Position numbers and translations under genes: made by a program | Shown here: positions 1-64,000 of the stretch, piece by piece | Position numbering within the stretch: the stretch's first letter is position 1 | How the letters are laid out: each line of letters begins with the position of its first letter | DNA from: Phycisphaerae bacterium | GTDB taxonomy: Bacteria; Planctomycetota; Phycisphaerae; JAAYCJ01 | DNA: 64,000 bases | Assembly: GCA_041658725.1 (NCBI GenBank) | Contig: JBAZZQ010000003.1 | Coordinates: 22,903 to 86,902 of the forward strand | Reading direction: 5' to 3' | The notes under the pieces: generated by a model | The model's input: only the letters and a program-made list of their open reading frames with translations | What the model was told of the DNA's origin: nothing | The model's database searches: none

Positions 1-100
1 GTTTCGAATTATACAATACTTAGATCGTTTTGTCTATTGATGATAAAGACGTTTGGTGGCAGAATGAAAAGATAGTCCTAAAATCTGGAGGAAGGTTATT

Positions 101-1318
101 ATGGTGATAAATGAACGGGATGTGGTGCGGGAGCTAGCAAGGAAGGTCGCGGAAATCGCACTAGGTTCTGAAAATACGGCAATCCAAAAGCGATGGCGGG
201 ATGTTAATGCACTGCGAAAGCCCGATAGGGCACCTGTTTACTGTAGGCCGGTCGGTTGCTGGAGAGAAATTATCCCGCCCGATACGCTGGTATGTCAGGA
301 TCCATGGCTGCGAGGTTGGGAATATGAATTCCGACAACTCATCCACAAACATGACATAGATGATGATACCCCCGTGGATCCTTACTTTACGGTTTCTGCC
401 CGGTTTGATATCGATCCCTCCAATCAATGGGGAGTGGAGATCAACCGACATCAGTCTCAATCGGCAGATGGGGCTTGGGGGTACGATCCCCCTCTTAAAA
501 CCGAATCGGATTTTGGAAAGTTGCAGATGCCCGTCTATCGATTCAACGAGTCTGCCAGCCAAATACTTCTCGATCGCACGAAGGTTTTGCTTGAAGATAT
601 TTTGCCGGTCAGGCTTCAGGTTGGCCCCGGCTATGACAGTGCCACCCTGGGCACCGCTGCAGCAGACCTTCGCGGCCTGGAACAGATGATGATGGACATG
701 ATGGATCAACCGACGCTGATGCATCAGTTGATGGCCCATCTGCAACAGGCCCGTCTTCGCCTGCTCGATGCCTGGGAAGCCACGGGAATTTTAACTCCCA
801 ACACTATCGGTCCTATGCTTTGCAGCGATCCTGTCGGCGATGTGCCGTCAACGGGACGCTACACCTTGAAAAATTGCTGGTGTGCGGGCAATTCCCAAGA
901 GTTCGATCAGGTCTCGCCGGCGATGTGGGAAGAGTTTTGTTTGAACTACCAAAAACCCATTTTTGAGCGGTTCGGGCTAGTTTGTTATGGCTGCTGCGAA
1001 AATCTGACGAAAAAGATCGATGGGGTTTTGACGATTCCTAATCTTCGAATAATTGTCTGCAGCGCATGGACAAACATGGATGTGGTCCTGGATCGCACCG
1101 GAGTCAATTATTGCATCATGTGGCGGCAAAAGGCCGGCGATGTTGTTTTTCCGGATGATCCCAGTACCTTACGATACGCTCTGGAGGAAGGCGCCCGACG
1201 ACTGCAAGGGCGAAGATATCAAATTGTGCTGCGGGAACTGCAGACCCTCTGTGGCCATACGGATCGTCTGCATGTCTGGACAAAGCTCGCGAAAGAGGTG
1301 GCGGCCAAGTACCAGTAA
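101..1318 (+). CDS. hypothetical protein (possibly URO-D/MtaA-like fold; function unknown), first gene of glycan-utilisation locus
   Basis: 405-aa ORF with GGAGGA RBS 9 nt upstream of ATG. Contains Cys-rich segment CYGCCENL...DGV that loosely resembles the URO-D-family core. No firm motif. Confidence 0.5.
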   Translation: MVINERDVVRELARKVAEIALGSENTAIQKRWRDVNALRKPDRAPVYCRPVGCWREIIPPDTLVCQDPWLRGWEYEFRQLIHKHDIDDDTPVDPYFTVSARFDIDPSNQWGVEINRHQSQSADGAWGYDPPLKTESDFGKLQMPVYRFNESASQILLDRTKVLLEDILPVRLQVGPGYDSATLGTAAADLRGLEQMMMDMMDQPTLMHQLMAHLQQARLRLLDAWEATGILTPNTIGPMLCSDPVGDVPSTGRYTLKNCWCAGNSQEFDQVSPAMWEEFCLNYQKPIFERFGLVCYGCCENLTKKIDGVLTIPNLRIIVCSAWTNMDVVLDRTGVNYCIMWRQKAGDVVFPDDPSTLRYALEEGARRLQGRRYQIVLRELQTLCGHTDRLHVWTKLAKEVAAKYQ

Positions 1319-1338
1319 AATATGAAGGATGCACGTTA

Positions 1339-3366
1339 ATGGATAATTGGATGAACAAACTAAAAATGGATATTCAAGCCGTCCACGTCGTCTTCAAGAG
1401 TCATTTGGACGTGGGGTTTACTAACTATGCACGGAAGGTGGTGCACGATTACCTGTTTAGATATATTCCGGGGGCGATTCACGTGGCTCGTGAGCTCCGC
1501 GAGTCGGGCCGGTCTGAGCGGCTCATCTGGACGACGGGTTCGTGGCTGATATACCATTACCTGGAAAAGGAATCGAAAACCAACAAGGACCTGTTGGTGC
1601 AGGCCATTATCGATGGCGATATTACTTGGCATGGACTGCCCTTTACGACGCACAGCGAACTGATGGATGAGAACTTGTTCCGTCATGGCTTAGGTTTGTC
1701 CAAAATTCTCGATCAGCGGTTCGGCAAAACAACGATTGCCGGAAAGATGACGGATGTGCCGGGTCATACACGGTCCATCGTTCCCTTACTGGCCGAGGCG
1801 GGAATTCAATTCCTGCACATTGGGATCAATCCGGCATCTACGCCTCCAGGCGTACCACCGGTATTTGTCTGGCGAGACCCTTCGGGCCGGGAATTAGTCG
1901 TCATGTACCACAAGGGTGCTTACGGTGATCTAATGACGGTGCCGGCAATGCCAGAGGCCGTGTTTTTCGCCCATGCCGGAGACAACCACGGTCCTCAGTC
2001 AATTCATGACGTCACCGCGACCTACGACGCGCTTCGTCGGCAATTTCCATCGGCCAAAATTTCGGCCTCCACCTTGGATGCCTTTGCCCAAAAGCTTCTG
2101 GTGATCAAAGACAAACTCCCGGTGGTAAACAAAGAGATTGGCGACACCTGGATCCATGGGATTGGAAGCGATCCGGGCAAAGTAAGACGGTTCCGCGAAC
2201 TTCTTCGATTACGGAACGTATGGCTGGCGAAAGGACGGGCAGAGGAATTCAGGGAGGAATTCAAAAGTTTCAGCGACGCATTGCTTTTAATTCCCGAACA
2301 TACCTGGGGCATGGATATAAAGACTCATTTAGCGGACTTTGCCCACTACTCCAACGAACAATTCCGCCGGGTCATGAAACTCGAGAAGTTTAAAAAAATT
2401 GAAGCTTCCTGGGCCGAGCAGCGGGGATATTTAACTCAAGCGGTAAGCGCGCTCCGGCATACGCCGATGATGTCCGAAGTTAATAAGGCTTTCAAAACCT
2501 TGACGCCCGTCTGCCATCGTTCCAGGGAATTTGAACGAGTCCGGCAAGCGGATACGCTGTTTGAAACGGACCGATTTGTCGTTCGATTCCATCCCATCAC
2601 CGGCGAGATGGTCTATTTAAAGCTTCGCGATCACGGGCAGGTGTGGGCTGCCTCGCGCCGACGGCTGGGTCTATTCTGGTATGAAAACTTTTGCCAAGCG
2701 GATTATGATCGGTTTGTGGCCCAGTACCTGCGGCACCTTGAAAAGCACAGAGGTTGGGCCATTCCCGATTTTACCAAACCGGGCATCGGAAGAGTGGTCC
2801 GCTCCCATCGACGTTGGCAAAGCCAGTCATGCCTTCTATGGACCCGGAAAACCACCACCGGATTGGACTTTCTGCTGGAACTGCGGATGCCAGCCCATTG
2901 CGTCCAACACTTGGGTTGCCCTGGAAAAGTTCTGCTGGAAATCCGTCTGTGCGATGAGCGGACGAGCATTGCCTATAAGCTTCAAACATTTGAAAAAAAC
3001 GCCTGTCGACTTCCGGAGGCAATGTGGCTGTCTTTTTGTCCCTGTACCTCCGCCCGCGGGGCCTGGACTTTGAATAAAATGAACCGGCAGATTTCTCCTC
3101 TGGAAGTAATCCGAAATGGGAACCGAAAACTGCACGCGATTTCTGATTATGCGGTCTATACTGATCGAGAGAATACCTTCCGCATGGAAACGCTGGATGC
3201 GCCTTTGGTGGCCCCGGGGCAACCTTCTCTATTGGACTTCAACAATCGCCAGCCGAACCTGCAAAAAGGAATCCACTTCAATTTATATAACAACGTCTGG
3301 GGAACGAATTTTCCCATGTGGTATAGTGACGATACTTTGTTCCGATTTGAAATCACATTTGTTTGA
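1339..3366 (+). CDS. GH38-family-like glycoside hydrolase (alpha-mannosidase-like N-terminal domain)
   Basis: N-terminal motif VHVVFKSHLDVGFT (HxxxxSHxDxG[FW]) and the later WHG...HSELMDE segment resemble the GH38/GH57 catalytic-domain signature. 675 aa. Confidence 0.45.
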   Translation: MDNWMNKLKMDIQAVHVVFKSHLDVGFTNYARKVVHDYLFRYIPGAIHVARELRESGRSERLIWTTGSWLIYHYLEKESKTNKDLLVQAIIDGDITWHGLPFTTHSELMDENLFRHGLGLSKILDQRFGKTTIAGKMTDVPGHTRSIVPLLAEAGIQFLHIGINPASTPPGVPPVFVWRDPSGRELVVMYHKGAYGDLMTVPAMPEAVFFAHAGDNHGPQSIHDVTATYDALRRQFPSAKISASTLDAFAQKLLVIKDKLPVVNKEIGDTWIHGIGSDPGKVRRFRELLRLRNVWLAKGRAEEFREEFKSFSDALLLIPEHTWGMDIKTHLADFAHYSNEQFRRVMKLEKFKKIEASWAEQRGYLTQAVSALRHTPMMSEVNKAFKTLTPVCHRSREFERVRQADTLFETDRFVVRFHPITGEMVYLKLRDHGQVWAASRRRLGLFWYENFCQADYDRFVAQYLRHLEKHRGWAIPDFTKPGIGRVVRSHRRWQSQSCLLWTRKTTTGLDFLLELRMPAHCVQHLGCPGKVLLEIRLCDERTSIAYKLQTFEKNACRLPEAMWLSFCPCTSARGAWTLNKMNRQISPLEVIRNGNRKLHAISDYAVYTDRENTFRMETLDAPLVAPGQPSLLDFNNRQPNLQKGIHFNLYNNVWGTNFPMWYSDDTLFRFEITFV

Positions 3367-3390
3367 GATTTTCGTTTGGGATGACCGATT

Positions 3391-4473
3391 ATGAAAAATA
3401 TGCGAAAAATTGACGACATCGTGCAAAGATACAAAACATTTTACTCCTCCGATCAAGGGGCGTTGATGGTCTTGACGGACGTTGCAGCCGGGGCAGAAGA
3501 TCTTCCGGAGGATATCCCGCTAAATCGGCTGGACTGGAAAGACGAGGCCGCGATCCGGAGATATGCCCGGAGTCATCTAAATAGAATCCGCGAGTCCTGG
3601 AAACGACAGCCGTTCCTGGATGATGATCGGATATTGTCCTTTCAAAACCTTGCCGGAACCGGGGCAATTGCTGCGGCCTTTGTGAAGGACCCGGTGGTTC
3701 ATCACGAAGAGGATACCAATTATCTTGAGCCGCCCATTAAGGATTGGAACGATGGCGTTGATCGGATCGGCTTCGATCCCCGCAATCTGTATTACCAGGC
3801 GCAAATGGTCATGTTGCGGACCTACATTGAGGACTGGGACGGCAACTATGGAATCCTGCCTTTCACGCACTTTGACCCTTTCGATTTGGCCAACCAATTT
3901 CGAGGCAATAGTATTTTCTATGATCTTCAGGATGAAGCGGAGAATCTGCATGCCCTTCTGAGGCGCAATACGACATGCATCCTTCAACTCGAGCAGCACA
4001 TGCGGGAGAATTATATTCGAGGGTATGATCTCGAAGGTATTTGCCTTGGTCTGTGGTGTCCGGCGGGAAACTACCTCTCTTGCGATATCGGCGACATGGT
4101 TAGTCGCTCGGCTCTTGAGGAATTCGGTCGGCCCTATTTTGACTCCATTGTTTCAGAATGGGGTGGGGCTTTTCTTCACCATCATGAACTGGGACTCCAT
4201 CAGATTGACGTCTGGTCCGAAAGTCCCAAGCTGTCCGTTCAATTTTTGAATCGGGATCCCAATACAAAACACCTGGCACAAGCTCGGATAATCGATGAAG
4301 CAATTATTGCCTCAACCTTTCGTGTGCCTATTGCGTTCATTGCAGACTATGATGAGTTTATGACCGGCGCGGATTCCTGGTCAAAAGGGAAATTTGTCGT
4401 TCATGTAATCTGCGAATCCCCCGAACAAGCACGTATGGCGGTGAGGAAAGCTCGCTCATTGCGCGGATTCTGA
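3391..4473 (+). CDS. hypothetical protein
   Basis: 360-aa ORF co-directional with the upstream genes. No recognisable catalytic motif. Confidence 0.5.
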   Translation: MKNMRKIDDIVQRYKTFYSSDQGALMVLTDVAAGAEDLPEDIPLNRLDWKDEAAIRRYARSHLNRIRESWKRQPFLDDDRILSFQNLAGTGAIAAAFVKDPVVHHEEDTNYLEPPIKDWNDGVDRIGFDPRNLYYQAQMVMLRTYIEDWDGNYGILPFTHFDPFDLANQFRGNSIFYDLQDEAENLHALLRRNTTCILQLEQHMRENYIRGYDLEGICLGLWCPAGNYLSCDIGDMVSRSALEEFGRPYFDSIVSEWGGAFLHHHELGLHQIDVWSESPKLSVQFLNRDPNTKHLAQARIIDEAIIASTFRVPIAFIADYDEFMTGADSWSKGKFVVHVICESPEQARMAVRKARSLRGF

Positions 4474-4509
4474 AAACGAGGGCGTAAGTCCAGTCAAAAG
4501 GGATAAGCA

Positions 4510-6507
4510 TTAAGCTGGACCCTCCTTAATGAGATTATGTCTAAAAATCTTCCGCAGGGCCAGGGCTGCCGGTTTGGGACGGCCATGAAAATCGACGATG
4601 GAAGTATTGGCCGAACAAGGATAACAATCGTGTCCCATCCAGATGATCACGCCGCCGCACTTCGGGAACCGGTCCTTGCAGGCCCTGACCGCAATGGTCA
4701 AGGCGTTTGCCTGCCGCTGCTGACTCCAGGCGACATACTCCGCCAGATCTTTCGGTTCACGTTCCTTTTCCTCCACAAACACGGGCCATTCGATCCACCA
4801 GGGGAGCGGACGCCGCCATAGGGGATTTTCCGCGCTCGCGGGAAAGGCCGGCAGATCGCCTTTAAAGTATTCAATGATGTCCACCGGACTGGCTCCGGGG
4901 GCACCGAGTTCGGACCGAAAGAGGGCATCGTCATTCTTCCAATATCGTATCCATTTGTCGTCCACTCGTCCTTCCACCTTCCACGGCCCGTGGACATCCC
5001 AATGCACGTTTTTGCCAAAATCCTCTTCCACACCCGAGGTTCGCGGCCCGGAGGGCGAACCCGAGAGGCATCGCCGTCCCGGGTCCAGTTCCGAAACGAT
5101 TTTCTTGAATCTCCGCAACAAGGGGTGGCTAAAATCGACGGGTTTGTTGCTTCCCACCTTGTTCCCGCTCTGATCGCCCAACAGTTCGTTGCCTCCGCAC
5201 CACAGGAAAAGCGAGGGATGATGCTGCCGGCGGACGATAAATGACCGGGCAATTTCCGAAAGTTCGGCGATGCTCTTTTTGTCTTCCGGCGGCCAGTTGT
5301 CTGCGCCCGACGAGGAGAGCGGAAATTCCTGCCAGACCAGGAATCCCATCTGGTCGCACATTGAATAAAAGACTTCCCGTTCCAGAATTCCTCCGCCCCA
5401 TACGCGAAGGACATTCACTCCCAAATCGCGATACACCTCCAGCCGTTTACGATAATCATCAGGGGTCACCTCGGCAAAATTCGCCAGAATGGGAACCCAA
5501 TTGATCCCCTGCAGAAAAATCGGCTTACCGTTGACCACGCAGAGCCACGGGTCGGCATTTTTCGGGGCGTCTTCACACCGCTTCCATTCGATTTGCCGGA
5601 ATCCCACCGGCCGGGCGACGGCGTCGTTCTCGGTTCCTTCTTTATCCAACAGTCGGCAATGCAGTGTATAGAGAGGCCGATTACCCTGACCGTTGGGCCA
5701 CCAGAGTTCGATCGGCAAATCCGTCCACGTTACACCCGCCGCCAATTCGGAACCGTTCACATCCTGTGTCTTTAGAATTCTTCCATCCTGCTCCAGCGAC
5801 AACCGAACTACCGCGTCCGCTTCTCCCAGGACCGAGCCTGCCATCCAAGCCTCGCCGGTTCTTGTTCGGTAATTGGTTGTGGTGGTGCAACGGAATTCCT
5901 TGATCTCCCATCCACGGCTGGCCTTCAGAAAGATTGAGTCCCAGATCCCGATCTGCACCAGCCGGCCCACCCAGTCCCACAGGTAATTGAATCGCACTTT
6001 CCATTCCGTCATCTGCGAAGTGAATCCGAATTGCCCCAGCCACCGCGGCGGACAGTCGAACACGATCTGCAGAAAATTCTTTTCCTTGGCCAAATGCGGG
6101 ATCAGGGCAAAGGTGTGCGGCACGTGAGAGCCTTTGAAGGTTCCCACTTCTTTGCCGTTGATAAGGACCCACCCGGAATAATCCAGTCCCCGGCAGACCA
6201 TATACAAGGCCGTGCCGTCTTGGATCCATTCATCGGGGATCACGGCCTCGTACATCCAGTGCCGGTTTTCCACCCACTCGCACTTGCGGGCATTCAACCC
6301 TTGGTTCCAGTCCGGAATAATACCTTTTTCCCGTAACGACCACTGCACCGATCCTGGAACCTTGGCTGTAATAGCTGGAACTTCCGGTATTTGCGATAAA
6401 GTCATATCCGGCCGTTGTTCCAGTCGCCAGATATGCGGAATCCAACCCGTCAATTTCCATTCCAGCTTTGATAAATCATAATAGTGTATTTTTCGCAATT
6501 GATCCAT
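4510..6507 (-). CDS. GH2 glycoside hydrolase, beta-mannosidase-like
   Basis: 665 aa. Motif WWPNGQGNRPLY matches the beta-mannosidase WWPxGxGxQPLY signature. AAAGGA RBS. Confidence 0.7.
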   Translation of the reverse strand: MDQLRKIHYYDLSKLEWKLTGWIPHIWRLEQRPDMTLSQIPEVPAITAKVPGSVQWSLREKGIIPDWNQGLNARKCEWVENRHWMYEAVIPDEWIQDGTALYMVCRGLDYSGWVLINGKEVGTFKGSHVPHTFALIPHLAKEKNFLQIVFDCPPRWLGQFGFTSQMTEWKVRFNYLWDWVGRLVQIGIWDSIFLKASRGWEIKEFRCTTTTNYRTRTGEAWMAGSVLGEADAVVRLSLEQDGRILKTQDVNGSELAAGVTWTDLPIELWWPNGQGNRPLYTLHCRLLDKEGTENDAVARPVGFRQIEWKRCEDAPKNADPWLCVVNGKPIFLQGINWVPILANFAEVTPDDYRKRLEVYRDLGVNVLRVWGGGILEREVFYSMCDQMGFLVWQEFPLSSSGADNWPPEDKKSIAELSEIARSFIVRRQHHPSLFLWCGGNELLGDQSGNKVGSNKPVDFSHPLLRRFKKIVSELDPGRRCLSGSPSGPRTSGVEEDFGKNVHWDVHGPWKVEGRVDDKWIRYWKNDDALFRSELGAPGASPVDIIEYFKGDLPAFPASAENPLWRRPLPWWIEWPVFVEEKEREPKDLAEYVAWSQQRQANALTIAVRACKDRFPKCGGVIIWMGHDCYPCSANTSIVDFHGRPKPAALALRKIFRHNLIKEGPA

Positions 6508-6554
6508 TGTGATCCTTTCTCAGAAACCGCCTTCAAAATAAGTAGATTTCAATG

Positions 6555-8615
6555 CTAAACCCGTCGGCATAATTTGATGGATAGGGGATCTCCCCCCATT
6601 TCTTCAAATAAAACGAGGGTATTGTGGTCGTTAAGCCAGTCGGCCGGCACATGATAATACCGTTGCGTGGGCTTACCAGTCCCGATATCCTGTATCCCTT
6701 GTTGTTTGAGCCGCTCCGGGGTCTGGCCAACGGCAGGGGCCAGCCAGTAGCGGCACAGGCATCGGCCGTTAAGCCAAACCAAACCTTTGTTCATTCCCTG
6801 AAGGTCCAGAGTCCATGGGCCTAGGCCCTTTGGCCGATCGAATAGGGTCCGCCACCAACTCAGGGGCTTACTACGACCAGCCTTCTTCTTCCAAGGGACC
6901 AGGTCTCCCGCCTCCTCAAACACCCGCCATCGCTCGCCCGCCAAGCCCGGCTGAATTTGCCACGGACCGCCGATCGGGAGATCCTTCCACGTTACTTTTC
7001 CCCACAACCCTTTGCGTTCATTGACCATATTTTCCCCGCCGATCAGCCAATCTCCTTTGATCAGGCCCAACCCGCAGCATAGCAGCGATAACTCATGGGT
7101 TCCTGCTTTCAGGTTCAAAGGGAAGGACTGCGTGAAATTCGGCCCTGACATAGGACCACGCTCTTCAACCAAAGGGTTTGCCGTCCAGGCCACCAGTTTC
7201 TCATCCACGTAGACATAAACAAAATCCGCCACGCCCGTCAGGCGTAATTCCCCGGCCCCCGCATGGTGCGGAGACACCGCGAAGTTCGTCGAATACCGGC
7301 AATAATCGGTCTTGTCGAGGGTGAAGGTCAATTGCTCCACGGGTACATTAACCGTAATGACCGGGGCAGAATTCTTTTTCAGTTCCCTCCATTGGGTAAA
7401 GGCGGAGAATGTTTTTTTCAAGGGCTTCATTTTTCTCCGTACCGTCGAATCGGTGGAAATCTCGGCTGTATTCATAAGGACCTTCCCATCGGCTAGGAGG
7501 ATCACCGATTGTCCCGCCAGCAAATACTTGTTTTCTCGGTACTCCACTTTCGCTGGCGCACAATCGTCGTTGCACAGGAAGATCAGCGGTTCATAGTCGT
7601 AGGCGACCTGCTGGGGCCCGAAAACCTTCGGCTGCGGCGGGTCGCGGCGGAGCAACTCATCCGAAAATTTCCAAAGGATATGGTGCAGTCGGGACAAGTG
7701 ATTATACTTCGTCGTGACCAATCCGTATTCATCGAGGGGGGCATCAGAATCGTAACTTGTCGTCTGCAGGAACATTGCCTCACGGCCAAAATTCGTCCCC
7801 CCATGCCACATGTAATAATTGTTGCCGGTTCCTCCCCCGGCAAAAAATCTCGCGGCGGCGTAAGCCGTGTTTTCCGCAGAGCGAACATGATGCGGATATC
7901 CATAGGTGTCGTACCATGCCTGCCAGTTTTCCGACCATACTGCCGGCTGGTCCGGATGCTCCATAAAATGTTTTTCGAGCAGCCGATGACCAAACCAATC
8001 GTTGATGGTCTCGATCGCTCCGGGCATTCCCCCAAGGCACATTACCCAGGGTACTCCCAGGTTCTGAGCCAAGCCCAGATTAATCGCCCAGGTCAAATAT
8101 TTTTGCCCTTCTTGCCCGTACTGGCTTGCGATGAGGGCATATTCATTTTCAATTTGGGCGAGGATGATTGGCCCGCCATTGGGGGCAAATTCTGGCCGAA
8201 GGTAATCGCAGAGAAACCGAACCCACTGGGCCATCTCCCGTTTGAACGGCTCGTTATTTGTTCGCATCTGAATCCCAGGCTCGTCCCGCAGCCAGGAAGG
8301 AAATCCCCCATAATTCGTCTCCGCGCAGATAAAAGGTCCGATCCGCAGGATCACGTGCAACTCGCGCTCCTGGGCCAGTCGGCAGAAATATTTCAAGTCC
8401 AGCCGGTCGGAGAAATCATACACCCTGCGCTGTTGTTCATGAAGATTCCAGAAGACATACGTCTCAATGGCGTTTAACCCCGCCTTCCGGCTAAGATCCA
8501 TCAGCCTCGGCCACATTTCCCGGCTGCTCCGGGGATAGTGGATCGCCCCGCTCAAGAGCAACGTCCGTTTTCCGTTGATCGTCACTGCTCGGTGATCGTA
8601 ACTGACTGCGGTCAT
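6555..8615 (-). CDS. GH35 beta-galactosidase
   Basis: 686 aa. Carries GH35 hallmarks GPFICAETNYGGFPSWL and the acid/base motif IILAQIENEY. Confidence 0.9.
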   Translation of the reverse strand: MTAVSYDHRAVTINGKRTLLLSGAIHYPRSSREMWPRLMDLSRKAGLNAIETYVFWNLHEQQRRVYDFSDRLDLKYFCRLAQERELHVILRIGPFICAETNYGGFPSWLRDEPGIQMRTNNEPFKREMAQWVRFLCDYLRPEFAPNGGPIILAQIENEYALIASQYGQEGQKYLTWAINLGLAQNLGVPWVMCLGGMPGAIETINDWFGHRLLEKHFMEHPDQPAVWSENWQAWYDTYGYPHHVRSAENTAYAAARFFAGGGTGNNYYMWHGGTNFGREAMFLQTTSYDSDAPLDEYGLVTTKYNHLSRLHHILWKFSDELLRRDPPQPKVFGPQQVAYDYEPLIFLCNDDCAPAKVEYRENKYLLAGQSVILLADGKVLMNTAEISTDSTVRRKMKPLKKTFSAFTQWRELKKNSAPVITVNVPVEQLTFTLDKTDYCRYSTNFAVSPHHAGAGELRLTGVADFVYVYVDEKLVAWTANPLVEERGPMSGPNFTQSFPLNLKAGTHELSLLCCGLGLIKGDWLIGGENMVNERKGLWGKVTWKDLPIGGPWQIQPGLAGERWRVFEEAGDLVPWKKKAGRSKPLSWWRTLFDRPKGLGPWTLDLQGMNKGLVWLNGRCLCRYWLAPAVGQTPERLKQQGIQDIGTGKPTQRYYHVPADWLNDHNTLVLFEEMGGDPLSIKLCRRV

Positions 8616-8851
8616 TAAATGTCCTTTTCTGCAACTTGCATAACCAAGACTGGTTTATCCATTTGAAGGCGATCGTAGCGTATCGATCCACTGCTTCAAA
8701 TAATCAACAGTTAGAAAACAAGCATCTTCCATCTATCGTCAAACACAGACGAGATGCCTTGATCAAATTCTTGCCGAAAAGCCTCTTTAAAAAAATGGGA
8801 GGCTCTAAATATAATACTTGACTATTGATGTAAAATCAATTACAATACCAG

Positions 8852-8876
8852 TGTAACGTTCAGGTAAACGTTACAC
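8852..8876. promoter_or_regulatory. Imperfect palindrome GTAACGTTCA-GG-TAAACGTTAC, candidate LacI-family operator
   Basis: 10-bp inverted repeat (9/10 match) around an AACGTT core, about 20 bp upstream of the lacI-remnant start. The same element recurs upstream of the intact lacI. Confidence 0.4.
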
Positions 8877-8895
8877 TTAAAATGTAATATTTCAC

Positions 8896-9286
8896 GATGA
8901 AGAAGAGATCTTTTGCAACAATTCGGGACATGGCGTCGATGTCCGGGCGAATGGCCGTCCCGGGTGATCGACTGAAAGTGCGTGGATTTTCCAATTGATA
9001 TCCCCACGGCCCCGAATTGCTTCAAGAAACGGTTCTCGCACCCAGAGATATGGGAGGCCTTGGGTCCGAGCCTTGGTCCACGGCATCTGTCTGTTACAGC
9101 ACCTTGACCGCTCTGGAGCCATACGCCCCTGCTAGCGCAAGGGCATCGAGGTTCAGAAGGTTTTTGCCATGGTGGCCTTTGACGAGCTTTGGGAGCGGGC
9201 GGAAATCGCGTATCTGGCAAGGCCGTTCCAGCAAGATTCTACCGCTCCGATTGAATGTCCGGGAATCCATTTTCAAAATGCTCTAA
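8896..9286 (+). pseudogene. LacI-family regulator pseudogene (internally deleted, frameshifted copy of the 13968-15008 gene)
   Basis: The first ~13 codons (MKKRSFATIRDMA) match the intact lacI N-terminus, and homology resumes at the C-terminal third (VCYSTLTALE...ILPLRLNVRESIFKML). The copy has multiple deletions and frame changes and is about 390 bp versus 1041 bp. Confidence 0.75.
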
Positions 9287-9305
9287 CGAGATTTCAGTTT
9301 CAATT

Positions 9306-9330
9306 CCTCCGGGTTGTGTTGACCCGGAGG
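9306..9330 (+). promoter_or_regulatory. Stem-loop CCTCCGGGT-N7-ACCCGGAGG in the leader of gene 9366
   Basis: Perfect 9-bp inverted repeat. It lies 36 nt upstream of the ATG and is not followed by a U-tract, so it is a leader structure or operator rather than a canonical terminator. Confidence 0.3.
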
Positions 9331-9365
9331 GGTTGAAACAAAATGTGTAACTAGGGAGTACGAAA

Positions 9366-12300
9366 ATGAAAAAGGTGGTTCTGTGTCTGATCGGTCTTGG
9401 GATGGCGTTGACATTCCCAACGCTTGCGGCGGCAACGCCGCCCGCCCTGATCTTTGGGGCGGATTACAACTACAGCGGGATAGTCAAGGCCAACGAAAGC
9501 ATCACGGGGAATACGAACGTCCGCGCCCTTGGGAGCGGCTCGGAAGATTCCTTCGGTTTTTCTTTTCAGATCGCCGACGGGAAGTGGGGCGGCGGGATGG
9601 AGGTGCTTCCGGAGCAATACAGCAGCCGCGTCCGCTATGATGTTCCAGACAATTTCAGCACCAGCAACGGAATGGTGGAAGTCTGGTTCAAGATGACGGG
9701 AACAAACAACAGCGATACCTACCTGATCGACCTGGGAGGCGGAAATTATCTGAAGTGGGAGGTTTCGAGTTTGGACCTGGTGGCGGTGCTGGCGGGGGCG
9801 ACGGTGCGGTACCATGTCGGAAGTATCGACGATAACGCCTGGCACCACGCGGCCATGTCCTGGGGCGACGGCGGCCACTGGAAAACCGGCAAACGGCTGT
9901 GGTTCGACGGCTATGAACGGGCGTGGAACACCGGCCATACGACCGCCTTGAGCGGGGTGACGCACATCGGCGTGGGCGCGCCGAGCTATGGTGGGGTCAC
10001 GGCGATTATCTACGATGAACTGCATGTCTACGATGTTGGCTACAACGATTTGGTGTACTTTGCTCCGAACCAAGGCGAGCCGGGATACTACGGTGAGGTG
10101 GAGCCTCTGGCCACGCCCTATGCAAACCCGCCCGCCCTGATCTTTGGGGCGGATTACAACTACAGCGGGGTGATCAATGCCAACATGAGCATTAATGGAA
10201 GCACCCTGCTCCGTCCTGATGGCTCGGGGGAAGAGGATTCTTTCGGCGATCTGACCTCGGAGGCCACCGGATACGGCAAGTGGGGCGGCGGACTCCGAAT
10301 GGGGCCCAGCAACTGGAACAGCCGCGCCCGCTATGATGTTCCCGACAATTTCAGCACCGCCAATGGGATGGCGGAGGTCTGGTTCAAGATGATGGGGAAC
10401 AATGACAGCGATACCAACCTGATCGATCTTGGAGGTGGGAACTTTTTACGCTGGGAGGCCTCGAGCGGAGATTTGGTGGCCGTATTGGCGGGGGCAACGT
10501 TGCGATACAACGTCGGACAAATTGACAACGATACGTGGCACCACGCGGCCATGTCCTGGGGCGATGGCGGCCACTGGAAAACCGGCAAACGACTGTGGTT
10601 CGATGGCTATGAGCGGGCGTGGAATACCGGCCATACCACCGCCCTGAGCGGCATATCGCATGTCGGTGTGGGCGCGATTAGCTACGGCGGGAACACAGTC
10701 ATTATGTTTGATGAACTGCATGTTTACGATAGCGGCTACAACGATCTGGTGTACTGGTCTCCGAACCAGGGCGAGCCGGGATACTACGCGGAGGTTGGAC
10801 CCTTGATACCGCTTACGTATTCCATCAACACCGCCGCAGGTACACCCTTTAGTCCGGGCGTCCGAGGCCACCATCCTGAATGCATCGGGGTCCATCGCGG
10901 TGAATACACCACAGGAATTCCGAAGCTGTTGCCGGTTTCCGACGGCACGTTCCTGCGGGGCCTAGCGGCGGGCTTGAAGGCCGAAACCTACGACTGGCGC
11001 AACCGCTTTGAGTATGGCGTGCCGGCCAACGGGCTGGGTCAGCCGACGATCGAGTTTCTGCGATACCAGCGGGACCGGAATTCCAGCATGATCAATACCG
11101 TCAACACCCGGGGCCTGACGCGGCAGGTGGGACAAACGTGCGAGTATTATGATACGCGTCTGTCCACGCTGGTGAGCCTGGCGACCGACTGGGTGCGGTA
11201 CACCAACCACATCGTGCAGACGTACCGGCTGGGTGATACGATTTCCGACCCGAGAGATGCGGGCATTGTCAACTCCCTTTCCTGGAAAACACAAGGGGAT
11301 ACGTCCGATCAATTCGAGCCACTGCTTTTCCCCCAGGAAGCCGCAGTGCCCAAAGTGACGTATTGGGAGATCGGCAACGAACCGTCGATGAACTTGTCGG
11401 CAACTAATTCCTACACCCTGACCCCTGCTCAATTTCATGATCGGTACGCGGCGATCGCGGCGGCGATGAAGGCCGAAGACCCGACCATCAAGGTCGGCCC
11501 CAGTGACCTACCGGGTGGCGATTACATCAATGCGGTCGTGTCGGATCTCAGTTTGCCCGTGGACGTTGTCTATTACCACACGGTCTTCCGGGGCAACCTT
11601 GGGACAACCAATGTGGACGACATTATATCCCTTCTGAACGGTATCTACTGGGATGAAAGGAGCGTTATGGACCCGATTGTCGCCATCATTGCCGCCAGCG
11701 GACGTGATCCCGCGACCATTCCCCTGGCGATTACGGAATGGAACCCGGACTATGCCTATATGGATGCCCCTTCGATCGGACGCATGGCGCAAGCTCTGGG
11801 ATGCATGCAGGCGGTCTTCAGTTTTGCTCGGATGGGGATATTCGATGCCAATTACCTCAAGTGGCCGGCGGATACCCGGGACGGCATGGAGTACCCGGTT
11901 TACAAGGCTTGGCAGGTCCTCAACGACCACATGGGCGACACATTGGTTGACTTCTGGAACGAAGCGTGTTTCCAACTTTATACCACGAAAGATAACGCGA
12001 CGGGCCAAGTGGCGGTCTGGGGCCTGAACTTCAGCAATACCACCGACAAGACCATGCAGATATCCCTTGACCAACTCCCGCCAGGAGCGACCAATGTCAC
12101 ATGGAAGCATCTGGGGGCACTTTCCGGTCTCTCCACATTATTGACCGGGAATATTTCTGCGTACGATGCGGGTGGCCCTCAGGTGAATGTGGATTGGAAG
12201 ACTTGGGATTTAAGCGGCATCTCGACCTCAAGCCTGACGTTCCATGTTCCCCGCGCGAGCATGTGCGTGCTACTAGTCGGTTCACCGTCATTGAAGGTCA

Positions 12301-13463
12301 GCCCGCAGACCCAGACGGTCTTCTGGCCGGCCGCGCAATTCAACATCACCGTGAACAATTCCGGGGCTGGAACCCTGGATTGGACTGCCGCAGTCATCTC
12401 CGGAGCGAGCTGGCTTTCCATTGGCACGACCAGCGGGACCGACCACGGGACAATTACCGTCAGCGCCGATGAAAACTCCACCGCTGCCGCCCGAACGGGA
12501 ATCATCCGTGTAACGTCCGGTGCCGTATCCAAAGACGTGACGGTGGTGCAATCCACCATGCCGCCGACTTCGAACATCACTTCGCCGCTCCAGGACAATA
12601 CGTCCACCGCTCCGGCTACTATTGCCATCACGGATAATGCCACCGATAGCAACGGCACGATCAACAAGGTGGAATTCTACAACAACGACGTCTTGCTGGG
12701 CACAGATAACAACAGTTCCGGCGGATGGACCTACAGTTGGGCGAACGTGGCGGCCAGCGGCGACCATGGAATCAGTCTGACCGCGAAAGCCTACGATAAC
12801 GACAACATGAGTACGACGTCCAACCCAGTCACCATTACCGTCACTGACAGTGCCCTCAAGTGTTATTGGAAGCTCGACAATACGAGTGGCACTACGGCGG
12901 TCGACTCATCGGGCATCGGCAACGTCGGCACCACGTACAACAGCCCAAGTTGGGTGACGGGAAAGATAAGCAACTGCCTATCTTTTGATGGTTCCAACGA
13001 TTACGTCCAGAAAACCAGTGCTTCGAGTCTGCCGGCCGCCAACGCCAACCAGACCGAGTGTTTCTGGTTCTATGTCTCAAGTAACCCTTCAGCCAAGAAG
13101 ACCGCTCTGGCTGTTACGGGCAGTTCCTCAGCCGTCAATATCGGGTTTGTGAGTAGTAGCGGGATGAAGTTCGGAGTGTGGAAGTATAACAACACCGTCC
13201 TGGTCAAGGCCGCCATGCCCGCGGCCGGGGCCTGGCATCATGCTGCCTACACAAAGAGCGGCAGCACCAACACCTTGTACATCGACGGTTCTCCGGTAAA
13301 TACCTCCACCACGAGCACCAATACGGCGTCGGCGACGACAATCAACGCCGGACGTACTGCCAGCGGCGCGTACTATTGGCCTGGTAAATTGGATGAAATC
13401 CGCATCTATAACCGAGCTTTGTCGGCGACGGAAATTGCCGCCTTGGCGCAAGGCAAACAATAG
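9366..13463 (+). CDS. Secreted multidomain glycoside hydrolase: signal peptide, 2x LamG-like modules, GH-A clan (GH39/GH30-like) TIM-barrel domain, BACON-like domain, Ig-like domain, C-terminal Laminin_G_3 domain
   Basis: - 1365 aa with a signal peptide (MKKVVLCLIGLGMALTFPTLAAA).
- Two ~220-aa repeats carrying WHHAAMSWGD, KRLWFDG and YDELHVYD (LamG-like).
- GH-A clan acid/base motif YWEIGNEPS and nucleophile motif LAITEWNPDY.
- BACON-like segment SWLSIGTTSGTDHGTITVSADENSTAAARTGIIRV...VTVVQ.
- C-terminal LamG signature LDEIRIYNRALSATEI. Confidence 0.85.
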   Translation: MKKVVLCLIGLGMALTFPTLAAATPPALIFGADYNYSGIVKANESITGNTNVRALGSGSEDSFGFSFQIADGKWGGGMEVLPEQYSSRVRYDVPDNFSTSNGMVEVWFKMTGTNNSDTYLIDLGGGNYLKWEVSSLDLVAVLAGATVRYHVGSIDDNAWHHAAMSWGDGGHWKTGKRLWFDGYERAWNTGHTTALSGVTHIGVGAPSYGGVTAIIYDELHVYDVGYNDLVYFAPNQGEPGYYGEVEPLATPYANPPALIFGADYNYSGVINANMSINGSTLLRPDGSGEEDSFGDLTSEATGYGKWGGGLRMGPSNWNSRARYDVPDNFSTANGMAEVWFKMMGNNDSDTNLIDLGGGNFLRWEASSGDLVAVLAGATLRYNVGQIDNDTWHHAAMSWGDGGHWKTGKRLWFDGYERAWNTGHTTALSGISHVGVGAISYGGNTVIMFDELHVYDSGYNDLVYWSPNQGEPGYYAEVGPLIPLTYSINTAAGTPFSPGVRGHHPECIGVHRGEYTTGIPKLLPVSDGTFLRGLAAGLKAETYDWRNRFEYGVPANGLGQPTIEFLRYQRDRNSSMINTVNTRGLTRQVGQTCEYYDTRLSTLVSLATDWVRYTNHIVQTYRLGDTISDPRDAGIVNSLSWKTQGDTSDQFEPLLFPQEAAVPKVTYWEIGNEPSMNLSATNSYTLTPAQFHDRYAAIAAAMKAEDPTIKVGPSDLPGGDYINAVVSDLSLPVDVVYYHTVFRGNLGTTNVDDIISLLNGIYWDERSVMDPIVAIIAASGRDPATIPLAITEWNPDYAYMDAPSIGRMAQALGCMQAVFSFARMGIFDANYLKWPADTRDGMEYPVYKAWQVLNDHMGDTLVDFWNEACFQLYTTKDNATGQVAVWGLNFSNTTDKTMQISLDQLPPGATNVTWKHLGALSGLSTLLTGNISAYDAGGPQVNVDWKTWDLSGISTSSLTFHVPRASMCVLLVGSPSLKVSPQTQTVFWPAAQFNITVNNSGAGTLDWTAAVISGASWLSIGTTSGTDHGTITVSADENSTAAARTGIIRVTSGAVSKDVTVVQSTMPPTSNITSPLQDNTSTAPATIAITDNATDSNGTINKVEFYNNDVLLGTDNNSSGGWTYSWANVAASGDHGISLTAKAYDNDNMSTTSNPVTITVTDSALKCYWKLDNTSGTTAVDSSGIGNVGTTYNSPSWVTGKISNCLSFDGSNDYVQKTSASSLPAANANQTECFWFYVSSNPSAKKTALAVTGSSSAVNIGFVSSSGMKFGVWKYNNTVLVKAAMPAAGAWHHAAYTKSGSTNTLYIDGSPVNTSTTSTNTASATTINAGRTASGAYYWPGKLDEIRIYNRALSATEIAALAQGKQ

Positions 13464-13707
13464 AACGGACCAATACTGTTCATGCTTATAAGTAGGCAAT
13501 CAGCAGTGTAGCCGAAACTAAGCAAGACGATCAAAACGGTGGGTCGAAAGACCTGCCGTTTTCTTATTCCAAGATCGATTTGACCATCGTTCAAATTCTG
13601 GGACTTAAAAGCGCGTAAAGACTTTGCATTAGACGTGAGTTGTTTAAAATGCCATCTCTCAAAATTGTACTGATAATATATTGTCATTAATATGCTTAAA
13701 AAAATCT

Positions 13708-13841
13708 CGTAACCGTTCAGGCCACCTTCCGTCATTGCGAGCGCAGCGAAGCAATCTCGTAATGACGCCGGTTAATGAAGGAACGAGATTGCTTCGTCGC
13801 TGCGCTCCTCGCAATGACCACGAGGTGGTCTGAACGGATAC
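13708..13841. mobile_element. MITE-like element (~134 bp) with imperfect terminal inverted repeats and a 7-bp flanking direct repeat
   Basis: TIR-L CGTAACCGTTCAGGCCACC and TIR-R GGTGGTCTGAACGGATAC match at 16 of 18 positions as reverse complements. The interior is a further long imperfect palindrome (GTCATTGCGAGCGCAGCGAAGCAATCTCGT / ACGAGATTGCTTCG..CTCGCAATGAC). AAAATCT lies immediately outside both ends. Confidence 0.45.
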
Positions 13842-13922
13842 AAAATCTTATGCCCCAAAAAAAAGGAATATTCGAAAAATTAAGGGCTTGACTTTTATCG
13901 CAAAAGAAATTATATTGGATAG

Positions 13923-13946
13923 TGTAACGTTCAGGTGAACGTTATA
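13923..13946. promoter_or_regulatory. Imperfect palindrome GTAACGTTCA-GG-TGAACGTTAT, candidate LacI autoregulatory operator
   Basis: 10-bp inverted repeat (9/10 match) located 22 bp upstream of the lacI ATG. It is a paralog of the 8852-8876 element. Confidence 0.4.
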
Positions 13947-13967
13947 TTGTAAAGGTAATGTTCCACC

Positions 13968-15008
13968 ATGAAGAAAAGTTCTTTCGCGACAATTCGGGAC
14001 GTAGCGGCGGCGGCTGGGGTGTCCATGACCACAGTGTCAGACATCATTACGGGGCGATCTGATCGGTTTAAGGAAGAGACATTAATGCGGGTCCGCAAGA
14101 CGGCGGAAAAGCTCAGTTACCGGCCCCATCTGGGGGCTTCGGCGATGCGAAGCCAACGGTTCAATACCATCGGTCTGATCCTTTCGCAGTCACCGTTTTA
14201 CGAGGCCAAATTAGTTGAGGGCGTGGATGAAGTCGCTCATGCCCGGGAACTCGGGCTCATGCTGGTTCACATCGGCCCTGCGGAAGAGGATTTGCCGAGC
14301 TTGGTTACCCACAACCAGGTGGATGGGTTGATCGTGGACTGGACCTCTCCGAAGAAGATCGGAGTGGCAATTGAGAACTATCGTATTCCCGCCGTCTGGG
14401 TCAACAACGATCAGCATGCCCCGGAGAACTGCATCTGGCCGGACGACGAGGCGGGCGGGCGAATGGCCACGGAACATCTGATTGCTCTTGGTCATCGGCG
14501 AATCGCATTTTTGCGAGTTCCCCAGGCCATGCACCCTAGTCAGGAATTTCGATTGAAGGGTTATTGCCAAGCGTTGACCGAGGCGGGTTTGGAGCCCCGG
14601 GTGATCGACTGCGAGTGCTTGGATTTTCCCTTGGATATACCCACGGATCCGAATTGCTTTAAGAACCGGTTCTCACACCCGGAGATATGGGCGGACATGG
14701 AAACGGGATCCTGGCCCACGGCGTTTGTCTGTTACAGCACCTTGACCGCCCTGGAGCTATACGCCGCCTGCCAGCGTAAGGGCGTCGAGGTCCAGAAAGC
14801 CTTCGCCGTGGTGTCCTGTGACGAGCTTTTGGAGCGGGTGGAAATCGCGTATCCCGCCATCACCACCGTGGTGGTGGACCATGCCCTGATGGGGCGTCTG
14901 GCCGTGGACATGCTCTGCGAACGGATCGAAAACAATGGCAAGGCCGTTCCCAGCAAGATACTGCCGCTCCGATTAAATGTCCGGGAGTCCAGTTTCAAAA
15001 TGCCCTAA
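13968..15008 (+). CDS. LacI-family transcriptional regulator
   Basis: 346 aa. N-terminal HTH reads ATIRDVAAAAGVSMTTVSDII, followed by a periplasmic-binding-protein-like sugar-binding fold. Confidence 0.9.
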   Translation: MKKSSFATIRDVAAAAGVSMTTVSDIITGRSDRFKEETLMRVRKTAEKLSYRPHLGASAMRSQRFNTIGLILSQSPFYEAKLVEGVDEVAHARELGLMLVHIGPAEEDLPSLVTHNQVDGLIVDWTSPKKIGVAIENYRIPAVWVNNDQHAPENCIWPDDEAGGRMATEHLIALGHRRIAFLRVPQAMHPSQEFRLKGYCQALTEAGLEPRVIDCECLDFPLDIPTDPNCFKNRFSHPEIWADMETGSWPTAFVCYSTLTALELYAACQRKGVEVQKAFAVVSCDELLERVEIAYPAITTVVVDHALMGRLAVDMLCERIENNGKAVPSKILPLRLNVRESSFKMP

Positions 15009-15087
15009 CGAGATTTTAGTTTCAAATTCGCCGGGTTGTGTTGATCCGGAGGGGTTGAAACAAAATGTATAACAAAGGAGTACGAAA

Positions 15088-15912
15088 ATGAAAAGTGTGG
15101 TATTGGGTCTGATCGGTCTTGGGATGGTGTTGATATTCCCGACGCTTGTAGCGGCAACGCCGGACTACCTGGTCTTTGGGGCGGATTACAACTACAGCGG
15201 GGTGGTCAACGCCAACGAAAGCATTACGGGAAGCACGGTGATCCGTCCGCAGGGATTAACTGACGGCGATTCCTTTGGAACGATCACTCAGGTCGCGGGT
15301 GGGAAATACGGCGGAGGGATGTTGGTGGCACCCAACGAGAATAATCAGCGAACCCGGTATGATGTGCCCAGCGGGTTCAGCACCAGCAACGGGATGGCGG
15401 AAGTCTGGTTTAAACTCGAATCGGCCGATAAGATTACTCTGCTCGATCTGGGTGGGGACAACCTTGTGCGGTGGGACCCCGGCAACGGCAACCTGAACAC
15501 CTATTTGGGTTCGGCTGGCCTGTACTGGTACGCGGGGAATATCGCCGACGGCAATTGGCACCACCTGGCCGTGAGTTGGGGCGACTCAGCCAATTGGAAG
15601 AAAGGTAAACGGGTGTGGTTCGACGGTGCGAACGTGGCTTGGAACGATGGCGATTACTCTCTCTTGAACCCAACTTCTTATATCGGCACCCAGGAAGCAA
15701 ATGCTGCCGGGGGCGGGAACGTTTATTTTGATGAACTCCATGTCTATGGTCCAGGCTGGCAGAACCTCGTGTACTTTGCTCCGGGCCAAGTCGCGCCGGG
15801 TTACGTCGGCGAAATCACCGGGTTGGCCGCGGCCGTACCCGAGCCGGCAACCTTGATTTTATTGATGTCGGGATTAGTCGGTTTCATCGTCCGCAGACGA
15901 ACCATCGCATAA
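15088..15912 (+). CDS. Secreted LamG-like module protein with PEP-CTERM sorting signal
   Basis: 274 aa. Has a signal peptide and one copy of the ADYNYSGVVNANESITGS...WHHLAVSWGD...KRVWFDG...FDELHVYG module. C-terminus is VPEPATLILLMSGLVGFIVRRRTIA (PEP motif, TM helix, basic tail). AGGAG RBS. Confidence 0.85.
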   Translation: MKSVVLGLIGLGMVLIFPTLVAATPDYLVFGADYNYSGVVNANESITGSTVIRPQGLTDGDSFGTITQVAGGKYGGGMLVAPNENNQRTRYDVPSGFSTSNGMAEVWFKLESADKITLLDLGGDNLVRWDPGNGNLNTYLGSAGLYWYAGNIADGNWHHLAVSWGDSANWKKGKRVWFDGANVAWNDGDYSLLNPTSYIGTQEANAAGGGNVYFDELHVYGPGWQNLVYFAPGQVAPGYVGEITGLAAAVPEPATLILLMSGLVGFIVRRRTIA

Positions 15913-16040
15913 GCTAAAAACGATTTATCAGCCGGACCGCCTTCGCAAGCGATCCGGCTCTTTGAGGCACGTGTCCCAGATCGGTCCGAGGTTGTCGCCT
16001 CGGCGAAGCAAGGTATATAATTACATAAAGGAGAATCAAG

Positions 16041-19000
16041 ATGGGTACGAGAAAAATTGGTTATGGAGTGATGTTGGTGTCCTTGTCGATCATTCTTGCC
16101 CACACGGCGGTTTCGCAAGCAACGCCGGATTATCTAATCTTTGGGGCCGATTACAACTACAGCGGGGTGGTCAATGCCAATGAAAGTATTACTGGAAGCA
16201 CTGAACTCCGGCCGGAGGGCTCGGGGGGAGGAGACTCCCAAGGTACGATAACCCAGGTCACCGGGGGAAAATACGGAGGGGGTATGTTGGTGGCCGCCAT
16301 GGGGAATGATCAGCGGACGCGGTATAGTCTGCCCAGTGGGTACGACGCTTACAACGGGATGGTGGAAGTCTGGTTTAAAACGTCTAATGCGGACGATAAG
16401 CTTACCCTGCTCGTTGTGGGTGAGGACAACCTTGTGCGCTGGGATCCAAGCACTGGCAACCTGACTGCCTACCTAGGCTCGGCCGGCATGACCTGGTACG
16501 CGGGGAATATCGCCGACGGTAATTGGCACCACGTGGCCTTGAGTTGGGGTGATTCCGCCAATTGGAAGAAAGGCAAACGGCTGTGGTTTGACGGTGCAAA
16601 CGTGGCGTGGAGCGATACGAACTACTCCGTCATGAACCCGGCTACTTATCTCGGTACTCAAGAAGGAAATGCCGCCGGTGGCAATGGAGACGTTTATTTT
16701 GATGAGCTGCATCTCTATGGTCCAGGCTGGCAGAACCTTGTGTATAACTTGGGCGGAGCGCCGGGTTATTTCGGCGAAGTCGGTCCGTTGGCCGAGGCCC
16801 TCCCGGGAACAACCCCGGTGGGTATGGTCTTTGGCGCCGATTACAATTCCGCCGGGATCATCAATGCCAATACGAGCTCAACGGCCAGCAAGAACGTCCG
16901 TGCCCCTGGGAGCGGACCGGAAGATTCCTACGGTCTTTCTTTCCAGCTTGCCGACGGGAAATGGGGCGGCGGGATGAAGGTGCTGCCGGACCAAAGCAAC
17001 AGCCGCGTCCGCTATGATGTTCCAAGCGGTTTCAGCTCCGACAACGGGATGGTGGAAGTCTGGTTCAAGATGACGGGAACCAACAACAGTGACACCAACC
17101 TGATCGACCTGGGGGGCGGGAATTTCCTGCGGTGGGAGGTTTCCAGCGGAGACCTGGTGGCGGCGATGGGGGCGGCGGTAGTGCGATACAACGTCGGGCG
17201 AATCGACGACAATACCTGGCACCATGCGGCCATCTCCTGGGGTGCAGGCGGCACATGGAAACGGGGTAAACGACTGTGGTTTGATGGTGCGAACCGAAAT
17301 TGGAACGATGGCGACTTCACCCCCTTGAGCGGCGTGACGCATATCGGCATAGGTGCGCCAGGCTATGGCGGCGGGGATACGGCAATTATTTACGATGAGC
17401 TTCATGTCTATGACGTTCGCTACAATGACTTGGTGTACTTGGCTCCGAGCCAAGGCGAGCCTGGATACTCCGCGACGATTGGTCCCTTGTTTCCGGCTCT
17501 TGCCACCCCAACCACGGTCTATACCATCAACACCGCCGGGGGCACGTCCTTTAGTCCGGGCGTCCGAGGTCACCATCCCGAATGTGTCGGTGTCCATCGC
17601 GGGGAATACCTCCGGGGCATTCCGAAGGTCCTGGCGGTCTCGGACGGTACGTTCCTGAGGGGTCTGGCGGCCGGGATGAAGGCCGAGACCTACGATTGGC
17701 GAAACCGGTTTGAATATGGTGTGCCCGCGAACGGACTGGGCCAACCGACGATTGATTTCCTGCGTTATCAACGGGATCGAAACTCCACGATGATCAACAC
17801 CGTCAACACCCGGGGCTTGACGCGGCAGTCGGGAACGACCTGCGAATATTACGACACGAACATTACTACCTTAACGAACCTGGCCGCTGATTGGGTTCGC
17901 TACACTAACCACATCGTGCCGACGTATCGGCTGGGCAATACGATCACCGACCCGAGAGACGCGGGGATTCTCAACTCCCTTTCCTGGAAGACGGAGGGTG
18001 ATACGGCGGATCAATTTGAACCCCTGCTTTTCGCCCAGGAAAGCGCGGTCCCCAAAGTCATGTACTGGGAGATCGGAAATGAACCATCCTCGAACTTGTC
18101 GGCGACCAATTCCTATGTGTTGACCCCGGCCCAATATCGGGCTCGGTATCAGGCAATCACGGCGGCGATGAAGGCCGAAGATACGACCATCAAAGTCGGT
18201 CCGAGCGACGTGACGGCCGGAACTTACATTGACGAGGTCGTGTCGGATTCTTCTTTGCCGGTGGACATCGTTTATTATCACGCGACCTTTAGCGGCGATC
18301 TCGGGTCGCTTACCGATTCAAGTCAAATTCAAAACTTCTTGAACAACATCTATAGCGGTCAGCAGAGCCTCAAGAATGGGATTACGTCGATCATTTCCGC
18401 CAGCGGGCGAGACCCTGCAACCATTCCTCTGGCGATTACGGAATGGAACCCGAACTATTCATTGGCGGATACCCCTTCTGTCGGACGCATGTCGCACGCT
18501 CTGGGGTGCATGGAGACGGTGTTCAGCTTTGCCCGGCTGGGAATCTTCGATGCCAATTACCTCAAGTACCCGGCGGATTGCCGGGACGGGATGGAGTACC
18601 CGGTCTATAAGGCTTGGCAGGCTCTCAACGACCACATGGGCGATGTTCTGGTGGACGTCCATACCGAAACCGATTTCCGGATGTACACGACGAAAAACAG
18701 CGCGACGGGCCAGGTGGCGGTCTGGGGCTTGAATTTCAGTGACGCCAACGACAAGACCATGCAAATTACCCTCGACCAACTACCACAAGGTGTTACCAAT
18801 GCCACGTGGATGCGTTTGGGCGCCCTCTCCGGGACCAGCACGTTGCTGAGCGGAAATATATCTTGGTACGATGGCGGCCCTCAAGTGGACGTGGACTGGC
18901 GGACGTGGGACGTGAGCGGCATCTCGACTTCGAGCCTGACGTTCCAGGTTCCCCGCGCGAGCATGTGCGTACTGGTGGTGGGAACCTCGTCGCTAAAGGT

Positions 19001-19430
19001 TTCCCCGCAGACGCAAACTGTTTTCTGGCCCGCCACCTCGTTTGCGGTGACGGTTGGGAATACCGGAGGCGGTGCCCTAAGCTGGACGGCCCAGGTAATT
19101 TCTGGAACAGACTGGCTTTCCATTAACGTGGCCAGTGGGACCGATCACGGGACGATTCTCGTGACCGCCGCACAAAACTCCTCCGCTGCCCGAACGGGAA
19201 TCATCCGCGTGACGTCCGGTTCCGTATCCAAAGACGTTACGGTGGTGCAGGGCGGGCCCGTGACCATCCCCGGAGATGTCAACGGGGACGGCGTGGTCAA
19301 TGCGGACGATCTGTCGATCGTGCTGACGAATATGGATTCCAAGCCTCCGACGGATGCCCGTGCGGACTTGGATCAGGACGGTGAAGTCACATCGTCCGAC
19401 CTGGCGATCGTGCTGGCAAATATGCCATAA
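16041..19430 (+). CDS. Secreted multidomain glycoside hydrolase paralog: 2x LamG-like modules, GH-A clan domain, BACON-like domain, C-terminal type-I dockerin
   Basis: 1129 aa. The GH core is about 75% identical to gene 9366 (YWEIGNEPSSNLS, LAITEWNPNYS). C-terminal dockerin repeats are DVNGDGVVNADDLSIVL and DLDQDGEVTSSDLAIVL. Confidence 0.85.
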   Translation: MGTRKIGYGVMLVSLSIILAHTAVSQATPDYLIFGADYNYSGVVNANESITGSTELRPEGSGGGDSQGTITQVTGGKYGGGMLVAAMGNDQRTRYSLPSGYDAYNGMVEVWFKTSNADDKLTLLVVGEDNLVRWDPSTGNLTAYLGSAGMTWYAGNIADGNWHHVALSWGDSANWKKGKRLWFDGANVAWSDTNYSVMNPATYLGTQEGNAAGGNGDVYFDELHLYGPGWQNLVYNLGGAPGYFGEVGPLAEALPGTTPVGMVFGADYNSAGIINANTSSTASKNVRAPGSGPEDSYGLSFQLADGKWGGGMKVLPDQSNSRVRYDVPSGFSSDNGMVEVWFKMTGTNNSDTNLIDLGGGNFLRWEVSSGDLVAAMGAAVVRYNVGRIDDNTWHHAAISWGAGGTWKRGKRLWFDGANRNWNDGDFTPLSGVTHIGIGAPGYGGGDTAIIYDELHVYDVRYNDLVYLAPSQGEPGYSATIGPLFPALATPTTVYTINTAGGTSFSPGVRGHHPECVGVHRGEYLRGIPKVLAVSDGTFLRGLAAGMKAETYDWRNRFEYGVPANGLGQPTIDFLRYQRDRNSTMINTVNTRGLTRQSGTTCEYYDTNITTLTNLAADWVRYTNHIVPTYRLGNTITDPRDAGILNSLSWKTEGDTADQFEPLLFAQESAVPKVMYWEIGNEPSSNLSATNSYVLTPAQYRARYQAITAAMKAEDTTIKVGPSDVTAGTYIDEVVSDSSLPVDIVYYHATFSGDLGSLTDSSQIQNFLNNIYSGQQSLKNGITSIISASGRDPATIPLAITEWNPNYSLADTPSVGRMSHALGCMETVFSFARLGIFDANYLKYPADCRDGMEYPVYKAWQALNDHMGDVLVDVHTETDFRMYTTKNSATGQVAVWGLNFSDANDKTMQITLDQLPQGVTNATWMRLGALSGTSTLLSGNISWYDGGPQVDVDWRTWDVSGISTSSLTFQVPRASMCVLVVGTSSLKVSPQTQTVFWPATSFAVTVGNTGGGALSWTAQVISGTDWLSINVASGTDHGTILVTAAQNSSAARTGIIRVTSGSVSKDVTVVQGGPVTIPGDVNGDGVVNADDLSIVLTNMDSKPPTDARADLDQDGEVTSSDLAIVLANMP

Positions 19431-19591
19431 GAAAGTGTACAATAGAACGACATATAGGAAGAAAATGTGTTCCCTACGGAACCCGTAGTACATAAATGCC
19501 CTTTCAGGGCTGTGGCGGTCCGCCTGACCGTGGACCGCTGCAATCGAAGAAGTAGTCGAGTAGGCAAGTAAAAAAAGTAGGAAGAAAAACC

Positions 19592-20362
19592 ATGGAGGTT
19601 GCTTTGAATCCAAAATCGAAAATTCAAAATCCCATACACGGTTTTACCCTTATTGAACTCCTGGTCGTGGTGGCAATCATCGCGGTGCTGATCTCGATTT
19701 TGCTTCCGGCGCTGAGCCAGGCAAGGGAGACGGCCCGCGCAGTATCCTGTTCCAGCAACCTGCATCAAATGGGGCTTGGGTTTATGATGTATGCGTCCGA
19801 CTACCAGGAGAAATTCCCTCCCTATGCGACCAGCAGCAATTGGGGGCGGTTTGCCTGGAAAATCGAGTGGTGGCCAAGTAACTCGTGCACAGGGCCACGG
19901 GTCCTGGCGGAAAAGAATTACATCGATCACAGCGGAGGGCTTTACGCGTGCGCCGCGGCCAAGCATCCCAGCGGGGCGGCTTACTATCGATGGTCTTCCT
20001 GGATGTTGGACGCCGAGCCGCCCGGAGCTATGGATTATGCGTACCTGGGAAACAATTATTTTTTGTCCGACTATGGCCGGGGATATGCCTATTCGCCCGC
20101 GGGATTAAATTCCCGATTCTACTTGACGAAGATCGAAAGCGCTGATGTCACCGGGTTTCCCTTGATGCAGGACTGGGCCTCCGATTATTGGTATACGTGG
20201 AACGAGTCCCCCCAGAACATTACCTGGCACCAGAAAAAGATGAACGTTCTCATCGTAGACGGCCATGTGACCACCGTCAATTACATGGACAACCGCCATT
20301 GGGCCACGTATACGGGATTTTGTTTCAACGGCTCCGGGCTGGGGTACGCCTACCAACCGTAA
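19592..20362 (+). CDS. DUF1559 / H-X9-DG domain protein with prepilin-type N-terminal cleavage/methylation domain (pseudopilin-like)
   Basis: N-terminal [31 protein letters not shown]-terminal [15 protein letters not shown] fits the H-X9-DG pattern. 256 aa. Confidence 0.85.
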
Positions 20363-20386
20363 GGCGGTGTCCGCTTTTTATTATCC
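20363..20386 (+). terminator. Possible weak rho-independent terminator (GGCGG-tgt-CCGC + TTTTTATTAT)
   Basis: Short GC stem followed by a T-tract directly after the DUF1559 stop codon. The stem is only 4-5 bp. Confidence 0.3.
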
Positions 20387-20398
20387 TGAAAGGTTTCC

Positions 20399-23300
20399 AT
20401 GCCGACAAAAACGATGAATTGGATCGTGTTGTTTTTTTTTCTTTCGCTTCTCGCTCGGTCTGTCGCGGCAGATGAGCCAAGCCCCGGGCCGTATCACCTG
20501 ATCTTTGGCATCGGCCTGCATGACGAAGGGGCCTTCACCCCCGTCGGTCAATCCGACGGCATGACGTTCATTGTCGAGCTGCGGTGCGATAACGAAACAA
20601 AAGAGATCTTTCGCCGTCACCGGCCCAAGGAGAACCATGCCCCGGAATATTTCTCGGCGGATATGTCACCGTGGGCGGGACGAACGATCCGGCTGCGGTT
20701 CATCGCCGATCCGGGGCCGAACCACAATGCCGCCTACGATTGGGGCGTTTGGATCGAACCGCGAATCGTCCGCGGGGTTGTACCCCCCAAGTGGTGGGAA
20801 CGGAAAAACCTGTTTCAAAGCGACAAACTTCGGGTCATCTTCGATGCCGTCGACTCTTATGAAAAGGCAACCCTCGGAGTTGGAGATAAAATCGGCTTGC
20901 GGGCAGGAGCTCAATTTAATCCCTGTTCCGTTCCGATCGGTTGGGGACTTCTTGGGTTTGCGGAAAAGTATAGCGGAAAGAAAAAAGTCCGCGGTATCCT
21001 GCACGAACCGGCATGGGATAACGAAGCCACCCTGAGTTGGGCACAATACACGTTGGTCCTGAACCTGGCGGGAACGCTCGTGAGTTCCGACACCGGCTCG
21101 AACACTAAGCGGATGGACACCTCGCAAGCGGCCCGAGCCGTTCGCCGACTTGACGAGGCCGCAACTCTGGGAAAAGAGTTGGATGCCCTGATCGCCCGGG
21201 GCCGGCGCCAGGGGTTGCAGATGCGGATGCCTCGGGTGACCGCGGCTGTGCTCAAGGTCTTTGTTCCGCGGCTCCGTGAGGATTTGGACGGGATTGCCTG
21301 GTACTGCGGACCGAATTTCCCCGGTTGGTTTTACAATAAAGGTACTCCGCCGGGATACGTCACGGTCAAAGTCAAAATGGCGGAAAAATCGCCCAAGGAC
21401 ATCTATCCCCCGGCTTTCATCGAGGAACGAAAACAGCGGGGAATCCTGCTCGCTCCCTACTTGGTGCAGACCGCGGGTCGTGCCCTGGCCGAGGCCCGCG
21501 AAATCCTCGCCCATCCCGAGGCGGATGTCAAGTTTCCCGAATATGATATGGGGAAATTGAAAATTCGCGACGGCTATTTCTATGACGGCGATCAACCCGC
21601 TCTCCTGACGGGTCTTTACACCAATCGGGACGTTAAACAAGACTATGACGCCATCTCGGAGATGGGGATATGCTTTACCCAGCCCGAGCGGTTGAACGTG
21701 TTTACCACCCTCGTTGGAGAGCAAGAAACCAGTCGAGGCTTCATCGATTCCTTTGTAGTTCGGGATACCCTGGAACCCGCTGGAAAGGCCAACATCGGTT
21801 GCCTCTTTGACCTGGGCTTACATTACCTGCCGGAGTGGGCGTATAAGAAATATCCCGACCTGACCAATCCGGGTTCGGACCACAATCACTACGCCCCTTA
21901 TCTGGTGACGTCGAAGGGCTTCCGCGACGTTGTCCGATGGTACCTGGACCAACTCGTTCCCACGACGGCCAAGTTTCCCATGACTCTGGGCTACGAGATG
22001 GGCAATCAGCCCTTCCTGAATCCCTGGTCGCCGGCGGTAATCCGTCAATTCCAAGATTGGGCGAAAATGGAATACAAGACGATCGATGCCGCCAACCAAC
22101 AATGGCTCAGTACCTTTACGTCCTTCTCCCAAGTTCAACCCGATAAGAATTTCCGGTTGATCCAGCCGGTGGGTCTGCGTTACGATTGGGTGAAATTCCA
22201 ACATCGGATCACCGGGGAATGGTACCGCTGGCTGAAGGCCGAATTGAACAAACACGATCCCCACGGCTGGGTGGAAGTCCAGCCGGCGGGCAACTTTTTT
22301 GATCCGCAGAAGTTTCCCGGCCACGATGCCCATCGCGTCGCCATCGACGAAGTTGACCTCTACCGAAATATTACGGATATCAGCGGGATCGACGCCTGCA
22401 CGTGGTTCTGGGGCCGGTTGGTCTACGACCAGGGCGGACAGTTTTACGACCTGCTGCGTTCGATCGCCCCGGCCAAGCCAATCGTTAATTTTGAGTACGG
22501 CCTGAGTACCTACAATTCCAAGACAATCTGGGACCCGGCCTACATCCGTGGGTCGTTGTGGTACAGTTATCTCCACGGAATGGGTGGCTGCACGACATGG
22601 ATATGGACCCTCGCGGAAGAACGCGATGAAACCCAAACCAATACCCTGGCCCGGTGGCCTGACAGGATCGAAACCTTCGGACGAACGGCCTTGGAACTCC
22701 GCCGCCACGCCCGGGCGATTGCGGCCTTCGGACGACCCTCGTCCGAGGTGGCCATGCTGTATCCGGCCCCCGCCCGGTGGTTCGCGGGAACAGGGCCGAG
22801 CGACTATTTTGAACAAGCCCGTGCCATGTGGAACGCCGCGTCCTTCCTCGATACTTCATTTGATTTTATCACCGATGAACAAATTACCGAAGGCCGATTG
22901 ACCCGCTATAAAATCCTGCTCATTCCATCGTCACCATACATGCAGGACGGCAGTTATCGGCATATTCAGAAATTTGTCCATCAGGGCGGAATTCTTCTCA
23001 CCAACGGCGGGTTGGGCTTCGACGCTTATGGCCATTCGCGTGAGACGGAGGATTTCCTGGGTTCCGCCCGGAATGCGGACCACTATGCCGTGGCCAGGGA
23101 AGCCGGAAAGAAATTCGGGCGCGGGATAGTGTATAACGTCCTTCCTACCTCGGCCGGAGCGTATGGTCTCCTGTTCCGGAGAATTTATGACCAAGCGGGG
23201 ATATCACGCCCGGTCCGTGTGAAAATGCAAACTGGATTGCCCAATTGGACAATCGAGGCCCGAACGGTAAAGGAAACGGATCGGGCTAACCAATATCTTT

Positions 23301-23470
23301 TTTATTGCTTCAACCTTGGAAACCGGGCAGAACAGATATTGATAACACTCCAGAAGGGTATGGTCATAGCGGGAAGGGACTTGATTTCGAACCGAAAATT
23401 TGAACCTGTGATTACGTTGAATCCTCTGGAAATTTGCATGTGGCGGTTTGTGAAATCGGATACAAAATGA
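20399..23470 (+). CDS. Secreted GH42-like glycoside hydrolase with ~330-aa N-terminal extension
   Basis: - 1023 aa with a signal peptide.
- TLGYEMGNQPF...FQDWAKMEYKTIDAANQQW resembles the GH42 acid/base region (xNEYG...W.kkYgtldaLN.aW).
- YKILLIPSSPYMQDGSYRHIQKFVHQGGILLT resembles the GH42 middle (trimerisation, GATase-like) domain. Confidence 0.5.
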   Translation: MPTKTMNWIVLFFFLSLLARSVAADEPSPGPYHLIFGIGLHDEGAFTPVGQSDGMTFIVELRCDNETKEIFRRHRPKENHAPEYFSADMSPWAGRTIRLRFIADPGPNHNAAYDWGVWIEPRIVRGVVPPKWWERKNLFQSDKLRVIFDAVDSYEKATLGVGDKIGLRAGAQFNPCSVPIGWGLLGFAEKYSGKKKVRGILHEPAWDNEATLSWAQYTLVLNLAGTLVSSDTGSNTKRMDTSQAARAVRRLDEAATLGKELDALIARGRRQGLQMRMPRVTAAVLKVFVPRLREDLDGIAWYCGPNFPGWFYNKGTPPGYVTVKVKMAEKSPKDIYPPAFIEERKQRGILLAPYLVQTAGRALAEAREILAHPEADVKFPEYDMGKLKIRDGYFYDGDQPALLTGLYTNRDVKQDYDAISEMGICFTQPERLNVFTTLVGEQETSRGFIDSFVVRDTLEPAGKANIGCLFDLGLHYLPEWAYKKYPDLTNPGSDHNHYAPYLVTSKGFRDVVRWYLDQLVPTTAKFPMTLGYEMGNQPFLNPWSPAVIRQFQDWAKMEYKTIDAANQQWLSTFTSFSQVQPDKNFRLIQPVGLRYDWVKFQHRITGEWYRWLKAELNKHDPHGWVEVQPAGNFFDPQKFPGHDAHRVAIDEVDLYRNITDISGIDACTWFWGRLVYDQGGQFYDLLRSIAPAKPIVNFEYGLSTYNSKTIWDPAYIRGSLWYSYLHGMGGCTTWIWTLAEERDETQTNTLARWPDRIETFGRTALELRRHARAIAAFGRPSSEVAMLYPAPARWFAGTGPSDYFEQARAMWNAASFLDTSFDFITDEQITEGRLTRYKILLIPSSPYMQDGSYRHIQKFVHQGGILLTNGGLGFDAYGHSRETEDFLGSARNADHYAVAREAGKKFGRGIVYNVLPTSAGAYGLLFRRIYDQAGISRPVRVKMQTGLPNWTIEARTVKETDRANQYLFYCFNLGNRAEQILITLQKGMVIAGRDLISNRKFEPVITLNPLEICMWRFVKSDTK

Positions 23471-23626
23471 CCACCATCAACGGGGGTTAGAGAAAATTTG
23501 AAACCTCTCCATAAGAGTCGGTGAGTATAATGAAGGTAGCAGGCGATAAGCAGTCGGTAATTTTGTTAGGATCGGCAATTGAATCGGCAGAGTGAAGTTC
23601 ATACATATCCCTTTGGTAAACCGGCA

Positions 23627-26593
23627 ATGCGACCCAGACGTTATGGGAAGGTCACCGGTTGGATAGGTCTTGTTTTTCTTATTGTCGGGAGCCCAAATCA
23701 ATTCGGTGTCCAGGCGGAACCGGTAACCCTCCATTTATGGAACATTCCTCCCAAAAGTTCAACCCAGCCCCTGGAGATCGCCCGGCGGCGGACGTTTGAC
23801 GCTTTCTGCCGACTACATCCCGAGATCAAGGTCCAAGCCATGGTCCCCATGAAGATCGAGGGACCGGCCGCGGAAGGCAATGAATTTCTGGCCGTGGCCG
23901 GGGGCGTGGCCCCGGATGTCTTTTACCTCTTTGGCCGAAAGATCGGAGATTATTACAGTCAAGGCTTTCTGGAACCCCTGGATTCCTATCTGGCCGGTTA
24001 CGTCAAGGCGACGGGAAGGCCTTACGTCGGGATCAATGCTCCCTCCCCGGTCTGGGAACTTTGTCCGATCAACCATCGGATTTATTCTGTACCTTACCTG
24101 TACTACTCCATGGCCCTGATGGCTCGAAAGGACCTGTTTGCTCGAGCGGGAGTGCCGTTAAAACCCTTGGCAGACTGGGAGGAACTTTATACGACGGCCC
24201 GGCGGCTGACCTGGCTGCCGGACAAAGAGCCGGACGCCAAGCCGGGGGATAAAGGCGTGTACGGCCTGCATTTTCGGACGGGGGTCTATGCGGGTTGGCA
24301 CATGCTCCAGTACATCTGGAGTTCTGGGAGCGAGGTCGTCCGGTCCTATTTTCCTCGACCGGAGGGAACGCTTGTCGAGGTCCCTCCCCCGCCCGTTGAC
24401 TATCGGCAGTGGGGGATCGCGATCAGTGATGCCAATCGCTATTACCCAAAACTCCTGGAACTGGAGGCCCGCCTTCGGGCCCTGAAAGTGCCATCCGATT
24501 ACGGTATGACCGATCTGACGTGGCGGCTCGATGTGGATAACCCGCAAGGGGCGGCGGTCCTGGCCTTCATCCGGCGATTGGTCCATACGCCCTGGCTTCG
24601 CTGCGCCAAGGACCACCCGAACCGTGAATTCGACCTGACTCCTAAGATGCAAACGACCCGGCTCGCCCGGTGCCCGATCTGCCGGACAGAGGTGGATATT
24701 TCCCGGCCCGATGGCCGACGGCGAGTGTATACCGGCGTGGTGTCCGATGACGACGGAACCAACACCCGAAACCTCCGTATCGAGTTCGCGATGAAGATCG
24801 GGGTGCTGGAAGAGGTATCCGATCCCTTGGAGGTAACTACCCTGGCACCTCTGCCGTTTCCGAGCCGGACCCGGGACATTCCGCGGGCCGCCTTCATTGC
24901 CGGGCACTACCTGGCGATCAATGCCACTCAGAAAGACCCACGGGTCAAGGAGGCGGCCTGGAAGTACATCGACTTCATGACCGGTCCTGAGGCCCAGCGG
25001 ATTCGGGTGGAGACCTACGTCGATTACGGCCTGGCGGAATTCATCCGTCCGGCCAACCTCCAAGCTCTTGGCTATGAGGTGGAATTAAATCGAATCCCCA
25101 AGTCTCGACTGGTCCTATGGGATGAACTCGAACGCCACGCCCGCGTCGAACCTTACTGCCGGGGCTTTCAGCACGTGATGACCCGGGAACTAGGAATGAC
25201 CATTGATGGAATCCTCGGGGACAAACCTGATTCCCTTGGCGTGTTTCATCGCGATCCCCAGATCCTGCTGGCCGAGACTTGCCGCCGGGTCAATACGATG
25301 ATTCTGGGTGAAATGCCGAAAGAGGTTCTGCACCGGCGGGAAAGGATCGGCTGGCTGATCGGGGTCGTCGTCCTCGGCTTGCTGGGTTTGGGAACCTATG
25401 GCACGATCCGCTTCGCCGTCCGGATGCATCAGAAGGCCGCCGATCTGGAGGGCCTGGGAGTCCGGGGCAAGACCGGACGGCGGACGTTGGCTATCCTCAT
25501 CTTTCTGACCCCTGCGATTGGAACCATTCTCTTGTGGGGATACTATCCCTTGATCCGGGGGACGATCATGGCCTTTCAGGACTTCAAGATCCTCGGCGGC
25601 TCCCGGTTTGTCGGTCTCCGCAACTTCGTCGAAACCGCTAGCAGTCCGGAATTCTGGCGATACATGCTCCAGACGTTTGAGTTTCTCGGATTGAACTTGG
25701 CCATGGGATTCTTTGCCCCCATCGCTCTGGCCATCTTTCTGACCGAGGTGCCCCGGGGAAAAATCCTCTTTCGCACGATCTATTATCTCCCGGCGGTCAC
25801 CACGGGAATCGTGACATTGTTCCTGTGGAAACAATTGCTCTACGATCCGGCGCCTACGGGATTGATTAACGGCATTATCCTGTCTTTTAACGATCTTTCC
25901 CCTATATGGATGATCTTCCTAAAGGGATTACTCGTCGTTTTCCTGGTCTGCCTGATTCTGGGAAATGTGCGGTTGGGACTTAGTCGCGATGTTTCACTTT
26001 GGGGACGAATCATTCCGATGGTTATCGCCCTGGTGGGAACGATTTATTTTTTTTGGCGAGTGATTGAAATCTTGAGGGGTGGATCGCCGATGGCCCTGGC
26101 CCGGTGGTTTGCCGCTTCCTGGGCCTTCCGGCCGCAGGAGTTCCTGAAGGACCCGCACTTGGCCATGATTTGGATCATCATCCCGATGATCTGGGCGGGG
26201 GTGGGTCCCGGGTGCTTGATCTATCTGGCGGCCCTGAAGGGTATTCCCGAGGAGCAGTACGAGGCGGCCGATTTGGACGGCGCGGGAATTTGGTCGAAGA
26301 TCACGAACGTGGTCTTTCCGAATCTCTCCGCCCTGATCTTGATCAATTTTGTGGGGGCGGTCATCGGGGCCATGCAATCATCGTCCAATATTTTTGTGAT
26401 GACCGGGGGCGGGCCGGAGGATGTGACCATGACCGTGGGGTTATCGGTCTGGTTCAACGCTTACATGTTCTTGAACTTCGGCTTGGCCACCGCCCAGGCC
26501 TGGGTTCTTGGAGCCTTGCTCATCGGGTTTACCTTATACCAACTGCGTCTGCTTAACAGGATGCAATTTCGCACCACAAGTGCCAGGAGATAA
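23627..26593 (+). CDS. Fused ABC sugar transporter: family-1 solute-binding protein domain fused to MalF/UgpA-type permease
   Basis: An N-terminal TM anchor and a ~540-aa SBP-like domain are followed by a six-TM permease carrying the EAA loop YEAADLDGAGIWSKITNVVFP and YYLPAVTTGIVTLFLWKQL. 1004 aa from the ORF start at 23579; the in-frame ATG at 23627 (MRPRR...) is an equally plausible start. Confidence 0.8.
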   Translation: MRPRRYGKVTGWIGLVFLIVGSPNQFGVQAEPVTLHLWNIPPKSSTQPLEIARRRTFDAFCRLHPEIKVQAMVPMKIEGPAAEGNEFLAVAGGVAPDVFYLFGRKIGDYYSQGFLEPLDSYLAGYVKATGRPYVGINAPSPVWELCPINHRIYSVPYLYYSMALMARKDLFARAGVPLKPLADWEELYTTARRLTWLPDKEPDAKPGDKGVYGLHFRTGVYAGWHMLQYIWSSGSEVVRSYFPRPEGTLVEVPPPPVDYRQWGIAISDANRYYPKLLELEARLRALKVPSDYGMTDLTWRLDVDNPQGAAVLAFIRRLVHTPWLRCAKDHPNREFDLTPKMQTTRLARCPICRTEVDISRPDGRRRVYTGVVSDDDGTNTRNLRIEFAMKIGVLEEVSDPLEVTTLAPLPFPSRTRDIPRAAFIAGHYLAINATQKDPRVKEAAWKYIDFMTGPEAQRIRVETYVDYGLAEFIRPANLQALGYEVELNRIPKSRLVLWDELERHARVEPYCRGFQHVMTRELGMTIDGILGDKPDSLGVFHRDPQILLAETCRRVNTMILGEMPKEVLHRRERIGWLIGVVVLGLLGLGTYGTIRFAVRMHQKAADLEGLGVRGKTGRRTLAILIFLTPAIGTILLWGYYPLIRGTIMAFQDFKILGGSRFVGLRNFVETASSPEFWRYMLQTFEFLGLNLAMGFFAPIALAIFLTEVPRGKILFRTIYYLPAVTTGIVTLFLWKQLLYDPAPTGLINGIILSFNDLSPIWMIFLKGLLVVFLVCLILGNVRLGLSRDVSLWGRIIPMVIALVGTIYFFWRVIEILRGGSPMALARWFAASWAFRPQEFLKDPHLAMIWIIIPMIWAGVGPGCLIYLAALKGIPEEQYEAADLDGAGIWSKITNVVFPNLSALILINFVGAVIGAMQSSSNIFVMTGGGPEDVTMTVGLSVWFNAYMFLNFGLATAQAWVLGALLIGFTLYQLRLLNRMQFRTTSARR

Positions 26594-26597
26594 GTCC

Positions 26598-28616
26598 ATG
26601 CCGGTCATCCCCGTGGTGGGGCGAAAATCGTTCGGAATGCGAATGCTCATCGGGGCGGTATACGCCCTGCTGGCCCTGGGGGCGGTGACCATGATTTATC
26701 CCTTTGGCTTGATGCTCGCGACCGCGACTACCGGGAACGCGGACTGGGAGCAGTTTCGAATGATCCCCAGATACTGGACCGATATGGCCGAACAATTCCG
26801 AAAGTACATCATCGATAAGAACACCCTCGATGTCCTGGCTTTCGACTTTGAGCAGGAGCACTGGTTTACAGTCCGGGACGTGGAGACTCGGGATTTTCGG
26901 GACCTGATGACGCGGCCCGCAAGGGTGTGCCACGCCATCGATGCCGATTATGCCGATTTCATGGCCGGGATCGATCCTGACTTAAAGCAACTTCATTTTG
27001 TTGACTACGGGGACCTTCAATACAGCGTGCTCTCCCTTCGCCCGGAATATTTCCGGTGGTTGACAGCCAAGTACGGGCAGATCGATCGACTGAATGTCTT
27101 GTATGACGACACGGCGGAAACGTGGGAGGATTTCGGACTGCCCCGAGGCTACAATGGGGCTTGGGAGGCCCGACCCCTCTCGGCCCGGAACCGGGATTGG
27201 CGTGAGTTTGTTGTGACCCGCCCGTACGCCAAACAGAGGCTGGTTTCCTTGGATTACCTGGTCTTTGCCGCCCTGCGGGCCGATTACAACAACGTGCAGG
27301 TCCTCAATAAGACGGTAGGAACCTCTTTTAAGCGGCTTTTGGATGTTCGATGGACGGTGCTTTCGAAATTTGAATGGGGCCGGGACCTCCAACGAAAGAT
27401 TCTCCGACGGGATATTCCCTTGGCGCAGATTCGCCTGAGAACGTTGGCCCGTCCCGCGTTCGAAACGTTTGGCCATCGCCTGTTTCCCGGAAAACGGGTT
27501 GCCTTTACGCCCAACGCTCCGCAGGACGAGGAAGCCCGCGGCATCTGGATGCACTTTGTCCGGTCGGACGACTGCAAGTTAGAGTTCATTGATCCTGTGG
27601 ACCCGGCGGTTCTCTGGCGGCAATTTCTGGAAAAACGTTATGGAAACGTGCGGGATATCAACACTGCTCACGGGACCGCCTATGTTGCGGCTGATCAGGT
27701 TCGCTTGCCTTCGACTGTGATTGATTGGGGCGCTTTCCGTAACAATCGGGTGGACATCGTCAAAAAATTCCTGCTCGGCAATTTTCAGATGGTGCTGAAT
27801 TTTGTGCTCCTCCATGGGCGGGCTCTCTTAAATACGCTGATTCTTATCCTGCTGACCCTTTGCGGGACGCTGACGATAAATCCCTTGGCCGCGTATGTCC
27901 TGAGCCGGTTCCGGCTGCGGTACGCTCATCATATCCTGGTCTTTCTCCTGGCCACGATGGCCTTTCCCGCCGAGGTCATCATGATCCCCGGCTTCTTGAT
28001 GGTAAAACAGTTCCCCCTGGGAATCCTGATCCTGGGCGGGGCGGCCGGATTGATGTTTTTCCTGGTTCGGTCGCTTCTGGGGATTCGTTTGCCGCTTTTT
28101 TGGAGCGTGCTGGTCGGAGGAATTCTTTCGCTGGCCGCGGGATGGTACCTGCCCCCGGTCGCGGCCCGGATGATGGGCCGGCCGGACCTGAACGTCAGCC
28201 TGATGAACACCTTCTGGGCCTTGGTCTTACCCGGCCTCGCCAGCGGCTACTCAATCTTTTTGTTGAAAGGGTTCTTCGACTCTCTGCCCCCCGAGCTCTA
28301 CGAGGCGGCCATGCTGGACGGGGCTTCCGAGACTCGAATGTTCCTGATGATTACCCTGCCCCTGTGCAAACCGGTCCTGGCCGTCATTGCCCTTGGGGCC
28401 TTCACGGCCGCCTACGGCTCGTTTATGTTCGCCTTCCTGACCTGCCAGGACCCCAAAATGTGGACGCTGATGGTCTTTTTGTACCAGTTTCAGCAACAGT
28501 ATTCGGTACCTTTGGTGATGGCCTCGCTGGTCGTCGCCGCCGTGCCTACCCTGCTGGTCTTTATTTTTGCCCAGAATATTATCCTGCGCGGAATTGTTAT
28601 TCCAACGTTTAAATAG
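26598..28616 (+). CDS. ABC sugar permease (MalG/UgpE-type) with ~370-aa extracytoplasmic insertion after TM1
   Basis: AGGAGA RBS 7 nt before the ATG at 26598. TM1 is followed by a long soluble segment, then a canonical permease core with the EAA motif YEAAMLDGASETRMFLMITLP. Confidence 0.8.
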   Translation: MPVIPVVGRKSFGMRMLIGAVYALLALGAVTMIYPFGLMLATATTGNADWEQFRMIPRYWTDMAEQFRKYIIDKNTLDVLAFDFEQEHWFTVRDVETRDFRDLMTRPARVCHAIDADYADFMAGIDPDLKQLHFVDYGDLQYSVLSLRPEYFRWLTAKYGQIDRLNVLYDDTAETWEDFGLPRGYNGAWEARPLSARNRDWREFVVTRPYAKQRLVSLDYLVFAALRADYNNVQVLNKTVGTSFKRLLDVRWTVLSKFEWGRDLQRKILRRDIPLAQIRLRTLARPAFETFGHRLFPGKRVAFTPNAPQDEEARGIWMHFVRSDDCKLEFIDPVDPAVLWRQFLEKRYGNVRDINTAHGTAYVAADQVRLPSTVIDWGAFRNNRVDIVKKFLLGNFQMVLNFVLLHGRALLNTLILILLTLCGTLTINPLAAYVLSRFRLRYAHHILVFLLATMAFPAEVIMIPGFLMVKQFPLGILILGGAAGLMFFLVRSLLGIRLPLFWSVLVGGILSLAAGWYLPPVAARMMGRPDLNVSLMNTFWALVLPGLASGYSIFLLKGFFDSLPPELYEAAMLDGASETRMFLMITLPLCKPVLAVIALGAFTAAYGSFMFAFLTCQDPKMWTLMVFLYQFQQQYSVPLVMASLVVAAVPTLLVFIFAQNIILRGIVIPTFK

Positions 28617-28628
28617 AGGTGTGTCATT

Positions 28629-30512
28629 ATGATAAACGCGACCGATTTTCAATTCAAAGGTGCCTGGTGGCATTCGCCGTCGATCCTGGAGCCCATGCCC
28701 GGACCGTGGGCTGGATATGAGATATTTGGCCTGGACGTGGTGGAGGCCTGGAAGCGAATCCTCGACTGGCACAAGAACCACGGCATGGACGGGATTATCA
28801 CGCAGATATCGTCGCATTTTAAGGACCGGACCCTCATGGGCTGGGGCTTTCAATACGTCCTGGACTTTGACCGCCATCCCGAGGCCCGGACGTTCGGCCT
28901 GGAATTTGTTCGACGCAATCGCCGGCGAATGGAGCAAATTCTGGAGCACGCCGATAAACTTGGGGTGAAAATGTACATCCACCATTACAATTTCATGGCC
29001 CCGAAAACCTTCGTAGAGGCCCACCCCGCGATTCACGCCAAGTGGAAGATCATCACCAACCAGGCCCTGAACGTCTACATGGCCAACAGCCGGGCGATAT
29101 GCGACCGGATCGGCACGCTTTACGGAAACCTATGCTGGCGGGAACCGGTGTACCAGGAGTTCATGAAGGATCTGTGGGATGAACTTTTTGCCAAGTTTCC
29201 CTCTCTGGCGGGCGTGCTGACCACTCCGGGCGAAAACCAGTATTGCCTGTGTCCCGATTGCACGCGGGGAGCGCGGTCGTATGAGGGAAGCGAGCTGCTG
29301 CGGGCTCGGAATGCAAACGCCAACGAATTCATCGGCCATTTCTGCGGCACGTTTCGGGAAGCCATGGCGAAAAATGGCAAGCAAGGGATATTCCGGCTTT
29401 GGGGCGTCAAACGCTCCGCCGACGAGCGGATCGACACCTCGATATACCCCCGCGATATTCCCTACATGATCAAATACCACTGGTTCGACAATGTCGATGC
29501 CGGCCCCGACCCCTTGATCGCCGATTGGATTGGCCGCGGGTTCCGGGTCTGGGTTTCGCACGATCTTTGGGGCGAGAACGCGGGGCCGGTAGCCTGGAAT
29601 CGTCCGGCGTACATCCGCCGGTTCGTAGACGAGTGCCGCCGGTTGGGTGTCGAGGGCATCGTCAGCCATCAGAACAACGACTGGGGCACTGCGGGCATTC
29701 CCGGTTGGGTCCAGGGGCTGAACCTCAAATCTTATTGCCGGTGCCTGGCCGGTTCGCCGGATTCGGATACGGATTGGATCGAGAAGGAATATCTTCGCAA
29801 ATTCGGTCCCGTCGGACCCCGTATCCAAGCCGCCATCGAGCAATACAGCGACTTCGTCTTCAATATCACCAAGCTCGTTATAATTGGAGGCGAGGGCTAT
29901 ACCTTTGGTTTACCGCACCCGCTGTATCCGGGGGTGGGTCGGATCGGTAATCGCGTGGATGACTGGGTGCGAGGCGACTTGGGTGAAATTGCTGACTACA
30001 TCGAATACGCACGAGCCCACGGCTGGCCGGACGACCTGTTTAGAACATTGTATATGGCAGATCGCGATCCCTTCCGGCGACTGGAGCGCATGCGGGACTC
30101 CGCCGCCCGAGCCGTCGAAGAGCTAGACAAGATCAAGGATGAGGCACCTTCGGAGTCGCTGGGAGAGTACGAGTGGATTACCACCAGCGCCCGCCTCTGC
30201 CTGCACCAGGCGCAGGAGTATTGGCATCTATGCCGGGTCGCCGTTTTACGCGCCGCATGGATCGGGGAAACCCGGCCCACCGTGCGAGGCGAGTTGGCAC
30301 AGCGGGTCTTGGAGGAAATGGAACAGGCCCTGGCTGCCGTGCATCGGATCCGCGAGGACCTCTTGGAGCTTCAAACCGCCTCAATGGACTTCGCCCGGAT
30401 TCTTCGTTGCCGATTTCCCATTGCCAACGATGGGGATCGCATGTTTTACCTGCCTTCGAGAGAAAACGAGTATGAGCAACTGAAACGGGAAATGAAGGGT
30501 AGCGATGTTTAA
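28629..30512 (+). CDS. hypothetical protein (putative carbohydrate-active enzyme by context)
   Basis: 627-aa ORF with an AGAGGTG RBS. No firm family motif recognised. Confidence 0.5.
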   Translation: MINATDFQFKGAWWHSPSILEPMPGPWAGYEIFGLDVVEAWKRILDWHKNHGMDGIITQISSHFKDRTLMGWGFQYVLDFDRHPEARTFGLEFVRRNRRRMEQILEHADKLGVKMYIHHYNFMAPKTFVEAHPAIHAKWKIITNQALNVYMANSRAICDRIGTLYGNLCWREPVYQEFMKDLWDELFAKFPSLAGVLTTPGENQYCLCPDCTRGARSYEGSELLRARNANANEFIGHFCGTFREAMAKNGKQGIFRLWGVKRSADERIDTSIYPRDIPYMIKYHWFDNVDAGPDPLIADWIGRGFRVWVSHDLWGENAGPVAWNRPAYIRRFVDECRRLGVEGIVSHQNNDWGTAGIPGWVQGLNLKSYCRCLAGSPDSDTDWIEKEYLRKFGPVGPRIQAAIEQYSDFVFNITKLVIIGGEGYTFGLPHPLYPGVGRIGNRVDDWVRGDLGEIADYIEYARAHGWPDDLFRTLYMADRDPFRRLERMRDSAARAVEELDKIKDEAPSESLGEYEWITTSARLCLHQAQEYWHLCRVAVLRAAWIGETRPTVRGELAQRVLEEMEQALAAVHRIREDLLELQTASMDFARILRCRFPIANDGDRMFYLPSRENEYEQLKREMKGSDV

Positions 30513-30527
30513 GCCGAAAGGAGTTCT

Positions 30528-32000
30528 ATGGATAATCTGAGGCCGCAAATGTCACGGTTGCCCCAGGTGATATGCGAAAAACATCCGGAATGGGTGACCC
30601 TTTTCAATACGGCATGGCGAATGGGTTTTGAGAACCTGGAATATCCGGCTCAGCCGGGATGGAAGCCGCAGCTCACCTGCATGCCCGGCCGTGGGTGCCT
30701 CTGGCAGTGGGATTCGTGCTTCATGACCCTCTTTGCCCGCTATTCCAATGGGCAGCTTCCTGGGATGAACAACCTCGACAACCTCTACCGGTTGCAGCGG
30801 GACGATGGCTTTATGGCCATGGCCTATGAAATGGACTCGGGCCGACCGGCCTACGGTGAGCGGATCAACCCGCCGCTCTTTGCCTGGGCCGAGTGGGAAT
30901 ACTTTCGCGTAACGGGCGATGCCTCGCGCTTTGAGTCGGTGCTGCCACGCCTCGTGCGGTATTTCGACTGGATCAAGACAAACCGTACCCGTGCCAGTGG
31001 CCTGTACTGGTTCGAGGACAGCGGATCGAGCGGGATGGACAACTCGCCGCGCAGCGGGTGGTTGTCCGAAAAGTTGAACGGCAGCGATGTCTGCTTTATT
31101 GATTTGGCCTGCCAGCAAGCCTTGAGTGCGACGTATATTCAAAAAATAGCCCAATACATGGATCAAGCAGGGTTGGTGGATCGGTTTGGCCAGGAGCATG
31201 ATGCCTTGCGCCAATTGATCAATGGCTACCACTGGAGCGAGAAGGTGGGCCTGTATTTCGATCTGTTCAGCCGCGACTGGAAGGACGCACGGCACAATTT
31301 CCTCAACCACAAGACGCTGGCATCGTTTTGGCCTCTGATCAGCAAGGTGGCCAATGAAGGGCAGGTCGGCCGGTTAATGGAGCATCTGGTGAACCCCAAT
31401 GAGTTCTGGACTCCGCATCCCTTGCCGACGCTGTCGAAGGACGATCCAAATTACGACCCACTGGGCGGCTATTGGCTGGGGGGTGTATGGGCTCCGACCA
31501 ATTACATGGTTGCCGCGGGTTTGAAGAAGTTTCAGAAGCACGACTTGGCCCGGGAGATTGCCGTTCGCCACTTAAACGCCATGGTCGAGGTGATGCGAAG
31601 CGAAACCTATGACAGCATCTGGGAGTGCTATTCTCCCGAGTACCCGCGGCCGGGAACCGACGGGTACGGGCACGGAGCGCTGGTTCGTTCAGATTTTGTG
31701 GGATGGACCGGGCTTGGACCAATCGCGATGCTGATTGAGCACATCTTCGGATTTGATTTCGACGCCAAAGAAAACCGTATTACCTGGGTGATCGGAACGG
31801 AAGGCGTCCACGGTGTGGAAAATCTGACGTTTAATCATAAAACACTTTCCTGCCTTTGCCATGGTAAAAACCCGTCGACCGGCAAGGTCCGCATTTGCGT
31901 GGAATCCTCAGGCGATATAAAACTCGTTTTGATGATCCTTGGCAAGTGCATTCAACACTCATTTTCCCTGAAGTCGGGAAAACATGATTTAGTTTTTTAA
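30528..32000 (+). CDS. (alpha/alpha)6-barrel glycoside hydrolase, GH63/GH37-like
   Basis: Motifs WQWDSCF and GGYWLGGVWAPTNYMVAAGL are typical of six-hairpin glycosidases (glucosidase I, trehalase-like). AAGGAG RBS. Confidence 0.5.
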   Translation: MDNLRPQMSRLPQVICEKHPEWVTLFNTAWRMGFENLEYPAQPGWKPQLTCMPGRGCLWQWDSCFMTLFARYSNGQLPGMNNLDNLYRLQRDDGFMAMAYEMDSGRPAYGERINPPLFAWAEWEYFRVTGDASRFESVLPRLVRYFDWIKTNRTRASGLYWFEDSGSSGMDNSPRSGWLSEKLNGSDVCFIDLACQQALSATYIQKIAQYMDQAGLVDRFGQEHDALRQLINGYHWSEKVGLYFDLFSRDWKDARHNFLNHKTLASFWPLISKVANEGQVGRLMEHLVNPNEFWTPHPLPTLSKDDPNYDPLGGYWLGGVWAPTNYMVAAGLKKFQKHDLAREIAVRHLNAMVEVMRSETYDSIWECYSPEYPRPGTDGYGHGALVRSDFVGWTGLGPIAMLIEHIFGFDFDAKENRITWVIGTEGVHGVENLTFNHKTLSCLCHGKNPSTGKVRICVESSGDIKLVLMILGKCIQHSFSLKSGKHDLVF

Positions 32001-32016
32001 ATTTGGAGAAAAACAA

Positions 32017-33096
32017 ATGACACATGGATTAGCGTTGATTGGATGTGGGCACATGGCCAGAATCCACTGCGACCAGGTTTCCCGGCTGGATAATCTCCGC
32101 ATGGTGTGCGCGATCGATCTGGACCTAGATCGCGCCCGACAGTTTCAAACCAATTATGGATTTGAGCGGGTGACCAGTGATTACCGCACTGAACTGGCCA
32201 AGAAGGACTTCGACATCGTCCTGGTCTGTTCCTACTGGCAAAATCGGTTCGAGATTATCCGCGACTGCTTTGCGGCCGGCAAGCACGTTCTGGCGGAAAA
32301 GCCCTTGAGCCTGTATCTGGATGAAATCGATACCCTGACCACGACGGCCAAAGCCCAAGGCCTCAAGCTTCGCGTGGGATTCATGGAACGTTTCCGCCCC
32401 ATGATCCACAAGATTTCCGAGCTGCTAAAGTCGGGTGCGATCGGCAAACCCCTCGTCTACAGTTTCGTGCACCACCAGGCCCCCCGAGCCAGTGGTTTGA
32501 AGAGCGGCTGGGATTACTACAAACGGTTAATGTGCGGAGGGGTCACCCCGAACGTCGACTGCGGGATCCACAAATGCGATATGACTCGCCTGTGGGCCGG
32601 ATGCGAAGCGGTCAGTGTATTTTCCGCAGGACAAAAGCTGGCTCCCGATTCTCCTGCCAATAACTTCAGCCATTCGGTCTACACCCTGGCCGACGGTTCG
32701 ATCTTGACACTCGAAGACTGCTTTTCCAACAACACCGAACCCTTCATCCACATGACGATCCTCGGCGACCGCGGCCGAATCGAATTTGAATACGCCGGCA
32801 ACCACCTCCGTGCCACCCCCACCTCCGAAGAAGACTGCATTCGTGTCTGGCACGGCGACACCGGCTGTACGGAAACGTTTCATACCCCATTACGGCAAAA
32901 ACCGGTCGGGCCCCAGATGGAAGAATTCATCCGCGAGATCGAGGCGAACGCGGATATGGAATGGCATTACCAGAACGTCCGCCAGGCGACGGAGATGGTC
33001 ATCGGATCGGTCTTGTCCGAGCAACAGGAGAACCTTGTTCGTTTTCCCCTGTCGCCGGAGGACTTGAAGGCGGCCAAAATGTTCTTAACAAAATAG
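32017..33096 (+). CDS. Gfo/Idh/MocA family NAD(P)-dependent oxidoreductase
   Basis: N-terminal Rossmann motif LALIGCGHMARIH and the EKPLSL motif. Confidence 0.85.
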   Translation: MTHGLALIGCGHMARIHCDQVSRLDNLRMVCAIDLDLDRARQFQTNYGFERVTSDYRTELAKKDFDIVLVCSYWQNRFEIIRDCFAAGKHVLAEKPLSLYLDEIDTLTTTAKAQGLKLRVGFMERFRPMIHKISELLKSGAIGKPLVYSFVHHQAPRASGLKSGWDYYKRLMCGGVTPNVDCGIHKCDMTRLWAGCEAVSVFSAGQKLAPDSPANNFSHSVYTLADGSILTLEDCFSNNTEPFIHMTILGDRGRIEFEYAGNHLRATPTSEEDCIRVWHGDTGCTETFHTPLRQKPVGPQMEEFIREIEANADMEWHYQNVRQATEMVIGSVLSEQQENLVRFPLSPEDLKAAKMFLTK

Positions 33097-33131
33097 GAGG
33101 CCTGCGGACATTAAAAGAAGAAGGTATTTCT

Positions 33132-34079
33132 GTGAAACTTCAAAATTATGAAATCGAGTCCCTGCGGATTCGGCGTGAGTTCCGTGCGATCAAAGCAAAA
33201 TCACCTGAAAAGTTCGAGCGGCGACTGAACCTTTCCTGGAGCAATTGGGGTTTTGGTCGCGAATTTCTTGCCACATCTGCCCAGCGCTTGCAAAACAACA
33301 ATATTCGGTACGTAGAACTACAGGGAAATCATTACGGTGCTGATCTTGGATACCCAGTAAAAGATACGCTTGCAGTCTTGTCGGATCACAACCTGCAGGT
33401 GGCGGGTATATGCGGAATGTTTTCGGCGGAAACCGACTTATCAAGCCCCAGCGGCGTGGTACGCCAACGGGCAGTTGACTACTTGAAGCGCACCTTGGAG
33501 TTCGCCTCCAGTGTGAAAGCTGGATATGTCCTGGTCGTTCCCGGGGCGGTAGGACGGCCTCAACCGTACGACGAAAGTGAGCTTGAGCGTTCCGCGGAAA
33601 CTCTCCGACTGGTTGCGGATTACTTTGTGCGGCATAAAGTATTTGTCGCCGTGGAACCTATCCGATCGGCCGAGGTCAGTTTTTGCCACACCATTGCCGA
33701 TGCTCATCGGTATATCGCCGCCGTGGACCACCCCGGTGTGCAACATATCAACGCAGATGTTTACCACATGCAGACTGAGGAAAGCCATATCGGATCAGCC
33801 ATCTTGCGGGCTGGTGAGCAGTTGATCAACTTGCATCTTGCTGACTCCAACCGCGGTGCTTTGGGCGATGGCTCACTGGACATTGACACCATAATTATGG
33901 CACTTTACCTTATTGGGTATAACCGTCCTGGTTGTTATATAACACCGGAACCGTTGGGACCTGGGGGTGATCCTTATCCATCCATGCATGGCAGGCACGA
34001 TCCGGTTGCTCTGGATCGATTGGTACATCAAACGGTCCGTTACTTTCGGGAACGTGAAGAGGAGGTTCTTTTCCTGTGA
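33132..34079 (+). CDS. Sugar phosphate isomerase/epimerase (xylose isomerase-like TIM barrel)
   Basis: HLADSNRGALGDGSLDID metal-binding motif. No ATG follows the upstream stop, so the start is inferred as GTG at 33132; the longer ORF from 32961 overlaps the oxidoreductase gene. Confidence 0.7.
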   Translation: MKLQNYEIESLRIRREFRAIKAKSPEKFERRLNLSWSNWGFGREFLATSAQRLQNNNIRYVELQGNHYGADLGYPVKDTLAVLSDHNLQVAGICGMFSAETDLSSPSGVVRQRAVDYLKRTLEFASSVKAGYVLVVPGAVGRPQPYDESELERSAETLRLVADYFVRHKVFVAVEPIRSAEVSFCHTIADAHRYIAAVDHPGVQHINADVYHMQTEESHIGSAILRAGEQLINLHLADSNRGALGDGSLDIDTIIMALYLIGYNRPGCYITPEPLGPGGDPYPSMHGRHDPVALDRLVHQTVRYFREREEEVLFL

Positions 34080-34258
34080 CCGCGACAGCCTTCCACCGTG
34101 GACCTTCTTGCCATTCTGGTGCCGGAACACTCCATATGGGTTGTAAGGGTTGACTGGAGGGGTTGGAAAATACGCGGCTTGCAAAGTTTTACCGAAGGTT
34201 AAAATCTCAAAAAGGCAAATGGCCTTAAAATGTTTAAGAGAATACGAAAGGAGCATCC

Positions 34259-35386
34259 GTGGCGCAGGTATTATTGGAAAAAGTGTCGAAGGTTTATCCC
34301 GGCGGCATCAAGGCCGTGCGGGACGTGGACCTGTCGATTCAGGATTCGGAATTCGTGGTTCTGGTCGGGCCTTCCGGCTGCGGCAAGACCACGACGCTGC
34401 GAATGATTGCGGGCCTGGAAGAAATCTCCGGCGGGTCGATCAAGATCGGCGATCATGTGGTCAATGACGTGCCGCCGAAGGATCGCGACATCGCGATGGT
34501 GTTTCAGAATTACGCGCTGTACCCGCACATGACGGTGTACAAGAACATGGCCTTTGGCCTCAAGCTCCGGCGAATGCCCAAGGACCAGATTCACGAGCGG
34601 GTGATGGGCGCAGCGAAGATTCTGGGCATCGATCAGCTTCTGGACCGCAAGCCCAAGGCACTCTCGGGCGGGCAGCGCCAGCGGGTGGCCGTCGGCCGGG
34701 CAATCGTGCGTCAGCCGAAGGCGTTTCTGTTCGACGAGCCCCTCAGCAACCTGGACGCCAAGATGCGGGTGGAGACGCGGGCGGAACTTAAAAAACTGCA
34801 CCGGCGACTCAAGACCACGACGGTATATGTCACCCACGATCAGGAAGAGGCGATGACGCTGGGCGACCGGGTGGTGGTGATGAAGGACGGCGAGATTCAG
34901 CAGGTGGAGCATCCGCTGAAGATTTACGACCGACCGGTGAACCGATTTGTGGCGGGCTTTTTAGGAACACCGCCGATGAACTTTTTCACCGGGATGATCC
35001 GGTACCGCAACGACGGCGTGTATTTTGAGTACGGCAGCGACTCGATCCGGCTGGCGGATCGCTGGAAGGATCGATTGAGCAAGTATAAAGATATGGAAAT
35101 GGTATTGGGCGTACGGCCCGAAAATTTCAGTCCGCAGTCCGAAGGCAAGGTGGCCGGCAGGGATAATGCGATGAAGATGAAGATTGAAGTGGTGGAACCG
35201 CTGGGCGACAAGATGGACGTGTACATGGCGATGAAGGCGCATCCGCATATCGTTTGCCGCGTGGATTCGCACGCGGGATTGAAGGAAGGTCAGGAAGTCA
35301 CCTTAGCCATCGATATTCAGCAGGTCCACGTCTTCGAGCCCGGAGAAAAAGGAATTAATGTAACACAAGAACTAAACAACATGTAA
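34259..35386 (+). CDS. ABC transporter ATP-binding protein, MalK/MsmK/UgpC-type (sugar import ATPase)
   Basis: Walker [13 protein letters not shown] signature [15 protein letters not shown], and a C-terminal MalK-like regulatory domain. GTG start with an AAGGAG RBS. Confidence 0.9.
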
Positions 35387-36286
35387 TTGGGGATAACTAC
35401 AGCACTCACAAACACCCTTTGCGATCAATTGGCTGCTGTGCCGTAAAATCTTTCGGACTGATGTTTTTAATTTTCGATCTTCCCCGCCAGTTGATGCAGA
35501 CCGTTCTCGAACCAGCTCGATGGCATGAGGAATGGGACGTGGATATAAAGGTAATAGTGTGCTGTAAATCAAATTCACGAATTGGGGCTTAGAAAGTATT
35601 CACTCAATCACCAAGGGAGATTGTTTTCTGTGACATCCGTCTTCGGAGCATGAGTCTGGAAGGAATCTGTTCTTTACCTAATGTCGATTGATTTTGTGGC
35701 CTGCCATGTCAGGAGTGCTGGTTTGAAAAGCTTTCGCTCTTGTGCAAGTTTGATTGCCGAAAGCTTTAACAGACCAAACCCAGCAAGTGTTGAGGGGTCC
35801 GGACCAAGATATCATCTGCGATTCGAAGGGCCATAGCTTTACTGTGCTGGCCGGTGAGGTTTTTTTCGGCCAGGACGCCGGCGAAAAGTCTTCGGACCAG
35901 AATTGCCTTGGCGTAGGTCTATTCGGCACAATAAGCGTCGGAAAAAAAGCCGATTTGTTTGTTCATTGATATCATGTCCAGCCGTTCGTGCATCGTCGGC
36001 TGGATAAAGGTGGGGAAAAAGCTGTGCCACCAGTAGCCGGCGAGGGAAAAATCCGAGTAAATAACTCTTGCCCTAACGATCAATGTCCGGCAAAATGGAG
36101 ACAAAGATTATTTGGGGTTTTTCGGTTGGCCAGTAATGATGTAAAAATGGGTTCCGGTTATCCTATCGTGTGCGTGCTTCCGATAATGGCTCAATGGGTA
36201 GAAAACTGGTTAGTTGGAAGCATACTCTCGAACAAAAATGGGCTACGATGCGTTTTGGCGAAATAAAGGTTGAAACCAACGGATAG

Positions 36287-36559
36287 CAGCATATAGTTGA
36301 AGTTAAGGTCTACCTAAACGATATCGACCCGAATGCGGTTCGAGTGGAGCTTTTTGCGGATGGGATGAATGGCGGTAGTCCGGTACGGCAGGAGATGAAG
36401 CGAGGCGGACAACTGGTGGGCGCGGTCAGAGGTTACATCTACAGCGTAACGGTATCGGCGATCCGGCCTGCGACAGACTATACGGCGAGGGTGATACCGA
36501 CCTACGATAGTGTTGCGGTTCCTCTGGAAGCCGCTCAAATACTGTGGCAGCCCCGGTAA
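36287..36559 (+). pseudogene. Gene fragment resembling the C-terminus of an alpha-glucan phosphorylase (low confidence)
   Basis: A short ORF, VEVKVYLNDIDPNAVRVELFADG..., with no plausible N-terminus, sitting in a low-coding-density patch. Confidence 0.2.
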
Positions 36560-36617
36560 CTTGACTCGTAAACCTATCAACGAGGCCAAAACGATACAGC
36601 ATACGGCAAAGGCATAA

Positions 36618-36914
36618 ATGGAAATTTCAAAGAATACACTGAACGCATCTCAACACCCAGGTAACCACTCTGGCGGAAACGGTGCGCATTATTCGGTTCA
36701 ACTGTTGGAAAAGGCGCGTGCCGACACCGATATCCTCACGTCCGTGATCATCGTCGCAGTCGGCGCCTGGCTGACAATTTCACCCCTGGCGAAAACGCTC
36801 GGGTTTGTCTCACTCCCTCCGCTGTACTGGCTGTTTCTGGCCATCATGCTGCTGGGCTATGCGATTCTGACCCAGGGGGTGAAGATTTGGTTTATTCGCA
36901 GGTTTGGCGAGTGA
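36618..36914 (+). pseudogene. P-type cation ATPase C-terminal fragment
   Basis: LPPLYWLFLAIMLLGYAILTQGVKIWFIRRFGE* matches the last TM helix and basic tail of P-type ATPases. The other ~800 aa are absent. Confidence 0.4.
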
Positions 36915-36990
36915 TGGCAGAGGCTTGCTCTGGCTGCCAGGCTAAAGGTGGAACGGCCGAACAGACCAAGGTCTGAATAAGAAAGGCGAG

Positions 36991-39219
36991 ATGAAAATGT
37001 TCGAAGATATTGTAGAAACCGCACGTGAACCCCTCTTGGTGTTGGATTCAGACCTGAGGGTTCTCTTAGCCAACCGCAGCTTTTATGATTCATTCAAGGT
37101 AACATCGGAGGAAACAATAGGGAAGCTTATCTATGACCTGGGAAACCGACAATGGGATATTCCCAAGCTTCGGACGTTGCTTGAAGAGATTCTTCCCAAA
37201 GATAACAAGTTCGATGACTATGAAGTTGAACATATATTTTCCAGCATCGGGCACAAGATAATGCTGCTTAATGCCCGCCGGATCACTCAAAAGGAAATTG
37301 GTTCTCAGATGATCCTCCTGGCCATCGAGGACATCACCGAGCGCAAGGACATCGAAGCCGGTCTGGAAAGAACCCGCAAAGAACTGGAAGTGATCAAGAA
37401 ATCCGCGGATGAGTCCCTCGAATACGCCGAGAGCATCATCAACACCGTGCGTGAACCCTTGATCTCTCTGAATCAAGATTTAAGAGTAGTATCCGCCAGC
37501 CGCTCCTTCTATGAAGTCTTTAAGGTAAACCCTGAAGAGACTGTGGGACAGCTTATTTATGACCTGGGCAATAAACAGTGGGACATCCCCAAGCTGCGAG
37601 AACTGCTGGAAACCATCCTGCCCCAAAAGGCAACCTTTGACAACTACGAGGTTGAGCACGATTTCGCCGACATTGGCAAGCGCATCATGCTTTTAAATGC
37701 CCGGCAGATCCAAAGAGGGTCGGAAAAAGAGCGGATCATTCTTCTGGCCATCGAGGATATCACTGAGCAAACGAGACTGCAAAGAGAATTGGCAGAACGA
37801 ACACGGGACGCCGAAGCCGCCAACCGCGCCAAGAGCGCCTTTCTGGCGAACATGTCGCATGAAATCCGTACGCCGATGACTGCGATTTTGGGGTTCTCCC
37901 AACTGATGCAGCGCGATCCGGCAGCGACCCCTGAGCAGATGAAGCATCTGGATGTCATCAATCGCAGCGGCGAGCACCTGCTGACGATCATCAATGATAT
38001 CCTCGAGATATCAAAGATTGAGGCCGGGCGCACGACCTTGAACCCGACGACCTTCGATTTGCATGCGCTCGTCAATGACTTGGAGACGATCTTCCGCGTC
38101 CACACCGACGCGAAGAAACTACACTTGATTGTGGAGCACATCGACGAGATGCCTTGCTACGTCGTGTCCGACGAAGCTAAGGTGCGACAGATGCTCAGTA
38201 ACCTGCTAGGCAATGCGGTAAAGTTCACTCAGACAGGCGGCATTGCACTACGGGTCCGCACAAGCCCCGGGGAAGCCGCTGGATTGCGTCTTGTGGCCGA
38301 AGTGGAGGATACGGGCCAAGGCATTTCCGAAAAGGACATCGCCGGACTGTTCCAGCGCTTTGAACAAACCGAGAGCGGTCAGAAGATTCGAACGGGAACG
38401 GGGCTTGGCTTGGCCATTAGTCGTGGATTTGCGCGTCTGATGGGAGGGGATATCACGGTCAGCAGCCAGGAAGGTAAAGGCAGTATCTTCCATGTCGAGA
38501 TCGGCTTGAGTGCTGGGGACGTTGCCGGCGTGGCGAAGAATGCCGCTGACTCCCGCCGTGTAGTGGGGATCAAACCCGGGCAGCCTAAGTACCGGGTGCT
38601 GATTGCCGACGACAACAAAGAAAACCGCGATCTGCTCGCCCAGACGCTCGGTCCCGTTGGGTTCGAACTCCGCCAGGCAAATGACGGCGAGGAGGCTATC
38701 CGAGAGTTTCAGGCGTGGCAACCGGACATCATTCTGATGGACCTGCGCATGCCTGTGATTGACGGTCGTGAGGCGACGCGGCGCATCAAGTCCAGCCCCA
38801 AGGGCAAAGAGACATCAGTTGTTGTTTTGACGGCAAGTTCTTTCGAGGATGGTCGCCGGGACATGACCGCCGCCGGCGCAAATGGATACATCCGCAAGCC
38901 GTTCCGGGAGCCGGAGCTATTTGAAACCATCGCTCGTTGCCTTGGCGTCGAATATGTTTACGCGGAAGAGGCCGCCGGCTCATTGCCGCGGCCATCGGCG
39001 GCAACGGCCACCTTGTCTGCTGAGGCGCTGTCCCGCTTGCCAAAGGATCTGATTCAGGGCATTCGAGATACAGCTTCCGGCGCAAACCTGAAGCTGCTAC
39101 TTACGTTGATCAGCCAGTTGGAAACTCATGACCCCCAGGCGGCCGAAGGATTGCGGGAGTTGGCCAATCATTATGATTACGAGGCCATCCTGCGCGTTTT
39201 TTCAGGAGGCCCAGCATGA
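36991..39219 (+). CDS. Hybrid sensor histidine kinase (2x PAS, HisKA, HATPase_c, REC, C-terminal Hpt-like)
   Basis: Duplicated PAS-like segments (YDLGN.QWDIPKLR). H-box MSHEIRTPMTAILGF. HATPase N/G boxes. REC domain VLIADDNKENRDLL...DIILMDLRMPVIDG. Confidence 0.9.
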   Translation: MKMFEDIVETAREPLLVLDSDLRVLLANRSFYDSFKVTSEETIGKLIYDLGNRQWDIPKLRTLLEEILPKDNKFDDYEVEHIFSSIGHKIMLLNARRITQKEIGSQMILLAIEDITERKDIEAGLERTRKELEVIKKSADESLEYAESIINTVREPLISLNQDLRVVSASRSFYEVFKVNPEETVGQLIYDLGNKQWDIPKLRELLETILPQKATFDNYEVEHDFADIGKRIMLLNARQIQRGSEKERIILLAIEDITEQTRLQRELAERTRDAEAANRAKSAFLANMSHEIRTPMTAILGFSQLMQRDPAATPEQMKHLDVINRSGEHLLTIINDILEISKIEAGRTTLNPTTFDLHALVNDLETIFRVHTDAKKLHLIVEHIDEMPCYVVSDEAKVRQMLSNLLGNAVKFTQTGGIALRVRTSPGEAAGLRLVAEVEDTGQGISEKDIAGLFQRFEQTESGQKIRTGTGLGLAISRGFARLMGGDITVSSQEGKGSIFHVEIGLSAGDVAGVAKNAADSRRVVGIKPGQPKYRVLIADDNKENRDLLAQTLGPVGFELRQANDGEEAIREFQAWQPDIILMDLRMPVIDGREATRRIKSSPKGKETSVVVLTASSFEDGRRDMTAAGANGYIRKPFREPELFETIARCLGVEYVYAEEAAGSLPRPSAATATLSAEALSRLPKDLIQGIRDTASGANLKLLLTLISQLETHDPQAAEGLRELANHYDYEAILRVFSGGPA

Positions 39220-40394
39220 ACCGGGACGTCACGATCGGACAGAAACCCGCCAGCATTCTCATTGTGGATGACGTGGCGGCGAACCTTCAGGTGCTCACCG
39301 GGATGCTCGATGAAAGGGGCTATCTGACGAGACCCGTCACTAGCGGGAAAATGGCACTGCTGGCGGCACAAAATGATCCGCCCGACCTGGTTCTGCTTGA
39401 TATCACCATGCCGGAGATGGATGGGTACGAGGTCTGTGAGCGCATGAAGGCGAACGAGAAGTTGAAGGACATCCCCGTGATCTTCATCAGTGCCCTGCAT
39501 GAAACCCTGGACAAGGTCAAGGGCTTCAGCGTCGGTGGGCTGGACTACGTGACCAAGCCCTTCCAGTTCGAGGAAGTCCATGCGCGCGTCGAGACCCACT
39601 TGAAACTGCGGCGTCTGCAGCTCCAATTGGAGGAGCAGAACCGCCTCCTGCTGGAAAGCCGGCAAGCACTGCGGCTCCAACTGTCGCAAGCAGCAGACTA
39701 CGTCCTGTCCCTCATCCCCCCGCCGATACGCGAAGGGAGCATCCGTACGGACTGGAGGCTTATACCCTCCTTTCAATTGGGTGGCGACTCGCTCGGCTAT
39801 CATTGGATCGACAAGGACCACTTTGCAATGTATCTGCTTGATGTCTGCGGCCATGGCGTCGGCCCGGCGCTGCTGTCGGTATCGGCGCTCGACATGTTTC
39901 GATCCCAGTCTCTCCCGGACACTGATTTCCGAATGCCGGCGCAGGTGCTTCGGGCGATCAACCGGGCCTTCCCGATGGAGAAGCACAATGGTCTCTACTT
40001 CACGGCATGGTACGGCGTGTTCAACACGGCCACCCGCGAACTACGGTACGCAGGCGGCGGTCATCCGCCGGCCCTCATCCTGAACGCCGATGGACACGCC
40101 GCGACTGTGCCTGTGTCAGGTCTACTGTTGGGTTGTGATCCTAACGCGGTTTATGAGGACTCCGTTCTTAAGGCCAATTCTACCGCTGAGCTTTGCGTCT
40201 TCTCCGACGGCTGTTATGAAGTTCGGCGGCCTGATGGCAAGATGTGGAGCCACGAGGAGTTTAAGTCTCTTCTCATTAAGACCCTCGCCAATGGCGTGTC
40301 CGATCTGGACGCCCTCTACTGCCACGTCCGCAATATCTGCGGTAGAGAGGTGCTTGAAGATGATTTCTCGATCCTCAAAGTATCATTTACGTAG
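39216..40394 (+). CDS. Response regulator with PP2C/SpoIIE-type phosphatase output domain (RsbU-like)
   Basis: REC domain ILIVDDVAANL...LVLLDITMPEMDGYEV. PP2C motif LLDVCGHGVGPALLSVSA. Overlaps the kinase stop by 4 nt. Confidence 0.85.
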   Translation: MNRDVTIGQKPASILIVDDVAANLQVLTGMLDERGYLTRPVTSGKMALLAAQNDPPDLVLLDITMPEMDGYEVCERMKANEKLKDIPVIFISALHETLDKVKGFSVGGLDYVTKPFQFEEVHARVETHLKLRRLQLQLEEQNRLLLESRQALRLQLSQAADYVLSLIPPPIREGSIRTDWRLIPSFQLGGDSLGYHWIDKDHFAMYLLDVCGHGVGPALLSVSALDMFRSQSLPDTDFRMPAQVLRAINRAFPMEKHNGLYFTAWYGVFNTATRELRYAGGGHPPALILNADGHAATVPVSGLLLGCDPNAVYEDSVLKANSTAELCVFSDGCYEVRRPDGKMWSHEEFKSLLIKTLANGVSDLDALYCHVRNICGREVLEDDFSILKVSFT

Positions 40395-40406
40395 AAGGGA
40401 GTTGAT

Positions 40407-41882
40407 ATGACGAATACAGACGACAGACAACACCGCTCGATCCTGCAAAGAATTGCCCATTGGGCGATGCTTGAACGAGGACTTGTTCCGGATTTTCCGC
40501 TACAGGCGCTCGCCGAGCTTGACGGAATCCACGAGTCGGCGACGCAAACTGACGAACCGACGCGCGATCTGAGGGCCTTTCTCTGGTGCTCCATCGACAA
40601 CGATGATTCGCGTGATCTGGACCAGCTTACCTTTGCTGAAGCCATGCCCAGCGGGGCCGTCAAAATCCTTGTCGCTATTGCCGACGTTGACGCGGTCGTC
40701 AAGAAGCGATCGGCGATTGACGATCATGCGCGGCAAAACACCACCTCCGTCTATACGGTGGCCGAGACGTTTCCGATGCTGCCCGAGAAACTCTCCACGG
40801 ATATTACCTCTCTCAACTATGAATCAGACCGCCTGGCCATCGTCGTTGAAATGGTTTTCGCCGGCGATGGGTCACTTCAAAGTTCGGACCTCTATCAAGC
40901 GACGGTCCGTAATCGTGCAAAGCTTACCTACAACGGCGTTGCCGCCTGGCTCGATGGAAATGGCCCGATGCCGCAAGGGATCAGCCTGGTCAAAGGCCTC
41001 GACGAGAACCTTCGGCTTCAGGACCGCGCGGCCCAGAAACTCAAAACACTTCGGCACCTGCAGGGCGCGCTTGACCTGGAAACAATCGAGGCACGTCCGA
41101 TCTTTGACGGAGATGAGCTTAAGGACCTGGAAGCCGACAAAAAGAACAGGGCCAAGGACATTATTGAGGACTTTATGATCGCCGCCAACGGAGTTACCGC
41201 ACGATATCTCGCGTCGAAAAAGTTCCCGTCGCTGCGGCGAGTGGTCCGCACACCCAAACGCTGGGACCGGATTATCGAGATTGCCGCGGGGCGGGGTTCA
41301 ACTTTGCCCAAAGAACCCGACGCAAAGGCACTGGAGCAGTTCCTGGTATCGGCGAAAGCCGCTGATCCTCTCCGCTTTCCCGATCTGTCGCTTAGCGTCA
41401 TCAAACTCCTGGGCGCCGGTGAATACGTCGTCGAACTTCCGGGCGGCAGCGTCGGCGGGCACTTCGGTCTGGCGGTCAAGGACTATGCTCACTCCACTGC
41501 CCCGAACCGCCGATACCCCGATCTGATTACCCAGCGGTTGCTAAAAGCCGCCGCGGCGGGACGGCCCGTGCCCTACGAGAATGACGAATTGGAATCGCTC
41601 GCCAAGCACTGCACCGAAGCGGAAGACGCTGCGAAAAAAGTTGAACGGCAGGTCACGAAATCCGCAGCCGCACTTCTGCTGGAAGCAAGGATCGGGGAAC
41701 AATACGATGCCATCGTTACCGGCGCATCTGACAAAGGCACGTGGGTTCGTCTTTTGCATCCTCCCATTGAAGGACGGCTGGAGAGCAGTTTTGACGGAAT
41801 GGACGTCGGCCATCGGCTCCGCGTCCAACTGATCCGCACGGATGTGGAGCGTGGATATATCGACTTTAAGAGAGTGGAGTAA
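40407..41882 (+). CDS. RNase II/R family 3'-5' exoribonuclease (RNB domain + C-terminal S1, no N-terminal CSDs)
   Basis: RNB motif CSIDNDDSRDLDQ and a C-terminal S1-like GTWVRLLHPPIEGRL. 491 aa. Confidence 0.75.
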   Translation: MTNTDDRQHRSILQRIAHWAMLERGLVPDFPLQALAELDGIHESATQTDEPTRDLRAFLWCSIDNDDSRDLDQLTFAEAMPSGAVKILVAIADVDAVVKKRSAIDDHARQNTTSVYTVAETFPMLPEKLSTDITSLNYESDRLAIVVEMVFAGDGSLQSSDLYQATVRNRAKLTYNGVAAWLDGNGPMPQGISLVKGLDENLRLQDRAAQKLKTLRHLQGALDLETIEARPIFDGDELKDLEADKKNRAKDIIEDFMIAANGVTARYLASKKFPSLRRVVRTPKRWDRIIEIAAGRGSTLPKEPDAKALEQFLVSAKAADPLRFPDLSLSVIKLLGAGEYVVELPGGSVGGHFGLAVKDYAHSTAPNRRYPDLITQRLLKAAAAGRPVPYENDELESLAKHCTEAEDAAKKVERQVTKSAAALLLEARIGEQYDAIVTGASDKGTWVRLLHPPIEGRLESSFDGMDVGHRLRVQLIRTDVERGYIDFKRVE

Positions 41883-42066
41883 AGAGAGGCGGATGGATAA
41901 GTTGGTGTTCGCTGGTGGCATCGGATAAAATGTCTACACGACCCGCGTCATTCGAACGGACGAAGAACGCATGATAGGGAAGACGGTTTGCAGCGTTCTC
42001 GGTCCCCAGGGTGGAAAGGAAATGTGCTATGAATACGAAGAGGACTAACCTCCGGGACAGATCGCA

Positions 42067-43530
42067 ATGATGATGGCCGTTGCTAATCTGGTGCAAGACC
42101 TCTGGCAGATCGCTGCTATCGGACTTATGTTGCTTCTCTCGGTGTTGGCGACTGGGCACGCGGTTCTCATGAAGCGTGATTCTCGCTCCGCTATCGCGTG
42201 GGTGGGTTTCGTTTGGCTAGTGCCCCTGGTCGGGGCTGTCCTATACTTCATCTTGGGAGTGAATCGCATTCGCCATAAGGCCGCCCTGCTGCGAAGGAAC
42301 CTTGAGCGGTACCGAGCACAAGCCTCACAACCCGAATGTCGGCCGGAAGAGTTGAAGAGTCATCTGCCGGATCACGGAGAGAATCTGGAGATGCTGGCTC
42401 GGGTCGTTGGGGGTGTGGTAGATCGCCCCTTGCTGCCGGGCAATCGAATCGATCCGTTGGTGAACGGAGATGAAGCCTATCCGGCCATGCTGGAAGCGAT
42501 CCAGCACGCATGCAAGACAGTCTCTTTGATGACCTATATCTTTGATCGGGACGAGGTCGGGATAGCCTTTGCGCATGCGCTTGGCGAGGCTGCTCGCCGG
42601 GGCGTGGAAGTGCGAGTGCTGATTGACGCAATGGGGACTTGGTATTCCTGGCCCACCATTCTCCACACGCTGCAACGAGAGGGGGTGAAGTGTGCACGGT
42701 TTCTCCCGCCTTTTGCTTTGCGGCATATGATGTCGGTCAACATGCGCACACACCGGAAGATACTGGTGGCGGATGGGCGTGTAGGATTTACCGGCGGCAT
42801 GAATATTCGAGTGGGACACTGTATTCAACGCCAACCGCCAAACCCGGTACAGGACATCCATTTCCGAGTGAAGGGTCCTGTGGTGACCCAACTGCAAGAA
42901 GTGTTCACCGATGATTGGCTGTTCACGACCGGCGAAGCTTTGCGTGGCGATTCGTGGTTTCCAGAAACCGAAAGGGAGGGGCAGGTGTTAGCACGAGGCG
43001 TGACCGATGGTCCGGATGAGAATTTCGAGAAGCTTCTTTGGACGCTGTTGGGAGCGATCTCGATTGCCCGCTATTCAGTCCGGATCATGACACCCTATTT
43101 TCTGCCCGACCCTGCCGTGGTATCCGCCCTGAATCTGGCATCAATGAGGGGTGTGCAGGTTGACATTATTTTACCCTCATGGAGTAACCTGCCGTTCGTC
43201 TTGTGGGCCTCCCGGGCGATGTGGTGGAAAGTACTTCAGCATGGATGCCGGATTTGGCTAACCCCGCCCCCATTCGATCACTCAAAACTCATGCTGGTGG
43301 ATGGTTGCTGGGTGCTGCTGGGATCGGCCAACTGGGATCCGCGAAGCTTACGCCTTAACTTCGAGTTCAACCTGGAATGTTACGACACCGAACTCGCCCA
43401 GCGGCTCGATCAGTGGGTCGAGACGAAACGAAATGTCGCCCATCGTGTAACAATGGAGGAGATAGATGGCCGCTCACTGCCCGCTCGCCTGCGTGATGGC
43501 ATTGCGAGATTGCTGACGCCGTACTTGTAA
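42067..43530 (+). CDS. cls: Cardiolipin synthase (PLD superfamily, two HKD motifs)
   Basis: N-terminal TM helices. HKD1 is HRKILVADGRVGFTGGMNI; HKD2 is HSKLMLVDGCWVLLGSANWDPRS. Confidence 0.85.
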   Translation: MMMAVANLVQDLWQIAAIGLMLLLSVLATGHAVLMKRDSRSAIAWVGFVWLVPLVGAVLYFILGVNRIRHKAALLRRNLERYRAQASQPECRPEELKSHLPDHGENLEMLARVVGGVVDRPLLPGNRIDPLVNGDEAYPAMLEAIQHACKTVSLMTYIFDRDEVGIAFAHALGEAARRGVEVRVLIDAMGTWYSWPTILHTLQREGVKCARFLPPFALRHMMSVNMRTHRKILVADGRVGFTGGMNIRVGHCIQRQPPNPVQDIHFRVKGPVVTQLQEVFTDDWLFTTGEALRGDSWFPETEREGQVLARGVTDGPDENFEKLLWTLLGAISIARYSVRIMTPYFLPDPAVVSALNLASMRGVQVDIILPSWSNLPFVLWASRAMWWKVLQHGCRIWLTPPPFDHSKLMLVDGCWVLLGSANWDPRSLRLNFEFNLECYDTELAQRLDQWVETKRNVAHRVTMEEIDGRSLPARLRDGIARLLTPYL

Positions 43531-44075
43531 TAGGGGACTTATACGGAACATGATTAATTAATGCGCTCAGCGAATATACATATGCCAACAATCGAGTTTG
43601 TCATGTTGAGCGAAGCGAAACATCTGGCCTTAAAATTCAATCAACGCCAGATACTTCGTTGCGCACAAAATGGCCGAGCGCATTAACTAAACATGTTACG
43701 TATTATCCTCCAGATAGGAAAGGTTAGGTATCAGGGAATCGGCCCACTTGAGTTCAAACAGAATTGCACCGGCTGCGTGCTGCTGATTGCGGTTGCCGGC
43801 GGAATGTTCTTGCCGTGGCGGAATTTTAAAAATATAACGGTTCAAAAATGATCTTTGTGACGGAGAGTATCACTTATGTTTTCTTCCTTGGCTGCAGCCG
43901 GTTCTTTTTTAAAGGTTCCCAAAAATCACGTTGGGTATTTCGGGGCATGTTTGGGCATGTAGAAGATCGCGATCAAATTCAACTCTGTAGTGGATTTTTC
44001 AATACATCTCGTATATTTTTAAAATAGCTGGTGTTTTTCCAGCTAGGAGCGTGGGTTTGGAATTCAGGGGAAGAC

Positions 44076-44564
44076 ATGAAAAGATTGGTGCTTGTCAAAC
44101 TCGTGGTCAGCATTATCGGGTGTCAACTCGCTGGTTACTTGGGTTCACTTGTCACTCGACCAGCCATCTCGACTTGGTATGCCTCACTGAAGAAACCTTC
44201 TTATGGTCCTCCGGATTCAGTATTCGGACCGGTTTGGATCTCGCTGTACTTACTAATGGGAATCGCGGTCTTTCTGGTCTGGCGCCAAACGTTAGCCCGT
44301 TCAGGAGTAAAGGCGGCCCTTTTATTTTTCGTGATCCAGTTGATTCTAAATGCCATCTGGCCGTTCCTGTTTTTTGGCTTACGATCCCCCTTGCTAGGTT
44401 TGGCCGATATTCTTCTTCTGTGGCTCGCTATTGTACTTACGATCATTTTATTTTACCGGGTTGCGACACCCGCCGCACTCTTACTGATTCCTTATATCCT
44501 CTGGGTCAGTTTCGCCGCCGTCCTGAATTTCGGAATCTGGCGTCTTAATCCGGGATCGTTATGA
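44076..44564 (+). CDS. tspO: TspO/MBR family tryptophan-rich sensory protein
   Basis: WYASLKKPSYGPPDSVFGPVWISLYLLMG and a five-TM profile. The start is taken at the ATG at 44076 (MKRLVLV). Confidence 0.85.
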   Translation: MKRLVLVKLVVSIIGCQLAGYLGSLVTRPAISTWYASLKKPSYGPPDSVFGPVWISLYLLMGIAVFLVWRQTLARSGVKAALLFFVIQLILNAIWPFLFFGLRSPLLGLADILLLWLAIVLTIILFYRVATPAALLLIPYILWVSFAAVLNFGIWRLNPGSL

Positions 44565-45898
44565 TCAATGCCAAAAGAATCATGATTGTCAAACAAAGTG
44601 AGAGAATTTCCGGACCGATTGTTTACTGGATGAGTCGGGATCAGCGAACCCAGGACAATTGGGCCCTTCTGCATTCTCAATCTTTGGCATTGGAGAGGAA
44701 CGCATCCCTGGCGGTGGTGTTCTGCCTGGTTCCCGCCTTCCTGAACGCCTCGTTTCGTTCATATAGTTTTATGATCAAGGGTCTTGGGGAAGTCGAAAGA
44801 AAACTGGCTAAAAAAGGCATCCCTTTTTTTCTGATAACAGGTCTGCCGGAGAAAGTCCTTCCGCTGTGGATCAGGAGAATTCGAGCATCCCTTTTGGTCA
44901 CTGATTTTGATCCCCTGCGGATCAAGCGTGAATGGCAAAAATCTGTCGCGGACCAAATCGATATTCCCCTGCATGTGATTGACGCTCACAATATCGTTCC
45001 CAGCTGGACAGCCTCATCCAAGCAGGAATACGCTGCCTACACGATCCGCCCGAAAATCCATCGGGCACTGCCTGAATTTCTGGAGGATTTTCCGAGACTA
45101 AAGAAACATCCTTTCCCCTGGCCGGAGAAGGTGTCCGCTGTTCCGTGGGAAGAATCTGTAAAATGGCTGAAAGTGGACCGAAAGGTCGAGGAGGTCGCAT
45201 GGCTGACGCCGGGTGAAAAAGCTGCCCATCGAAAGCTTAAATTCTTCCTGGAAAACAAGCTTTCTGCCTATGACCAGGAGCGGAACTACCCTGTGAAAGA
45301 TGGTCAATCCAACCTGTCCCCCTATCTGCACTTTGGGCAGATTTCCGCCCAGCGGGTGGCCTGGGAGGTGGTTCGTTCGGCGGTCCCCGTTGCCGCGAAG
45401 GAAACCTTTCTTGAGGAATTGATCGTTCGCCGGGAACTCGCGGATAATTTTTGCTTTTACAATCCTGATTACGACCGGTTCGACGGGTTTCCCACATGGG
45501 CCCAAGCTACCTTGAATGCCCATCGGCGGGACCGGCGCCCTTACCTGTATTCGTTGGAGCAACTCGAACAGGCCAGGACCCATGATGATCTCTGGAACGC
45601 CGCGCAGATACAAATGATGCGGACGGGTAAGATGCACGGCTTTATGCGGATGTACTGGGCAAAGAAAATTATGGAATGGACGGCCTTGCCCCACGAAGCT
45701 CTTCGCATCGCCATTTATCTAAATGACAAATACGAACTCGACGGCCGAGATCCGAATGGGTATACGGGGATCGCGTGGTCGATTGGCGGGGTACACGACC
45801 GGGCCTGGCCCGAACGGTCCATTTTCGGCAAAATTCGATATATGAGCTATAATGGGTGTAAATCGAAATTCGACATCAAGTTCTATATTACCCAATAA
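44561..45898 (+). CDS. phr: Deoxyribodipyrimidine photolyase, class II CPD type
   Basis: N-terminal ISGPIVYWMSRDQRTQDNWAL. C-terminal FAD-binding region FDGFPTWAQ...MHGFMRMYWAKKI. Its start overlaps the tspO stop (ATGA). Confidence 0.85.
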   Translation: MINAKRIMIVKQSERISGPIVYWMSRDQRTQDNWALLHSQSLALERNASLAVVFCLVPAFLNASFRSYSFMIKGLGEVERKLAKKGIPFFLITGLPEKVLPLWIRRIRASLLVTDFDPLRIKREWQKSVADQIDIPLHVIDAHNIVPSWTASSKQEYAAYTIRPKIHRALPEFLEDFPRLKKHPFPWPEKVSAVPWEESVKWLKVDRKVEEVAWLTPGEKAAHRKLKFFLENKLSAYDQERNYPVKDGQSNLSPYLHFGQISAQRVAWEVVRSAVPVAAKETFLEELIVRRELADNFCFYNPDYDRFDGFPTWAQATLNAHRRDRRPYLYSLEQLEQARTHDDLWNAAQIQMMRTGKMHGFMRMYWAKKIMEWTALPHEALRIAIYLNDKYELDGRDPNGYTGIAWSIGGVHDRAWPERSIFGKIRYMSYNGCKSKFDIKFYITQ

Positions 45899-45900
45899 AC

Positions 45901-46218
45901 CGTCTGAAGGAACAACTGGACCTGTTCGCCGGCCGAACCAGCAGCCATTACTTCCTCAACAACCAGTTCCGTCTCCTGCTGGCCGGAGCAGCCTATATCC
46001 TCACCGAAACTCTCCACCGCGTCGGCCTCAAAGGAACGATCCTTGAAAACGCCCAGGCCGGCACGATCCGAACGAAACTCCTGAAGATCGGCGCTCTGGT
46101 CAAATCCAGCGTCAGGCGCGTGGTCTTCCACCTGGCCGGCGGATTTCCGCTTCAAAGCCTCTTTCGTCAAATCGTTGCCCGCCTGACCCTGCCGGCGCCC
46201 GTCTTTTCCTCGGGATAA
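45901..46218 (+). pseudogene. IS4/IS1380-like DDE transposase C-terminal fragment
   Basis: 105-aa reading frame DLFAGRTSSHYFLNNQFRLLLAGAAYIL...IRTKLLKIGALVKSSVRRVVFHLAGGFP, the conserved C-terminal signature of IS4-superfamily transposases. It has no start and no catalytic core, and begins 3 nt after the photolyase stop. Confidence 0.65.
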
Positions 46219-46495
46219 CCCCGCCACAATCCGGTTTCCGTTTGGTGGTAAGGGGGTGGTGTGCCCGGGCAGACCGGTTTAGACCCGATCTTCGTAAAAT
46301 TCTCCGTCAGTTCCGCCCGCCGATGCTATTCCGAGAACGTATGAAAAATGCGGGTTAAGAAAACAGCCGCCAAACCGAAAGCAGCCAAGAAGGCCTGCAA
46401 GACCTGCAAGTAACCCGGCAATGGATTAGCCAAGTTGTAGAAAAGAGGGAAGGCGCCCCGCCACGGCGGTGCCTTTCCTCTTTTCGTTTTGTTGT

Positions 46496-47287
46496 CTATC
46501 CTTCCACTACCTCGATATTGTCCATATCCCCCAGCACCCCGTTGGCCAGTGTCAGATATTCAATCTTTCGGGGATCATGGCCCAGCAGCGCACTTCCTAC
46601 CGCATCTACCGCCACGGGATCGAAACTCCCGAGGATCAATCCCAAGTTCTTTGCCGCACCCGAAAGGTGCATCCCGGTCAGGGCCACCACCGCATCCACC
46701 AGGCAAAGGTCAGGCCGCTTGTACCAGCAGACATCCACCACTGATTTGTGGGTCGATGGCGAATGTAGCTTCGATTTGTTCCAGGAGCCCTGGTAGTACG
46801 GGGTCGGTGCAAGGCCGAACATGTTTTTCATAGCGATGGTTGTTTGAGTAAAGCTGTGGTCCTTGAGGACCGGAACGGAAATAAGGAATGCCTCACGGGC
46901 AATCTCCGGCAGATAGAATTCCTTGAGCTGCAAGCTATCCTGCCGTTGGAGTTTGATTGCCGGTTCTTCATTAAAGTCAATCAGCCGTAACCCGTGCCTT
47001 CGGGCCAGATCGGTATAACCATTGGCGGCAAAGGTGTCTTTCGTTTTCCCGCTCCCGCTGCCTTCGCCGATTGCAATCTCGGCCCGACTGTGCGCCCGGC
47101 AATAGTGATAAATCGCCTCAACCGCCGCCACCGGGGTGGTCACTGGCGGAGGAGAGCCGTTGGTCAAATTGGGCTTGAGGATGATCAGGCCCTGACCGGG
47201 CAATCTCGCGCTCGCCCCGATTAAATCCAGTGCCTTTGACACCGCCGTTGAGTAATCGTCAAACTTGACTTTGGCCACGGTACTCAT
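46496..47287 (-). CDS. DUF362 domain protein
   Basis: MSTVAKVKFDDYSTAVSKALDLIGA...LIILKPNL matches the DUF362 N-terminal region. The start codon overlaps the stop of the upstream DUF123 gene (ATGA). Confidence 0.55.
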   Translation of the reverse strand: MSTVAKVKFDDYSTAVSKALDLIGASARLPGQGLIILKPNLTNGSPPPVTTPVAAVEAIYHYCRAHSRAEIAIGEGSGSGKTKDTFAANGYTDLARRHGLRLIDFNEEPAIKLQRQDSLQLKEFYLPEIAREAFLISVPVLKDHSFTQTTIAMKNMFGLAPTPYYQGSWNKSKLHSPSTHKSVVDVCWYKRPDLCLVDAVVALTGMHLSGAAKNLGLILGSFDPVAVDAVGSALLGHDPRKIEYLTLANGVLGDMDNIEVVEG

Positions 47288-47646
47288 ATCGGAAAGTCTC
47301 TCGTATAAAAAAGATGGCTGCCACAATGACAATCCGAGGCCCCGAATCCGGGTACCGGGGTGAATCTTTGGACCACTTCTCTGGCCAGCCGGCATTCCCG
47401 GTTCTTGGATCCGGACATCGTAATTGCCCCGACCATTCTTGCCCGGACGGAAAGATAATCAATGTGCCATCTCAGGGGTTTCTTCTTTCGGCCGTGTCGT
47501 TCAATCCGGGCAGTGAGATTCCGTTGGGCACTTCCCACGTACCCGTAGAATCCCTGCGGAAAATCCATCCGTCCCCGTGCCCCCACCCTGATGGATTGAG
47601 ATTTGGGCAAATAAAAGACCGCAATGTAAACCCCGCTATCGATCAT
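47284..47646 (-). CDS. GIY-YIG-like DUF123 family protein (putative nuclease fold)
   Basis: 120 aa. GVYIAVFYL...GFYGYVGSAQRNLTARIERH fits GIY-(10-11)-YVGS..L..R..H. It also carries the DUF123-typical WHIDYL and a CHCG Cys/His cluster. Confidence 0.5.
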   Translation of the reverse strand: MIDSGVYIAVFYLPKSQSIRVGARGRMDFPQGFYGYVGSAQRNLTARIERHGRKKKPLRWHIDYLSVRARMVGAITMSGSKNRECRLAREVVQRFTPVPGFGASDCHCGSHLFYTRDFPI

Positions 47647-47692
47647 TTTCCTTAACCAGTTACCAGACTCATCAGTTCCTCAATATAGCGGT

Positions 47693-48445
47693 CTACCTCG
47701 GATATACGTTTGCCACTTCAATGATCCGCCATTTGCCATGGACGCGCCCCAGTGAACAACTGATCTCCCATCCCTGCTTGATCAATTTAGTTGCCGCCGT
47801 TGGTACCGAAATGGGCCCGTAGGATGGTTTTTTTCCGCTCATGAATGATTCCAGCCACAGCTTTCCAGACTCAATTTTTTCCACCGTGAAGTGGTCGAAT
47901 TCCAGATAATCCTCGTCGGCAAATTTGTTTGGGTCGAAAGCAAAGTCGCCGACGGCATTATGAAGAATTTGGGCGGCCCGTTCGGCCTTCGGCAAGTCGC
48001 GAGCAGCTACAGCCCCTTCATCGGCACCTTTCTGGGATTCCTCCTCGGAGATATATCCCTTCGCGGCGAGCCACTTCGACAGCTTTTTTGTGGCCGTGCC
48101 CGCCGCTCGTTTCAGGTCCGCCCCGGCCATCACCTTGCGGATCATGAAATACCCAAGAAACATGCCCAGGTTTTCCACGATCTTGTCGGGACCGTAAAGC
48201 TGGCAGAACTCCCGGTGCTCCCCGCCCTTGGCGTTGTAGTATTTGTCAAAAAAGGCCGATTCGGCCTTGGACAGGCTCTCGTAGCCATATCCATTCAAAT
48301 GATTCCGAAGCAGATTAATCACACTCTTGTACTGCGACAGCGTCTTGGACTTCAATCGCTCACGCTGTTCGGCAAGGAACTCGTCAAAGACCTGATCAAT
48401 GGTCGGGTTGGCAATCTGCGGCATCCGAATTATTCTCTCGGCCAT
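47693..48445 (-). CDS. hypothetical protein (250 aa), island cargo
   Basis: Clean ORF co-oriented with its neighbours, 25 nt downstream of the pRiA4b-like gene. No recognisable motif. Confidence 0.55.
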   Translation of the reverse strand: MAERIIRMPQIANPTIDQVFDEFLAEQRERLKSKTLSQYKSVINLLRNHLNGYGYESLSKAESAFFDKYYNAKGGEHREFCQLYGPDKIVENLGMFLGYFMIRKVMAGADLKRAAGTATKKLSKWLAAKGYISEEESQKGADEGAVAARDLPKAERAAQILHNAVGDFAFDPNKFADEDYLEFDHFTVEKIESGKLWLESFMSGKKPSYGPISVPTAATKLIKQGWEISCSLGRVHGKWRIIEVANVYPR

Positions 48446-48469
48446 AGTGTGTCCTCGTCTTTCAGAAAA

Positions 48470-48994
48470 TTACTGCTCGTTATCCGAATCGGCGTATTGC
48501 GGCGGGCTCTTGCCGACGCGCTTGGTCACTTTCGGGTACGTTCCGAGCGGAGCCTGGTCCGCGATTGCCACGACGTTGATCTGATGCCACCAGTCGTCCC
48601 CGAAATCGAACCAGTAACCAAAGGCCTCGTCAACCTTCAGTCCCAGCGAGCCAATGGCAGTCCTGGTCACATCACCAGCAGATTTACGGGTTCCCTGTCC
48701 AGTATTCTCGGACGCACCACAGTTCGTATACCGACGGGCTTTCGGATCCATCGGGCCCTTGCCGCCGATCTGGAACTCATACATGTGCTCATCTTCACGC
48801 TCGAAGGCGCCGAAAATGGCATAGTGCAGGTCTTCGAGCGTCTGGTCGCCGCGAATCTGGATGGTCCGGGAGATGACTTTGTTCTTCTTGGCGAACTTCT
48901 CCGTCATTGGCCCGCTGATGATGGATACGTCCAGCGTGAAAAGCCGATCATCCTTCATCACCCAACCACCGGCTCGACTGCGTTGTTTGGCCAC
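48470..48994 (-). CDS. pRiA4b ORF-3-like family protein
   Basis: 174 aa. The C-terminal motif FGYWFDFGDDWWHQINVV matches the YxFDFGDxWxHxI signature of the plasmid pRiA4b ORF-3-like family. Confidence 0.6.
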   Translation of the reverse strand: MAKQRSRAGGWVMKDDRLFTLDVSIISGPMTEKFAKKNKVISRTIQIRGDQTLEDLHYAIFGAFEREDEHMYEFQIGGKGPMDPKARRYTNCGASENTGQGTRKSAGDVTRTAIGSLGLKVDEAFGYWFDFGDDWWHQINVVAIADQAPLGTYPKVTKRVGKSPPQYADSDNEQ

Positions 48995-49099
48995 GTTTTT
49001 GCTCCTTCCGCCGTACCCGCGTCAAAGTTCTTGTCATAGAATAATCCGACTGGCTGAGAATGTCCACGTTTCGTTGCCAAATCTGTTCATTCTCTTGAC

Positions 49100-49345
49100 A
49101 CAACACCACTAACATCGGTAACCGTTCAGACCATCAATGGGCCTGAACGGTTACCGAAATTCAGCTTTCATGACCTTCGAATATCCTGCATTACCAACTG
49201 GGCAAGGCATCTACCCGTTCACGTAGTCCAAAAGCTGGCCGGTCATAGCGACATCAAAACGACACAGCAGTATTACCTCTGCGTACAGGAAGACGATCTT
49301 GAAAAGGCAAGGCGAGTTCAATCTGAGATTCTGGAAACGACTCCG
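49100..49345 (+). pseudogene. Tyrosine recombinase (phage-type integrase) C-terminal fragment
   Basis: The reading frame encodes ...FHDLRISCITNWARHLPVHVVQKLAGHSDIKTTQQYYLCV..., i.e. box II (HDLR) through the catalytic Tyr motif (LAGHSDIKTTQQYY). The ~300 aa N-terminal to this are absent. It faces the 3' end of tRNA-Asp. Confidence 0.7.
49116..49156. repeat. Perfect 14-bp inverted repeat CGGTAACCGTTCAG-N13-CTGAACGGTTACCG (TIR-like palindromic unit)
   Basis: Read directly from the sequence. The arm is nearly identical to the TIRs of the MITE-like element at 13708-13841, and it sits exactly where integrase homology begins. Confidence 0.6.
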
Positions 49346-49448
49346 ACTGACCAAAAACTGACCAACTCCAGGCAAAATAGGCATTCTGAGGTAAAACGAA
49401 ATGAAAGATCAAGCACCTAAGTCCTTGATCCTTCATCACTTCCTTCAA

Positions 49449-49522
<74 letters not shown>

Positions 49523-49620
49523 GGTTATTTTCAACTCCTTATTACTAAACAATTTCCTACCGATTGTCAAGCGTACACATTAAAATTACAAAAAAACTTC
49601 TTAGATAACGAAATAGGAAA

Positions 49621-51015
49621 ATGAAAAAAAATAATATAAGTTACGAATCTCCCGTCCTGGTCGGAATGATCAGCCTGGGATGCCCCAAAAATCTGGTGGA
49701 AAGCGAAACGCTGCTCGCTCAATTGGCACAGGCCGGATTTGTGGTGACCGGAGATTACCCGCAAGCCGATGTCCTGATCGTCAATACCTGCGGATTTCTG
49801 CGGTCCGCTCAAGTCGAGTCGGCTGAGGTGATTGATGAACTTGCGGAGTATAAATTCCCACGCGGCCGGTGCCGATGCCTTGTTGTGATGGGATGCTGGC
49901 CACAGATCGCCGGTAAGGAAATTCTCGGGCGGTGGAAAACCGTCGATGCGGTGGTGGGCGTTAATGACCGCGGGCGAATCGGTCAGATCATCATGGAAAA
50001 AATGGCGGGCGAAAAAAAACGAATTACGCTGGTGGACAGCAAATGTCTGCCGTTGGCGGGCGAAGGGGAACGGCTGCGGCTGACACCCAGGCACTGGTGT
50101 TACTTGCGGATCAGCGAAGGATGTTCCCAACGATGCTCCTTTTGCAGCATTCCATCCATTCGCGGAACTTACCGCAGCAAACCTGTATCGGCCATTGTCG
50201 ATGAAGCAAAAATCATGATCGCCGACGGGGTTAAAGAAATCATCCTCATCGGCCAGGAAACGACCAACTACGGCAACGATCTTGGTGAAAAAAACGGTTT
50301 ATCAAAACTTCTTGCCCGACTAAATAAGCTTTCCGGGATCGATTGGATCAGACTTATGTATACCTATCCCGCCAATTTCACCGACGCCACCATCCGGGCG
50401 ATTGCCGATTTGGAGCATGTCGTTAAATATGTCGATATCCCCTTGCAGCATATCAATGACCGGATTTTAAAACGAATGGGCCGACGGATCGACCGGGCGA
50501 CAACGGAAAAACTTCTGGAAAAGCTTTTACGGCAAATTCCCGATCTGGCCATTCGCACGACGCTGATTGTGGGTTTTCCCGGTGAGACGGACAAAGAATT
50601 TCAGGAACTCTTCGACTTCGTTCGGGATTTCGAATTCGATGCCCTCGGCGCGTTTGCCTATTCACCGGAACCTGGAACTCGGGCGGCTTATTTATCTGGT
50701 CAGGTCCCGGAACAAATAAGACTCCAGCGGCTTGACCGGTTGATGAAACTTCAGCGCCGGATTGCTTACGCCAAGGCTCGGCAGTTCATCGGGCGGAAAT
50801 TTGATGTTTACATCGAACCGACACCACCTGCGAAAAAAATGCTGGCGGCTCGTGGTAGCCGGCAAGCCCCCCAGGTCGATCCTGTAACTCTGATTCGGCG
50901 GCAGGGGCTTTTGGCAAAATATGCTACACCGGGGATGAAACTGACGGTACAATGCACTGCGTCGCGTGGGTACGATTTAATAGCACGGCTGGACAAGCCA
51001 GCCGTGGCACATTAG
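49621..51015 (+). CDS. rimO: Radical-SAM methylthiotransferase, RimO-like (ribosomal protein S12 methylthiotransferase)
   Basis: MTTase N-domain SLGCPKNLVESE, radical SAM CSQRCSFCSIP, and a C-terminal TRAM-like region. 464 aa. Confidence 0.75.
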   Translation: MKKNNISYESPVLVGMISLGCPKNLVESETLLAQLAQAGFVVTGDYPQADVLIVNTCGFLRSAQVESAEVIDELAEYKFPRGRCRCLVVMGCWPQIAGKEILGRWKTVDAVVGVNDRGRIGQIIMEKMAGEKKRITLVDSKCLPLAGEGERLRLTPRHWCYLRISEGCSQRCSFCSIPSIRGTYRSKPVSAIVDEAKIMIADGVKEIILIGQETTNYGNDLGEKNGLSKLLARLNKLSGIDWIRLMYTYPANFTDATIRAIADLEHVVKYVDIPLQHINDRILKRMGRRIDRATTEKLLEKLLRQIPDLAIRTTLIVGFPGETDKEFQELFDFVRDFEFDALGAFAYSPEPGTRAAYLSGQVPEQIRLQRLDRLMKLQRRIAYAKARQFIGRKFDVYIEPTPPAKKMLAARGSRQAPQVDPVTLIRRQGLLAKYATPGMKLTVQCTASRGYDLIARLDKPAVAH

Positions 51016-51024
51016 AGTATTTTT

Positions 51025-51663
51025 ATGAACCTCAAAATAAATACATTACTGACGCCGAACAATTTGACCCTTGCCCGGCTAGGGCTTTCCGCGGGTTTCT
51101 TCGTGGTCGTTGCCAACTGCAAACCCGGTGGCGAGGGGCATTGGCTGTTCGATCTGGCGATTGTGGTTTTTGTCCTGGCCGCCCTTTCTGATATGGTGGA
51201 TGGATATCTGGCTCGGCGGTACGGGATGGAGACCAGCATCGGACGGATGCTCGATCCGTTCGTCGATAAAGTGATGATCTGCGGTTCGTTTATTTTTTTC
51301 CTCGGAGCCAATTTTGTGGTGGATGGTAAAAACGTAACCGATGTTGCCCCGTGGATCGTTACCGTCGTGGCGGCCAGAGAACTTCTGGTAACCACGCTTC
51401 GCGGTCACAGCGAATCGAAGGGGCAGGCCTTTCCCGCGTCCGTGGCCGGTAAGGTAAAAATGTTTTTGCAGTCTGTAACGGTGGTGGTGGTCCTTTTCAC
51501 GGTGGGTCATTACGGCAAGGAACCGTCGGCCGGAAACGTTCGATTGATTTTCCTGTGGGTTATGGTTATCACCACCCTCGTCTCGATGGTCGGGTACATT
51601 TTGAAATATTTTTCGCTCAATAGAAGTCCGAATATTCCAGAGTCGGGAACTACGAATGATTAA
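51025..51663 (+). CDS. pgsA: CDP-alcohol phosphatidyltransferase (phosphatidylglycerophosphate synthase-like)
   Basis: TPNNLTLARL...DMVDGYLARRYGMETSIGRMLDPFVDKV matches the D-G-x2-A-R...G...D...D motif. Confidence 0.75.
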   Translation: MNLKINTLLTPNNLTLARLGLSAGFFVVVANCKPGGEGHWLFDLAIVVFVLAALSDMVDGYLARRYGMETSIGRMLDPFVDKVMICGSFIFFLGANFVVDGKNVTDVAPWIVTVVAARELLVTTLRGHSESKGQAFPASVAGKVKMFLQSVTVVVVLFTVGHYGKEPSAGNVRLIFLWVMVITTLVSMVGYILKYFSLNRSPNIPESGTTND

Positions 51664-52156
51664 AAAATTACTGGTCAGCTTCCTGGGTTCAGGTTATCTG
51701 CCCGCCGTTCCGGGTACCTGGGGTTCCCTGGCCGCCGCCGTTATTTATTTGCTCCTCGCCAACTCGCGTTTAGGCAAGTCGCATCCAACGCTCTGGATCG
51801 TTACCGCCGGGTTGACTGTTTTGGCAACGGTAATCGGAATCGCCCTGGGCAAATGGGCTACGCGACACTACCATTCCGAAGATCCGAAACCGTTCGTTCT
51901 GGACGAAGTGGCGGGTATGTGGCTGTCGTTGCTGGTTATTCCCTTCGACAATCGCGGAGCCTTATTTCTAATGGTGGCCGTTCAATTCATCCTATTTCGG
52001 TTGTTTGACATTATCAAGCCCACGCCTGCCCGCCAGGCGGAGGATTTACCCTTCGGCTGGGGGATCGTGATCGACGACCTGGTAGCCGGAGTGTATGCCA
52101 ACATCTGCGGGCAAATCATTTTTTGCCTTATTCTACCTCGTCTAGCCCACGGATAA
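51656..52156 (+). CDS. pgpA: Phosphatidylglycerophosphatase A
   Basis: LGSGYLPAVPGTWGSLAA is the PgpA signature. Its start overlaps the pgsA end. Confidence 0.8.
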   Translation: MIKKLLVSFLGSGYLPAVPGTWGSLAAAVIYLLLANSRLGKSHPTLWIVTAGLTVLATVIGIALGKWATRHYHSEDPKPFVLDEVAGMWLSLLVIPFDNRGALFLMVAVQFILFRLFDIIKPTPARQAEDLPFGWGIVIDDLVAGVYANICGQIIFCLILPRLAHG

Positions 52157-52355
52157 GATTTTTTCTATCTAGTTTCTGTTGCGGAAAGGGGTGAAAAATA
52201 TTTTTCCCGTTTCCGTCGATTCAAGTTTCATCCCATTTCATCGGTATTCCTTTTCGGCACGCTCATTTTCCCTAAAAAGTCCCATCAAAACGCCCGCTTC
52301 GCGCAGACCTTCTCCCGCAACGTCCCCGCAAATCGTACCGACGCTACTCGGATCG

Positions 52356-52802
52356 TCAAAGCCGAGTCAGCAAAACCAGATTGTGGCAGAATACGGCCAG
52401 CTCGATACTTGCCGCATAGTGCTTAAATCTCTTCAAAAGACACTTTCCCAGCTTAAACGCCTGTTTTAAGACCGAGATGCTCCCCTCGCAGCCGGACCGG
52501 AACCGCTGGTCCTCCTTGAACGCCTCGGTGTTTTCCCGGGTGATTTCTCCGGCCGTTCGCCGACCCTTCTTGCACATCGACACCGTCGGCATCGTTTCTT
52601 CCAATTCCCGAATCTGTTCCATGTTCCGGTAAAAGCCTTTGTCCGTCGCTAAAACCTTCGGACCAGCGCCGAAGACCTTTTCATGGGCCTGGAGAGTCGG
52701 CGCGAGAAGCTCTTTGTCCTCCTGGCGGTGCGGAAGAACTTCGTAATGATGGATGGGTTTCTTCCGCCACCTCCGCAATTTTATCCTCCCGCCCGTGATC
52801 AA
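52356..52802 (-). pseudogene. IS5/IS1182-like DDE transposase C-terminal fragment
   Basis: TDKGFY (the third acidic-residue region) and the C-terminal CEGSISVLKQAFKLGKCLLKRFKHYAASIELAVFCHNLVLL are typical of IS5-group transposases. Only ~150 aa remain. Confidence 0.5.
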
Positions 52803-53028
52803 ACCAGCTAGTACTTTCCCCTATACAAAAAATAGGGTTTTCCCCAATTGCGGAATTATTTTTTTCAGGATATTCTATTAAAAGATAAGAAGTTAGTTGG
52901 CTTGTCATTACGAATGAAGGAGTTGAGAAATGCGGCAGGGAGAGGGGATGTATCCAGCCGCGCGGTGGTTGTGCTGAACAAAAAAGCTTGAGGGGGAGCC
53001 GGGGGTGAGCACAGCCAAACCAACAAAA

Positions 53029-53085
53029 AGGCCGAGAGGATAAATCGCAGGGGTGCAGATTATCCTCCGGCCTTGTTTGTTTTTA
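53029..53085. terminator. Candidate bidirectional rho-independent terminator (AGGCCGAGAGGATAA ... TTATCCTCCGGCCT flanked by T-rich tracts on both strands)
   Basis: 13-14-bp stem read from the sequence, with TTGTTTGTTTTTAC downstream on the plus strand and TTTTTGTTGGTTTG downstream on the minus strand. Confidence 0.35.
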
Positions 53086-53764
53086 CTTTTCAATTATACT
53101 ATATCCCTTAGATCAGTTTAGCAAGGGACGCGTATGAAAGAATTCAAAGGGATTAGTCGTATCCGAAATATATTGCATAGCTTGATAATTGGTATGCTTG
53201 CCACTTTTACAATGGCTTTTGTAGCATATTATCTACTGCCAAAAGATGATATTACAAAAATAATAAATATGCTAAGACAAATCACGACACCTCAAGTTAT
53301 CATCAAATCATAACACATCTTTCACGGTGAGGTTGGATATGACGAACCGGAAAAAAGTTTTTCTGTGGTTAATCTCGATTACGATTGCCTTGCTCATCGG
53401 TGCGATCTGTTTATTGGTCTGCATAGGTTACAGATACGTGTATGACGATTATTCACAACGAAGGGCGTTTGATGCCCGGATATGGACCAAGCGTGAGGCG
53501 GTGGAGAAATCTCCTTCCCTCGACTGCGAATGGTTGATGATTTGTTGAAAAACCGAAATTTCGTCGGCGACACACGACCGGAAGTCATCGCCGTATTGGG
53601 AGAGCCCGAAAAGACGGGTTACTTTAAAAGTTATGACTTGGTTTATTGGCTGGGACCAGAGCGAGGATTTATGGGGATCGACTCGGAGTGGCTTATCATG
53701 AAACTAAACTCAGAAAAAAGAGTTTCTGAGTGCCGAATTGCCAGCGACTAGCCAAGTGTATCCG

Positions 53765-55216
53765 CTACTCAAGGCCATAATCTTGCCACTTTGTATTGAT
53801 CAGTTTGATAATATCATCCGGCATTTTTAATTTTTCCGGCCAGGGGCGGTGGTGTCCTTCGGTGGGGAGTTTTCGGGTGGCGTCGATTCCCATTTTTGAA
53901 CCGGCACCGCATTCCGGGCTGGCGTGATCGAGGATATCGAGCGGACCTTCGACGGTAAACGTATCGCGGCGGGGATCGACGTTGGCGGCGATATGGAACA
54001 TGACATCTTCGAGGTTGTGGATGTTTACGTCGGCGTCGACGATTACGATGAATTTTGAGAGCATCATCTGGCCAAGACCCCACAGGGCGCAGATTACTTT
54101 TCTGGCTTGGTGGGGATAGGTTTTGTCGATGGAAACTACCAGCCAGTTGTGAAATACCCCGAAGGCGGGCAGGTGGTAGTCTACGATTTCCGGCTGCATT
54201 ACTTTTATCAGCGGTAGGAAGATTCGTTCCGTGGCCCAGCCGAGAAAGGTGTCTTCCATTGGCGGCAGGCCGACGATCATGGTCTGATAGATCGGATCAC
54301 GGCGATGGGTGATGCACGTGATTTCGAAAATGGGAAATTCCTGGGCTGGACTGTAAAAGCCGGTATGATCGCCGAACGGTCCTTCAATCCGCAGTTGATT
54401 CGGATCGACAAATCCTTCAAGAACTATTTCCGCGGTGGCGGGAACTTCCAGATCGACGGTTTGACACTTGACCATTTCTACCGGTTGCGAACGCAGGAAT
54501 CCGGCGAACATCATTTCATCGATGGCTGCGGGGAGTGGGGAGCTTGCGGCGTAAGTAATAACGGGATCGGTCCCGATGACGATGGCGACGGGCATCTTTT
54601 GCCCCTGGCGGGCATATTCCCGCAGAATAACCGCACCGTCGTGAAACGGATGAATGTGCATGCCGGTGTGTCTGTCGTCATAAACCTGCAAACGATAAAT
54701 TCCCGTATTTCGCTGACCGGTAACCGGATGCCGGGCGATGGTCAGACCCAACGTAATATATTTCCCGCCGTCGTCAGGCCAGCATTTTAAAATCGGCAGA
54801 TCATTTAAGGAAAATTTATCCTTACAAACAATCTCCTGGCAAGGTCCGGATCGAACTTCACGGGGCGGGAAGCCAGCGATCTGCATCAGTTGCGGAATTT
54901 TTTTCAGTTTGGCCATCAAACCCACCGGGATGTCCGGTTGAATCAGTTCTTCGATTCGGGAAGTAATTTCGGTATATTCCTTTACGCCTAACGCCAGTTT
55001 CATTCGTTGGTCCGATCCGAATAAATTGATGGCGACGGGCATCGAGGAATGTTTGACGTTTTCAAATAAAAGCGCCGGCCCGGATTGTTTGACGACACGA
55101 TCTACAATGGCGGTAATTTCCAATTCGGGATCGACCGTGGTTTTGATTCGTTTCAGCATCGCGCCGGATTCTATCGCCGAAAGAAACTCACGCAAATCGT
55201 TATAAGGAAAACTCAT
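53765..55216 (-). CDS. ubiD: UbiD-family decarboxylase (prenylated-FMN-dependent; menaquinone/ubiquinone-type)
   Basis: N-terminus MSFPYNDLREFLSAIESGAMLKRIKTTVDPELEITAIVDRV is typical of UbiD. 483 aa. Confidence 0.8.
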   Translation of the reverse strand: MSFPYNDLREFLSAIESGAMLKRIKTTVDPELEITAIVDRVVKQSGPALLFENVKHSSMPVAINLFGSDQRMKLALGVKEYTEITSRIEELIQPDIPVGLMAKLKKIPQLMQIAGFPPREVRSGPCQEIVCKDKFSLNDLPILKCWPDDGGKYITLGLTIARHPVTGQRNTGIYRLQVYDDRHTGMHIHPFHDGAVILREYARQGQKMPVAIVIGTDPVITYAASSPLPAAIDEMMFAGFLRSQPVEMVKCQTVDLEVPATAEIVLEGFVDPNQLRIEGPFGDHTGFYSPAQEFPIFEITCITHRRDPIYQTMIVGLPPMEDTFLGWATERIFLPLIKVMQPEIVDYHLPAFGVFHNWLVVSIDKTYPHQARKVICALWGLGQMMLSKFIVIVDADVNIHNLEDVMFHIAANVDPRRDTFTVEGPLDILDHASPECGAGSKMGIDATRKLPTEGHHRPWPEKLKMPDDIIKLINTKWQDYGLE

Positions 55217-55233
55217 GGGTTAAAAACTCCTCT

Positions 55234-58200
55234 TTACCGGCGTTTATTCAAATGGCTCAACAATAAACGATAGGCCCCGGTTATGGCATTATTTTTCACA
55301 AAAACACGGTAAGCCAGTTCATGGGGGGGCACATATTTGATGACTTGATTCTCCATCTTTCCCTTGACGATCAAACCCGTCGTGGTAAACATGGGAATTC
55401 GCCCCTGACCGACGGAACTCCAATATTCGCTTTCATACCGGGCCAACAAATCCACACCGATTTCATATTCAATTCGTCCACCGGGCAGGGAATTACCTTC
55501 AATATAAATATTCCACGGCTGGCCTAAAAAGATCATATTGTTATGAACAACACCACTGGCTCGTTTGGAAAACCAATTATGCATCCGGGTAAATGAATAA
55601 CGGGTAAGATTCAATCCCGGAAAGATATTGGTTATCCATTCCGGCGCCGCTCGGCCTTCGAGATATCCATCGACGAAAACCATTTTTCCATCGCCCACCG
55701 GATAATTAGGAGCGGTTTGGGGCGTGGTAAACATTTTTCCGGTGGTATTATCTTCCATAATAGAGATGGTCCCGGTGACATAAAGACCGGGAAAAAAGTT
55801 TTCGACGATTGGTTTAAAGGCAGTGGTTGCTCTGATTTCATCAATCGAGCTGCCAAGAACCATCGATGGATTTTCATGAGTCAGGTCCGCCGTAAACTTC
55901 CCGCTGATGGTTCCACCGGAAACCATACTCCAGAATTTCAAATCTCCGGTCACCGGATTTTGCGGTTCGCTTTTTCCAATATCAAGCTGGAACAGAAAAC
56001 TCGATAATTGATTTAAAATCCCGGACCGAGGATCAACCACATCCATCGAATCCGCCCGCATTGAGACCAGCAGATTGGATTTTTCCGCAATCTTGCGAAG
56101 CGGCTGCAATTTCTTCATCAGTTCCTGCTGCCTTAACAAATCGGTCTGCGTTGTGGGCATGGGTGGGACAGAGGATACCGTAGAAGGAAAAAACTCGTCT
56201 GCCGTCGTTTGAAGCATGGTTTTTAATTGTTCCACATCGGTGTATTTTGTGGTAATTCCAACCGTGCCGTTTAGTCCGCCATGAGCAAACAAGGTCTGCC
56301 AATCGGCCTGTAGGTTCGATCTACCCGCCGACATTTCAAATTTGTCGCAGGAGCAATAATCACCGGAGAAATGAATTAATCCGTTGAGCATAACCGGCTG
56401 TTTGGCGAGTTGGGCGCTCGCCTGATCGAACTTTACAAACGACGGTCCAAAACGATCCTTCTGGTTTTCCTTTTCCAGAGTCAACCTGGCCGAAACCTGG
56501 CCGCCGGTGCGATGCCGTGAAGCAATTCCGGAAATACCCGACAATTCGGAAAGGTCCACCGGGTCCAGGTTTAACTGGACCATCCCATCATTTAGTTTCA
56601 TCTGTTTGTCATTGGACCAGTAAATACGGGCATTTCCGCGACCCGCACATTTGATCGGTCCCAATTGAAAACGAATCGCATCGACCAGACAATAATATAT
56701 CCTGGGATCGCGGGCATCGGTCCAGGCATCCAGATTCAAGTCGAAAACACCGGAAATCCCCAGTGGTTTATTGAGTATATTTTTATAAATAACGCCAAGA
56801 TTATCCAATCGGCTGCTGATATGAGTTTCAAGATGATTATTTTTTACTATGGTCTGCACATCAAAATCGGTCCAGCCGGAAAGGCCGTACTTCTGAATGA
56901 GTTGCTCCAGAGATGGATTAATCGCAAAAAGACTGTTGTCGGCGGCTATTCGGCCGGAAACATCAAAATCGAGTTTTTCAATCGGTCCGGTCCGCCAAGC
57001 CAGCCACGGCTCGACCCCCAGCATTTTTAACCATTTACTACCGGAAACGTTGCGAATTTTAAAAGACCCCTGATCTTTCAGCTTCAGAAAACTTTGTCCG
57101 AATCTGGATTCCAAGGCAGAGATTTTAAACGTCGGACCTTCGCCGTCTTCGGGCCTTGGTAAAGTCAAACCGCCTGTAAAAGTAGCGGGAATACCGGGAA
57201 GTTTTAATTCCCGGCCATCGAAGACAATTCCGGAATCTGTGCTGTCGATCTTCCACTGGATACTGTCGCCGGATGAATCGCTTGACCAATTACAACTGGC
57301 GGTCAGCTTGCCGTCGGCGTTGACGTGGTTGTGCAGCAATTTGGATAATCCGGGAAAGGCCGCAATGGTCTTATTGAGATCGCCGATTTGGATTTCGTAA
57401 CGCCCGGAAATTTGGTCCCCCTTTTCCCCGCCCGTTGATGTCCGCGTCACCGCCAATTGGGAAACCAGGTCCTGCCATTTCAAAACACCGTCCAACGCAT
57501 GACGCCGATGATCGGAATTAAATTTATAGTCCAAAGACCCAAACAGAGGAATCCCTGACGATTTATAAAAGACTTCCGGAAAATCAATCCTGGTGTTATC
57601 TGCCCCCACTTCCGTGTGCAGCCGAACCTGCCGGGGCGTCCAGCCGCTATCGGTCAACGCTAATTGAACGGCGCTCGACATTTTCATATCCGCATCGCCG
57701 CCAAACCGTTTGGCCCAACCCGTTTGTTTTAATTTCGGAGAGAGAGAAATCAAGTTTTCCAATCCATGAATGTCACCGGATAGATCACTGACAAAATCAA
57801 GCAGGAAGCGGCTGTTTTGATCCTTCGAAAACGCCCAGACGAGTTTGGCAGGTTTTCGATTCGCGATTTGGCCCCGGCCGCATTTGCCGGTGAAATTACA
57901 CCACATCTGCGGCTGATCAGACCGCTCAGGCCAGAAAGTTTGCAAGAAAAATTCCGCTTTTTGCCCGATGGGTTTTACGAACCAGTCTTTGTACGATAAC
58001 GAAGTCTCACTGGCCAGTTCCAATTTCACATCGGTTCGACCGATGTCTTCCTGTCCGTTGTATTCGATGCGAAAGGAAACCGGACCCGCCAGATTTACCG
58101 TCGAGAAAATGGATTTTAACGGTCGAATGTTGTCACCGACTTTTTCGATTTTGGATGTCTCGGCGATCATTTCGATCTGCCCCAGCCGGCGAATACTGTC

Positions 58201-59613
58201 AAGCCACGAAACCAGATCGTCCGCCGGACGCAATCCGGGAAGCTGACCTGAACCATGAACATTCAGGTTGGCAAAATTAAACTCAAACCGATCGACGGTC
58301 ATCCACGGCCAACTGGATTGCTCGGCCCGAAGGTCAAGCGACCAGTTGAAAGGCACACCAGCGGATTTGGAAAGAAATTCCGACTGCCCGATGTCCACCG
58401 CGTCAGCCTTGACTGACGCCTTCAACTGATACGCCGGCGCCTTGGCGTTCCATTTGAAATCGAATCGGCAGGGACCGGAGATTTTACTTTGCGGACCCAG
58501 ATAATTTTGCGCAGCCGGCAAAAGCAGTAACACCGACGACCCGTCAAACCCACCGGAGACGTTCGCCTCATTCATACTGAGTCCCGTATCGTCAATCCGG
58601 GCCAAAATCGTGCTTCGGACCTCCAGGGCGGAACTATTGATTTGAAGCTTTTCCAGCGAGAGGTTGCCCGTCACCGGATCATGGCTCCCGGTCGTTACCA
58701 GCCGCAATGGATCGATGCGCGTCGATTTTACCGCCCCACGCCTCTGAATTTCCAGCCCGCGAAACGTAGTATCTAATTGCCAGTTAAAATGCAAATCGGG
58801 AAATATTTTAAATATTAACGACCCGCCGCTTAACCCCTGCAATTTTGTCAAATCAAAGGCTTCGACTTTCTCCAGCCGAAGGGCGCCCAGGTTCACATCT
58901 TTCCAGACGCTCTTGATCGTACCGGCGAAACATTTTTGATCGTTTTGCTGGATAATTTGCATTTGACCATTAGCGGAAAAACTCCCTGCCTGGATCATCG
59001 GCGAAGTTTTGTCCGCACAATAATCCAGCCGGGCATCACCGGAAAAAGTCAGGGTTTGCTTTTGTGCCTCCACGACCAGCGTCGAGGGGAAAATGATATT
59101 ATTTTTATATCCATCGGGCCAATTTAACCGAATCGCCAAATCGGAAATTTCTACCCGGCGGATTGGGAAATTGGGTGGATTCGTATTTCCGTTAAAAATG
59201 GAAAACAAAGGAATTTCCGATCCCTGAGCCAGTTCCACCGTTACCCCATCCAGTTTGACACCAGTAAGCTGCCGCCCAAATAAAAAACGGATCGGCTCAA
59301 ACGGAATCCGAATCAGGTTTATATGAAGACTGGAATCGTTTTGTTTCGTCTTTAAATCCAGACCGCCCAACTCAAATCCCGATAGCCAGCCAAAATGAAC
59401 ATGCTCCACCCGAACTACGCTTTGGGTCTGCCCAGCCAGCCTATCGAGCAGAAGTTGCCTGACCTTATTTTCCGGAATGAGCGTAGGGCCAAGAATCCCC
59501 AAAATAATCACTATCGCCAAAACGGAAAGCACAACACGCAAAACTTTCCTGCGGCGACGAGATCGAGAAATTCCCTGACCACTGCCATTTTCCAGCCTTC
59601 GGATCATAAGCAA
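55234..59613 (-). CDS. AsmA/TamB-like giant envelope protein (N-terminal TM anchor, 1459 aa)
   Basis: N-terminal basic segment plus a TM helix, followed by a long beta-rich sequence. Overall it resembles AsmA-like/DUF490 proteins. Confidence 0.5.
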   Translation of the reverse strand: MLMIRRLENGSGQGISRSRRRRKVLRVVLSVLAIVIILGILGPTLIPENKVRQLLLDRLAGQTQSVVRVEHVHFGWLSGFELGGLDLKTKQNDSSLHINLIRIPFEPIRFLFGRQLTGVKLDGVTVELAQGSEIPLFSIFNGNTNPPNFPIRRVEISDLAIRLNWPDGYKNNIIFPSTLVVEAQKQTLTFSGDARLDYCADKTSPMIQAGSFSANGQMQIIQQNDQKCFAGTIKSVWKDVNLGALRLEKVEAFDLTKLQGLSGGSLIFKIFPDLHFNWQLDTTFRGLEIQRRGAVKSTRIDPLRLVTTGSHDPVTGNLSLEKLQINSSALEVRSTILARIDDTGLSMNEANVSGGFDGSSVLLLLPAAQNYLGPQSKISGPCRFDFKWNAKAPAYQLKASVKADAVDIGQSEFLSKSAGVPFNWSLDLRAEQSSWPWMTVDRFEFNFANLNVHGSGQLPGLRPADDLVSWLDSIRRLGQIEMIAETSKIEKVGDNIRPLKSIFSTVNLAGPVSFRIEYNGQEDIGRTDVKLELASETSLSYKDWFVKPIGQKAEFFLQTFWPERSDQPQMWCNFTGKCGRGQIANRKPAKLVWAFSKDQNSRFLLDFVSDLSGDIHGLENLISLSPKLKQTGWAKRFGGDADMKMSSAVQLALTDSGWTPRQVRLHTEVGADNTRIDFPEVFYKSSGIPLFGSLDYKFNSDHRRHALDGVLKWQDLVSQLAVTRTSTGGEKGDQISGRYEIQIGDLNKTIAAFPGLSKLLHNHVNADGKLTASCNWSSDSSGDSIQWKIDSTDSGIVFDGRELKLPGIPATFTGGLTLPRPEDGEGPTFKISALESRFGQSFLKLKDQGSFKIRNVSGSKWLKMLGVEPWLAWRTGPIEKLDFDVSGRIAADNSLFAINPSLEQLIQKYGLSGWTDFDVQTIVKNNHLETHISSRLDNLGVIYKNILNKPLGISGVFDLNLDAWTDARDPRIYYCLVDAIRFQLGPIKCAGRGNARIYWSNDKQMKLNDGMVQLNLDPVDLSELSGISGIASRHRTGGQVSARLTLEKENQKDRFGPSFVKFDQASAQLAKQPVMLNGLIHFSGDYCSCDKFEMSAGRSNLQADWQTLFAHGGLNGTVGITTKYTDVEQLKTMLQTTADEFFPSTVSSVPPMPTTQTDLLRQQELMKKLQPLRKIAEKSNLLVSMRADSMDVVDPRSGILNQLSSFLFQLDIGKSEPQNPVTGDLKFWSMVSGGTISGKFTADLTHENPSMVLGSSIDEIRATTAFKPIVENFFPGLYVTGTISIMEDNTTGKMFTTPQTAPNYPVGDGKMVFVDGYLEGRAAPEWITNIFPGLNLTRYSFTRMHNWFSKRASGVVHNNMIFLGQPWNIYIEGNSLPGGRIEYEIGVDLLARYESEYWSSVGQGRIPMFTTTGLIVKGKMENQVIKYVPPHELAYRVFVKNNAITGAYRLLLSHLNKRR

Positions 59614-59844
59614 TAGATTGTATTAACCCCCGATGTATTTCTCAAGGTTTTCCCCCGCTGATAACGCGTTTCTCGCGCTTCGCGGGTTGGACATTCAGCG
59701 TTCGTCATTCGACATTTTCTTTTCTGGAAAATCCCCACACCGGATTTGACATTTCATTTGATTGTCATTACCCCAACCGAAGAGGAAATTTGTCATCCAC
59801 AACATTTGACAATATCTCGTGGATTGTTCATACTTACTTGTACG

Positions 59845-60450
59845 ATGGATAAACCAAAATTGATTTTAGCTTCAGCTTCACCTCGACGGCGAGGGCTTTT
59901 ACAAGAGGCCGGATATCGATTTGAGGTTATTCCGTCCAATGCTGACGAAGAACAACTTATTGAAGAAACGGTATCCCCCAGACAGGTCGCCGAAAAGTTG
60001 GCTTACCACAAAGCCAAAGACGTGGCGGATCGTTTATCAAATTCTGCCGTGGTCCTTGGGGCTGACACCATTGTGGTTTGCGAAAATCAGATACTCGGTA
60101 AAGCCCGCGATTCCGATCATGCTCGGCAAATGCTTTATATGCTCTCCCGGACGCATCATTGTGTGATAACAGGAGTAGCCCTGGTGGAAACGGGCACAAG
60201 TCGGCAATTAACAGATTCGGAAATATCCTGGGTCACCATGCGCCCGATGAGTGAACAGGAGATCGACGATTATATCGCCAGCGGCTCCTGGCAAGACAAA
60301 GCCGGCAGTTATGCCGTTCAGGAGGGCGCGGATAAGTTCATCGTCCGTATCGACGGCAGTTACACAAATGTAGTGGGTCTGCCGATGGATCTGGTCGGGC
60401 GGATGTTGAAACCATTCAGAATCGAAAGTGAGAGAAGGACAGAAACTTGA
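59845..60450 (+). CDS. maf: Maf-like nucleoside triphosphate pyrophosphatase
   Basis: KLILASASPRRRGLLQEAGYRFEVIPSNADE. The start is taken at the ATG at 59845. Confidence 0.85.
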   Translation: MDKPKLILASASPRRRGLLQEAGYRFEVIPSNADEEQLIEETVSPRQVAEKLAYHKAKDVADRLSNSAVVLGADTIVVCENQILGKARDSDHARQMLYMLSRTHHCVITGVALVETGTSRQLTDSEISWVTMRPMSEQEIDDYIASGSWQDKAGSYAVQEGADKFIVRIDGSYTNVVGLPMDLVGRMLKPFRIESERRTET

Positions 60451-61211
60451 AACTACCTAAAATTGTCGCGCACCGCGGAATAAGCAGTTTATGGCCTGAA
60501 AATAGTTTGATCGCTTTTCAAAAGGCGATAGAGCTGGGCGCCGATAGTGTCGAGTGCGATGTGCGTCGGACACTGGATGGAAAACTGGTGGTTATACATG
60601 ACCCGATGATTGATCGAACGACCACCGGAACGGGTCTGGTTTGTCGGATGACGCTCGATCAGATTCGGCAATACCCGTTGACCATGCCTGACGGGCAGGA
60701 GGGGAGTCGAATCTGTAAAGATCAGAAGACTCCGACTTTTGATGAATTTCTGGACCTGCTAGGACCAGCCGGAGTGGAATTGCGGATCGAGATTAAAGAA
60801 GCAGGTTTTGAAAAAAGTCTGGTTGAAAAAATTACGGATCATCATTTACAGGAACGGGCGACCTTGATTTCATTTTTACCGACAGCCCTCAGTATGGTCA
60901 AGCAAACGAATCAGTCCATCAAAACCTCTTTACTGACGCACCAATTTACTAATGTCCAATATAATCCGATACGGCATTTTCTGAATGGGGTGGATATTGA
61001 ATTTGGTTCGGAACTGAATTTGGATATGTATAATCAGGCCCGTCGGGATGGCTTAACGTTGGATTTCTGGACGATAGATGACCTGGACCCGTTTCGCCAA
61101 GCCCTGAAGTGGGAACCGGATTACGTAACCAGTAATTTCCCCCAGCGATTGATGAAAGAATTGGGGCGGACCGTGCCGGATTGGGCGACGGAGCCTGGTG
61201 TTAGAAGTTAA
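60447..61211 (+). CDS. Glycerophosphodiester phosphodiesterase
   Basis: IVAHRGISSLWPENSLIAFQKAIELGADSVECDVRRTLDGKLVVIHD is the GDPD catalytic motif. Overlaps the maf stop. Confidence 0.85.
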   Translation: MKLPKIVAHRGISSLWPENSLIAFQKAIELGADSVECDVRRTLDGKLVVIHDPMIDRTTTGTGLVCRMTLDQIRQYPLTMPDGQEGSRICKDQKTPTFDEFLDLLGPAGVELRIEIKEAGFEKSLVEKITDHHLQERATLISFLPTALSMVKQTNQSIKTSLLTHQFTNVQYNPIRHFLNGVDIEFGSELNLDMYNQARRDGLTLDFWTIDDLDPFRQALKWEPDYVTSNFPQRLMKELGRTVPDWATEPGVRS

Positions 61212-61287
61212 TGATTGACAAAACTCATCGAATTTACCCCCATCTGCCGATTATAATTACCATAGTGTAAACCTCTACGGAGATAAT

Positions 61288-63069
61288 ATGCCCAGAGAAA
61301 AAGGGATACGAAATATATTCGCGCAAATCGTCCTGGCGGCAATCCCGATCGTGTTGCTGGCTTTGGCGGGGCGTGTCGTATACATCAACTTGAAACTGGC
61401 TAACACCCAGAAACTACTGGAACGAGCCGATCATCAGCAGCAGGCATTTATACCTTTGCCCGCCGTTCGTGGAAAAATTTACGACCGACGAGGACGAATC
61501 CTGGCGGGTACAAAAATCGTTCCTTCCCTCTTTGCCGATCCCGCCCTCAACGACGATAAAATCTTAACCGCGGACGTGGTGGGGCAGCAGTTATCTATCA
61601 GCAAAGAATTAATTATTGATAAACTTAACAAAGACCCTTCGTCTCACTTTGTTTGGCTGGCGCGCGGTATCAGTGCTGACGACGCGGATGGTTTTTCAAA
61701 AGAAATTTGCAAAAAATTGGGATTGGGCATTTTTTACGAGCCGAAACGGATTTATACATCCGGAACGCTGGCAGGGCATGTTCTTGGATCTGTGAATATT
61801 GATGGTTGGGGCCAGGAAGGAGTTGAACTTTATGACAATAAAACACTCGCTGGGCAGGATGGGTATGAGCATTACATCCGCGATGCGGCTCGACGAAAAA
61901 TATGGCTTATAAACTCTCAATGCAGGTCGCCGGTTAATGGACAAAATATCATTCTTAGCATTGATTCGGTTGTGCAGCAATTCACACAGAAAATTTTGGG
62001 TGCGACCTGTGAGCAATACCGTGCCGAATCGGGTGTTGCGGTTGTGATGGACCCTCGGACCGGTGAAATTTTGGCTTTGGCAAGCTGGCCTGAAGTTGAT
62101 CCTGGCAATTTCGGTAATACCCCGCCCGATAAGCGTCGGAATCGAGTTTTGACTGATCCGTATGAACCCGGAAGTATTTTTAAACCGTTTATCGCCTCGC
62201 ATGCCCTGGAAGATGGCGTTGTAAAAATGGAGGATACCTTTTTTTGCGAAAATGGAGCCTATACCGTAGGCCGTCGCACGCTGCATGACGCTCATAAAAT
62301 GGGAACGCTGACGTTTCCGGAGGTCGTGATTCTTTCCAGCAACATCGGGATGGCCAAGATCGGTCAGCGGATGGGAAATGCGCGGCTTAACCATGCGGTG
62401 CGGTCTTTTGGATTTGGCAGAAAGACGGGAATCGATCTTCCGGGTGAGGATTATGGATTGGTCTGGCCGGCGGCCCGATGGACGAGTTTTAGTACGTGCA
62501 GCATTCCCATGGGTCAGGAAATCGCCGCCACGTCTTTGCAACTGGTGACGGCGTTTGCCGCCATAGCCAATCATGGAACACTGCTTCGCCCAAGACTGCT
62601 TCTTGCCGCCATTGACGAACGCGGCCAAGTGACCAAAGAACGGACAAAACCCGAGGTGGTCAACCAAGCCATTAAACCCGAAATTGCCAAAATTATGGTC
62701 GAACAGATTTTGCGCGGGGTCTGTGCGATTGGCACGGGCAAGAAAGCGGATATCCCCGGTTACCAGGTCTTCGGAAAAACCGGTACCGCTCAGATTGCCA
62801 AGTCGTCCGGAAAAGGAAAAGGGCATTTCGAGGAAAATGCGTATGTCGCCAGTTTCATGGGCGGAGCCCCGGCGAGTAATCCGCAGGTGGTCGTGATTGT
62901 CAGCATTCGTCGGCCTGATAAAAAAATCGGTCATTACGGCGGGACTGTGTCGGCTCCGGCGGTGAAGGAAATATTGCAGTCATATTTTGATTATGAGCAA
63001 ATCCCACCGGTGGAAGCGGTGGACAATATGACAAAAAAAGCGGAAGAAAAAGGGGATTTTGGATTTTAG
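61288..63069 (+). CDS. ftsI: Penicillin-binding protein, class B transpeptidase (FtsI/PBP2-like)
   Basis: N-terminal TM helix, SXXK (GSIFKPF), SSN and KTGTA motifs. It is immediately upstream of murE. Confidence 0.8.
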   Translation: MPREKGIRNIFAQIVLAAIPIVLLALAGRVVYINLKLANTQKLLERADHQQQAFIPLPAVRGKIYDRRGRILAGTKIVPSLFADPALNDDKILTADVVGQQLSISKELIIDKLNKDPSSHFVWLARGISADDADGFSKEICKKLGLGIFYEPKRIYTSGTLAGHVLGSVNIDGWGQEGVELYDNKTLAGQDGYEHYIRDAARRKIWLINSQCRSPVNGQNIILSIDSVVQQFTQKILGATCEQYRAESGVAVVMDPRTGEILALASWPEVDPGNFGNTPPDKRRNRVLTDPYEPGSIFKPFIASHALEDGVVKMEDTFFCENGAYTVGRRTLHDAHKMGTLTFPEVVILSSNIGMAKIGQRMGNARLNHAVRSFGFGRKTGIDLPGEDYGLVWPAARWTSFSTCSIPMGQEIAATSLQLVTAFAAIANHGTLLRPRLLLAAIDERGQVTKERTKPEVVNQAIKPEIAKIMVEQILRGVCAIGTGKKADIPGYQVFGKTGTAQIAKSSGKGKGHFEENAYVASFMGGAPASNPQVVVIVSIRRPDKKIGHYGGTVSAPAVKEILQSYFDYEQIPPVEAVDNMTKKAEEKGDFGF

Positions 63070-63113
63070 ATTAAAGAGCCGCGACCGTAAGGGAGCGGGT
63101 ATGGAGTTGGGTG

Positions 63114-64000
63114 ATGTTGGCCAGAGAGTTGATTCTTAGGGCTTTGAATTTGTCCATGCCCACAGGCGTGGAAGATTTCGATGTTACCGGTATAACCGCA
63201 GATTCACGACAGGTGCAACCCGGTTATATTTTTGTCGCCGTGGCGGGTACAAAATTTGACGGAGCAAATTTCGCCTGCCAGGCAGTGGAAAAAGGGGCAA
63301 GGCTTGTCATCAGTCATCGCAAAATTGAAAATCTACCCCTGATCGTAGCGGAAAAGGTCAATCTGGCTCTGGCGAAAATGGCTTGGGCGTATTATGGAAT
63401 CGACGAACTGCAAACTCAAGGAAAACTATCCCTGCATGGGGTAACCGGGACGAATGGAAAAACCACGTTTTGTTACATTTTTCAATATCTGGCCAATCAG
63501 TTCGGACGTAAATGCGCCCGATTTGGCACGATCGAGTATGATTTAATCTCCAAACGGCATGAAGCCTCGCATACGACCCCCGACACAATGCAGTTGGCAA
63601 GTTTGATCCGGCAGGCTTACGACAATGGCGCCGACAGTATCGTCATGGAAGTTTCCAGCCATGCCCTGGATCAAGGCCGGGCGGCGGGATTGAAATTTTC
63701 CACCGCCGCTTTTACCAATCTGACCGGCGATCATCTGGATTATCACGGAACGATGGAAAATTATCTTTCCGCGAAATTGCTATTATTTAAATCGCTGCCC
63801 GCTGACGGGTCGGCCATCGTGAACATTGACGATCCTGCCGCCAAAAAAGTTTTACAGGCATGTTCGTGCAAAAAAATCAGCTATGGAATTGATAGCAATG
63901 ATGCGGACCTGGCGGCGAAGAATTTGGAATTAACCGCCGCAGGAACGAAAGGGACCATTCAATTTCATGGCCAATCGGTTCCGTTCAGTTCCCCCTACAT
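63114..64000 (+). CDS. murE: UDP-N-acetylmuramoyl-L-alanyl-D-glutamate--2,6-diaminopimelate ligase (MurE), 3'-truncated by window end
   Basis: GITADSRQVQPGYIFVAVAGTKFDG...GVTGTNGKTT (P-loop)...DNGADSIVMEVSSHAL. GGAG RBS. The open frame runs to position 64000. Confidence 0.8.
   Translation, partial: MLARELILRALNLSMPTGVEDFDVTGITADSRQVQPGYIFVAVAGTKFDGANFACQAVEKGARLVISHRKIENLPLIVAEKVNLALAKMAWAYYGIDELQTQGKLSLHGVTGTNGKTTFCYIFQYLANQFGRKCARFGTIEYDLISKRHEASHTTPDTMQLASLIRQAYDNGADSIVMEVSSHALDQGRAAGLKFSTAAFTNLTGDHLDYHGTMENYLSAKLLLFKSLPADGSAIVNIDDPAAKKVLQACSCKKISYGIDSNDADLAAKNLELTAAGTKGTIQFHGQSVPFSSPY

Follow-up and report, generated by a model that had tools for sequence, protein, structure and literature searches.

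Planctomycetes break down complex polysaccharides, and how they capture and take up such substrates is poorly understood. In other polysaccharide-degrading bacteria it is already familiar that a binding module can be common to enzymes and a surface protein, and that anchoring tails vary. Tandem copies of a module N-terminal to a catalytic domain are the typical arrangement of carbohydrate-binding modules (CBMs), and proteins with a PEP-CTERM tail are, reportedly since the work of Haft et al. in 2006, known as substrates of exosortase. Modular CAZymes that combine tandem CBMs with a type-I dockerin occur in both cellulosomal and non-cellulosomal settings (Peer et al. 2009, as cited in PMC6461901). 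A passage of PMC6461901 also puts forward, as a hypothesis for Phycisphaerae, a 'planctosome' assembled from cohesin/dockerin and LTD proteins.

Here we describe a locus from an uncultured Phycisphaerae planctomycete, analysed within a window of 64 kb (the whole stretch of DNA studied, 64,000 nucleotides), that contains three genes, A, B and C, sharing one module and ending in different tails. The original prediction had read them as a tandem array in which a single enzymatic head is presented on three anchors. The three open reading frames lie exactly where they had been placed, at 9366-13463, 15088-15912 and 16041-19430, but they are not contiguous, as an intact lacI gene (13968-15008) stands between A and B. 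As a modular enzyme system the locus is fairly ordinary, and it does not present one enzyme head on three anchors. An assembly artefact as the source of the arrangement was ruled out: the region 5088-25912 is 100% identical in a second assembly (ENA contig, L023), and a contig that is 77% identical (L001) has the same junction of lacI end, B and start of C.

Domain architecture of the three genes

Gene A (plus strand, 1365 aa) encodes, in order, a signal peptide, two copies of the shared module (A1 at 9435-10130 and A2 at 10131-10826), a catalytic domain of clan GH-A (10827-12290), a BACON domain (12291-12554), a Big_7 Ig-like domain (12564-12773) and a canonical Laminin_G_3 domain (12987-13439). 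Gene C (plus strand, 1129 aa) encodes a signal peptide, modules C1 (16122-16790) and C2 (16791-17510), a clan GH-A domain (17511-18989), a BACON domain (18993-19256) and a type-I dockerin (19269-19412). Gene B (plus strand, 274 aa) consists of a signal peptide, a single module (15157-15825) and a PEP-CTERM tail (15832-15900), with no central glycoside hydrolase (GH) domain. The signal peptide had been described as the same in all three. This is true of A and B, which alone have the signal peptide and 5' leader in common (88% DNA identity), but not of C, whose own signal peptide is 26% identical to that of A.

The tails are recognised by profiles above the curated cut-offs, as had been expected of them. 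For A these are BACON (PF13004, 39.4 bits against a cut-off of 25), Big_7 (40.6 against 24.1) and Laminin_G_3, for which the C-terminal domain alone scores 97.6 against 27.6. For C they are BACON (36.4 against 25) and, at residues 1077-1124, Dockerin_1 (PF00404, 34.2 against 22.9), with the two calcium-loop repeats D-x-[ND]-x-[DNS]-G of a type-I dockerin, DVNGDGVVNADD and DLDQDGEVTSSD. In B, residues 249-271 of 274 match both PF07589 (28.1 bits, cut-off 20.7) and TIGR02595 (25.4, cut-off 16), the sequence VPEPATLILLMSGLVGFIVRRRTIA having VPEP, a hydrophobic helix and then RRR.

These tails do not amount to three anchoring solutions, since the Laminin_G_3 domain of A is a further putative binding domain and no anchoring device. 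The case for their being unusual is also weak. At least 41 of 120 homologues of the central GH domain end in PEP-CTERM, and among 55 sampled homologues LTD was found in eight and Dockerin_1 in three: as a rule, these planctomycetal enzymes vary in their tails, between PEP-CTERM, dockerin and LTD. In some GH-family homologues a dockerin-like segment directly precedes the PEP-CTERM or hydrophobic tail, which means that the dockerin does not merely stand in for another anchor.

Gene C is followed, as had been noted, by a gene for a prepilin-type DUF1559 protein (19592-20362, plus strand), which matches N_methyl (PF07963, 32.4 bits) and SBP_bac_10, DUF1559 (PF07596, 47.9 bits); its H-X9-DG C-terminal motif scores 16.9, just under the cut-off of 19. 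Next comes a GH42-like protein of 1023 aa with a signal peptide (20399-23470, plus strand), syntenic in two related loci (L022 and L025). The nearby genes encode GH42-like, GH35, GH2 and GH63-like enzymes and an ABC importer (a binding-protein/permease fusion). Profile searches of the window found no exosortase among the scanned ORFs and no cohesin in any scanned ORF of at least 200 aa. It is because no cohesin was found that filing the locus as a cellulosome was rejected. An Rfam scan of 8000-21000 gave no matches.

A divergent LamG-like module and a clan GH-A catalytic domain

The module is about 225 residues long. Searching all six frames of the window with an HMM returned exactly five full copies, in the predicted 2+1+2 distribution (A residues 24-255 and 256-487, B 24-246, C 28-250 and 251-490; E 1e-96 to 1e-106 each), and the sole further match was a weak one (E 3e-4) to the canonical C-terminal LamG_3 of A. 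The alignment has 72 invariant columns, including the motifs quoted in the original prediction. Two subtypes can be distinguished, alpha (A1, A2 and C2, 63-73% identical) and beta (B and C1, about 75-76%), with 44-51% identity between them. The identities between modules are mosaic, and A1 is itself a mosaic.

Single modules score below the Pfam gathering threshold for Laminin_G_3 (PF13385, 27.6 bits), at 24.8 for A1, 20.6 for B and 24.8 for C2, with no match for A2 and C1; two distant members of the family (P0125 and P0127) pass it, at 42.3 and 44.8 bits. Homology to LamG_3 is nevertheless found by hhalign, in which an 11-sequence module profile aligns to the C-terminal domain of A with a probability of 88.6% (E 2.6e-6), and the module motifs EVWFK, WHHxAxSW, LWFDG and DELHVY map onto the structural core of that domain. 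The AlphaFold2 (AF2) model of A1 is a two-sheet, ConA-like jelly roll of 14 strands; it is moderately confident (pTM 0.77, mean pLDDT 71), the first and last 30 or so residues having pLDDT below 50. The best structural matches are lectin or CBM-like domains, which recognise carbohydrates, while a PDB sequence search with the module gave nothing significant. The module that the three genes have in common is a divergent jelly roll of LamG/ConA-like type. The original prediction had staked itself on such a fold and on profile recognition of the dockerin and PEP-CTERM tails, and both are found.

The module is also extremely rare. An exhaustive profile search of 1.84 billion representatives found six proteins at E<1e-10, and this figure is used here in place of word-indexed searches, which returned two proteins with B and four with the module profile, and never A, C, P0124 or P0126. 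The word-indexed counts understate the family, because gene A was missed despite being present in the representative library (as P0123). A module-profile scan of contigs from 185,579 species genomes yielded only generic LamG relatives (27-50% identity, short and partial) and no new loci; among the matches listed for metagenome contigs there were likewise only such relatives, in the same identity range and equally short and partial.

It is worth adding that the enzyme of this locus had been overlooked, the module having been taken for the enzymatic head. The catalytic domain is in fact the stretch of about 490 residues that lies between the modules and BACON in both A and C. Its AF2 model (pLDDT 93.5) has as best Foldseek matches GH51, GH39 and GH44 (E 1e-20 to 1e-16; GH51 structures at E 1e-20 and TM 0.67), and sequence/profile matches in the PDB are to GH51 (E 3e-10) and GH39 (E 3e-7), the solved structures of these families being only about 14% identical to it. 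Like GH51 alpha-L-arabinofuranosidases and GH39 beta-xylosidases, it has a (beta/alpha)8 barrel, a C-terminal beta-sandwich, and the motifs NEP (acid/base) and TEW, or (T/D)EW (nucleophile). Both catalytic glutamates are conserved, N184-E185 and E304 being invariant across 57 homologues and aligning to the GH39 and GH51 catalytic motifs. At the level of families, PF01229 (GH39) gives 15.6 bits in C, under its cut-off of 26, and nothing in A, and NCBIfam has no family model matching either protein. The domain is placed in clan GH-A as a glycosidase with distant kinship to GH51 and GH39, its activity being predicted from sequence and model; it differs from both in falling into its own group of at least 141 homologues, with members in Phycisphaerae, Pirellulales and Sumerlaeota.

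The predicted activity is confined to A and C, B having no GH domain, and the PEP-CTERM tail sits on a non-catalytic protein. The module itself is most likely a carbohydrate-binding module and not an enzyme, because its conserved motifs are the structural core of LamG_3; its fold relatives and its position N-terminal to the GH domain point the same way. Given that the module is likely of the binding type and that B has no enzyme domain, B is probably a surface-anchored lectin.

Regulatory genes, duplication and the conserved neighbourhood

The intact lacI gene (13968-15008, plus strand) encodes a LacI-family regulator of 346 aa, with the HTH and sugar-binding domains of that family (PF00356, PF00532 and PF13377, all above cut-offs). 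Upstream of A there is a lacI pseudogene (8850-9286, plus strand), in which the promoter-proximal 17 codons and C-terminal pieces survive in three frames; it has two in-frame stops and has lost residues 18-210 and 298-322. The start of the locus had been placed at 8840, which is merely a spurious minus-strand ORF. The promoter-like site of the decayed copy (TTGACT-17-TACAAT, 8818-8846, plus strand) is homologous to that of intact lacI (13888-13916), and probably now drives gene A. Each is followed by the LacI-operator-like palindrome GTAACGTTCAGGTAAACGTTA, found by a palindrome search at 8853-8873 (no strand assigned) and again at 13924, within the promoter and operator region of intact lacI (13888-13944, plus strand). 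These two identical sites are the only ones in the window, with 0 expected by chance. The simple 12-bp LacI palindrome TGTAACGTTACA has no match, the longer bipartite palindrome being the real repeat. A terminator-like hairpin lies 3' of gene A (13533-13562, no strand assigned). All of these promoter, operator and terminator sites are candidates, recognised only by their match to a consensus.

Recent duplication, together with an exchange of modules, gave rise to the locus. The evidence is the decayed lacI upstream of A; the GH domains of the two enzymes, which are closer to each other (77% identity) than either is to P0124, the only such enzyme in a syntenic locus (62-64%); the mosaic identities among modules; and the module of B, which is 75% identical to C1 and only 33% to its small counterparts at other loci. 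The ancestral order was probably a single dockerin-tailed enzyme, lacI, the small PEP-CTERM lectin and the pseudopilin. In this lineage the enzyme and the lacI-B junction were then duplicated, the tail of A was swapped, and modules were exchanged between the copies. As to the route, for which one genome was compared, a tandem duplication of enzyme-lacI-B and an unequal crossover between B and A1 are the two candidates.

In L022 the gene order is GH2, enzyme (two modules, GH, BACON and dockerin), LacI, small module-PEP-CTERM protein, DUF1559, GH42-like and ABC. The order LacI, small protein, pseudopilin and GH is kept in L024, L025 and L026, although the contigs of L024 and L025 end within both the LacI and the GH gene, which there were recognised from the sequence by eye and not through a profile search. 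The cassette of LacI, PEP-CTERM lectin, DUF1559 pseudopilin and glycosidase is thus seen in all five loci with visible context, and in all related loci the pseudopilin gene is the conserved neighbour of the small module protein. B has an orthologue that is 78% identical (P0002), and its architecture of one module plus PEP-CTERM in 260-280 aa or so recurs in P0125, P0126, P0127 and the small protein of L022, each adjoining LacI and pseudopilin genes. Within the cassette, these small proteins are only 26-46% identical, the downstream glycosidase is GH42-like or GH10, and there is sometimes a second small PEP-CTERM protein.

Proposed function of the locus and comparison with known systems

Taken together, we think it reasonably probable that these genes make up the extracellular front end of a locus for carbohydrate utilisation under the control of LacI. 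A and C would be recently duplicated, secreted, retaining glycosidases differing in their tails (Big_7 and LamG_3 in A, dockerin in C), and B a lectin-like protein that binds glycans and is attached to the cell envelope via the exosortase pathway. The module would give the enzymes and the surface lectin a common substrate specificity. Released oligosaccharides could then enter through the adjacent ABC importer, and be trimmed by the GH42-like, GH35, GH2 and GH63-like enzymes. Both units may be under repression by the single intact LacI, acting at the two identical palindromes, and transcription of gene A would start from what is left of the promoter of the decayed lacI.

A bolder and rather doubtful reading takes the cassette, and not the enzyme array, as the conserved unit. 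The lectin and pseudopilin would together form a planctomycetal device for glycan capture and hand-over, functionally analogous to the SusD/SGBP layer of Bacteroidota PULs, and in some lineages the binding module would have been copied onto secreted enzymes, giving enzyme and receptor one specificity. If true, this would offer a first way into the function of DUF1559 proteins, a huge family in PVC bacteria, and would establish one new family of CBMs and another within clan GH-A.

The module might instead be a protein-protein docking unit, with B a PEP-CTERM-fixed scaffold on the cell surface, and with A and C attaching to it, or to each other, by LamG-LamG contacts; the dockerin of C would add a further partner to a planctomycetal cellulosome-like complex. 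The module of B shares far more identity with C1 of the same locus (75%) than with the small proteins found elsewhere (33%), which together with the mosaic identities fits co-evolution of partners, a pairing of enzyme and small protein with a common module is conserved in L022, and the 'planctosome' hypothesis, as set out in that passage of PMC6461901, is in the same spirit. However, gene conversion between adjacent repeats yields the same pattern of similarity without any interaction, the nearest structural relatives of the module recognise carbohydrates, the small protein's locus is without a module-bearing enzyme in L024 and L026 (a few kb of each contig being visible), and cohesin is missing from the scanned ORFs. 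We regard docking as improbable. It is also improbable, and slightly more so, that the module is itself catalytic, as a ConA-fold glycanase or lyase of GH16 or PL type, making A and C bifunctional and B a small surface-anchored enzyme: it does have invariant acidic residues (E82, D156 and D192, with E193 nearly so), but these sit in motifs aligned to the non-catalytic LamG_3 core of A, the GH16-type ExDxxE motif is absent from the alignment, the best structural matches are lectin or CBM-like, and two tandem copies ahead of a bona fide catalytic domain are the usual CBM layout. That B is a functionless, decaying by-product of duplication, a truncated enzyme copy with a chance hydrophobic tail, would suit a locus in flux (the lacI pseudogene, the mosaic modules, and the 5' end of A copied from the lacI-B junction), but is very improbable indeed and largely refuted by conservation, given the intact ORF, signal peptide and profile-recognised tail of B, its close orthologue, and the recurrence of its architecture beside LacI and pseudopilin.

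Our literature search found no account of this arrangement, and no function for DUF1559. The locus provides three leads: a probable new CBM family, as a rare LamG-like subfamily on enzymes and on a stand-alone surface protein; an uncharacterised clan GH-A glycosidase family whose members routinely have PEP-CTERM, dockerin or LTD tails; and a conserved neighbourhood of PEP-CTERM lectin and DUF1559 pseudopilin under LacI, which could help to assign a role to DUF1559. It also illustrates how a cluster is rebuilt by duplication, pseudogenisation and module exchange.

Returning to the front-end reading, its parts can be set against described systems. Compared with Laminin_G_3/ConA-like lectin CBMs (CBM66, CBM40 and domain 4 of GH43 AbnA), the module falls under the Pfam cut-off, is extremely rare, and has a family-specific N-terminal part of about 70 residues with an invariant FGADYN-type motif. 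Gene C resembles modular dockerin CAZymes in its signal peptide, binding-type modules, clan GH-A domain and C-terminal Dockerin_1 with two calcium-loop repeats, and differs in its planctomycete host and in that no cohesin or scaffoldin was found among the scanned window ORFs. B has the VPEP-helix-RRR end of exosortase substrates; what sets it apart is that no exosortase was found among those ORFs, and that its tail carries a lectin-like module which the neighbouring glycosidases contain as well. By analogy only, B may be likened to the SGBP and SusE/F proteins of Bacteroidota PULs, as a non-catalytic surface protein beside outer enzymes, presumably acting on the same substrate; it has no sequence relation to them, its anchor is PEP-CTERM and not a lipoprotein, its regulator is LacI, and uptake would be by an ABC importer, possibly with the DUF1559 pseudopilin, rather than by SusC/D.

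Predicted glycosidases and their shared module

The genes A (9366-13463, 1365 aa), B (15088-15912, 274 aa) and C (16041-19430, 1129 aa) are open reading frames on the plus strand, where the original prediction placed them, with an intact LacI-family gene between A and B (13968-15008) and, 3' of C, the expected pseudopilin gene, of the prepilin-type N_methyl/DUF1559 kind (19592-20362). The assembly is sound, since a second assembly is 100% identical across 20.8 kb and the lacI/B/C junctions are also present on a 77%-identical contig. A single signal peptide had been proposed for all three genes. This holds for A and B, whose 5' leaders and signal-peptide codons have 88% DNA identity, but C has a different one. 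The tails are as first described, and all pass curated profile cut-offs: A carries BACON, an Ig-like Big_7 and Laminin_G_3; B carries PEP-CTERM, recognised by PF07589 as well as TIGR02595; and C carries Dockerin_1 with two Ca-loop repeats plus a BACON domain.

Between the modules and BACON, A and C have in common about 490 residues (77% identity), a domain that the original prediction left out, carrying the motifs YWEIGNEPS and LAITEWNP. As a single sequence this GH domain matches GH39 structures weakly, with a Pfam GH39 match under threshold and no NCBIfam model. A profile of 57 sequences reaches E 3e-10 against GH51 arabinofuranosidases and E 3e-7 against GH39 xylosidases, and in the family alignment (57 sequences) N184-E185 and E304, at the clan GH-A acid/base and nucleophile positions, are invariant. 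AlphaFold was used to model the domain (pLDDT 93.5), giving a TIM barrel followed by a C-terminal β-sandwich, for which Foldseek finds GH51 as the best match and GH39 and GH44 next (E 1e-20, TM 0.67, about 14% identity). Given the GH51 and GH39 matches, the invariant catalytic residues and the confident TIM-barrel model, A and C are predicted to be retaining glycosidases of an uncharacterised clan GH-A group. There are at least 141 homologues of the domain, mainly in MAGs of Phycisphaerae, Tepidisphaeraceae, Pirellulales and Sumerlaeaceae.

Two copies of the shared unit of about 225 aa lie in A, one in B and two in C, and their alignment has 72 invariant columns (BLASTP, MAFFT). An HMM of family members, run on six frames of the 64-kb window, gives exactly five full copies (E 1e-96 to 1e-106), the 2+1+2 of the original prediction, its sole further match being a weak one to the C-terminal LamG_3 domain of A. 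The copies fall into an alpha subtype (A1, A2 and C2; 63-73% identity) and a beta subtype (B and C1; 76%), with 44-51% identity between the two. The module is LamG-like, as proposed: though single copies score 24.8, 20.6 or not at all against Pfam Laminin_G_3 (cut-off 27.6), the module profile aligns to the canonical LamG_3 of A (probability 88.6%, E 2.6e-6), with the motifs EVWFK, WHHxAxSW, LWFDG and DELHVY falling on the LamG_3 core ECFWFY, WHHAAYT, LYIDG and DEIRIY. The conserved residues are structural, and the tandem placement N-terminal to the catalytic domain is typical of binding modules, from which we infer a putative carbohydrate-binding module. B would then be a non-catalytic, lectin-like protein with a PEP-CTERM anchor. 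The picture of one head on three anchors is inaccurate, there being a separate GH domain in A and C and none in B.

Duplication history

Between A and C the GH domains share 77% identity, against 62-64% with that of P0124, a 1316-aa homologous enzyme with two modules, so the duplication of the enzyme took place in the lineage of the window. C has retained the ancestral dockerin tail, and A has gained Big_7 and LamG_3. Upstream of A lies a lacI pseudogene (8850-9286), which still has codons 1-17 together with a promoter-like site and an operator-like palindrome. Its C-terminal fragments are spread over three frames and interrupted by two in-frame stops, and it has lost residues 18-210 and 298-322. 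It leads straight into a copied lacI-B intergenic region and a B-type signal peptide, which now form the start of A; the lacI-B junction was duplicated as a segment, and the copy is today the 5' end of A.

In a sliding window the module identities are mosaic, A1 being nearest to B and A2 over the first ~30 codons, to C2 mid-way, and to A2 around columns 150-180, which indicates gene conversion among the modules. The B module is 75% identical to C1 and only 33% identical to those of the small proteins encoded elsewhere. In a distance tree it nests among the enzyme modules, so modules have moved between lectin and enzyme genes. The A-lacI spacer also holds a composite inverted repeat of about 150 nt (13701-13849; nested arms of 27, 14, 11 and 11 nt), present once in the window and without an Rfam match. 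The spacer 5' of the lacI pseudogene lacks this repeat, which may represent a small mobile or REP-like element.

A rare module in a conserved cassette

Among 1.84 billion representative proteins, an exhaustive search with the module profile gave only six at E<1e-10, everything else being generic LamG: A, P0124, B, and the small B-like proteins P0125, P0126 and P0127, which have PEP-CTERM-type tails (P0126 just below the Pfam cut-off, P0125 and P0127 as judged by eye). B has a single orthologue, P0002, 78% identical. No further true members were found in 185,579 species genomes or in JGI metagenome contigs, among the matches listed. The word-indexed homologue search missed A, C, P0124 and P0126, although A (as P0123) is in the representative library, and its family sizes are therefore underestimates.

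P0124 combines a signal peptide, two modules, GH, two BACON, a dockerin and a hydrophobic C-terminus. Its locus, L022, is syntenic and sits on a 525-kb contig, with the order GH2 (minus strand), P0124, LacI, small module and PEP-CTERM protein, DUF1559 pseudopilin, a 1023-aa GH42-like protein and a fused binding-protein/permease. In every locus with such a small gene, those of the three other small proteins among them (L022 14123-17006; L024 2-3722; L025 1-1961; L026 1331-5146), it is directly 3' of LacI and is followed by N_methyl/DUF1559 and, after that, by a glycosidase gene, which is GH42-like in L025 and of the GH10 kind in L026. Contig edges truncate the LacI and GH genes of L024 and L025, which were recognised by reading the sequence. 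L024 and L026 have an extra PEP-CTERM protein of ~245 aa without a Pfam match. This cassette is the conserved core. The literature searched gave no account of a PEP-CTERM lectin paired with a DUF1559 pseudopilin, nor of a DUF1559 function; that the pair is a planctomycetal glycan-capture device is conceivable but unlikely.

Proposed regulation, tails and known systems

The 21-bp bipartite palindrome GTAACGTTCAGGTRAACGTTA occurs in the window only at 8853-8873 and 13924-13944 (0 expected by chance), each time just 3' of a promoter-like TTGACT-17-TAnAnT, and probably serves as the LacI operator. Its copy at 8853 also faces the divergent GH35-GH2 genes. LacI would thus repress two units, with the relic lacI promoter driving A, and lacI and B co-transcribed over an 80-nt gap; C may use its own promoter-like site (15992-16021). 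A and C would be secreted and bind substrate through their modules, B would present this module at the cell envelope, and products would be imported by the ABC system and finished by the remaining glycosidases. Judging by the galactosidase-type neighbours, the substrate may be a glycan that contains galactose.

The wider locus encodes GH2, GH35, a DUF5054 protein, a GH42-like protein, a GH63/MGH1-like enzyme, a xylose-isomerase-like TIM protein, a GFO/IDH/MocA oxidoreductase, a second permease and a MalK-type ATPase. The GH42-like protein has a signal peptide; none is visible by eye in GH2 or GH35. One 1004-aa ORF (23579-26593) fuses an ABC solute-binding protein and permease (SBP_bac_1 and BPD_transp_1), as in L022 (952 aa). 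In or next to the carbohydrate-utilisation cluster, besides the DUF5054 protein (1339-3366, 675 aa), are three ORFs of 360-627 aa (28629-30512, 101-1318 and 3391-4473) without a Pfam match at E<=0.001. A 1459-aa ORF on the minus strand (55234-59613), whose sole match is a weak N-terminal DUF748 (19 bits, under cut-off), is possibly an AsmA/TamB-like envelope protein without relation to A, B and C.

The differing tails had been considered unusual, and yet within this GH family they are routine: a regular-expression test finds a PEP-CTERM-like tail in at least 41 of 120 homologues, and a Pfam scan of 55 found LTD in 8, PEP-CTERM in 7 and Dockerin_1 in 3. In P0037, P0040, P0052, P0070 and P0102 a dockerin-like segment directly abuts the PEP-CTERM tail, and in P0124 it precedes a hydrophobic C-terminal helix without PEP, so that in these planctomycetal relatives the two are combined rather than alternative. 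A dockerin/cohesin/LTD 'planctosome' has moreover been hypothesised for Phycisphaerae (PMC6461901), and the headline of the original prediction is therefore not very surprising; its observation is confirmed with corrections and its interpretation partly supported. The locus belongs to a known kind of system, a regulated utilisation locus with modular CAZymes and a putative surface binding protein. Less ordinary are the rarity of the module subfamily, its occurrence on enzymes and on a stand-alone PEP-CTERM protein alike, and the way in which this protein is consistently paired with a DUF1559 pseudopilin, under putative LacI control.

Follow-up and report, generated by a model that had tools for sequence, protein, structure and literature searches.

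Most transcription factors of the LacI family regulate their own genes, and their binding sites are even palindromes with CG at the centre (PMC4052901). The closest described systems are autoregulated local LacI/GalR repressors with regulons of the RegPrecise type (Ravcheev et al. 2014, PMC4052901). These display a helix-turn-helix and a periplasmic-binding-protein-like sensor domain, a palindrome with a central CG between the promoter and the repressor's own start, and a second site before a neighbouring glycoside-utilisation gene; the locus described here is similar on each point. Overlapping sites approximately 13 bp apart are known in the family (PMC4052901), and a double site of this kind is predicted here. 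The locus differs in that the predicted operator is a 28-bp palindrome (11-nt arms, a 6-nt spacer and CG centres 12 bp apart) and not a single palindrome of 16–22 bp. The searches of this analysis found no described regulon for the host, which belongs to the Phycisphaerae (Planctomycetota) and is represented by a metagenome-assembled genome.

The window is the whole 64-kb stretch of DNA that was analyzed, and derives from this genome of an uncultured Phycisphaerae bacterium. It has a sugar-utilisation locus with an intact lacI gene and a second, broken copy of the same repressor gene. The gene order is GH2, GH35 (minus strand), surface glycosidase gene A, lacI, gene B, gene C, a DUF1559 protein gene, GH42 and an ABC transporter. 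All genes, leaders and promoter-like sites given below with coordinates are on the plus strand. If the predicted operators function as such, the locus represents a LacI-controlled glycan-utilisation cluster, and the neighbouring GH2, GH35 and GH42 genes suggest that a galactoside-type sugar is the probable LacI effector. Repeats are prone to misassembly, and in a metagenome-assembled contig the broken copy might have come from chimeric joining or from the collapse of strain variants. This is extremely improbable: a separately assembled contig, ENA ERZ27247322 (45 kb, compared with 100 kb for the longest contig), is 100% identical across 21 kb including both copies, the copies, with 13% divergence and several indels between them, are too far apart for assembler confusion, and unique sequence flanks the broken copy on both sides.

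Gene A (positions 9366–13463) encodes 1365 aa with a signal peptide, two LamG-like modules, a glycosidase-like core, and BACON, Big_7 and Laminin_G_3 domains. A sequence search of the PDB with the core gave weak matches to a glucosidase and a beta-xylosidase (E about 1e-3), hence merely the term glycosidase-like. Gene B (15088–15912, 274 aa) has a signal peptide, one LamG-like module and a PEP-CTERM anchor. Gene C (16041–19430, 1129 aa) has its own signal peptide and promoter-like site, with BACON and dockerin domains. A and C are old paralogues that are collinear over approximately 1060 aa, with an aa identity of 66% and a dS of 0.92. The five LamG-like modules of A, B and C show heavy mosaic conversion, e.g., module 1 of A has identities of 0.85–0.93 to module 2 of C (positions 9531–9705) and of 0.92–0.95 to module 2 of A (positions 9855–9885). 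Co-regulation of C with A and B is doubtful, since gene B is followed by a hairpin and the promoter-like site of gene C, at 15992–16021, is without an operator.

The intact lacI gene (positions 13968–15008) encodes 346 aa and is at the same position as its orthologue in two related lineages. As originally predicted, this downstream copy is intact; the Pfam domains LacI, Peripla_BP_1 and Peripla_BP_3 are all present. The helix-turn-helix (PF00356) is found at residues 8–53 with 43.6 bits (cut-off 27), and the effector domain scores 93.8 bits with PF13377 and 75.9 bits with PF00532. When the LacI sequence was compared with the whole window by tblastn, no lacI fragments were found besides the intact gene and the remnant, and the gene is the single surviving regulator of LacI type in the window, as had also been proposed.

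Positions 8850–9515 of the window are collinear with positions 13921–15237 at approximately 87% identity, as determined by gapped alignment and a repeat finder (families D7, D15, D16, D17 and D19). The block begins with the 28-bp palindrome, the 5'UTR and lacI codons 1–11 (8850–8929 and 13921–14000, 84%). It continues with a 13-nt island (8944–8956 and 14456–14468, 13/13), 8957–9061 and 14594–14698 (84%), 9074–9127 and 14712–14765 (91%), 9128–9214 and 14767–14853 (85%), 9215–9227 and 14936–14948 (13/13), and lastly 9228–9515 and 14950–15237 (88%). The surviving segments thus show a uniform identity of 84–91% on either side of the deletions. Collinearity had been predicted for 8840–9440 and 13915–15160; the alignment agrees, with the block extending approximately 75 nt further into gene A, to 9515 and not 9440.

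The upstream lacI copy (positions 8897–9286) is a pseudogene, as shown by three large deletions, three 1-nt frameshifts and two in-frame stops. It keeps 390 of the 1041 nt of lacI, i.e., codons 1–11 (8897–8929), the 13-nt island (8944–8956) and the last third of the gene (8957–9286), and has 86.9% nt identity to the intact gene over these 390 nt. Compared with the intact gene, approximately 455 nt (14001–14455), 125 nt (14469–14593) and 82 nt (14854–14935) are missing; the small changes are a 13-nt segment replaced by 12 nt and two 1-nt deletions. The stops are at 8973–8975 (TGA) and 9133–9135 (TAG), and the longest frame that opens at the original ATG has 33 codons (8897–8998). A tblastn comparison with the intact LacI matches aa 1–17, 211–241, 248–265, 268–297 and 331–345, spread over three frames, with E-values of 1e-21 to 4e-5 for four collinear segments. 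Apart from the out-of-frame 13-nt island, nothing is left of residues 18–210, and with them the recognition helix and one half of the sensor domain have been lost. Alignment of the two blocks and tblastn thus both bear out the original prediction of a pseudogene with start and end kept and with deletions and frameshifts, and the region 8896–9286 proves to be related to lacI. Substitutions at codon positions 1, 2 and 3 are 5/6/6 on the remnant's side and 2/4/7 in the intact lineage, which fits neutrality, although the counts are small. With the operator and leader on its flanks preserved, transcription of the pseudogene probably continues.

A promoter-like site (TTGACT, 17 nt, TACAAT) is found before the remnant at 8818–8846, and a similar one (TTGACT, 17 nt, TATATT) before intact lacI at 13888–13916. 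The first is followed by the predicted operator O_A (8850–8877), a perfect 28-bp palindrome AGTGTAACGTT-N6-AACGTTACACT which may also be viewed as a pair of overlapping LacI-type sites of 16 bp whose central CG pairs are 12 bp apart. O_lacI (13921–13948), a putative autoregulatory site, has the same 28-bp architecture but a degenerate right arm (AACGTTATATT). The 26-nt operator core is found at these two sites in 64 kb, with 0 expected; no further operator was found in the window, including the 16-bp form present in the related lineage L004. In O_A, 22 of the 22 arm positions are kept though the surrounding block has diverged by 13% (P about 0.05). The arms with their 6-nt spacer are present twice in the window, in L003, twice in L004 (plus the 16-bp form) and in L011. 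A palindrome with a central CG near regulated promoters and conserved at orthologous loci is what the rule for the family describes (PMC4052901). Two metagenome scans for the operator gave no match, but this is uninformative as to the rarity of the operator, since the scanned collection evidently lacks the JGI contigs L004, L006 and L008, which carry sites.

The right end of the block is sharp. Codons 1–50 of gene A (9366–9515), which encode the signal peptide and the start of LamG-like module 1, are identical to codons 1–50 of gene B (15088–15237) at 128 of 150 positions, and identity falls to 83/150 (55%) in the next 150 nt. Past codon 50, sliding windows show that gene A resembles module 2 of C and then module 2 of A, i.e., a conversion mosaic. 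To the left, operator excepted, identity drops to 66–69% (13/19 in the 5'UTR and 20/29 between the two promoter-like sites), well under the 87% of the block; the site at 8818–8846 is probably gene A's own old promoter. The left boundary is defined by short segments of 19 and 29 nt, and the identity step at the operator is only marginally significant, because AT-rich promoter DNA, if neutral in both copies, should accumulate differences faster than a pair of pseudogene and gene. The block is also younger than its surroundings, with a dS of 0.24 for codons 1–50 of A and B, in comparison with the value given above for the bodies of A and C. Such a sharp-ended block of higher identity within an older, weaker homology is characteristic of gene conversion or ectopic recombination. 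The remnant is also nearer to its in-genome paralogue (86.9%) than to the orthologues in L003 (65.4%) and L004 (57.2%), as a copied tract would be. By this comparison, 87% to the lacI of the window but only 65% to that of L003, the remnant arose, or was homogenised, within this lineage.

The relatives show what may have preceded the copy. In L004, whose LacI is 61% identical, the gene at the position of A (X4) shares with A the promoter and 28-bp operator in front, and lacI, a hairpin and a gene B homologue (B4) are downstream of X4, an arrangement as in the window. In L003, a 75%-identity relative, lacI with the shared operator is located between an A/C-like gene and DUF1559-GH42. In L011 the order is promoter-operator, 270 nt, hairpin, B' and C', with no lacI in front of B'. 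No lacI remnant was found at the protein or DNA level in the X4 leader of L004 or in the 270-nt leader of L011. The recipient site, an operator and promoter in the state before the lacI copy, would be represented by one relative (L004, LacI 61% identical), and the searched databases hold only three related lineages, two of them known from short contigs, so that the ancestral state is inferred from few data. A single tandem-duplication history for the window, L003, L004 and L011 was considered, but no single-event model fits. Only the net event is given here, because the promoter-operator-hairpin-B-C cassette is located after lacI in the window but after GH42 in the organism of L011.

We propose, with a probability of roughly 60%, that ectopic recombination placed a copy of lacI, with its hairpin leader and the 5' end of gene B, at the LacI-controlled promoter of gene A, and that the lacI of this copy then decayed. 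Gene A would originally have had its own promoter and 28-bp LacI operator, like its counterpart in L004. In this lineage, homologous recombination would have copied a tract that began near the operator or the start of lacI, spanned lacI with its hairpin leader and ended at codon 50 of gene B, and placed it in front of gene A. Intact lacI and codons 1–50 of gene B would be the donors, and both ends of the copy would fall within shared sequence, at left in the promoter-operator and at right where the LamG-like module has its conserved start. The same net product could come from gene conversion or from unequal crossing-over with later deletions. The redundant second lacI would then have decayed neutrally by the three large deletions, the small frameshifts and the two stop codons, leaving the operator, leader hairpin, ribosome-binding site and new signal peptide in place. 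Gene A would now be transcribed from its promoter through a leader of approximately 490 nt, mostly dead lacI, and the surviving LacI would repress A in trans as well as itself and B.

The original prediction had the A, B and C array arise by duplication of a unit of lacI plus a surface-protein gene. The part that stands is that the upstream block consists of a decayed lacI paralogue, a leader and the 5' end of a gene. In the form stated, the origin of the array lacks support: the dS difference between the block and the bodies of A and C, the edge at codon 50, the closeness of the remnant to the lacI of the window and the L004 operator without a lacI copy speak against a one-step duplication. 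A modified form is possible but considerably less probable than the copy proposed above. In this form an old tandem duplication of the whole unit (promoter-operator, lacI, leader and surface-protein gene) gave rise to A and to B/C, the upstream lacI has long been dead, and the 87% identity results from later homogenising conversion. The 70 nt preceding each of the two operators show a weak but significant similarity (an alignment score of 12, compared with -5.4 +/- 4.1 in shuffles), so that the promoters do have homology from an older layer. A and C are also collinear paralogues, and the L011 layout could conceal a fully decayed lacI. Conversion is also frequent at this locus, which makes divergence an unreliable clock, as an old duplicate homogenised later would look identical. 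However, the leaders of L004 and L011 have no trace of lacI, and a lacI dead for so long would provide little homology to sustain full-length conversion, yet the segments are uniform in identity. Moreover, A and C separated at about the time when the L003 lineage split off, and the remnant is clearly younger than that split.

The leader that would have been copied along with lacI (9287–9365) is identical at 71 of 79 positions to the original leader between lacI and gene B (15009–15087). It contains a stem loop at 9297–9339 with a perfect 19-bp stem, the loop GUGUU, a folding energy of -33 kcal/mol and a z of -5.4, and a Shine-Dalgarno sequence (GGGAG, 9354–9358). The stem loop of the donor leader (15019–15061) has the same loop and is weaker, at -21 kcal/mol. 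The loop UGUGUUG is invariant in four of four copies (two in the window, one each in L011 and L004) while the stem sequences differ, and the hairpin is 27–31 nt upstream of the next start codon, which belongs to gene A in one case and in three cases to gene B or a homologue. Loop and distance are thus conserved in three lineages. No copies beyond these four were found in the searched loci (window, L003, L004 and L005), and Rfam covariance models gave no match at E <= 1 in positions 8400–16300. These descriptions are from single folds and a direct hairpin scan, as the automatic alignment placed the L004 sequence poorly and so weakened an RNAalifold run on the four leaders. The stem loop might be a cis-regulatory RNA, so far undescribed, that serves surface-protein operons of the Phycisphaerae; this is a rather unlikely suggestion. 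If true, selection would have kept the transfer of the hairpin to gene A together with the new signal peptide, and the dead lacI would only have been carried along.

The remnant itself might be kept as a regulatory leader, either through the 33-codon upstream frame or through a length or structure that tunes translation or stability of the A transcript. The lacI start codon and first 11 codons survive, the hairpin of the A copy is a perfect stem stronger than that of the donor, and its loop and spacing are conserved. Yet this conserved hairpin is part of the original B leader and not of the remnant. Divergence is even along the remnant and equal to that of the rest of the block, substitutions are, on small counts, even over codon positions, and the equivalent genes of the relatives are controlled without a lacI-derived leader. 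Such a function is very improbable.

The proposed copy and decay is of little general significance, but would represent a clean, well-bounded case in which recombination between repeated surface-protein genes dragged a regulator along, with redundancy and a transcribed pseudogene in a 5' leader as the result. The same step would have given the target gene A a new leader and signal peptide. For annotation of this little-studied group, the practical yield is a predicted motif for the LacI operator, together with a sketch of the regulon at one glycan-utilisation locus of the Phycisphaerae. A further caution is that the "intergenic" 750 nt before gene A are not empty regulatory DNA.

Nothing here suggests a programmed variation system; recombination between repeated genes ordinarily yields such by-products, and the event is of a known kind and not a new type of system. 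As with other pseudogenes from decayed redundant paralogues, there is a recent paralogue in the genome, with deletions, frameshifts, stops and, on small counts, substitutions even over codon positions, and a bias to deletion that has here reduced the gene to 37% of its length. Unlike in the ordinary case, the dead regulator is within the 5' leader of a gene that is probably controlled by its live paralogue. The locus also resembles surface-protein genes whose modules undergo concerted evolution or mosaic conversion, in that the five LamG-like modules are closer to one another within the genome than to the L004 orthologues, and there is a patchwork of tracts of 0.85–0.95 identity. It differs from module conversion elsewhere in that one tract appears to have brought a complete regulatory gene and a signal peptide.

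The segment at window positions 8850–9515, which spans the start of surface-protein gene A, is collinear with positions 13921–15237 as determined by gapped pairwise alignment and a repeat finder, in agreement with the original prediction of two collinear blocks. The upstream copy retains a 28-bp palindrome, the 5'UTR and lacI codons 1–11 (8850–8929), a 13-nt island of mid-lacI with 13/13 identical positions (8944–8956), the final third of lacI in four pieces (8957–9286), and the 79-nt leader followed by the first 150 nt of the next gene. Identity to the downstream copy is 0.84–0.91 in the individual surviving segments. Compared with the intact lacI, the remnant (8897–9286) lacks approximately 455, 125 and 82 nt, has 12 nt in place of 13 nt at one site, and has lost two single bases. 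A tblastn comparison with LacI gives matches to aa 1–17, 211–241, 248–265, 268–297 and 331–345 in three frames, and stop codons are present at 8973 and 9133. These lesions make the upstream lacI copy a pseudogene, as had been proposed. The changes assignable to the remnant lineage are distributed 5/6/6 over codon positions 1/2/3, which, with such small counts, is compatible with neutral decay. The downstream lacI (13968–15008, between genes A and B) is intact and encodes 346 aa, with the LacI helix-turn-helix and both periplasmic-binding-protein-like sensor domains above Pfam cut-offs. No other lacI-like or operator-like sequence is found in the 64-kb window, and a single regulator placed between A and B/C is also what had been predicted. 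An assembly artefact is very unlikely, because a contig from a separate assembly is identical through both copies.

Genes A, B and C are on the plus strand and encode secreted proteins. Gene A (9366–13463; 1365 aa) has two LamG-like modules (A1, 9441–10100; A2, 10131–10790), a glycosidase-like core, and BACON, Big_7 and Laminin_G_3 domains. Gene B (15088–15912; 274 aa) has one LamG-like module (15163–15800) and a PEP-CTERM anchor. Gene C (16041–19430; 1129 aa) has two LamG-like modules (C1, 16128–16770; C2, 16818–17470), a core as in A, a BACON domain and a dockerin. GH35 and GH2 genes are on the minus strand in the upstream part of the locus, and a DUF1559/prepilin-type gene, a GH42 gene and an ABC transporter are found downstream of A/B/C. 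The core of A (10770–12330) and C (17470–19030) is shared with X4 and X8, two A/C-like genes of related lineages, and carries YWEIGNEP and ITEWNP motifs. It has no Pfam match and only weak matches to glucosidase and beta-xylosidase structures (E ~1e-3), and may belong to a glycosidase family of clan GH-A that is very divergent or as yet undescribed. Between the gene A stop and the lacI promoter is a near-perfect palindrome of ~137 nt (13709–13845), which folds with -82.6 kcal/mol (z -10.7), includes GTCATTGCGAGCGCAGCGAAGCAATCTCG as a motif and has no second occurrence in the window. Possible identities are a miniature mobile or REP-like element and a strong bidirectional terminator.

LacI relatives are few in a collection of 5.8 billion proteins, with identities of 75%, 61%, 53% and 44%. 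On the 525-kb contig L004 (LacI 61%) the gene order is GH2 (minus strand), X4, lacI, B4, DUF1559, GH42 and ABC transporter, where B4 has a signal peptide, a LamG-like module and PEP-CTERM. In the 75% relative (contigs L003 and L006–L009) the order is X8, with a C-like C-terminus, then lacI, DUF1559 and GH42. Both orders place lacI where the intact window copy stands, so the remnant upstream of A is the additional copy. It shares 86.9% identity with the window lacI, against 65.4% and 57.2% with the L003 and L004 orthologues, which places its origin or last homogenisation within this lineage. The LacI with 53% identity (contig L005) has another motif upstream (2590–2635), TTGAAACGTT(T/A)CGA twice, ~18 bp apart and adjoining a GH10 gene. 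The different motif and neighbour suggest an altered operator specificity and a different regulon.

Contig L011, which shares its source sample with an L003-type contig, carries B', a homologue of B with 78% identity, in the order promoter, operator, 270 nt, hairpin, B', terminator and the beginning of a C-like gene (C'). The 270 nt between operator and hairpin show no similarity to lacI. Homology to the window (77%) begins 12 nt ahead of the lacI stop and extends across B and into C, and the hairpin-B-C arrangement is therefore common to both. The left flank (L011 1–88) is 90% identical to L003 5946–6035, just past GH42; where L011 has the cassette, L003 has a minus-strand tRNA gene (~6190–6265). 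Between these close relatives the cassette from promoter to C' has thus undergone strain-level gain or loss. As its location varies by lineage, no single-event history accounts for the window, L003, L004 and L011 together.

The original prediction had the array arise by duplication of a lacI-plus-surface-protein unit. Two age layers argue against such a simple history. Codons 1–50 of A and B have a dS of 0.24, and remnant and lacI have diverged by 13%, whereas dS is 0.92 between the A and C cores and 0.78 between the B module and C1. The right edge of the young block is sharp, with identity falling from 128/150 to 83/150. Past this edge, A1 is nearest to C2 (0.85–0.93 over 9531–9705) and further on to A2 (0.92–0.95 over 9855–9885). 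In L004 the 283 nt from operator to X4 start have neither a trace of lacI nor the leader hairpin, and the X4 signal peptide is C-type rather than B-type. The partial X8 protein is 75% identical to C and 68% to A, at least as close as A and C are to each other; the A/C split is accordingly about as old as speciation from the 75% lineage, and the remnant is younger. On the left side only 13/19 positions of the 5'UTR and 20/29 of the promoter are identical, but the 70 nt upstream of the two operators are more similar than shuffled controls, which points to an older layer of homology. The unit duplication as source of the array thus has partial support; an older whole-unit duplication beneath the young layer is conceivable but rather unlikely.

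The most likely history is that the leader and signal-peptide coding region of A were replaced by a copied segment, in which lacI then decayed. The net event would be a copy of lacI, the hairpin leader and B codons 1–50, with the ends of the tract in earlier homology, i.e., in the promoter-operator at the left end and in the conserved module start (FGADYNYSG...NESITG) at the right end. Gene conversion would give this in one step; an unequal crossover between modules followed by deletions between modules and between operators would give an equal product. The mosaic pattern of the modules shows that such exchanges are common in this locus. The five LamG-like modules form two in-genome groups, {A1, A2, C2} and {B, C1}. 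Each is nearer to modules in its own genome than to those of L004, with patchwork tracts of up to 0.95, which indicates concerted evolution through repeated conversion. The redundant second lacI would then have decayed with the deletion bias that is usual in bacteria. A remnant of this kind is what recombination and decay of paralogues ordinarily produce, here within a glycan locus under LacI control.

Gene A is now probably transcribed with a leader of ~490 nt that consists mostly of dead lacI. The block also carried a stem loop, present before A (9297–9339; 19 bp, -33 kcal/mol, z -5.4), before B (15019–15061; -21 kcal/mol), in L011 (about 472–518) and in L004 (11205–11227). The GUGUU loop, closed by U-G (UGUGUUG), is invariant and the element is 27–31 nt from the start codon, while the stem sequences vary (CCGGGU/ACCCGG versus UUUUCGGC/GCCGAAAA); covariation is thin, with three lineages. 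No other occurrence is found in the window or L003–L005, and there is no U-tail or Rfam match. It is possibly an mRNA-stability or translation element carried along with the block.

Both copies begin with a sigma-70-like promoter followed by the palindrome AGTGTAACGTT-N6-AACGTTACACT (8850–8877 and 13921–13948). The arms, separated by 6 nt that vary in sequence, are also found upstream of lacI in L003 (853–880), upstream of X4 and of lacI in L004 (5568–5595 and 9963–9990), and, slightly degenerate, upstream of B' in L011. A compact 16-bp form, AGTGTAACGTTACACT, adjoins GH2 in L004 (5301–5317) and occurs only there. From this conservation across relatives we infer that the palindrome is a LacI operator, as we infer the recombination path from the sequences. 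The right arm is degenerate in the putative autoregulatory operators of the window and L003; the operator before A is perfect, with 22/22 arm positions retained versus 13% divergence of the surrounding block (P ~0.05). In the relatives, surface-protein genes with an operator-bearing promoter but no adjoining lacI are the rule, so the natural reading is that the surviving LacI controls A in trans, and A is probably repressed at this site. The effector is probably of the galactoside type, given the GH2, GH35 and GH42 genes in the locus. A GC-rich hairpin lies 3' of gene B (~15929–15960, within 15913–16040), and the equivalent hairpin in L011 has a T-run; a separate promoter-like site (15992–16021), which lacks an operator, precedes gene C. 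Because of these two features C may be outside the LacI regulon. Each arm of the palindrome has the central CG that is typical of LacI-family sites, and one reading of the 28-mer is a pair of 16-bp sites that overlap, their centres separated by 12 bp. In a comparative survey of the LacI family, most members have even palindromes with a central CG, 72% are autoregulated, and 110 operons have overlapping sites ~13 bp apart (PMC4052901).

Follow-up and report, generated by a model that had tools for sequence, protein, structure and literature searches.

A palindrome upstream of lacI in a Phycisphaerae bacterium is probably a composite of an IS66-superfamily MITE and a nested REPIN-like hairpin

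In the 64,000-nt stretch of Phycisphaerae DNA analysed here (hereafter, the window), the spacer between gene A (9366-13463, with BACON/LamG domains) and lacI (13968-15008) contains a long palindromic block, and the question is whether this block is a mobile element, and of what kind, or a functional part of the host genome. We conclude that positions 13709-13841 probably constitute a non-coding composite, in which a REPIN-like hairpin is nested within a MITE of the IS66 superfamily, and that this composite is selfish DNA, most likely without a host function.

The 134-bp block (13708-13841) is bounded by CGTAACCGTTCAGGCCACC (13708-13726) and GGTGGTCTGAACGGATAC (13824-13841). As read in the original prediction, its ends are complementary, the left arm, GTAACCGTTCAGGCCACC, and the reverse-complemented right arm, GTATCCGTTCAGACCACC, agreeing at 16 of 18 positions, and the block indeed folds into a long palindromic hairpin (-82.6 kcal/mol for the plus strand and -84.4 kcal/mol for the minus strand; z = -11.4 and -11.0, respectively), a stability reached by none of 200 shuffled sequences. 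The heptamer AAAATCT abuts the block on both sides (13701-13707 and 13842-13848) and had been taken for a 7-bp target-site duplication (TSD). The flanking repeat stands, but its length and the start of the element had to be revised: comparison of about 100 family members (see below) places the first base of the element proper at G13709, which gives a 133-bp element (13709-13841) and a TSD of 8 bp, the two copies of which (AAAATCTC, 13701-13708; AAAATCTT, 13842-13849) agree at 7 of 8 positions. In other words, the heptamer plus the leading C is the same 8-bp duplication with one substitution. The parts of the element, as we read them, are listed below.

13701-13708, unstranded: putative left TSD copy, AAAATCTC (register and length taken from the family statistics; 7/8 identical to the right copy)
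13709-13726, plus strand: left TIR of the outer MITE, GTAACCGTTCAGGCCACC (its first 12 nt being the end conserved throughout the family)
13727-13730, plus strand: presumed left half of the original MITE loop, TTCC (from the clean 45-bp hairpin obtained upon removal of the interior)
13731-13818, unstranded: nested 88-bp REPIN-like hairpin of the GTCATTGCGAG...CTCGCAATGAC family (-49.5 kcal/mol, z = -7.5), made of a short arm (13731-13759), a loop (13760-13783) and a long arm (13784-13818)
13819-13823, plus strand: presumed right half of the original MITE loop, CACGA (from the sequence reading and the fold)
13824-13841, minus strand: right TIR, GGTGGTCTGAACGGATAC (reverse complement GTATCCGTTCAGACCACC)
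13842-13849, unstranded: putative right TSD copy, AAAATCTT (from the sequence reading)

What remains after deletion of 13731-13818 in silico is 45 bp long and folds as a hairpin (loop of 5 nt, -30.4 kcal/mol), and the interior is placed exactly in the loop of that hairpin. The outer shell can be described as two 18-bp arms and a 9-nt loop, with ends 5'-GTAACCGTTCAG...CTGAACGGTTAC-3'. As for the interior, which had been described as extensively palindromic, it is palindromic, but it is not the core of the MITE: it represents an independent, nested repeat family, as detailed further on. The element has no coding capacity, with a stop codon in every frame across 13690-13860 and no ORF inside the 133 bp. 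Two independent assemblies that cover the locus also contain this sequence (ENA ERZ27247322 and Logan SRR8449812, the contig of the latter ending inside the hairpin). No LacI homolog close enough for an empty-site comparison was found: the best non-self match is 75% identical, and both other assemblies carry the element.

The outer shell belongs to a family of 28-57-bp palindromes that is found in many phyla and in metagenomes, and the 45-bp interior-free shell falls within this size range. It had been envisaged that the element might be single-copy, with no related TIRs elsewhere; this is not the case, as a scan of metagenome contigs for TAACCGTTCAG-N3-33-CTGAACGGTTA retrieved at least 119 loci with related TIRs (the arms of the family can also be written GTAWCCGTTCAG). 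A scan of genomes for GTAACCGTTCAGRCC...GGYCTGAACGGTTAC found members in an Actinomycetota MAG, which carries three identical 36-bp copies at three loci, in a Methylococcaceae MAG and in Ca. Epilinea brevis, all without such an interior. At least three copies are present within some other genomes and contigs, and two within the window. Many of the copies from the human gut lie within a larger repeat made of two hairpins.

The boundaries and the target duplication were established on 101 non-redundant copies sharing an identical 12-nt end, with all mismatched pairings of left and right flanks as the control. The base outside TAACC...GGTTA is G...C in 79 of the 101 copies, and the ends are thus GTAA...TTAC. 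At this register, the 8-bp flanks are identical at 8/8 positions in 7 copies, at 7/8 in 12 and at 6/8 in 9, compared to expected numbers of 0.0, 0.04 and 0.59, respectively. The signal is confined to the GTAA/TTAC register, since a shift by one base either way abolishes the enrichment. The duplicated octamers are moderately AT-rich (67%, versus 53% in the flanks), and perfect 8-bp TSDs are found even on some 28-bp copies. As judged from these statistics, the outer family appears to be mobile and to make 8-bp duplications.

Within the window, the arm GTAACCGTTCAGRCC has eight matches with at most 3 mismatches, against 1.7 expected, and the four closest of these (0-2 mismatches) correspond to the arms of the two window elements. 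The second element lies where the original prediction had noted a related palindrome (49116-49156), and it does have the same arm; its immediate surroundings are as follows.

49118-49154, unstranded: second MITE copy, 37 bp, without nested insert, GTAACCGTTCAGACCATCAATGGGCCTGAACGGTTAC (-29.2 kcal/mol, z = -8.6)
49157-49351, plus strand: C-terminal fragment of a tyrosine recombinase (integrase) gene (PF00589, profile positions 127-166 of 172, E = 3e-8)

The 37-bp copy is identical at 36 of 37 positions to a copy found at an unrelated locus, in metagenome contig L232. The recombinase fragment begins immediately after it, and a tRNA-Asp gene (49448-49523) lies nearby. The position of the 37-bp copy, abutting a truncated recombinase gene next to tRNA-Asp, is therefore that of a rearrangement breakpoint in an old integrated element. 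Its flanks do not contain a TSD, and one may conjecture that an adjacent deletion is the cause.

If the outer family is made of non-autonomous elements, a transposase would have to be provided by an autonomous relative. A search for such a partner, with the same TIRs, had been suggested; the window contains no transposase of the IS66 type. Similarly, in 2.4 Mb of collected loci, no transposase is flanked by these arms; the inverted arm pairs found 0.9-4 kb apart are all separate small palindromes around housekeeping genes. Nearly the same ends are nevertheless known from autonomous insertion sequences. ISDge4 (IS66 family, ISBst12 group) has TIRs GTGACTACTCAGCA and GTAACTGCTCAGCA and an 8-bp direct repeat (PMC12898284), and the inverted repeats of IS66 proper begin with GTAAGCG and are accompanied by 8-bp direct repeats (PMC11946415). 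ISGka4, which transposes experimentally, was classed by its authors as ISLre2, with a 9-bp direct repeat (PMC8024623); as we read it on pHTA426, the element is gacgagtt/GTATCTATTCAGCCC...GGGCTGAATAGTTAC/gacgagtt, that is, with a repeat of 8 bp versus the published 9. The ISGka4 gene is annotated 'IS66-like element ISGka4 family transposase' (NCBI, pHTA426), and its product comprises the DDE_Tnp_IS66, zf-IS66 and DUF6444 domains and has homologs in 192 plasmid records from many phyla.

We surveyed the element ends at ten further plasmid loci and ten viral-contig loci. GTAAC-type ends were located for 17 elements (8 from plasmids and 9 from viral contigs), and none were located in the Pseudanabaena, Streptomyces and D. 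radiodurans plasmid loci or in viral contig L327. Perfect 8-bp TSDs flank 15 of these 17 elements (7/8 on plasmids, 8/9 on viral contigs), the imperfect flanks being those of the B. thuringiensis element (5/8) and of the element of viral contig L328 (3/8). The ends of the surveyed elements are GTAACTATTCAG, GTAACTGTTCAG, GTATCCATTCAG, GTAACTACTCAG, GTAACTGCCCAG or GTAACTACTTAG. The autonomous end GTAACTGTTCAG is identical to the MITE end GTAACCGTTCAG at 11 of 12 positions, and GTATCCATTCAG, found in L323 and L324, is identical to the right end of the window element, GTATCCGTTCAG, to the same extent (11/12). Moreover, the GTATCC variant that characterizes the right TIR of the window element is also encountered at autonomous ends, both in ISGka4 (GTATCTATTCAG) and in the L323/L324 elements. 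An autonomous element with exact GTAACCGTTCAG ends was not found, 11/12 being the best match. Since the autonomous elements share with it both their ends and the length of their TSD, the outer shell is probably a MITE of the single-ORF IS66-superfamily group (ISBst12/ISLre2 type), presumably mobilized in trans by a transposase of that group. The identification as a non-autonomous DNA transposon, as originally put forward, is thus supported by the family-level TSD statistics and by the existence of autonomous insertion sequences whose ends are almost identical and whose TSDs are equally long.

The following scheme would account for the structure of the locus. A transposase encoded elsewhere would bind the two 12-bp ends and insert the element at an 8-bp staggered cut, with gap repair creating the duplication. 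At the present locus, insertion of the outer MITE would have duplicated 8 bp of target, giving AAAATCTC and AAAATCTT, in an empty site that would have read ...TTAAAAAAATCT(C/T)TATGCCCC..., with a single copy of the octamer. The 88-bp hairpin (13731-13818) would be nested right at the apex of the MITE hairpin, which it may have entered before or after the MITE landed here.

One could argue, instead, that the palindromes are not independently mobile and are the remnants of full-length ISBst12/ISLre2-type insertion sequences after nearly precise excision, host replication slippage across the inverted ends removing the interior and leaving the ends and the TSD. Tn10, in work of Foster and co-workers dating from 1981, reportedly leaves a 50-bp palindromic remnant by nearly precise excision. 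Several features would fit this scenario: the cores of the MITEs often resemble extensions of the insertion sequence ends (CAGACCCCCC in the copies of L147 and L245, versus CAGAACCCC and CAGCACCCC in the autonomous elements of L331 and L332), the 28-bp copies that bear TSDs are seemingly very small for transposase substrates, a partner with exactly matching ends was not found, and about 70% of the exact-TIR family copies are without a recognizable TSD. However, small elements recur unchanged at many loci that have nothing else in common: three 28-bp variants are present at 9, 7 and 5 such loci, to which one can add the three copies of the Actinomycetota genome. Some contigs, in addition, show an extreme local density (a 14-kb stretch of housekeeping DNA contains 14 arms), which would imply implausibly many insertions, each of them then followed by an excision. 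Finally, the 37-bp window copy has its near-identical counterpart in a different contig and context. We consequently hold the remnant scenario to be unlikely and keep to a family of small elements mobilized in trans.

We then turn to the interior of the composite. Its arms are GTCATTGCGAG-CGCAGCG-AAGCAATC and a longer partner (13784-13818) bearing two extra 3-nt blocks. The 26-32-nt arm is present in at least 120 viral contigs, and BLAST searches of megaplasmids showed that the family is carried by those of Novosphingobium resinovorum (27 places), Halomonas, Methylosinus, Methylocystis and Methylobacterium, where the copies are always unannotated and never associated with outer arms. A typical copy forms a hairpin of 64-154 bp organized as (C)GTCATTGCGAG...AAGCAATCC-loop-GGATTGCTT...CTCGCAATGAC(G), with one arm usually in a conserved 26-nt short form and the other longer and variable. 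Each arm has the structure ATTGC-GA-[G-stem-GNA triloop-stem-C]-GAA-GCAAT, the upper stem of which varies in a compensatory manner (GCCC/GGGC, GCGC/GCGC, GCTGAC/GTCAGC and GGGC/GCCC). Being palindromic units with compensatory upper-stem variation, the arms qualify as REP-like stem-loops as far as can be judged from their sequences, and the pair is REPIN-like in architecture, its membership of the REPINs being at most putative.

No TSD was found, at any register, among 79 unique full copies of the interior family, which must therefore spread by another route than the outer MITE. A preference for palindromic flanks is weak, 7 of the 79 copies having at least 6/10 complementary flank bases versus about 2.6 expected. 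A tblastn search with E. coli RayT gave no match to a RayT-like gene in the carrier plasmids, the window or the 120 viral loci. Likewise, Rfam gave no match for the window region, be it at gathering or permissive thresholds, for the human-gut copy L211 of the outer palindrome or for typical interior copies, and the whole window searched against Rfam 15 at gathering thresholds matched tRNA only. Full-text literature searches with the interior arm, the MITE end and the peptides returned unrelated primer coincidences or nothing. The interior family is unrelated to the outer one; each is found without the other. That the interior occupies precisely the apex of a hairpin belonging to another element could be a hint, albeit a tentative one, of a mobilization route that targets hairpin loops.

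The presence of a TSD around the whole composite could also mean that the 133 bp form one MITE unit, with the GTCATTGCGAG hairpin as its native core, and that the composite transposes as such; indeed, nothing shows that the 45-bp shell was ever at this site without the interior. Several observations nevertheless conflict with this idea. Both parts are independently numerous, and the second copy in the same window is without the interior. In the viral contigs, no pair of arms was found at a distance of 85-115 nt, a peptide search for ORFs across the composite was likewise negative, and the sole other composite among the collected loci is the same locus in another assembly (L001); the genome and metagenome scans covered the short form. 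A single native unit is in our opinion quite improbable, and a MITE that harbours a nested REPIN-like hairpin remains the preferred reading.

The surroundings of the element bear on whether the host makes use of it. Two features flank it in the spacer.

13533-13575, plus strand: intrinsic-terminator-like hairpin of gene A (-19.6 kcal/mol) followed by a U-rich tail, UUUUCUUAUU, upstream of the element
13888-13916, plus strand: promoter-like site of lacI, TTGACT-17-TATATT (10/12 matches, sigma-70-like), 47 bp to the right of the element

An operator-like 25-bp palindrome follows at 13922-13946 and is also found at the paralogous lacI (8851-8875). The composite thus sits in the spacer between two transcription units, past the gene A terminator and before the lacI promoter. 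That the hairpin is a functional host element, whether a terminator or insulator, a structured RNA or a protein site related to the LacI operator, is extremely improbable: it is very stable, seven T follow it on the minus strand, where a terminator-like site was flagged, and the arm GTAACCGTTCAGG resembles the operator half GTAACGTTCAGG located 80 bp away, but gene A ends in a terminator of its own before the element is reached, the plus strand shows no U-tract after the hairpin and no minus-strand gene reads into it, Rfam is silent at either threshold, the region upstream of the paralogous lacI has the operator but no such hairpin, and the same arms are found with TSDs in unrelated phyla and contexts.

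Three specific candidates were also set aside. The intrinsic terminator was rejected on account of the plus strand, which is without a U-tract, and of the separate gene A terminator. The core sites R''/R' of integron attC sites (RYYYAAC ... GTTRRRY) bound an imperfect palindrome; neither the outer nor the inner palindrome ends fit this consensus, and attC was rejected. The likeness of the MITE end to the half-site of the lacI operator was judged to be due to chance, a rough estimate giving about 0.8 such near-matches per window. The composite is, most likely, without host function, its neutrality being what we infer from the above. As selfish rather than regulatory DNA, it is best masked before this region is searched for promoters, operators or RNAs.

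The proximity of the element to the boundary of the lacI/gene A duplication had raised the possibility of a causal role in that rearrangement. Unequal crossing-over between repeats would need arms at the other boundaries; no arm copy is present at the other two duplication boundaries, and the causal role is thus unsupported. The tandem duplication itself appears to be old, the paralogous blocks being only about 80% identical. The paralogy is recognizable only from about 13856 rightwards, fading some 7-15 bp to the right of the element, and for this reason the region upstream of the paralogous lacI was rejected as an ancestral empty site.

The possibility that 'nano-MITEs' down to 28 bp (two 12-bp ends plus 4 nt) and a cross-phylum REPIN-like family have both gone undescribed is one that we put forward tentatively. 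If it is correct, nano-MITEs with precise 8-bp duplications would be among the smallest transposable DNAs known. The DNA needed by the transposase might be limited to the 12-bp ends. Palindromes with GTAACCGTTCAG ends provide a simple sequence signature by which a MITE family linked to the single-ORF IS66-superfamily elements can be recognized. In practical terms, some gut and environmental genomes are rich in these palindromes, which break short-read assemblies (as in L002) and could pass for terminators or operators. As to the interior family, it litters metagenome annotations with spurious ORFs, which may carry peptide motifs like RHCEERSDEAI and DCFVASLLAMT, although the protein and literature searches did not retrieve these, and it is nameless in Rfam and in the papers searched. 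Its conservation across phyla is worth explaining.

How does the composite compare with known systems? As far as we checked, elements of the MITE and REPIN-like kinds are known as such, and the family assignment, the tiny size and the cross-phylum nested repeat are undescribed. The closest relatives of the outer shell are ISGka4 (Geobacillus kaustophilus), ISDge4 (Deinococcus geothermalis) and their single-ORF kin, the ends of which conform to GTA(A/T)C-Y-R-Y-Y-CAG and are identical to those of the MITE at 10-11 of 12 positions. Both groups make precise 8-bp target duplications, and the GTATC variant at one end of autonomous ISGka4-type elements recurs in the right arm of the window element. 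They differ at position 6, where the MITE has C and nearly all of the autonomous ends have T, and in size and coding capacity: the autonomous elements are 1.5-1.7 kb long with a transposase of 450-490 aa, whereas the window elements are 133 and 37 bp long and contain no ORF.

The classical bacterial MITEs, such as Correia/NEMIS in Neisseria, ERIC/IRU in enterobacteria, RUP in Streptococcus pneumoniae and MITEAba12 in Acinetobacter, are small, non-coding, intergenic elements with TIRs and a fixed-length TSD, which form long hairpins and are presumed to be mobilized in trans. The outer family resembles them in being small, non-coding and intergenic, in having TIRs, a TSD of fixed length and a long hairpin fold, and in its presumed mobilization in trans. 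By contrast, its sequence is unrelated to theirs, the parent insertion sequence families and the TSD lengths are different, its members are much smaller (28-57 bp without insert), and it extends over several phyla, whereas each classical MITE is found in one genus.

The interior family, for its part, shares with the REP/REPIN sequences mobilized by RAYT/TnpA_REP an organization in two inverted stem-loops, each of about 26-35 nt, with a short spacer between them, the lack of a TSD and an intergenic location. However, REP/REPIN sequences are species-specific and have a cognate RAYT, whereas the interior arm is nearly identical in Alpha- and Gammaproteobacteria, in the Phycisphaerae MAG and in many viral contigs, and a RayT-like gene was not found in the carrier plasmids, the window or the viral loci. 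Finally, the nesting itself has a parallel in heterocystous cyanobacteria, where small dispersed repeats are said, in work of Elhai and colleagues from 2008, to be nested in MITE-like hairpins. There, as in the window composite, very small mobile repeats lie inside other palindromic repeats; the cyanobacterial ones are 21-27 nt long and not REPIN-like, and both their sequences and their hosts differ from those of the composite described here.

A tandem duplication in the window (8850-13463 versus 13921-19430, about 80% identity) comprises a lacI-type regulator gene and a large BACON/LamG surface-protein gene, with additional internal repeats of about 690 bp inside the duplicated genes; this duplication is old. 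Both lacI paralogs are associated with the same type of palindrome:

8851-8875 and 13922-13946: operator-like palindrome GTGTAACGTTCAGGTRAACGTTAYA, 25 bp, just 3' of the -10

The position of this palindrome just downstream of the -10 in both paralogs suggests that the two regulators are autoregulated. Its half-site GTAACGTTCAGG corresponds to the MITE end GTAACCGTTCAGG lacking one C, a likeness that is probably a coincidence.

The 37-bp MITE copy of the window directly abuts a truncated gene, whose surroundings are as follows:

48470-48994, minus strand: pRiA4_ORF3-domain gene, neighbour of the integrase remnant
49157-49351: tyrosine integrase gene remnant (last ~65 codons), starting right after the MITE copy
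49448-49523, minus strand: tRNA-Asp, adjoining the remnant

All this has the look of an integrated element in decay, with an integrase that was truncated where the MITE lies.

The smallest MITE versions, 28 bp long, consist of the two 12-bp ends plus 4 nt; at loci L222, L249 and L302 they are flanked by 8-bp duplications that are perfect or match at 7/8 positions. For a unit moved by DDE-type transposition, this size would be exceptionally small. On human-gut metagenome contigs, the 28-bp version often lies directly beside a second conserved hairpin, GGCATCCGnCC...AGCGATTTTCAATGGCCGGATGCC:

L211 2490-2570; also L218, L231, L238, L262, L264 and L278: 28-bp MITE plus second hairpin

This two-hairpin repeat is very dense in gut contigs (up to 14 arms per 14 kb), has no match in Rfam, and shows a target-site duplication in few of its copies.

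The interior family, i.e. the REPIN-like repeat nested in the 133-bp element, also occurs as single arms on some phage contigs. Six of them, all in the same orientation, are found on viral contig L010 (IMG/VR 3300010328_000003, 3339-12744), where a TTCTTTAG-type motif precedes several arms, including 4/4 long-form ones; on other phage contigs, a lone arm immediately precedes a ribosome-binding site with its start codon. Instead of working as a hairpin pair, the arm may serve phages as a signal for regulation or punctuation.

Finally, ISGka4 is an autonomous relative with MITE-like ends. With these ends placed at GTATC.../...GTTAC, the copy on plasmid pHTA426 (L312 14107-15742) has an 8-bp duplication on its flanks, GACGAGTT, versus 9-bp direct repeats in the transposition paper (PMC8024623); the end definitions may differ by one base.

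Follow-up and report, generated by a model that had tools for sequence, protein, structure and literature searches.

Within the 64,000-nucleotide stretch of DNA analysed here (the window), one gene at 23627..26593 was found to encode, in order, a probable signal peptide, a family-1 solute-binding protein (SBP) domain, a linker helix and a permease of the MalF/UgpA type (988 aa plus stop). We consider it likely that its product serves as MalF-like subunit in a CUT1-type (maltose-transporter-like, type I) ABC importer of oligosaccharides, with the SBP carried in the same polypeptide. A covalent fusion of a sugar-type SBP of family 1 with a MalF/UgpA-type permease had been proposed in a first-pass annotation of this DNA, and it was confirmed by Pfam, a family profile compared with PDB sequences, an AF2 model and Foldseek. 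All features described below lie on the + strand.

Probable signal peptide and substrate-binding domain

The N-terminal hydrophobic stretch has a 13-residue h-region and then VQA followed by EP. Judged by eye with the -3/-1 rule, it is probably a cleavable Sec signal peptide (MRPRRYGKVTGWIGLVFLIVGSPNQFGVQA; 23627..23716), with cleavage expected after VQA. The N-termini of homologues likewise resemble signal peptides. The stretch had earlier been described as a membrane anchor; the sequence and the homologue N-termini make a cleaved signal peptide the more probable reading.

The periplasmic substrate-binding domain follows (~530 aa; 23717..25312) and was recognised by all four approaches. Pfam matched SBP_bac_1 (E 4e-20) and SBP_bac_8 (E 3e-10), and the N-terminal part of the family profile matched trehalose/maltose-binding protein and other sugar SBPs in the PDB, 1eu8 with the first part of the domain and 7c14 with the last part. 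The AF2 model of the whole fusion protein has a pLDDT of 84 and a pTM of 0.82, with a pLDDT >90 in the binding domain, which forms a complete two-lobed family-1 SBP fold with insertions of ~100-150 aa, mainly at aa ~240-392. Foldseek aligned the domain with CUT1 oligosaccharide SBPs at target TM-scores of 0.7-0.76; the matches were Lmo0181, MalE3, UgpB, a beta-glycoside-binding protein and CbpB. The fused domain is thus of the SBP_bac_1, maltose-binding-protein-like class to which CUT1 (TC 3.A.1.1) receptors belong.

A different role for this domain was considered, in which it is a permanent scaffold or sensor that gates the transporter together with the helical domain of the partner permease, while the substrate arrives through a free SBP or directly. 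The insertions, which are extra relative to solved SBPs, are compatible with such a role, and the pTM may be interpreted as a fixed and not freely swinging arrangement. Many aromatic residues are invariant across homologues from different glycan loci, a pattern at least as compatible with a conserved interface as with a variable sugar pocket. However, the entire two-lobed SBP fold has been kept, the scanned ORFs of the window and the neighbourhoods examined yielded no further SBP gene, and the fused domains of OpuA and GlnPQ are true receptors. Identity across homologues ranges from 22-59% in the binding domain and from 36-67% in the permease; such faster divergence is that of specificity domains and fits the part that sets specificity. 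We regard a scaffold as unlikely and interpret the domain as the receptor of the importer.

Linker helix and fused permease

An extra transmembrane helix (aa 565-607; 25319..25447) links the binding domain to the permease. It was identified by hydropathy, forms a single long helix in the AF2 model and is conserved in homologues. After it comes an R/K-rich stretch, RFAVRMHQKAADLEGLGVRGKTGRR, and after this loop the canonical CUT1 permease start 'RR..L.ILIFL.PA'. The linker helix would return the chain from periplasm to cytoplasm, since an N-in permease core needs such a topology.

The permease core (25472..26590), with six core helices, was assigned to the MalF/UgpA type on BPD_transp_1, NCBIfam and the PDB profile. 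The C-terminal BPD_transp_1 match reached 26.3 bits in this copy against a Pfam cutoff of 26.4, whereas homologues and the family profile clearly pass. In the PDB comparison the C-terminal part of the profile matched the CUT1 permeases AlgM1 (9e-28), the Mycobacterium smegmatis SugABC permease (7cad_A), trehalose permease SugA (8ja7) and MalF. NCBIfam gave weak matches to UgpA, GlcT and MalF, the best being UgpA with 54 bits against a cutoff of 335. MalF proper, which has eight helices and a ~180-aa periplasmic P2 domain, was ruled out: the NCBIfam equivalog PRK10999 scored 31 bits against a cutoff of 392, and in the AF2 model core helices 1 and 2 are separated by a loop of just ~25 aa.

The EAA loop, EAADLDGAGIWSKITNVVFP (26261..26320), is the coupling helix contacting the ATPase and is located between core helices 4 and 5; its residues E879, G885 and P898 are invariant in the homologue alignment. 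The permease therefore has both the six-helix core and the cytoplasmic EAA loop of type I ABC importers. An inserted pair of hydrophobic helices (aa 759-816; 25901..26074), predicted by hydropathy and AF2, lies between core helices 3 and 4 and was found in 54 of 66 homologues. The earlier description as a six-helix permease with a clear EAA loop was accurate as to type, loop and core helices, but by hydropathy and AF2 the membrane part has about nine helices in total (one linker, six core and two inserted).

Partner permease

A second permease gene of the MalG/UgpE type (672 aa; 26598..28616) begins 4 nt past the fusion stop, with AGGAGA ahead of its start, so that two distinct permeases, one MalF/UgpA-like and one MalG/UgpE-like, are encoded as in CUT1 systems. 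The source is a Phycisphaerae (Planctomycetota) MAG, and the product of the partner gene is 100% identical to an NCBI protein with that label. The best NCBIfam match of this product was MalG, with UgpE close behind, both scoring well under their cutoffs.

Between helices 1 and 2 of the partner, a mostly helical periplasmic domain of ~340 aa (26727..27752) is inserted, in which a helix-turn-helix motif, 'F..WL..KYG...LN', occurs three times. The domain occupies a position equivalent to the P2 loop of MalF and is co-inherited with the fusion; it is without a solved structural equivalent and offers a testable handle. A relationship with glycoside hydrolase family 42 was rejected, as no complete (beta/alpha)8 barrel match to PF02449 above threshold was obtained. 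Hydropathy also revealed an inserted hydrophobic helix pair in the partner (28017..28175), again between core helices 3 and 4, which was present in 42 of 77 homologues. The insertions in the two permeases are not strictly paired: at one related locus (L020) the F subunit has the insertion and the G subunit does not.

In most of ~80 related loci a MalG-type core was located 1.2-1.5 kb downstream of the fusion, and all three sampled distant MalG homologues with the long insert had a fusion gene directly upstream. The adjacency is not universal, since no adjacent MalG-type partner was seen in some loci, namely those of Fimbriimonadaceae and one locus (L004) with two tandem fusions. The unusual build of the partner, the two extra helices of both permeases and the ATPase of the operon had been overlooked in the first-pass annotation.

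Operon, ATPase and substrate

The same-strand gene run is headed by a LacI-family regulator (13968..15008), and a GH42-like glycosidase of 1023 aa (20399..23470) lies immediately upstream of the fusion gene. Downstream of the partner permease, two operon genes (28629..32000) encode a 627-aa protein without a family match and a GH63/MGH1-like hydrolase of 490 aa. Further along the same strand lies a UgpC/MalK-type ABC ATPase (34259..35386; ABC_tran, OB_MalK and TOBE_2 in Pfam), likely the energising subunit, which scored 484.5 bits against the NCBIfam UgpC subfamily (cutoff 432). It is an ATPase of the MalK/UgpC/MsmX type with the C-terminal OB/TOBE region, as used by CUT1 importers, and its place in the operon suggests that it associates with both permeases. 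The earlier assignment to a CUT1-type importer thus gains a MalG-type partner and a UgpC/MalK-type ATPase from the operon.

A carbohydrate is most likely the substrate, putatively so from the glycoside hydrolases and the LacI regulator of the operon; GH2 and GH35 genes accompany the GH42-like and GH63-like genes at the locus, and sugar-modifying genes are found in the same run. A tethered-receptor ABC importer of a non-sugar substrate, such as a glycerophosphodiester or another UgpB-type ligand, would agree with UgpB being among the closest structural matches of the binding domain, with the order of the NCBIfam matches (UgpA best for the fused permease, MalG and then UgpE for the partner) and with the ATPase lying above the UgpC subfamily cutoff. 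However, the permease scores are far under their cutoffs, UgpC-subfamily ATPases commonly serve sugar systems, and the surroundings here and in relatives contain glycoside hydrolases, GH94 phosphorylases, sulfatase/fucosidase genes and a LacI regulator. A non-sugar importer is accordingly very unlikely, and an oligosaccharide importer is the reading that we retain. Going by the enzymes of the locus, candidate ligands are beta-galactosides and alpha-glucosides or mannosides; for relatives, GH94-type beta-disaccharides are further candidates.

Reading frame and distribution

In the ORF listing the gene is a single ORF at 23579..26593, of 1004 aa when counted from TTG 23579, its longest form; the first ATG, at 23627, gives the 988-aa product. 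The first-pass annotation had mixed the two start choices, combining the 1004 aa of the TTG start with the ATG coordinate. We favour ATG 23627 because homologue N-termini align from just past the signal peptide.

The first-pass annotation had named a frameshift or stop at the domain junction, found on resequencing and separating two genes, as what would refute the fusion. None was found in the DNA at 25230-25530, where the sequence is clean and the frame continuous, with neither a homopolymer run nor a stop codon, and the identical ORF was present in two separate assemblies (ENA ERZ27247322 and Logan SRR8449812). One continuous fused frame is thereby upheld, and a two-gene reading is not supported. 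An error of sequencing or assembly, or a recent pseudogene-type merger joining two separate genes, is a negligible possibility as the origin of the fusion. Apart from the public gene calls for the contig, which begin at an internal Met (917 aa) and are a sign of imperfect annotation, nothing speaks for it, and it was rejected on the two independent assemblies, the clean junction and the conservation of junction and linker helix in more than 100 clusters. These clusters come from several phyla, and complete long-read chromosomes and the genome of a cultured isolate are among their sources.

More than 60 full-length homologues with 45-72% identity extend across the junction, and about 60, with lengths of 950-1040 aa, have both domains. 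The segment spanning the junction was matched by 113 clusters at 50% identity (E <= 1e-30), and most of the clusters sharing this design come from bacteria of the Planctomycetota/Verrucomicrobiota group (PVC). Of at least 516 genome matches, the best 80 cover residues ~33-988. PVC phyla account for ~61 of these 80 loci, and members of the family are also present in Armatimonadota, Omnitrophota and one Spirochaetes MAG. The fusion had been called unusual for CUT1 importers. This holds for the literature, where no description was found, but not for the databases, where the number of junction-spanning clusters makes it a common architecture.

Among glycan-degrading bacteria the family is common in Planctomycetota, Verrucomicrobiota, Lentisphaeria and Kiritimatiellia, groups in which sugar uptake has been little studied. 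The earlier suggestion that the fusion may tether the binding protein in a Planctomycete-like envelope is plausible from the share of PVC loci, but the family is not confined to PVC phyla. Its proteins are annotated either as 'extracellular solute-binding protein' or as 'permease'; such one-sided labels of fused proteins may skew the numbers of transporters and receptors that are counted in genomes of these phyla.

Proposed mechanism

In the mechanism that we propose, the signal peptide would export the binding domain and then be cleaved, leaving the linker helix as sole tether. The binding domain would capture an oligosaccharide that the glycosidases of the locus release in the periplasm. The tethered domain would then dock on the F/G heterodimer and, by way of both EAA loops, trigger ATP hydrolysis by the ATPase dimer, and the sugar would cross via the membrane domains in the manner of MalFGK2. 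With two different membrane subunits, each transporter would have exactly one receptor, which would be kept locally at a very high concentration. The G-subunit helical domain would probably cradle or guide the tethered receptor, a docking role suggested by where it sits and by its being inherited along with the fusion.

More tentatively, these importers may represent an undescribed CUT1 subclass, mainly of the PVC superphylum and Armatimonadota, in which the fused receptor and the G-subunit helical domain form a permanent periplasmic chamber over the pore that the receptor never leaves. We put this forward as a possibility that is somewhat doubtful. If true, a permanent chamber could suit a large or dilute periplasm, or the import of longer oligosaccharides, and the extra helix pairs specific to the clade would serve to widen or brace the membrane part.

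Comparison with known systems

The system resembles the E. coli maltose importer MalEFGK2, the alginate importer AlgM1M2SS-AlgQ, the mycobacterial LpqY-SugABC and UgpBAEC. All have distinct MalF- and MalG-type permeases that both possess an EAA loop, together with a family-1 SBP fold and an ATPase of the MalK/UgpC type whose C-terminal domain is regulatory, and these CUT1 systems gave the best sequence and structure matches. Their receptor is free or lipid-anchored, and a separate soluble or lipoprotein receptor is typical of CUT1 although not strictly defining; here the receptor shares the ORF of the MalF-like permease, to which it is joined via an extra membrane helix. The large periplasmic domain also differs, being Ig-like in MalF (the P2 loop), whereas here it is helical, ~340 aa long and on the MalG-like subunit. 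The two-helix insertion of both permeases is a further addition to the CUT1 plan.

NanM mutarotase-transporter fusions (SiaF, NanZ) are similar in that a leader peptide and a periplasmic sugar-handling domain stand ahead of a transporter. They occur in Bacteroidetes, Planctomycetes and Verrucomicrobia, and NanZ at least has an extra N-terminal helix that keeps the topology. However, they join an enzyme to secondary transporters (SSS, MFS), and the present fusion joins an ABC importer subunit to its own receptor.

The only families for which SBP fusions have, to our knowledge, been catalogued are OTCN and PAO. In a full-text literature search no description of a CUT1 receptor-permease fusion was found, and the fused importers mentioned were OpuA and GlnPQ only, in agreement with the earlier statement that SBP-permease fusions occur in a few osmolyte and amino-acid systems but are unusual among CUT1 sugar importers. 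OpuA (OpuABC) of Lactococcus lactis, a glycine betaine importer of the OTCN family, also has its binding domain covalently joined to the membrane domain, by a short linker and a hydrophobic anchoring helix. In OpuA, however, the binding domain is C-terminal and of another SBP class, and identical membrane domains give two receptors, whereas the present domain is N-terminal and of the sugar type, with probably one receptor on a heterodimer. Osmolyte importers with fused binding domains have been reported mainly from Gram-positive bacteria, whereas the hosts of the present fusion are diderm.

The amino-acid importer GlnPQ (PAAT/PAO) is similar in having exported N-terminal binding domains ahead of the permease. 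It differs in that each GlnP has a tandem of two small class-F domains and forms a homodimer with four receptors. GlnPQ requires no extra helix to restore the topology. The fused OTCN and PAAT importers are homodimers with two or four receptors of the OpuAC or SBP_bac_3 class, and the present system, with an SBP_bac_1 receptor and a MalG-type partner, is not of that group. Work on tethered receptors rests on OpuA and GlnPQ, in which two or four receptors compete on identical membrane subunits; a sugar-type importer with one tethered receptor on a heterodimer would provide a cleaner natural test of whether the receptor must dissociate during the cycle.

Reading frame of the fusion gene

The + strand of the window carries an ORF at 23579..26593 that has 1004 codons counted from TTG, and its first ATG, at 23627, gives 988 aa. 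The first-pass annotation had placed a single 1004-aa ORF at 23627; the single ORF stands, but 1004 aa is the length from TTG 23579 and not from ATG 23627. The ATG numbering was adopted because homologues align from just past the signal-peptide-like N-terminus. Across the junction between the solute-binding protein (SBP) and the permease (25230-25530), the DNA has no stop codon, frame break or long homopolymer, which bears out the continuous frame that had been claimed, and ENA ERZ27247322 and Logan SRR8449812, two separate assemblies, both contain the identical ORF. Public gene calls for the same contig begin at an internal Met and give 917 aa (window 23627-23890; 10001-12754 in the fetched locus L001), which leaves out the signal peptide together with the binding domain's first conserved strand.

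Domain organisation of the fusion protein

Pfam assigned the first half of the protein to SBP_bac_1 (4e-20) and SBP_bac_8, and the last 180 residues to BPD_transp_1 (26.3 bits, just under the gathering score of 26.4); the C-terminus also gave weak NCBIfam matches to UgpA, GlcT and MalF. A family profile built from 66 members was run against PDB sequences. The N-terminal part matched the trehalose/maltose-binding protein (1e-21) and many other sugar SBPs, and the membrane part matched AlgM1 (9e-28), the M. smegmatis SugABC permease 7cad_A, SugA (8ja7) and MalF. These Pfam, NCBIfam and PDB matches agree with the proposed order of an SBP-like domain followed by a MalF/UgpA-type permease in one ORF. 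An AF2 model with the family alignment as input had a pLDDT of 84.4 and a pTM of 0.82.

The protein (23627-26593, +) begins with a probable signal peptide (residues 1-30; 23627-23716), in which a basic n-region and a 13-residue h-region precede VQA and then EP; signal peptides of homologues end likewise in AxA-type motifs. The predicted signal peptide is probably cleaved, in which case the binding domain (residues 31-562; 23717-25312; pLDDT mostly >90) would hang by its C-terminus only. It is followed by a linker helix (residues 565-607; 25319-25447) with the hydrophobic core IGWLIGVVVLGLLGLGTYGTI, then by a stretch rich in R and K and by RRTLAILIFLTPA, the start typical of CUT1 permeases. A permease core of N-in topology requires such a helix when a periplasmic domain precedes it, and NanM-NanZ transporter fusions of the same phyla likewise have an extra helix ahead of the transporter. 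The permease core (residues 616-988; 25472-26590) contains the six helices described earlier, but a further hydrophobic helix pair (residues 759-816; 25901-26074), found in 54 of the 66 homologues, is inserted between core helices 3 and 4. The EAA loop reported in the permease was located at residues 879-898 (26261-26320), with E879, G885 and P898 invariant in the homologue alignment.

In Foldseek, the alignments took in the full binding domain (530-560 columns); the targets, CUT1 oligosaccharide-binding proteins of ~390-417 aa, included Lmo0181, T. maritima MalE3, UgpB, a beta-glycoside-binding protein and CbpB, at 12-18% identity and a target TM-score of 0.70-0.76. As the alignment spans the entire domain, the SBP fold is complete, with ~100-150 extra residues, most of them between 240 and 392. 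Cys326, Cys349 and Cys352 (24602-24685; motif RCAKDH...RCPIC) sit in an insertion of the binding domain; each occurs in 23-26 of the 66 homologues, the others having mostly N, D and T, and they could form a clade-specific metal site or disulfide in the periplasmic domain.

Distribution of the fusion family

The receptor-permease fusion is real and conserved. A search of 5.8 billion proteins found 73 relatives, about 60 of which combine both domains in 950-1040 aa and share 45-72% identity; they are labelled as coming from Phycisphaerae, Planctomycetes, Lentisphaerae, Verrucomicrobiota, Spirochaetes and Fimbriimonadaceae. When a 321-aa segment across the junction was compared with 50%-identity cluster representatives, 113 matched at E <= 1e-30 and 204 at E <= 1e-10, with alignments crossing the junction and complete proteins of 800-1060 aa. 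At least 516 stretches in GTDB species representatives encode relatives. The best 80 of these all cover residues ~33-988. Among them are hits in the complete genome of Kiritimatiellota bacterium B12222 and in complete Victivallales chromosomes, which carry two or more copies; judged by record title, ~61 of the 80 are from PVC phyla, 8 from Armatimonadota, 1 from Omnitrophota and 1 from Gemmatimonadaceae, the remainder being unclassified.

The partner permease and its helical domain

Directly downstream lies a MalG-type partner permease (26598-28616, +; 672 aa), in which a 340-aa periplasmic domain (26727-27752) separates the first and second helices. This domain is predicted with very high confidence to be almost wholly helical (pLDDT ~95), and as a whole it matched no solved structure. 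Partner homologues matched positions ~114-220 of the Pfam GH42 profile in short, repeated segments, which in the window's protein correspond to three copies of an 'F..WL..KYG...LN' helix-turn-helix (residues 148-169, 218-240 and 336-358). An extra hydrophobic helix pair (28017-28175), present in 42 of 77 homologues, lies between core helices 3 and 4, the same site as in the fusion protein; the pairs are poorly conserved in sequence and clade-specific, without strict pairing between the two subunits (fetched locus L020). The EAA loop is at 28290-28364. The most conserved stretch is the periplasmic loop CQDPKMWTLMVF (residues 616-627), which may correspond in position to the 'scoop' loop of MalG.

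Run over all fetched loci, tblastn placed a MalG-type core 1.2-1.5 kb downstream of the fusion in the majority of the 80 genome loci, the spacing expected with a long insert in the partner. Sampling also went in the reverse direction: for each of three remote MalG homologues with a long insert (603-621 aa; 35-39% BLASTP identity), the gene directly upstream was an SBP_bac_1 plus BPD_transp_1 fusion (848, 746 and 811 aa). The partner helical domain was co-inherited with the receptor fusion in all cases sampled. Fimbriimonadaceae loci have the fusion without an adjacent partner permease. Locus L004 (7014-12967; JGI metagenome 3300035199) carries two tandem MalF-type fusion paralogues with no adjoining MalG-type gene, the gene call being 988 aa for each; from an upstream TTG the second ORF reaches 993 aa.

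Operon and glycan context

Both permeases lie in a same-strand run from 13968 to 35386. It encodes, in order, a LacI regulator, a PEP-CTERM protein, a BACON/dockerin protein, a DUF1559 pilin-like protein, a GH42-like enzyme, the two permeases, a 627-aa protein, a GH63/MGH1-like hydrolase, a Gfo/Idh/MocA oxidoreductase, a sugar isomerase/epimerase-type TIM barrel and a UgpC/MalK-type ATPase with OB_MalK and TOBE domains (34259-35386, +). Upstream, the opposite strand carries GH2 and GH35 genes. The 627-aa protein (28629-30512, +) had no Pfam, NCBIfam or PDB sequence match. In the 1023-aa GH42-like protein (20399-23470, +), GH42 domains match only residues ~454-868, and the first ~450 residues had no family match. 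The longest ORF of the isomerase/epimerase-like gene (32961-34079, +) overlaps the oxidoreductase gene by 136 nt; since the public call is shorter (315 aa), the true start is probably downstream. Elsewhere in the window, ORFs 55234-59613 (-), 101-1318 (+) and 3391-4473 (+), of 1459, 405 and 360 aa, had no Pfam or NCBIfam match.

Relatives adjoin GH20, GH94 and fucosidase/sulfatase genes, and their binding domain is far more divergent than the permease, so specificity probably differs between members. GH94 phosphorylase genes occur near fusion/partner pairs in loci L003 (18256-20562), L087 (10332-12764) and L089 (11373-13413), which come from one Lentisphaerae MAG, one Armatimonadota MAG and one metagenome contig that is unclassified. 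This recurrence hints at beta-linked disaccharides as substrates of some family members.

Proposed transport mechanism

The analysis itself shows the domain content, topology logic, operon and conservation; the transport cycle proposed here draws on homology with MalFGK2 and further importers of type I. The tethered domain would capture an oligosaccharide made in the periplasm, close and dock onto the heterodimer of fusion (F) and partner (G) subunits. The ATPase dimer would then bind ATP and, via the two EAA loops, the membrane domains would open outward and take the sugar, ATP hydrolysis resetting the transporter. The MalF P2 loop of E. coli contacts maltose-binding protein, and the helical domain of the G subunit lies in the equivalent loop. 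Given its association with the fusion, the most economical guess is that it cradles the receptor.

Comparison with known systems

Database names of the fusion proteins are generic ('extracellular solute-binding protein') or, at JGI, a double label of permease and binding protein, indicating that annotation pipelines have met the architecture. Full-text searches of the available papers found no example of a CUT1 receptor-permease fusion, and as far as can be told the architecture has been neither described nor studied. The helical domain inherited on the partner permease contributes more to the interest of the system than the receptor fusion does by itself. In the papers available, fused receptors are described only for OpuA-type and GlnPQ-type systems and are said to be more frequent in Gram-positive bacteria. 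The present system has all tested defining features of CUT1 except the usual separate receptor, and it belongs to neither group, because its binding domain is of another class and its permeases are heterodimeric. Since the F and G subunits differ, one receptor per complex is expected, in contrast to two in OpuA and four in GlnPQ.
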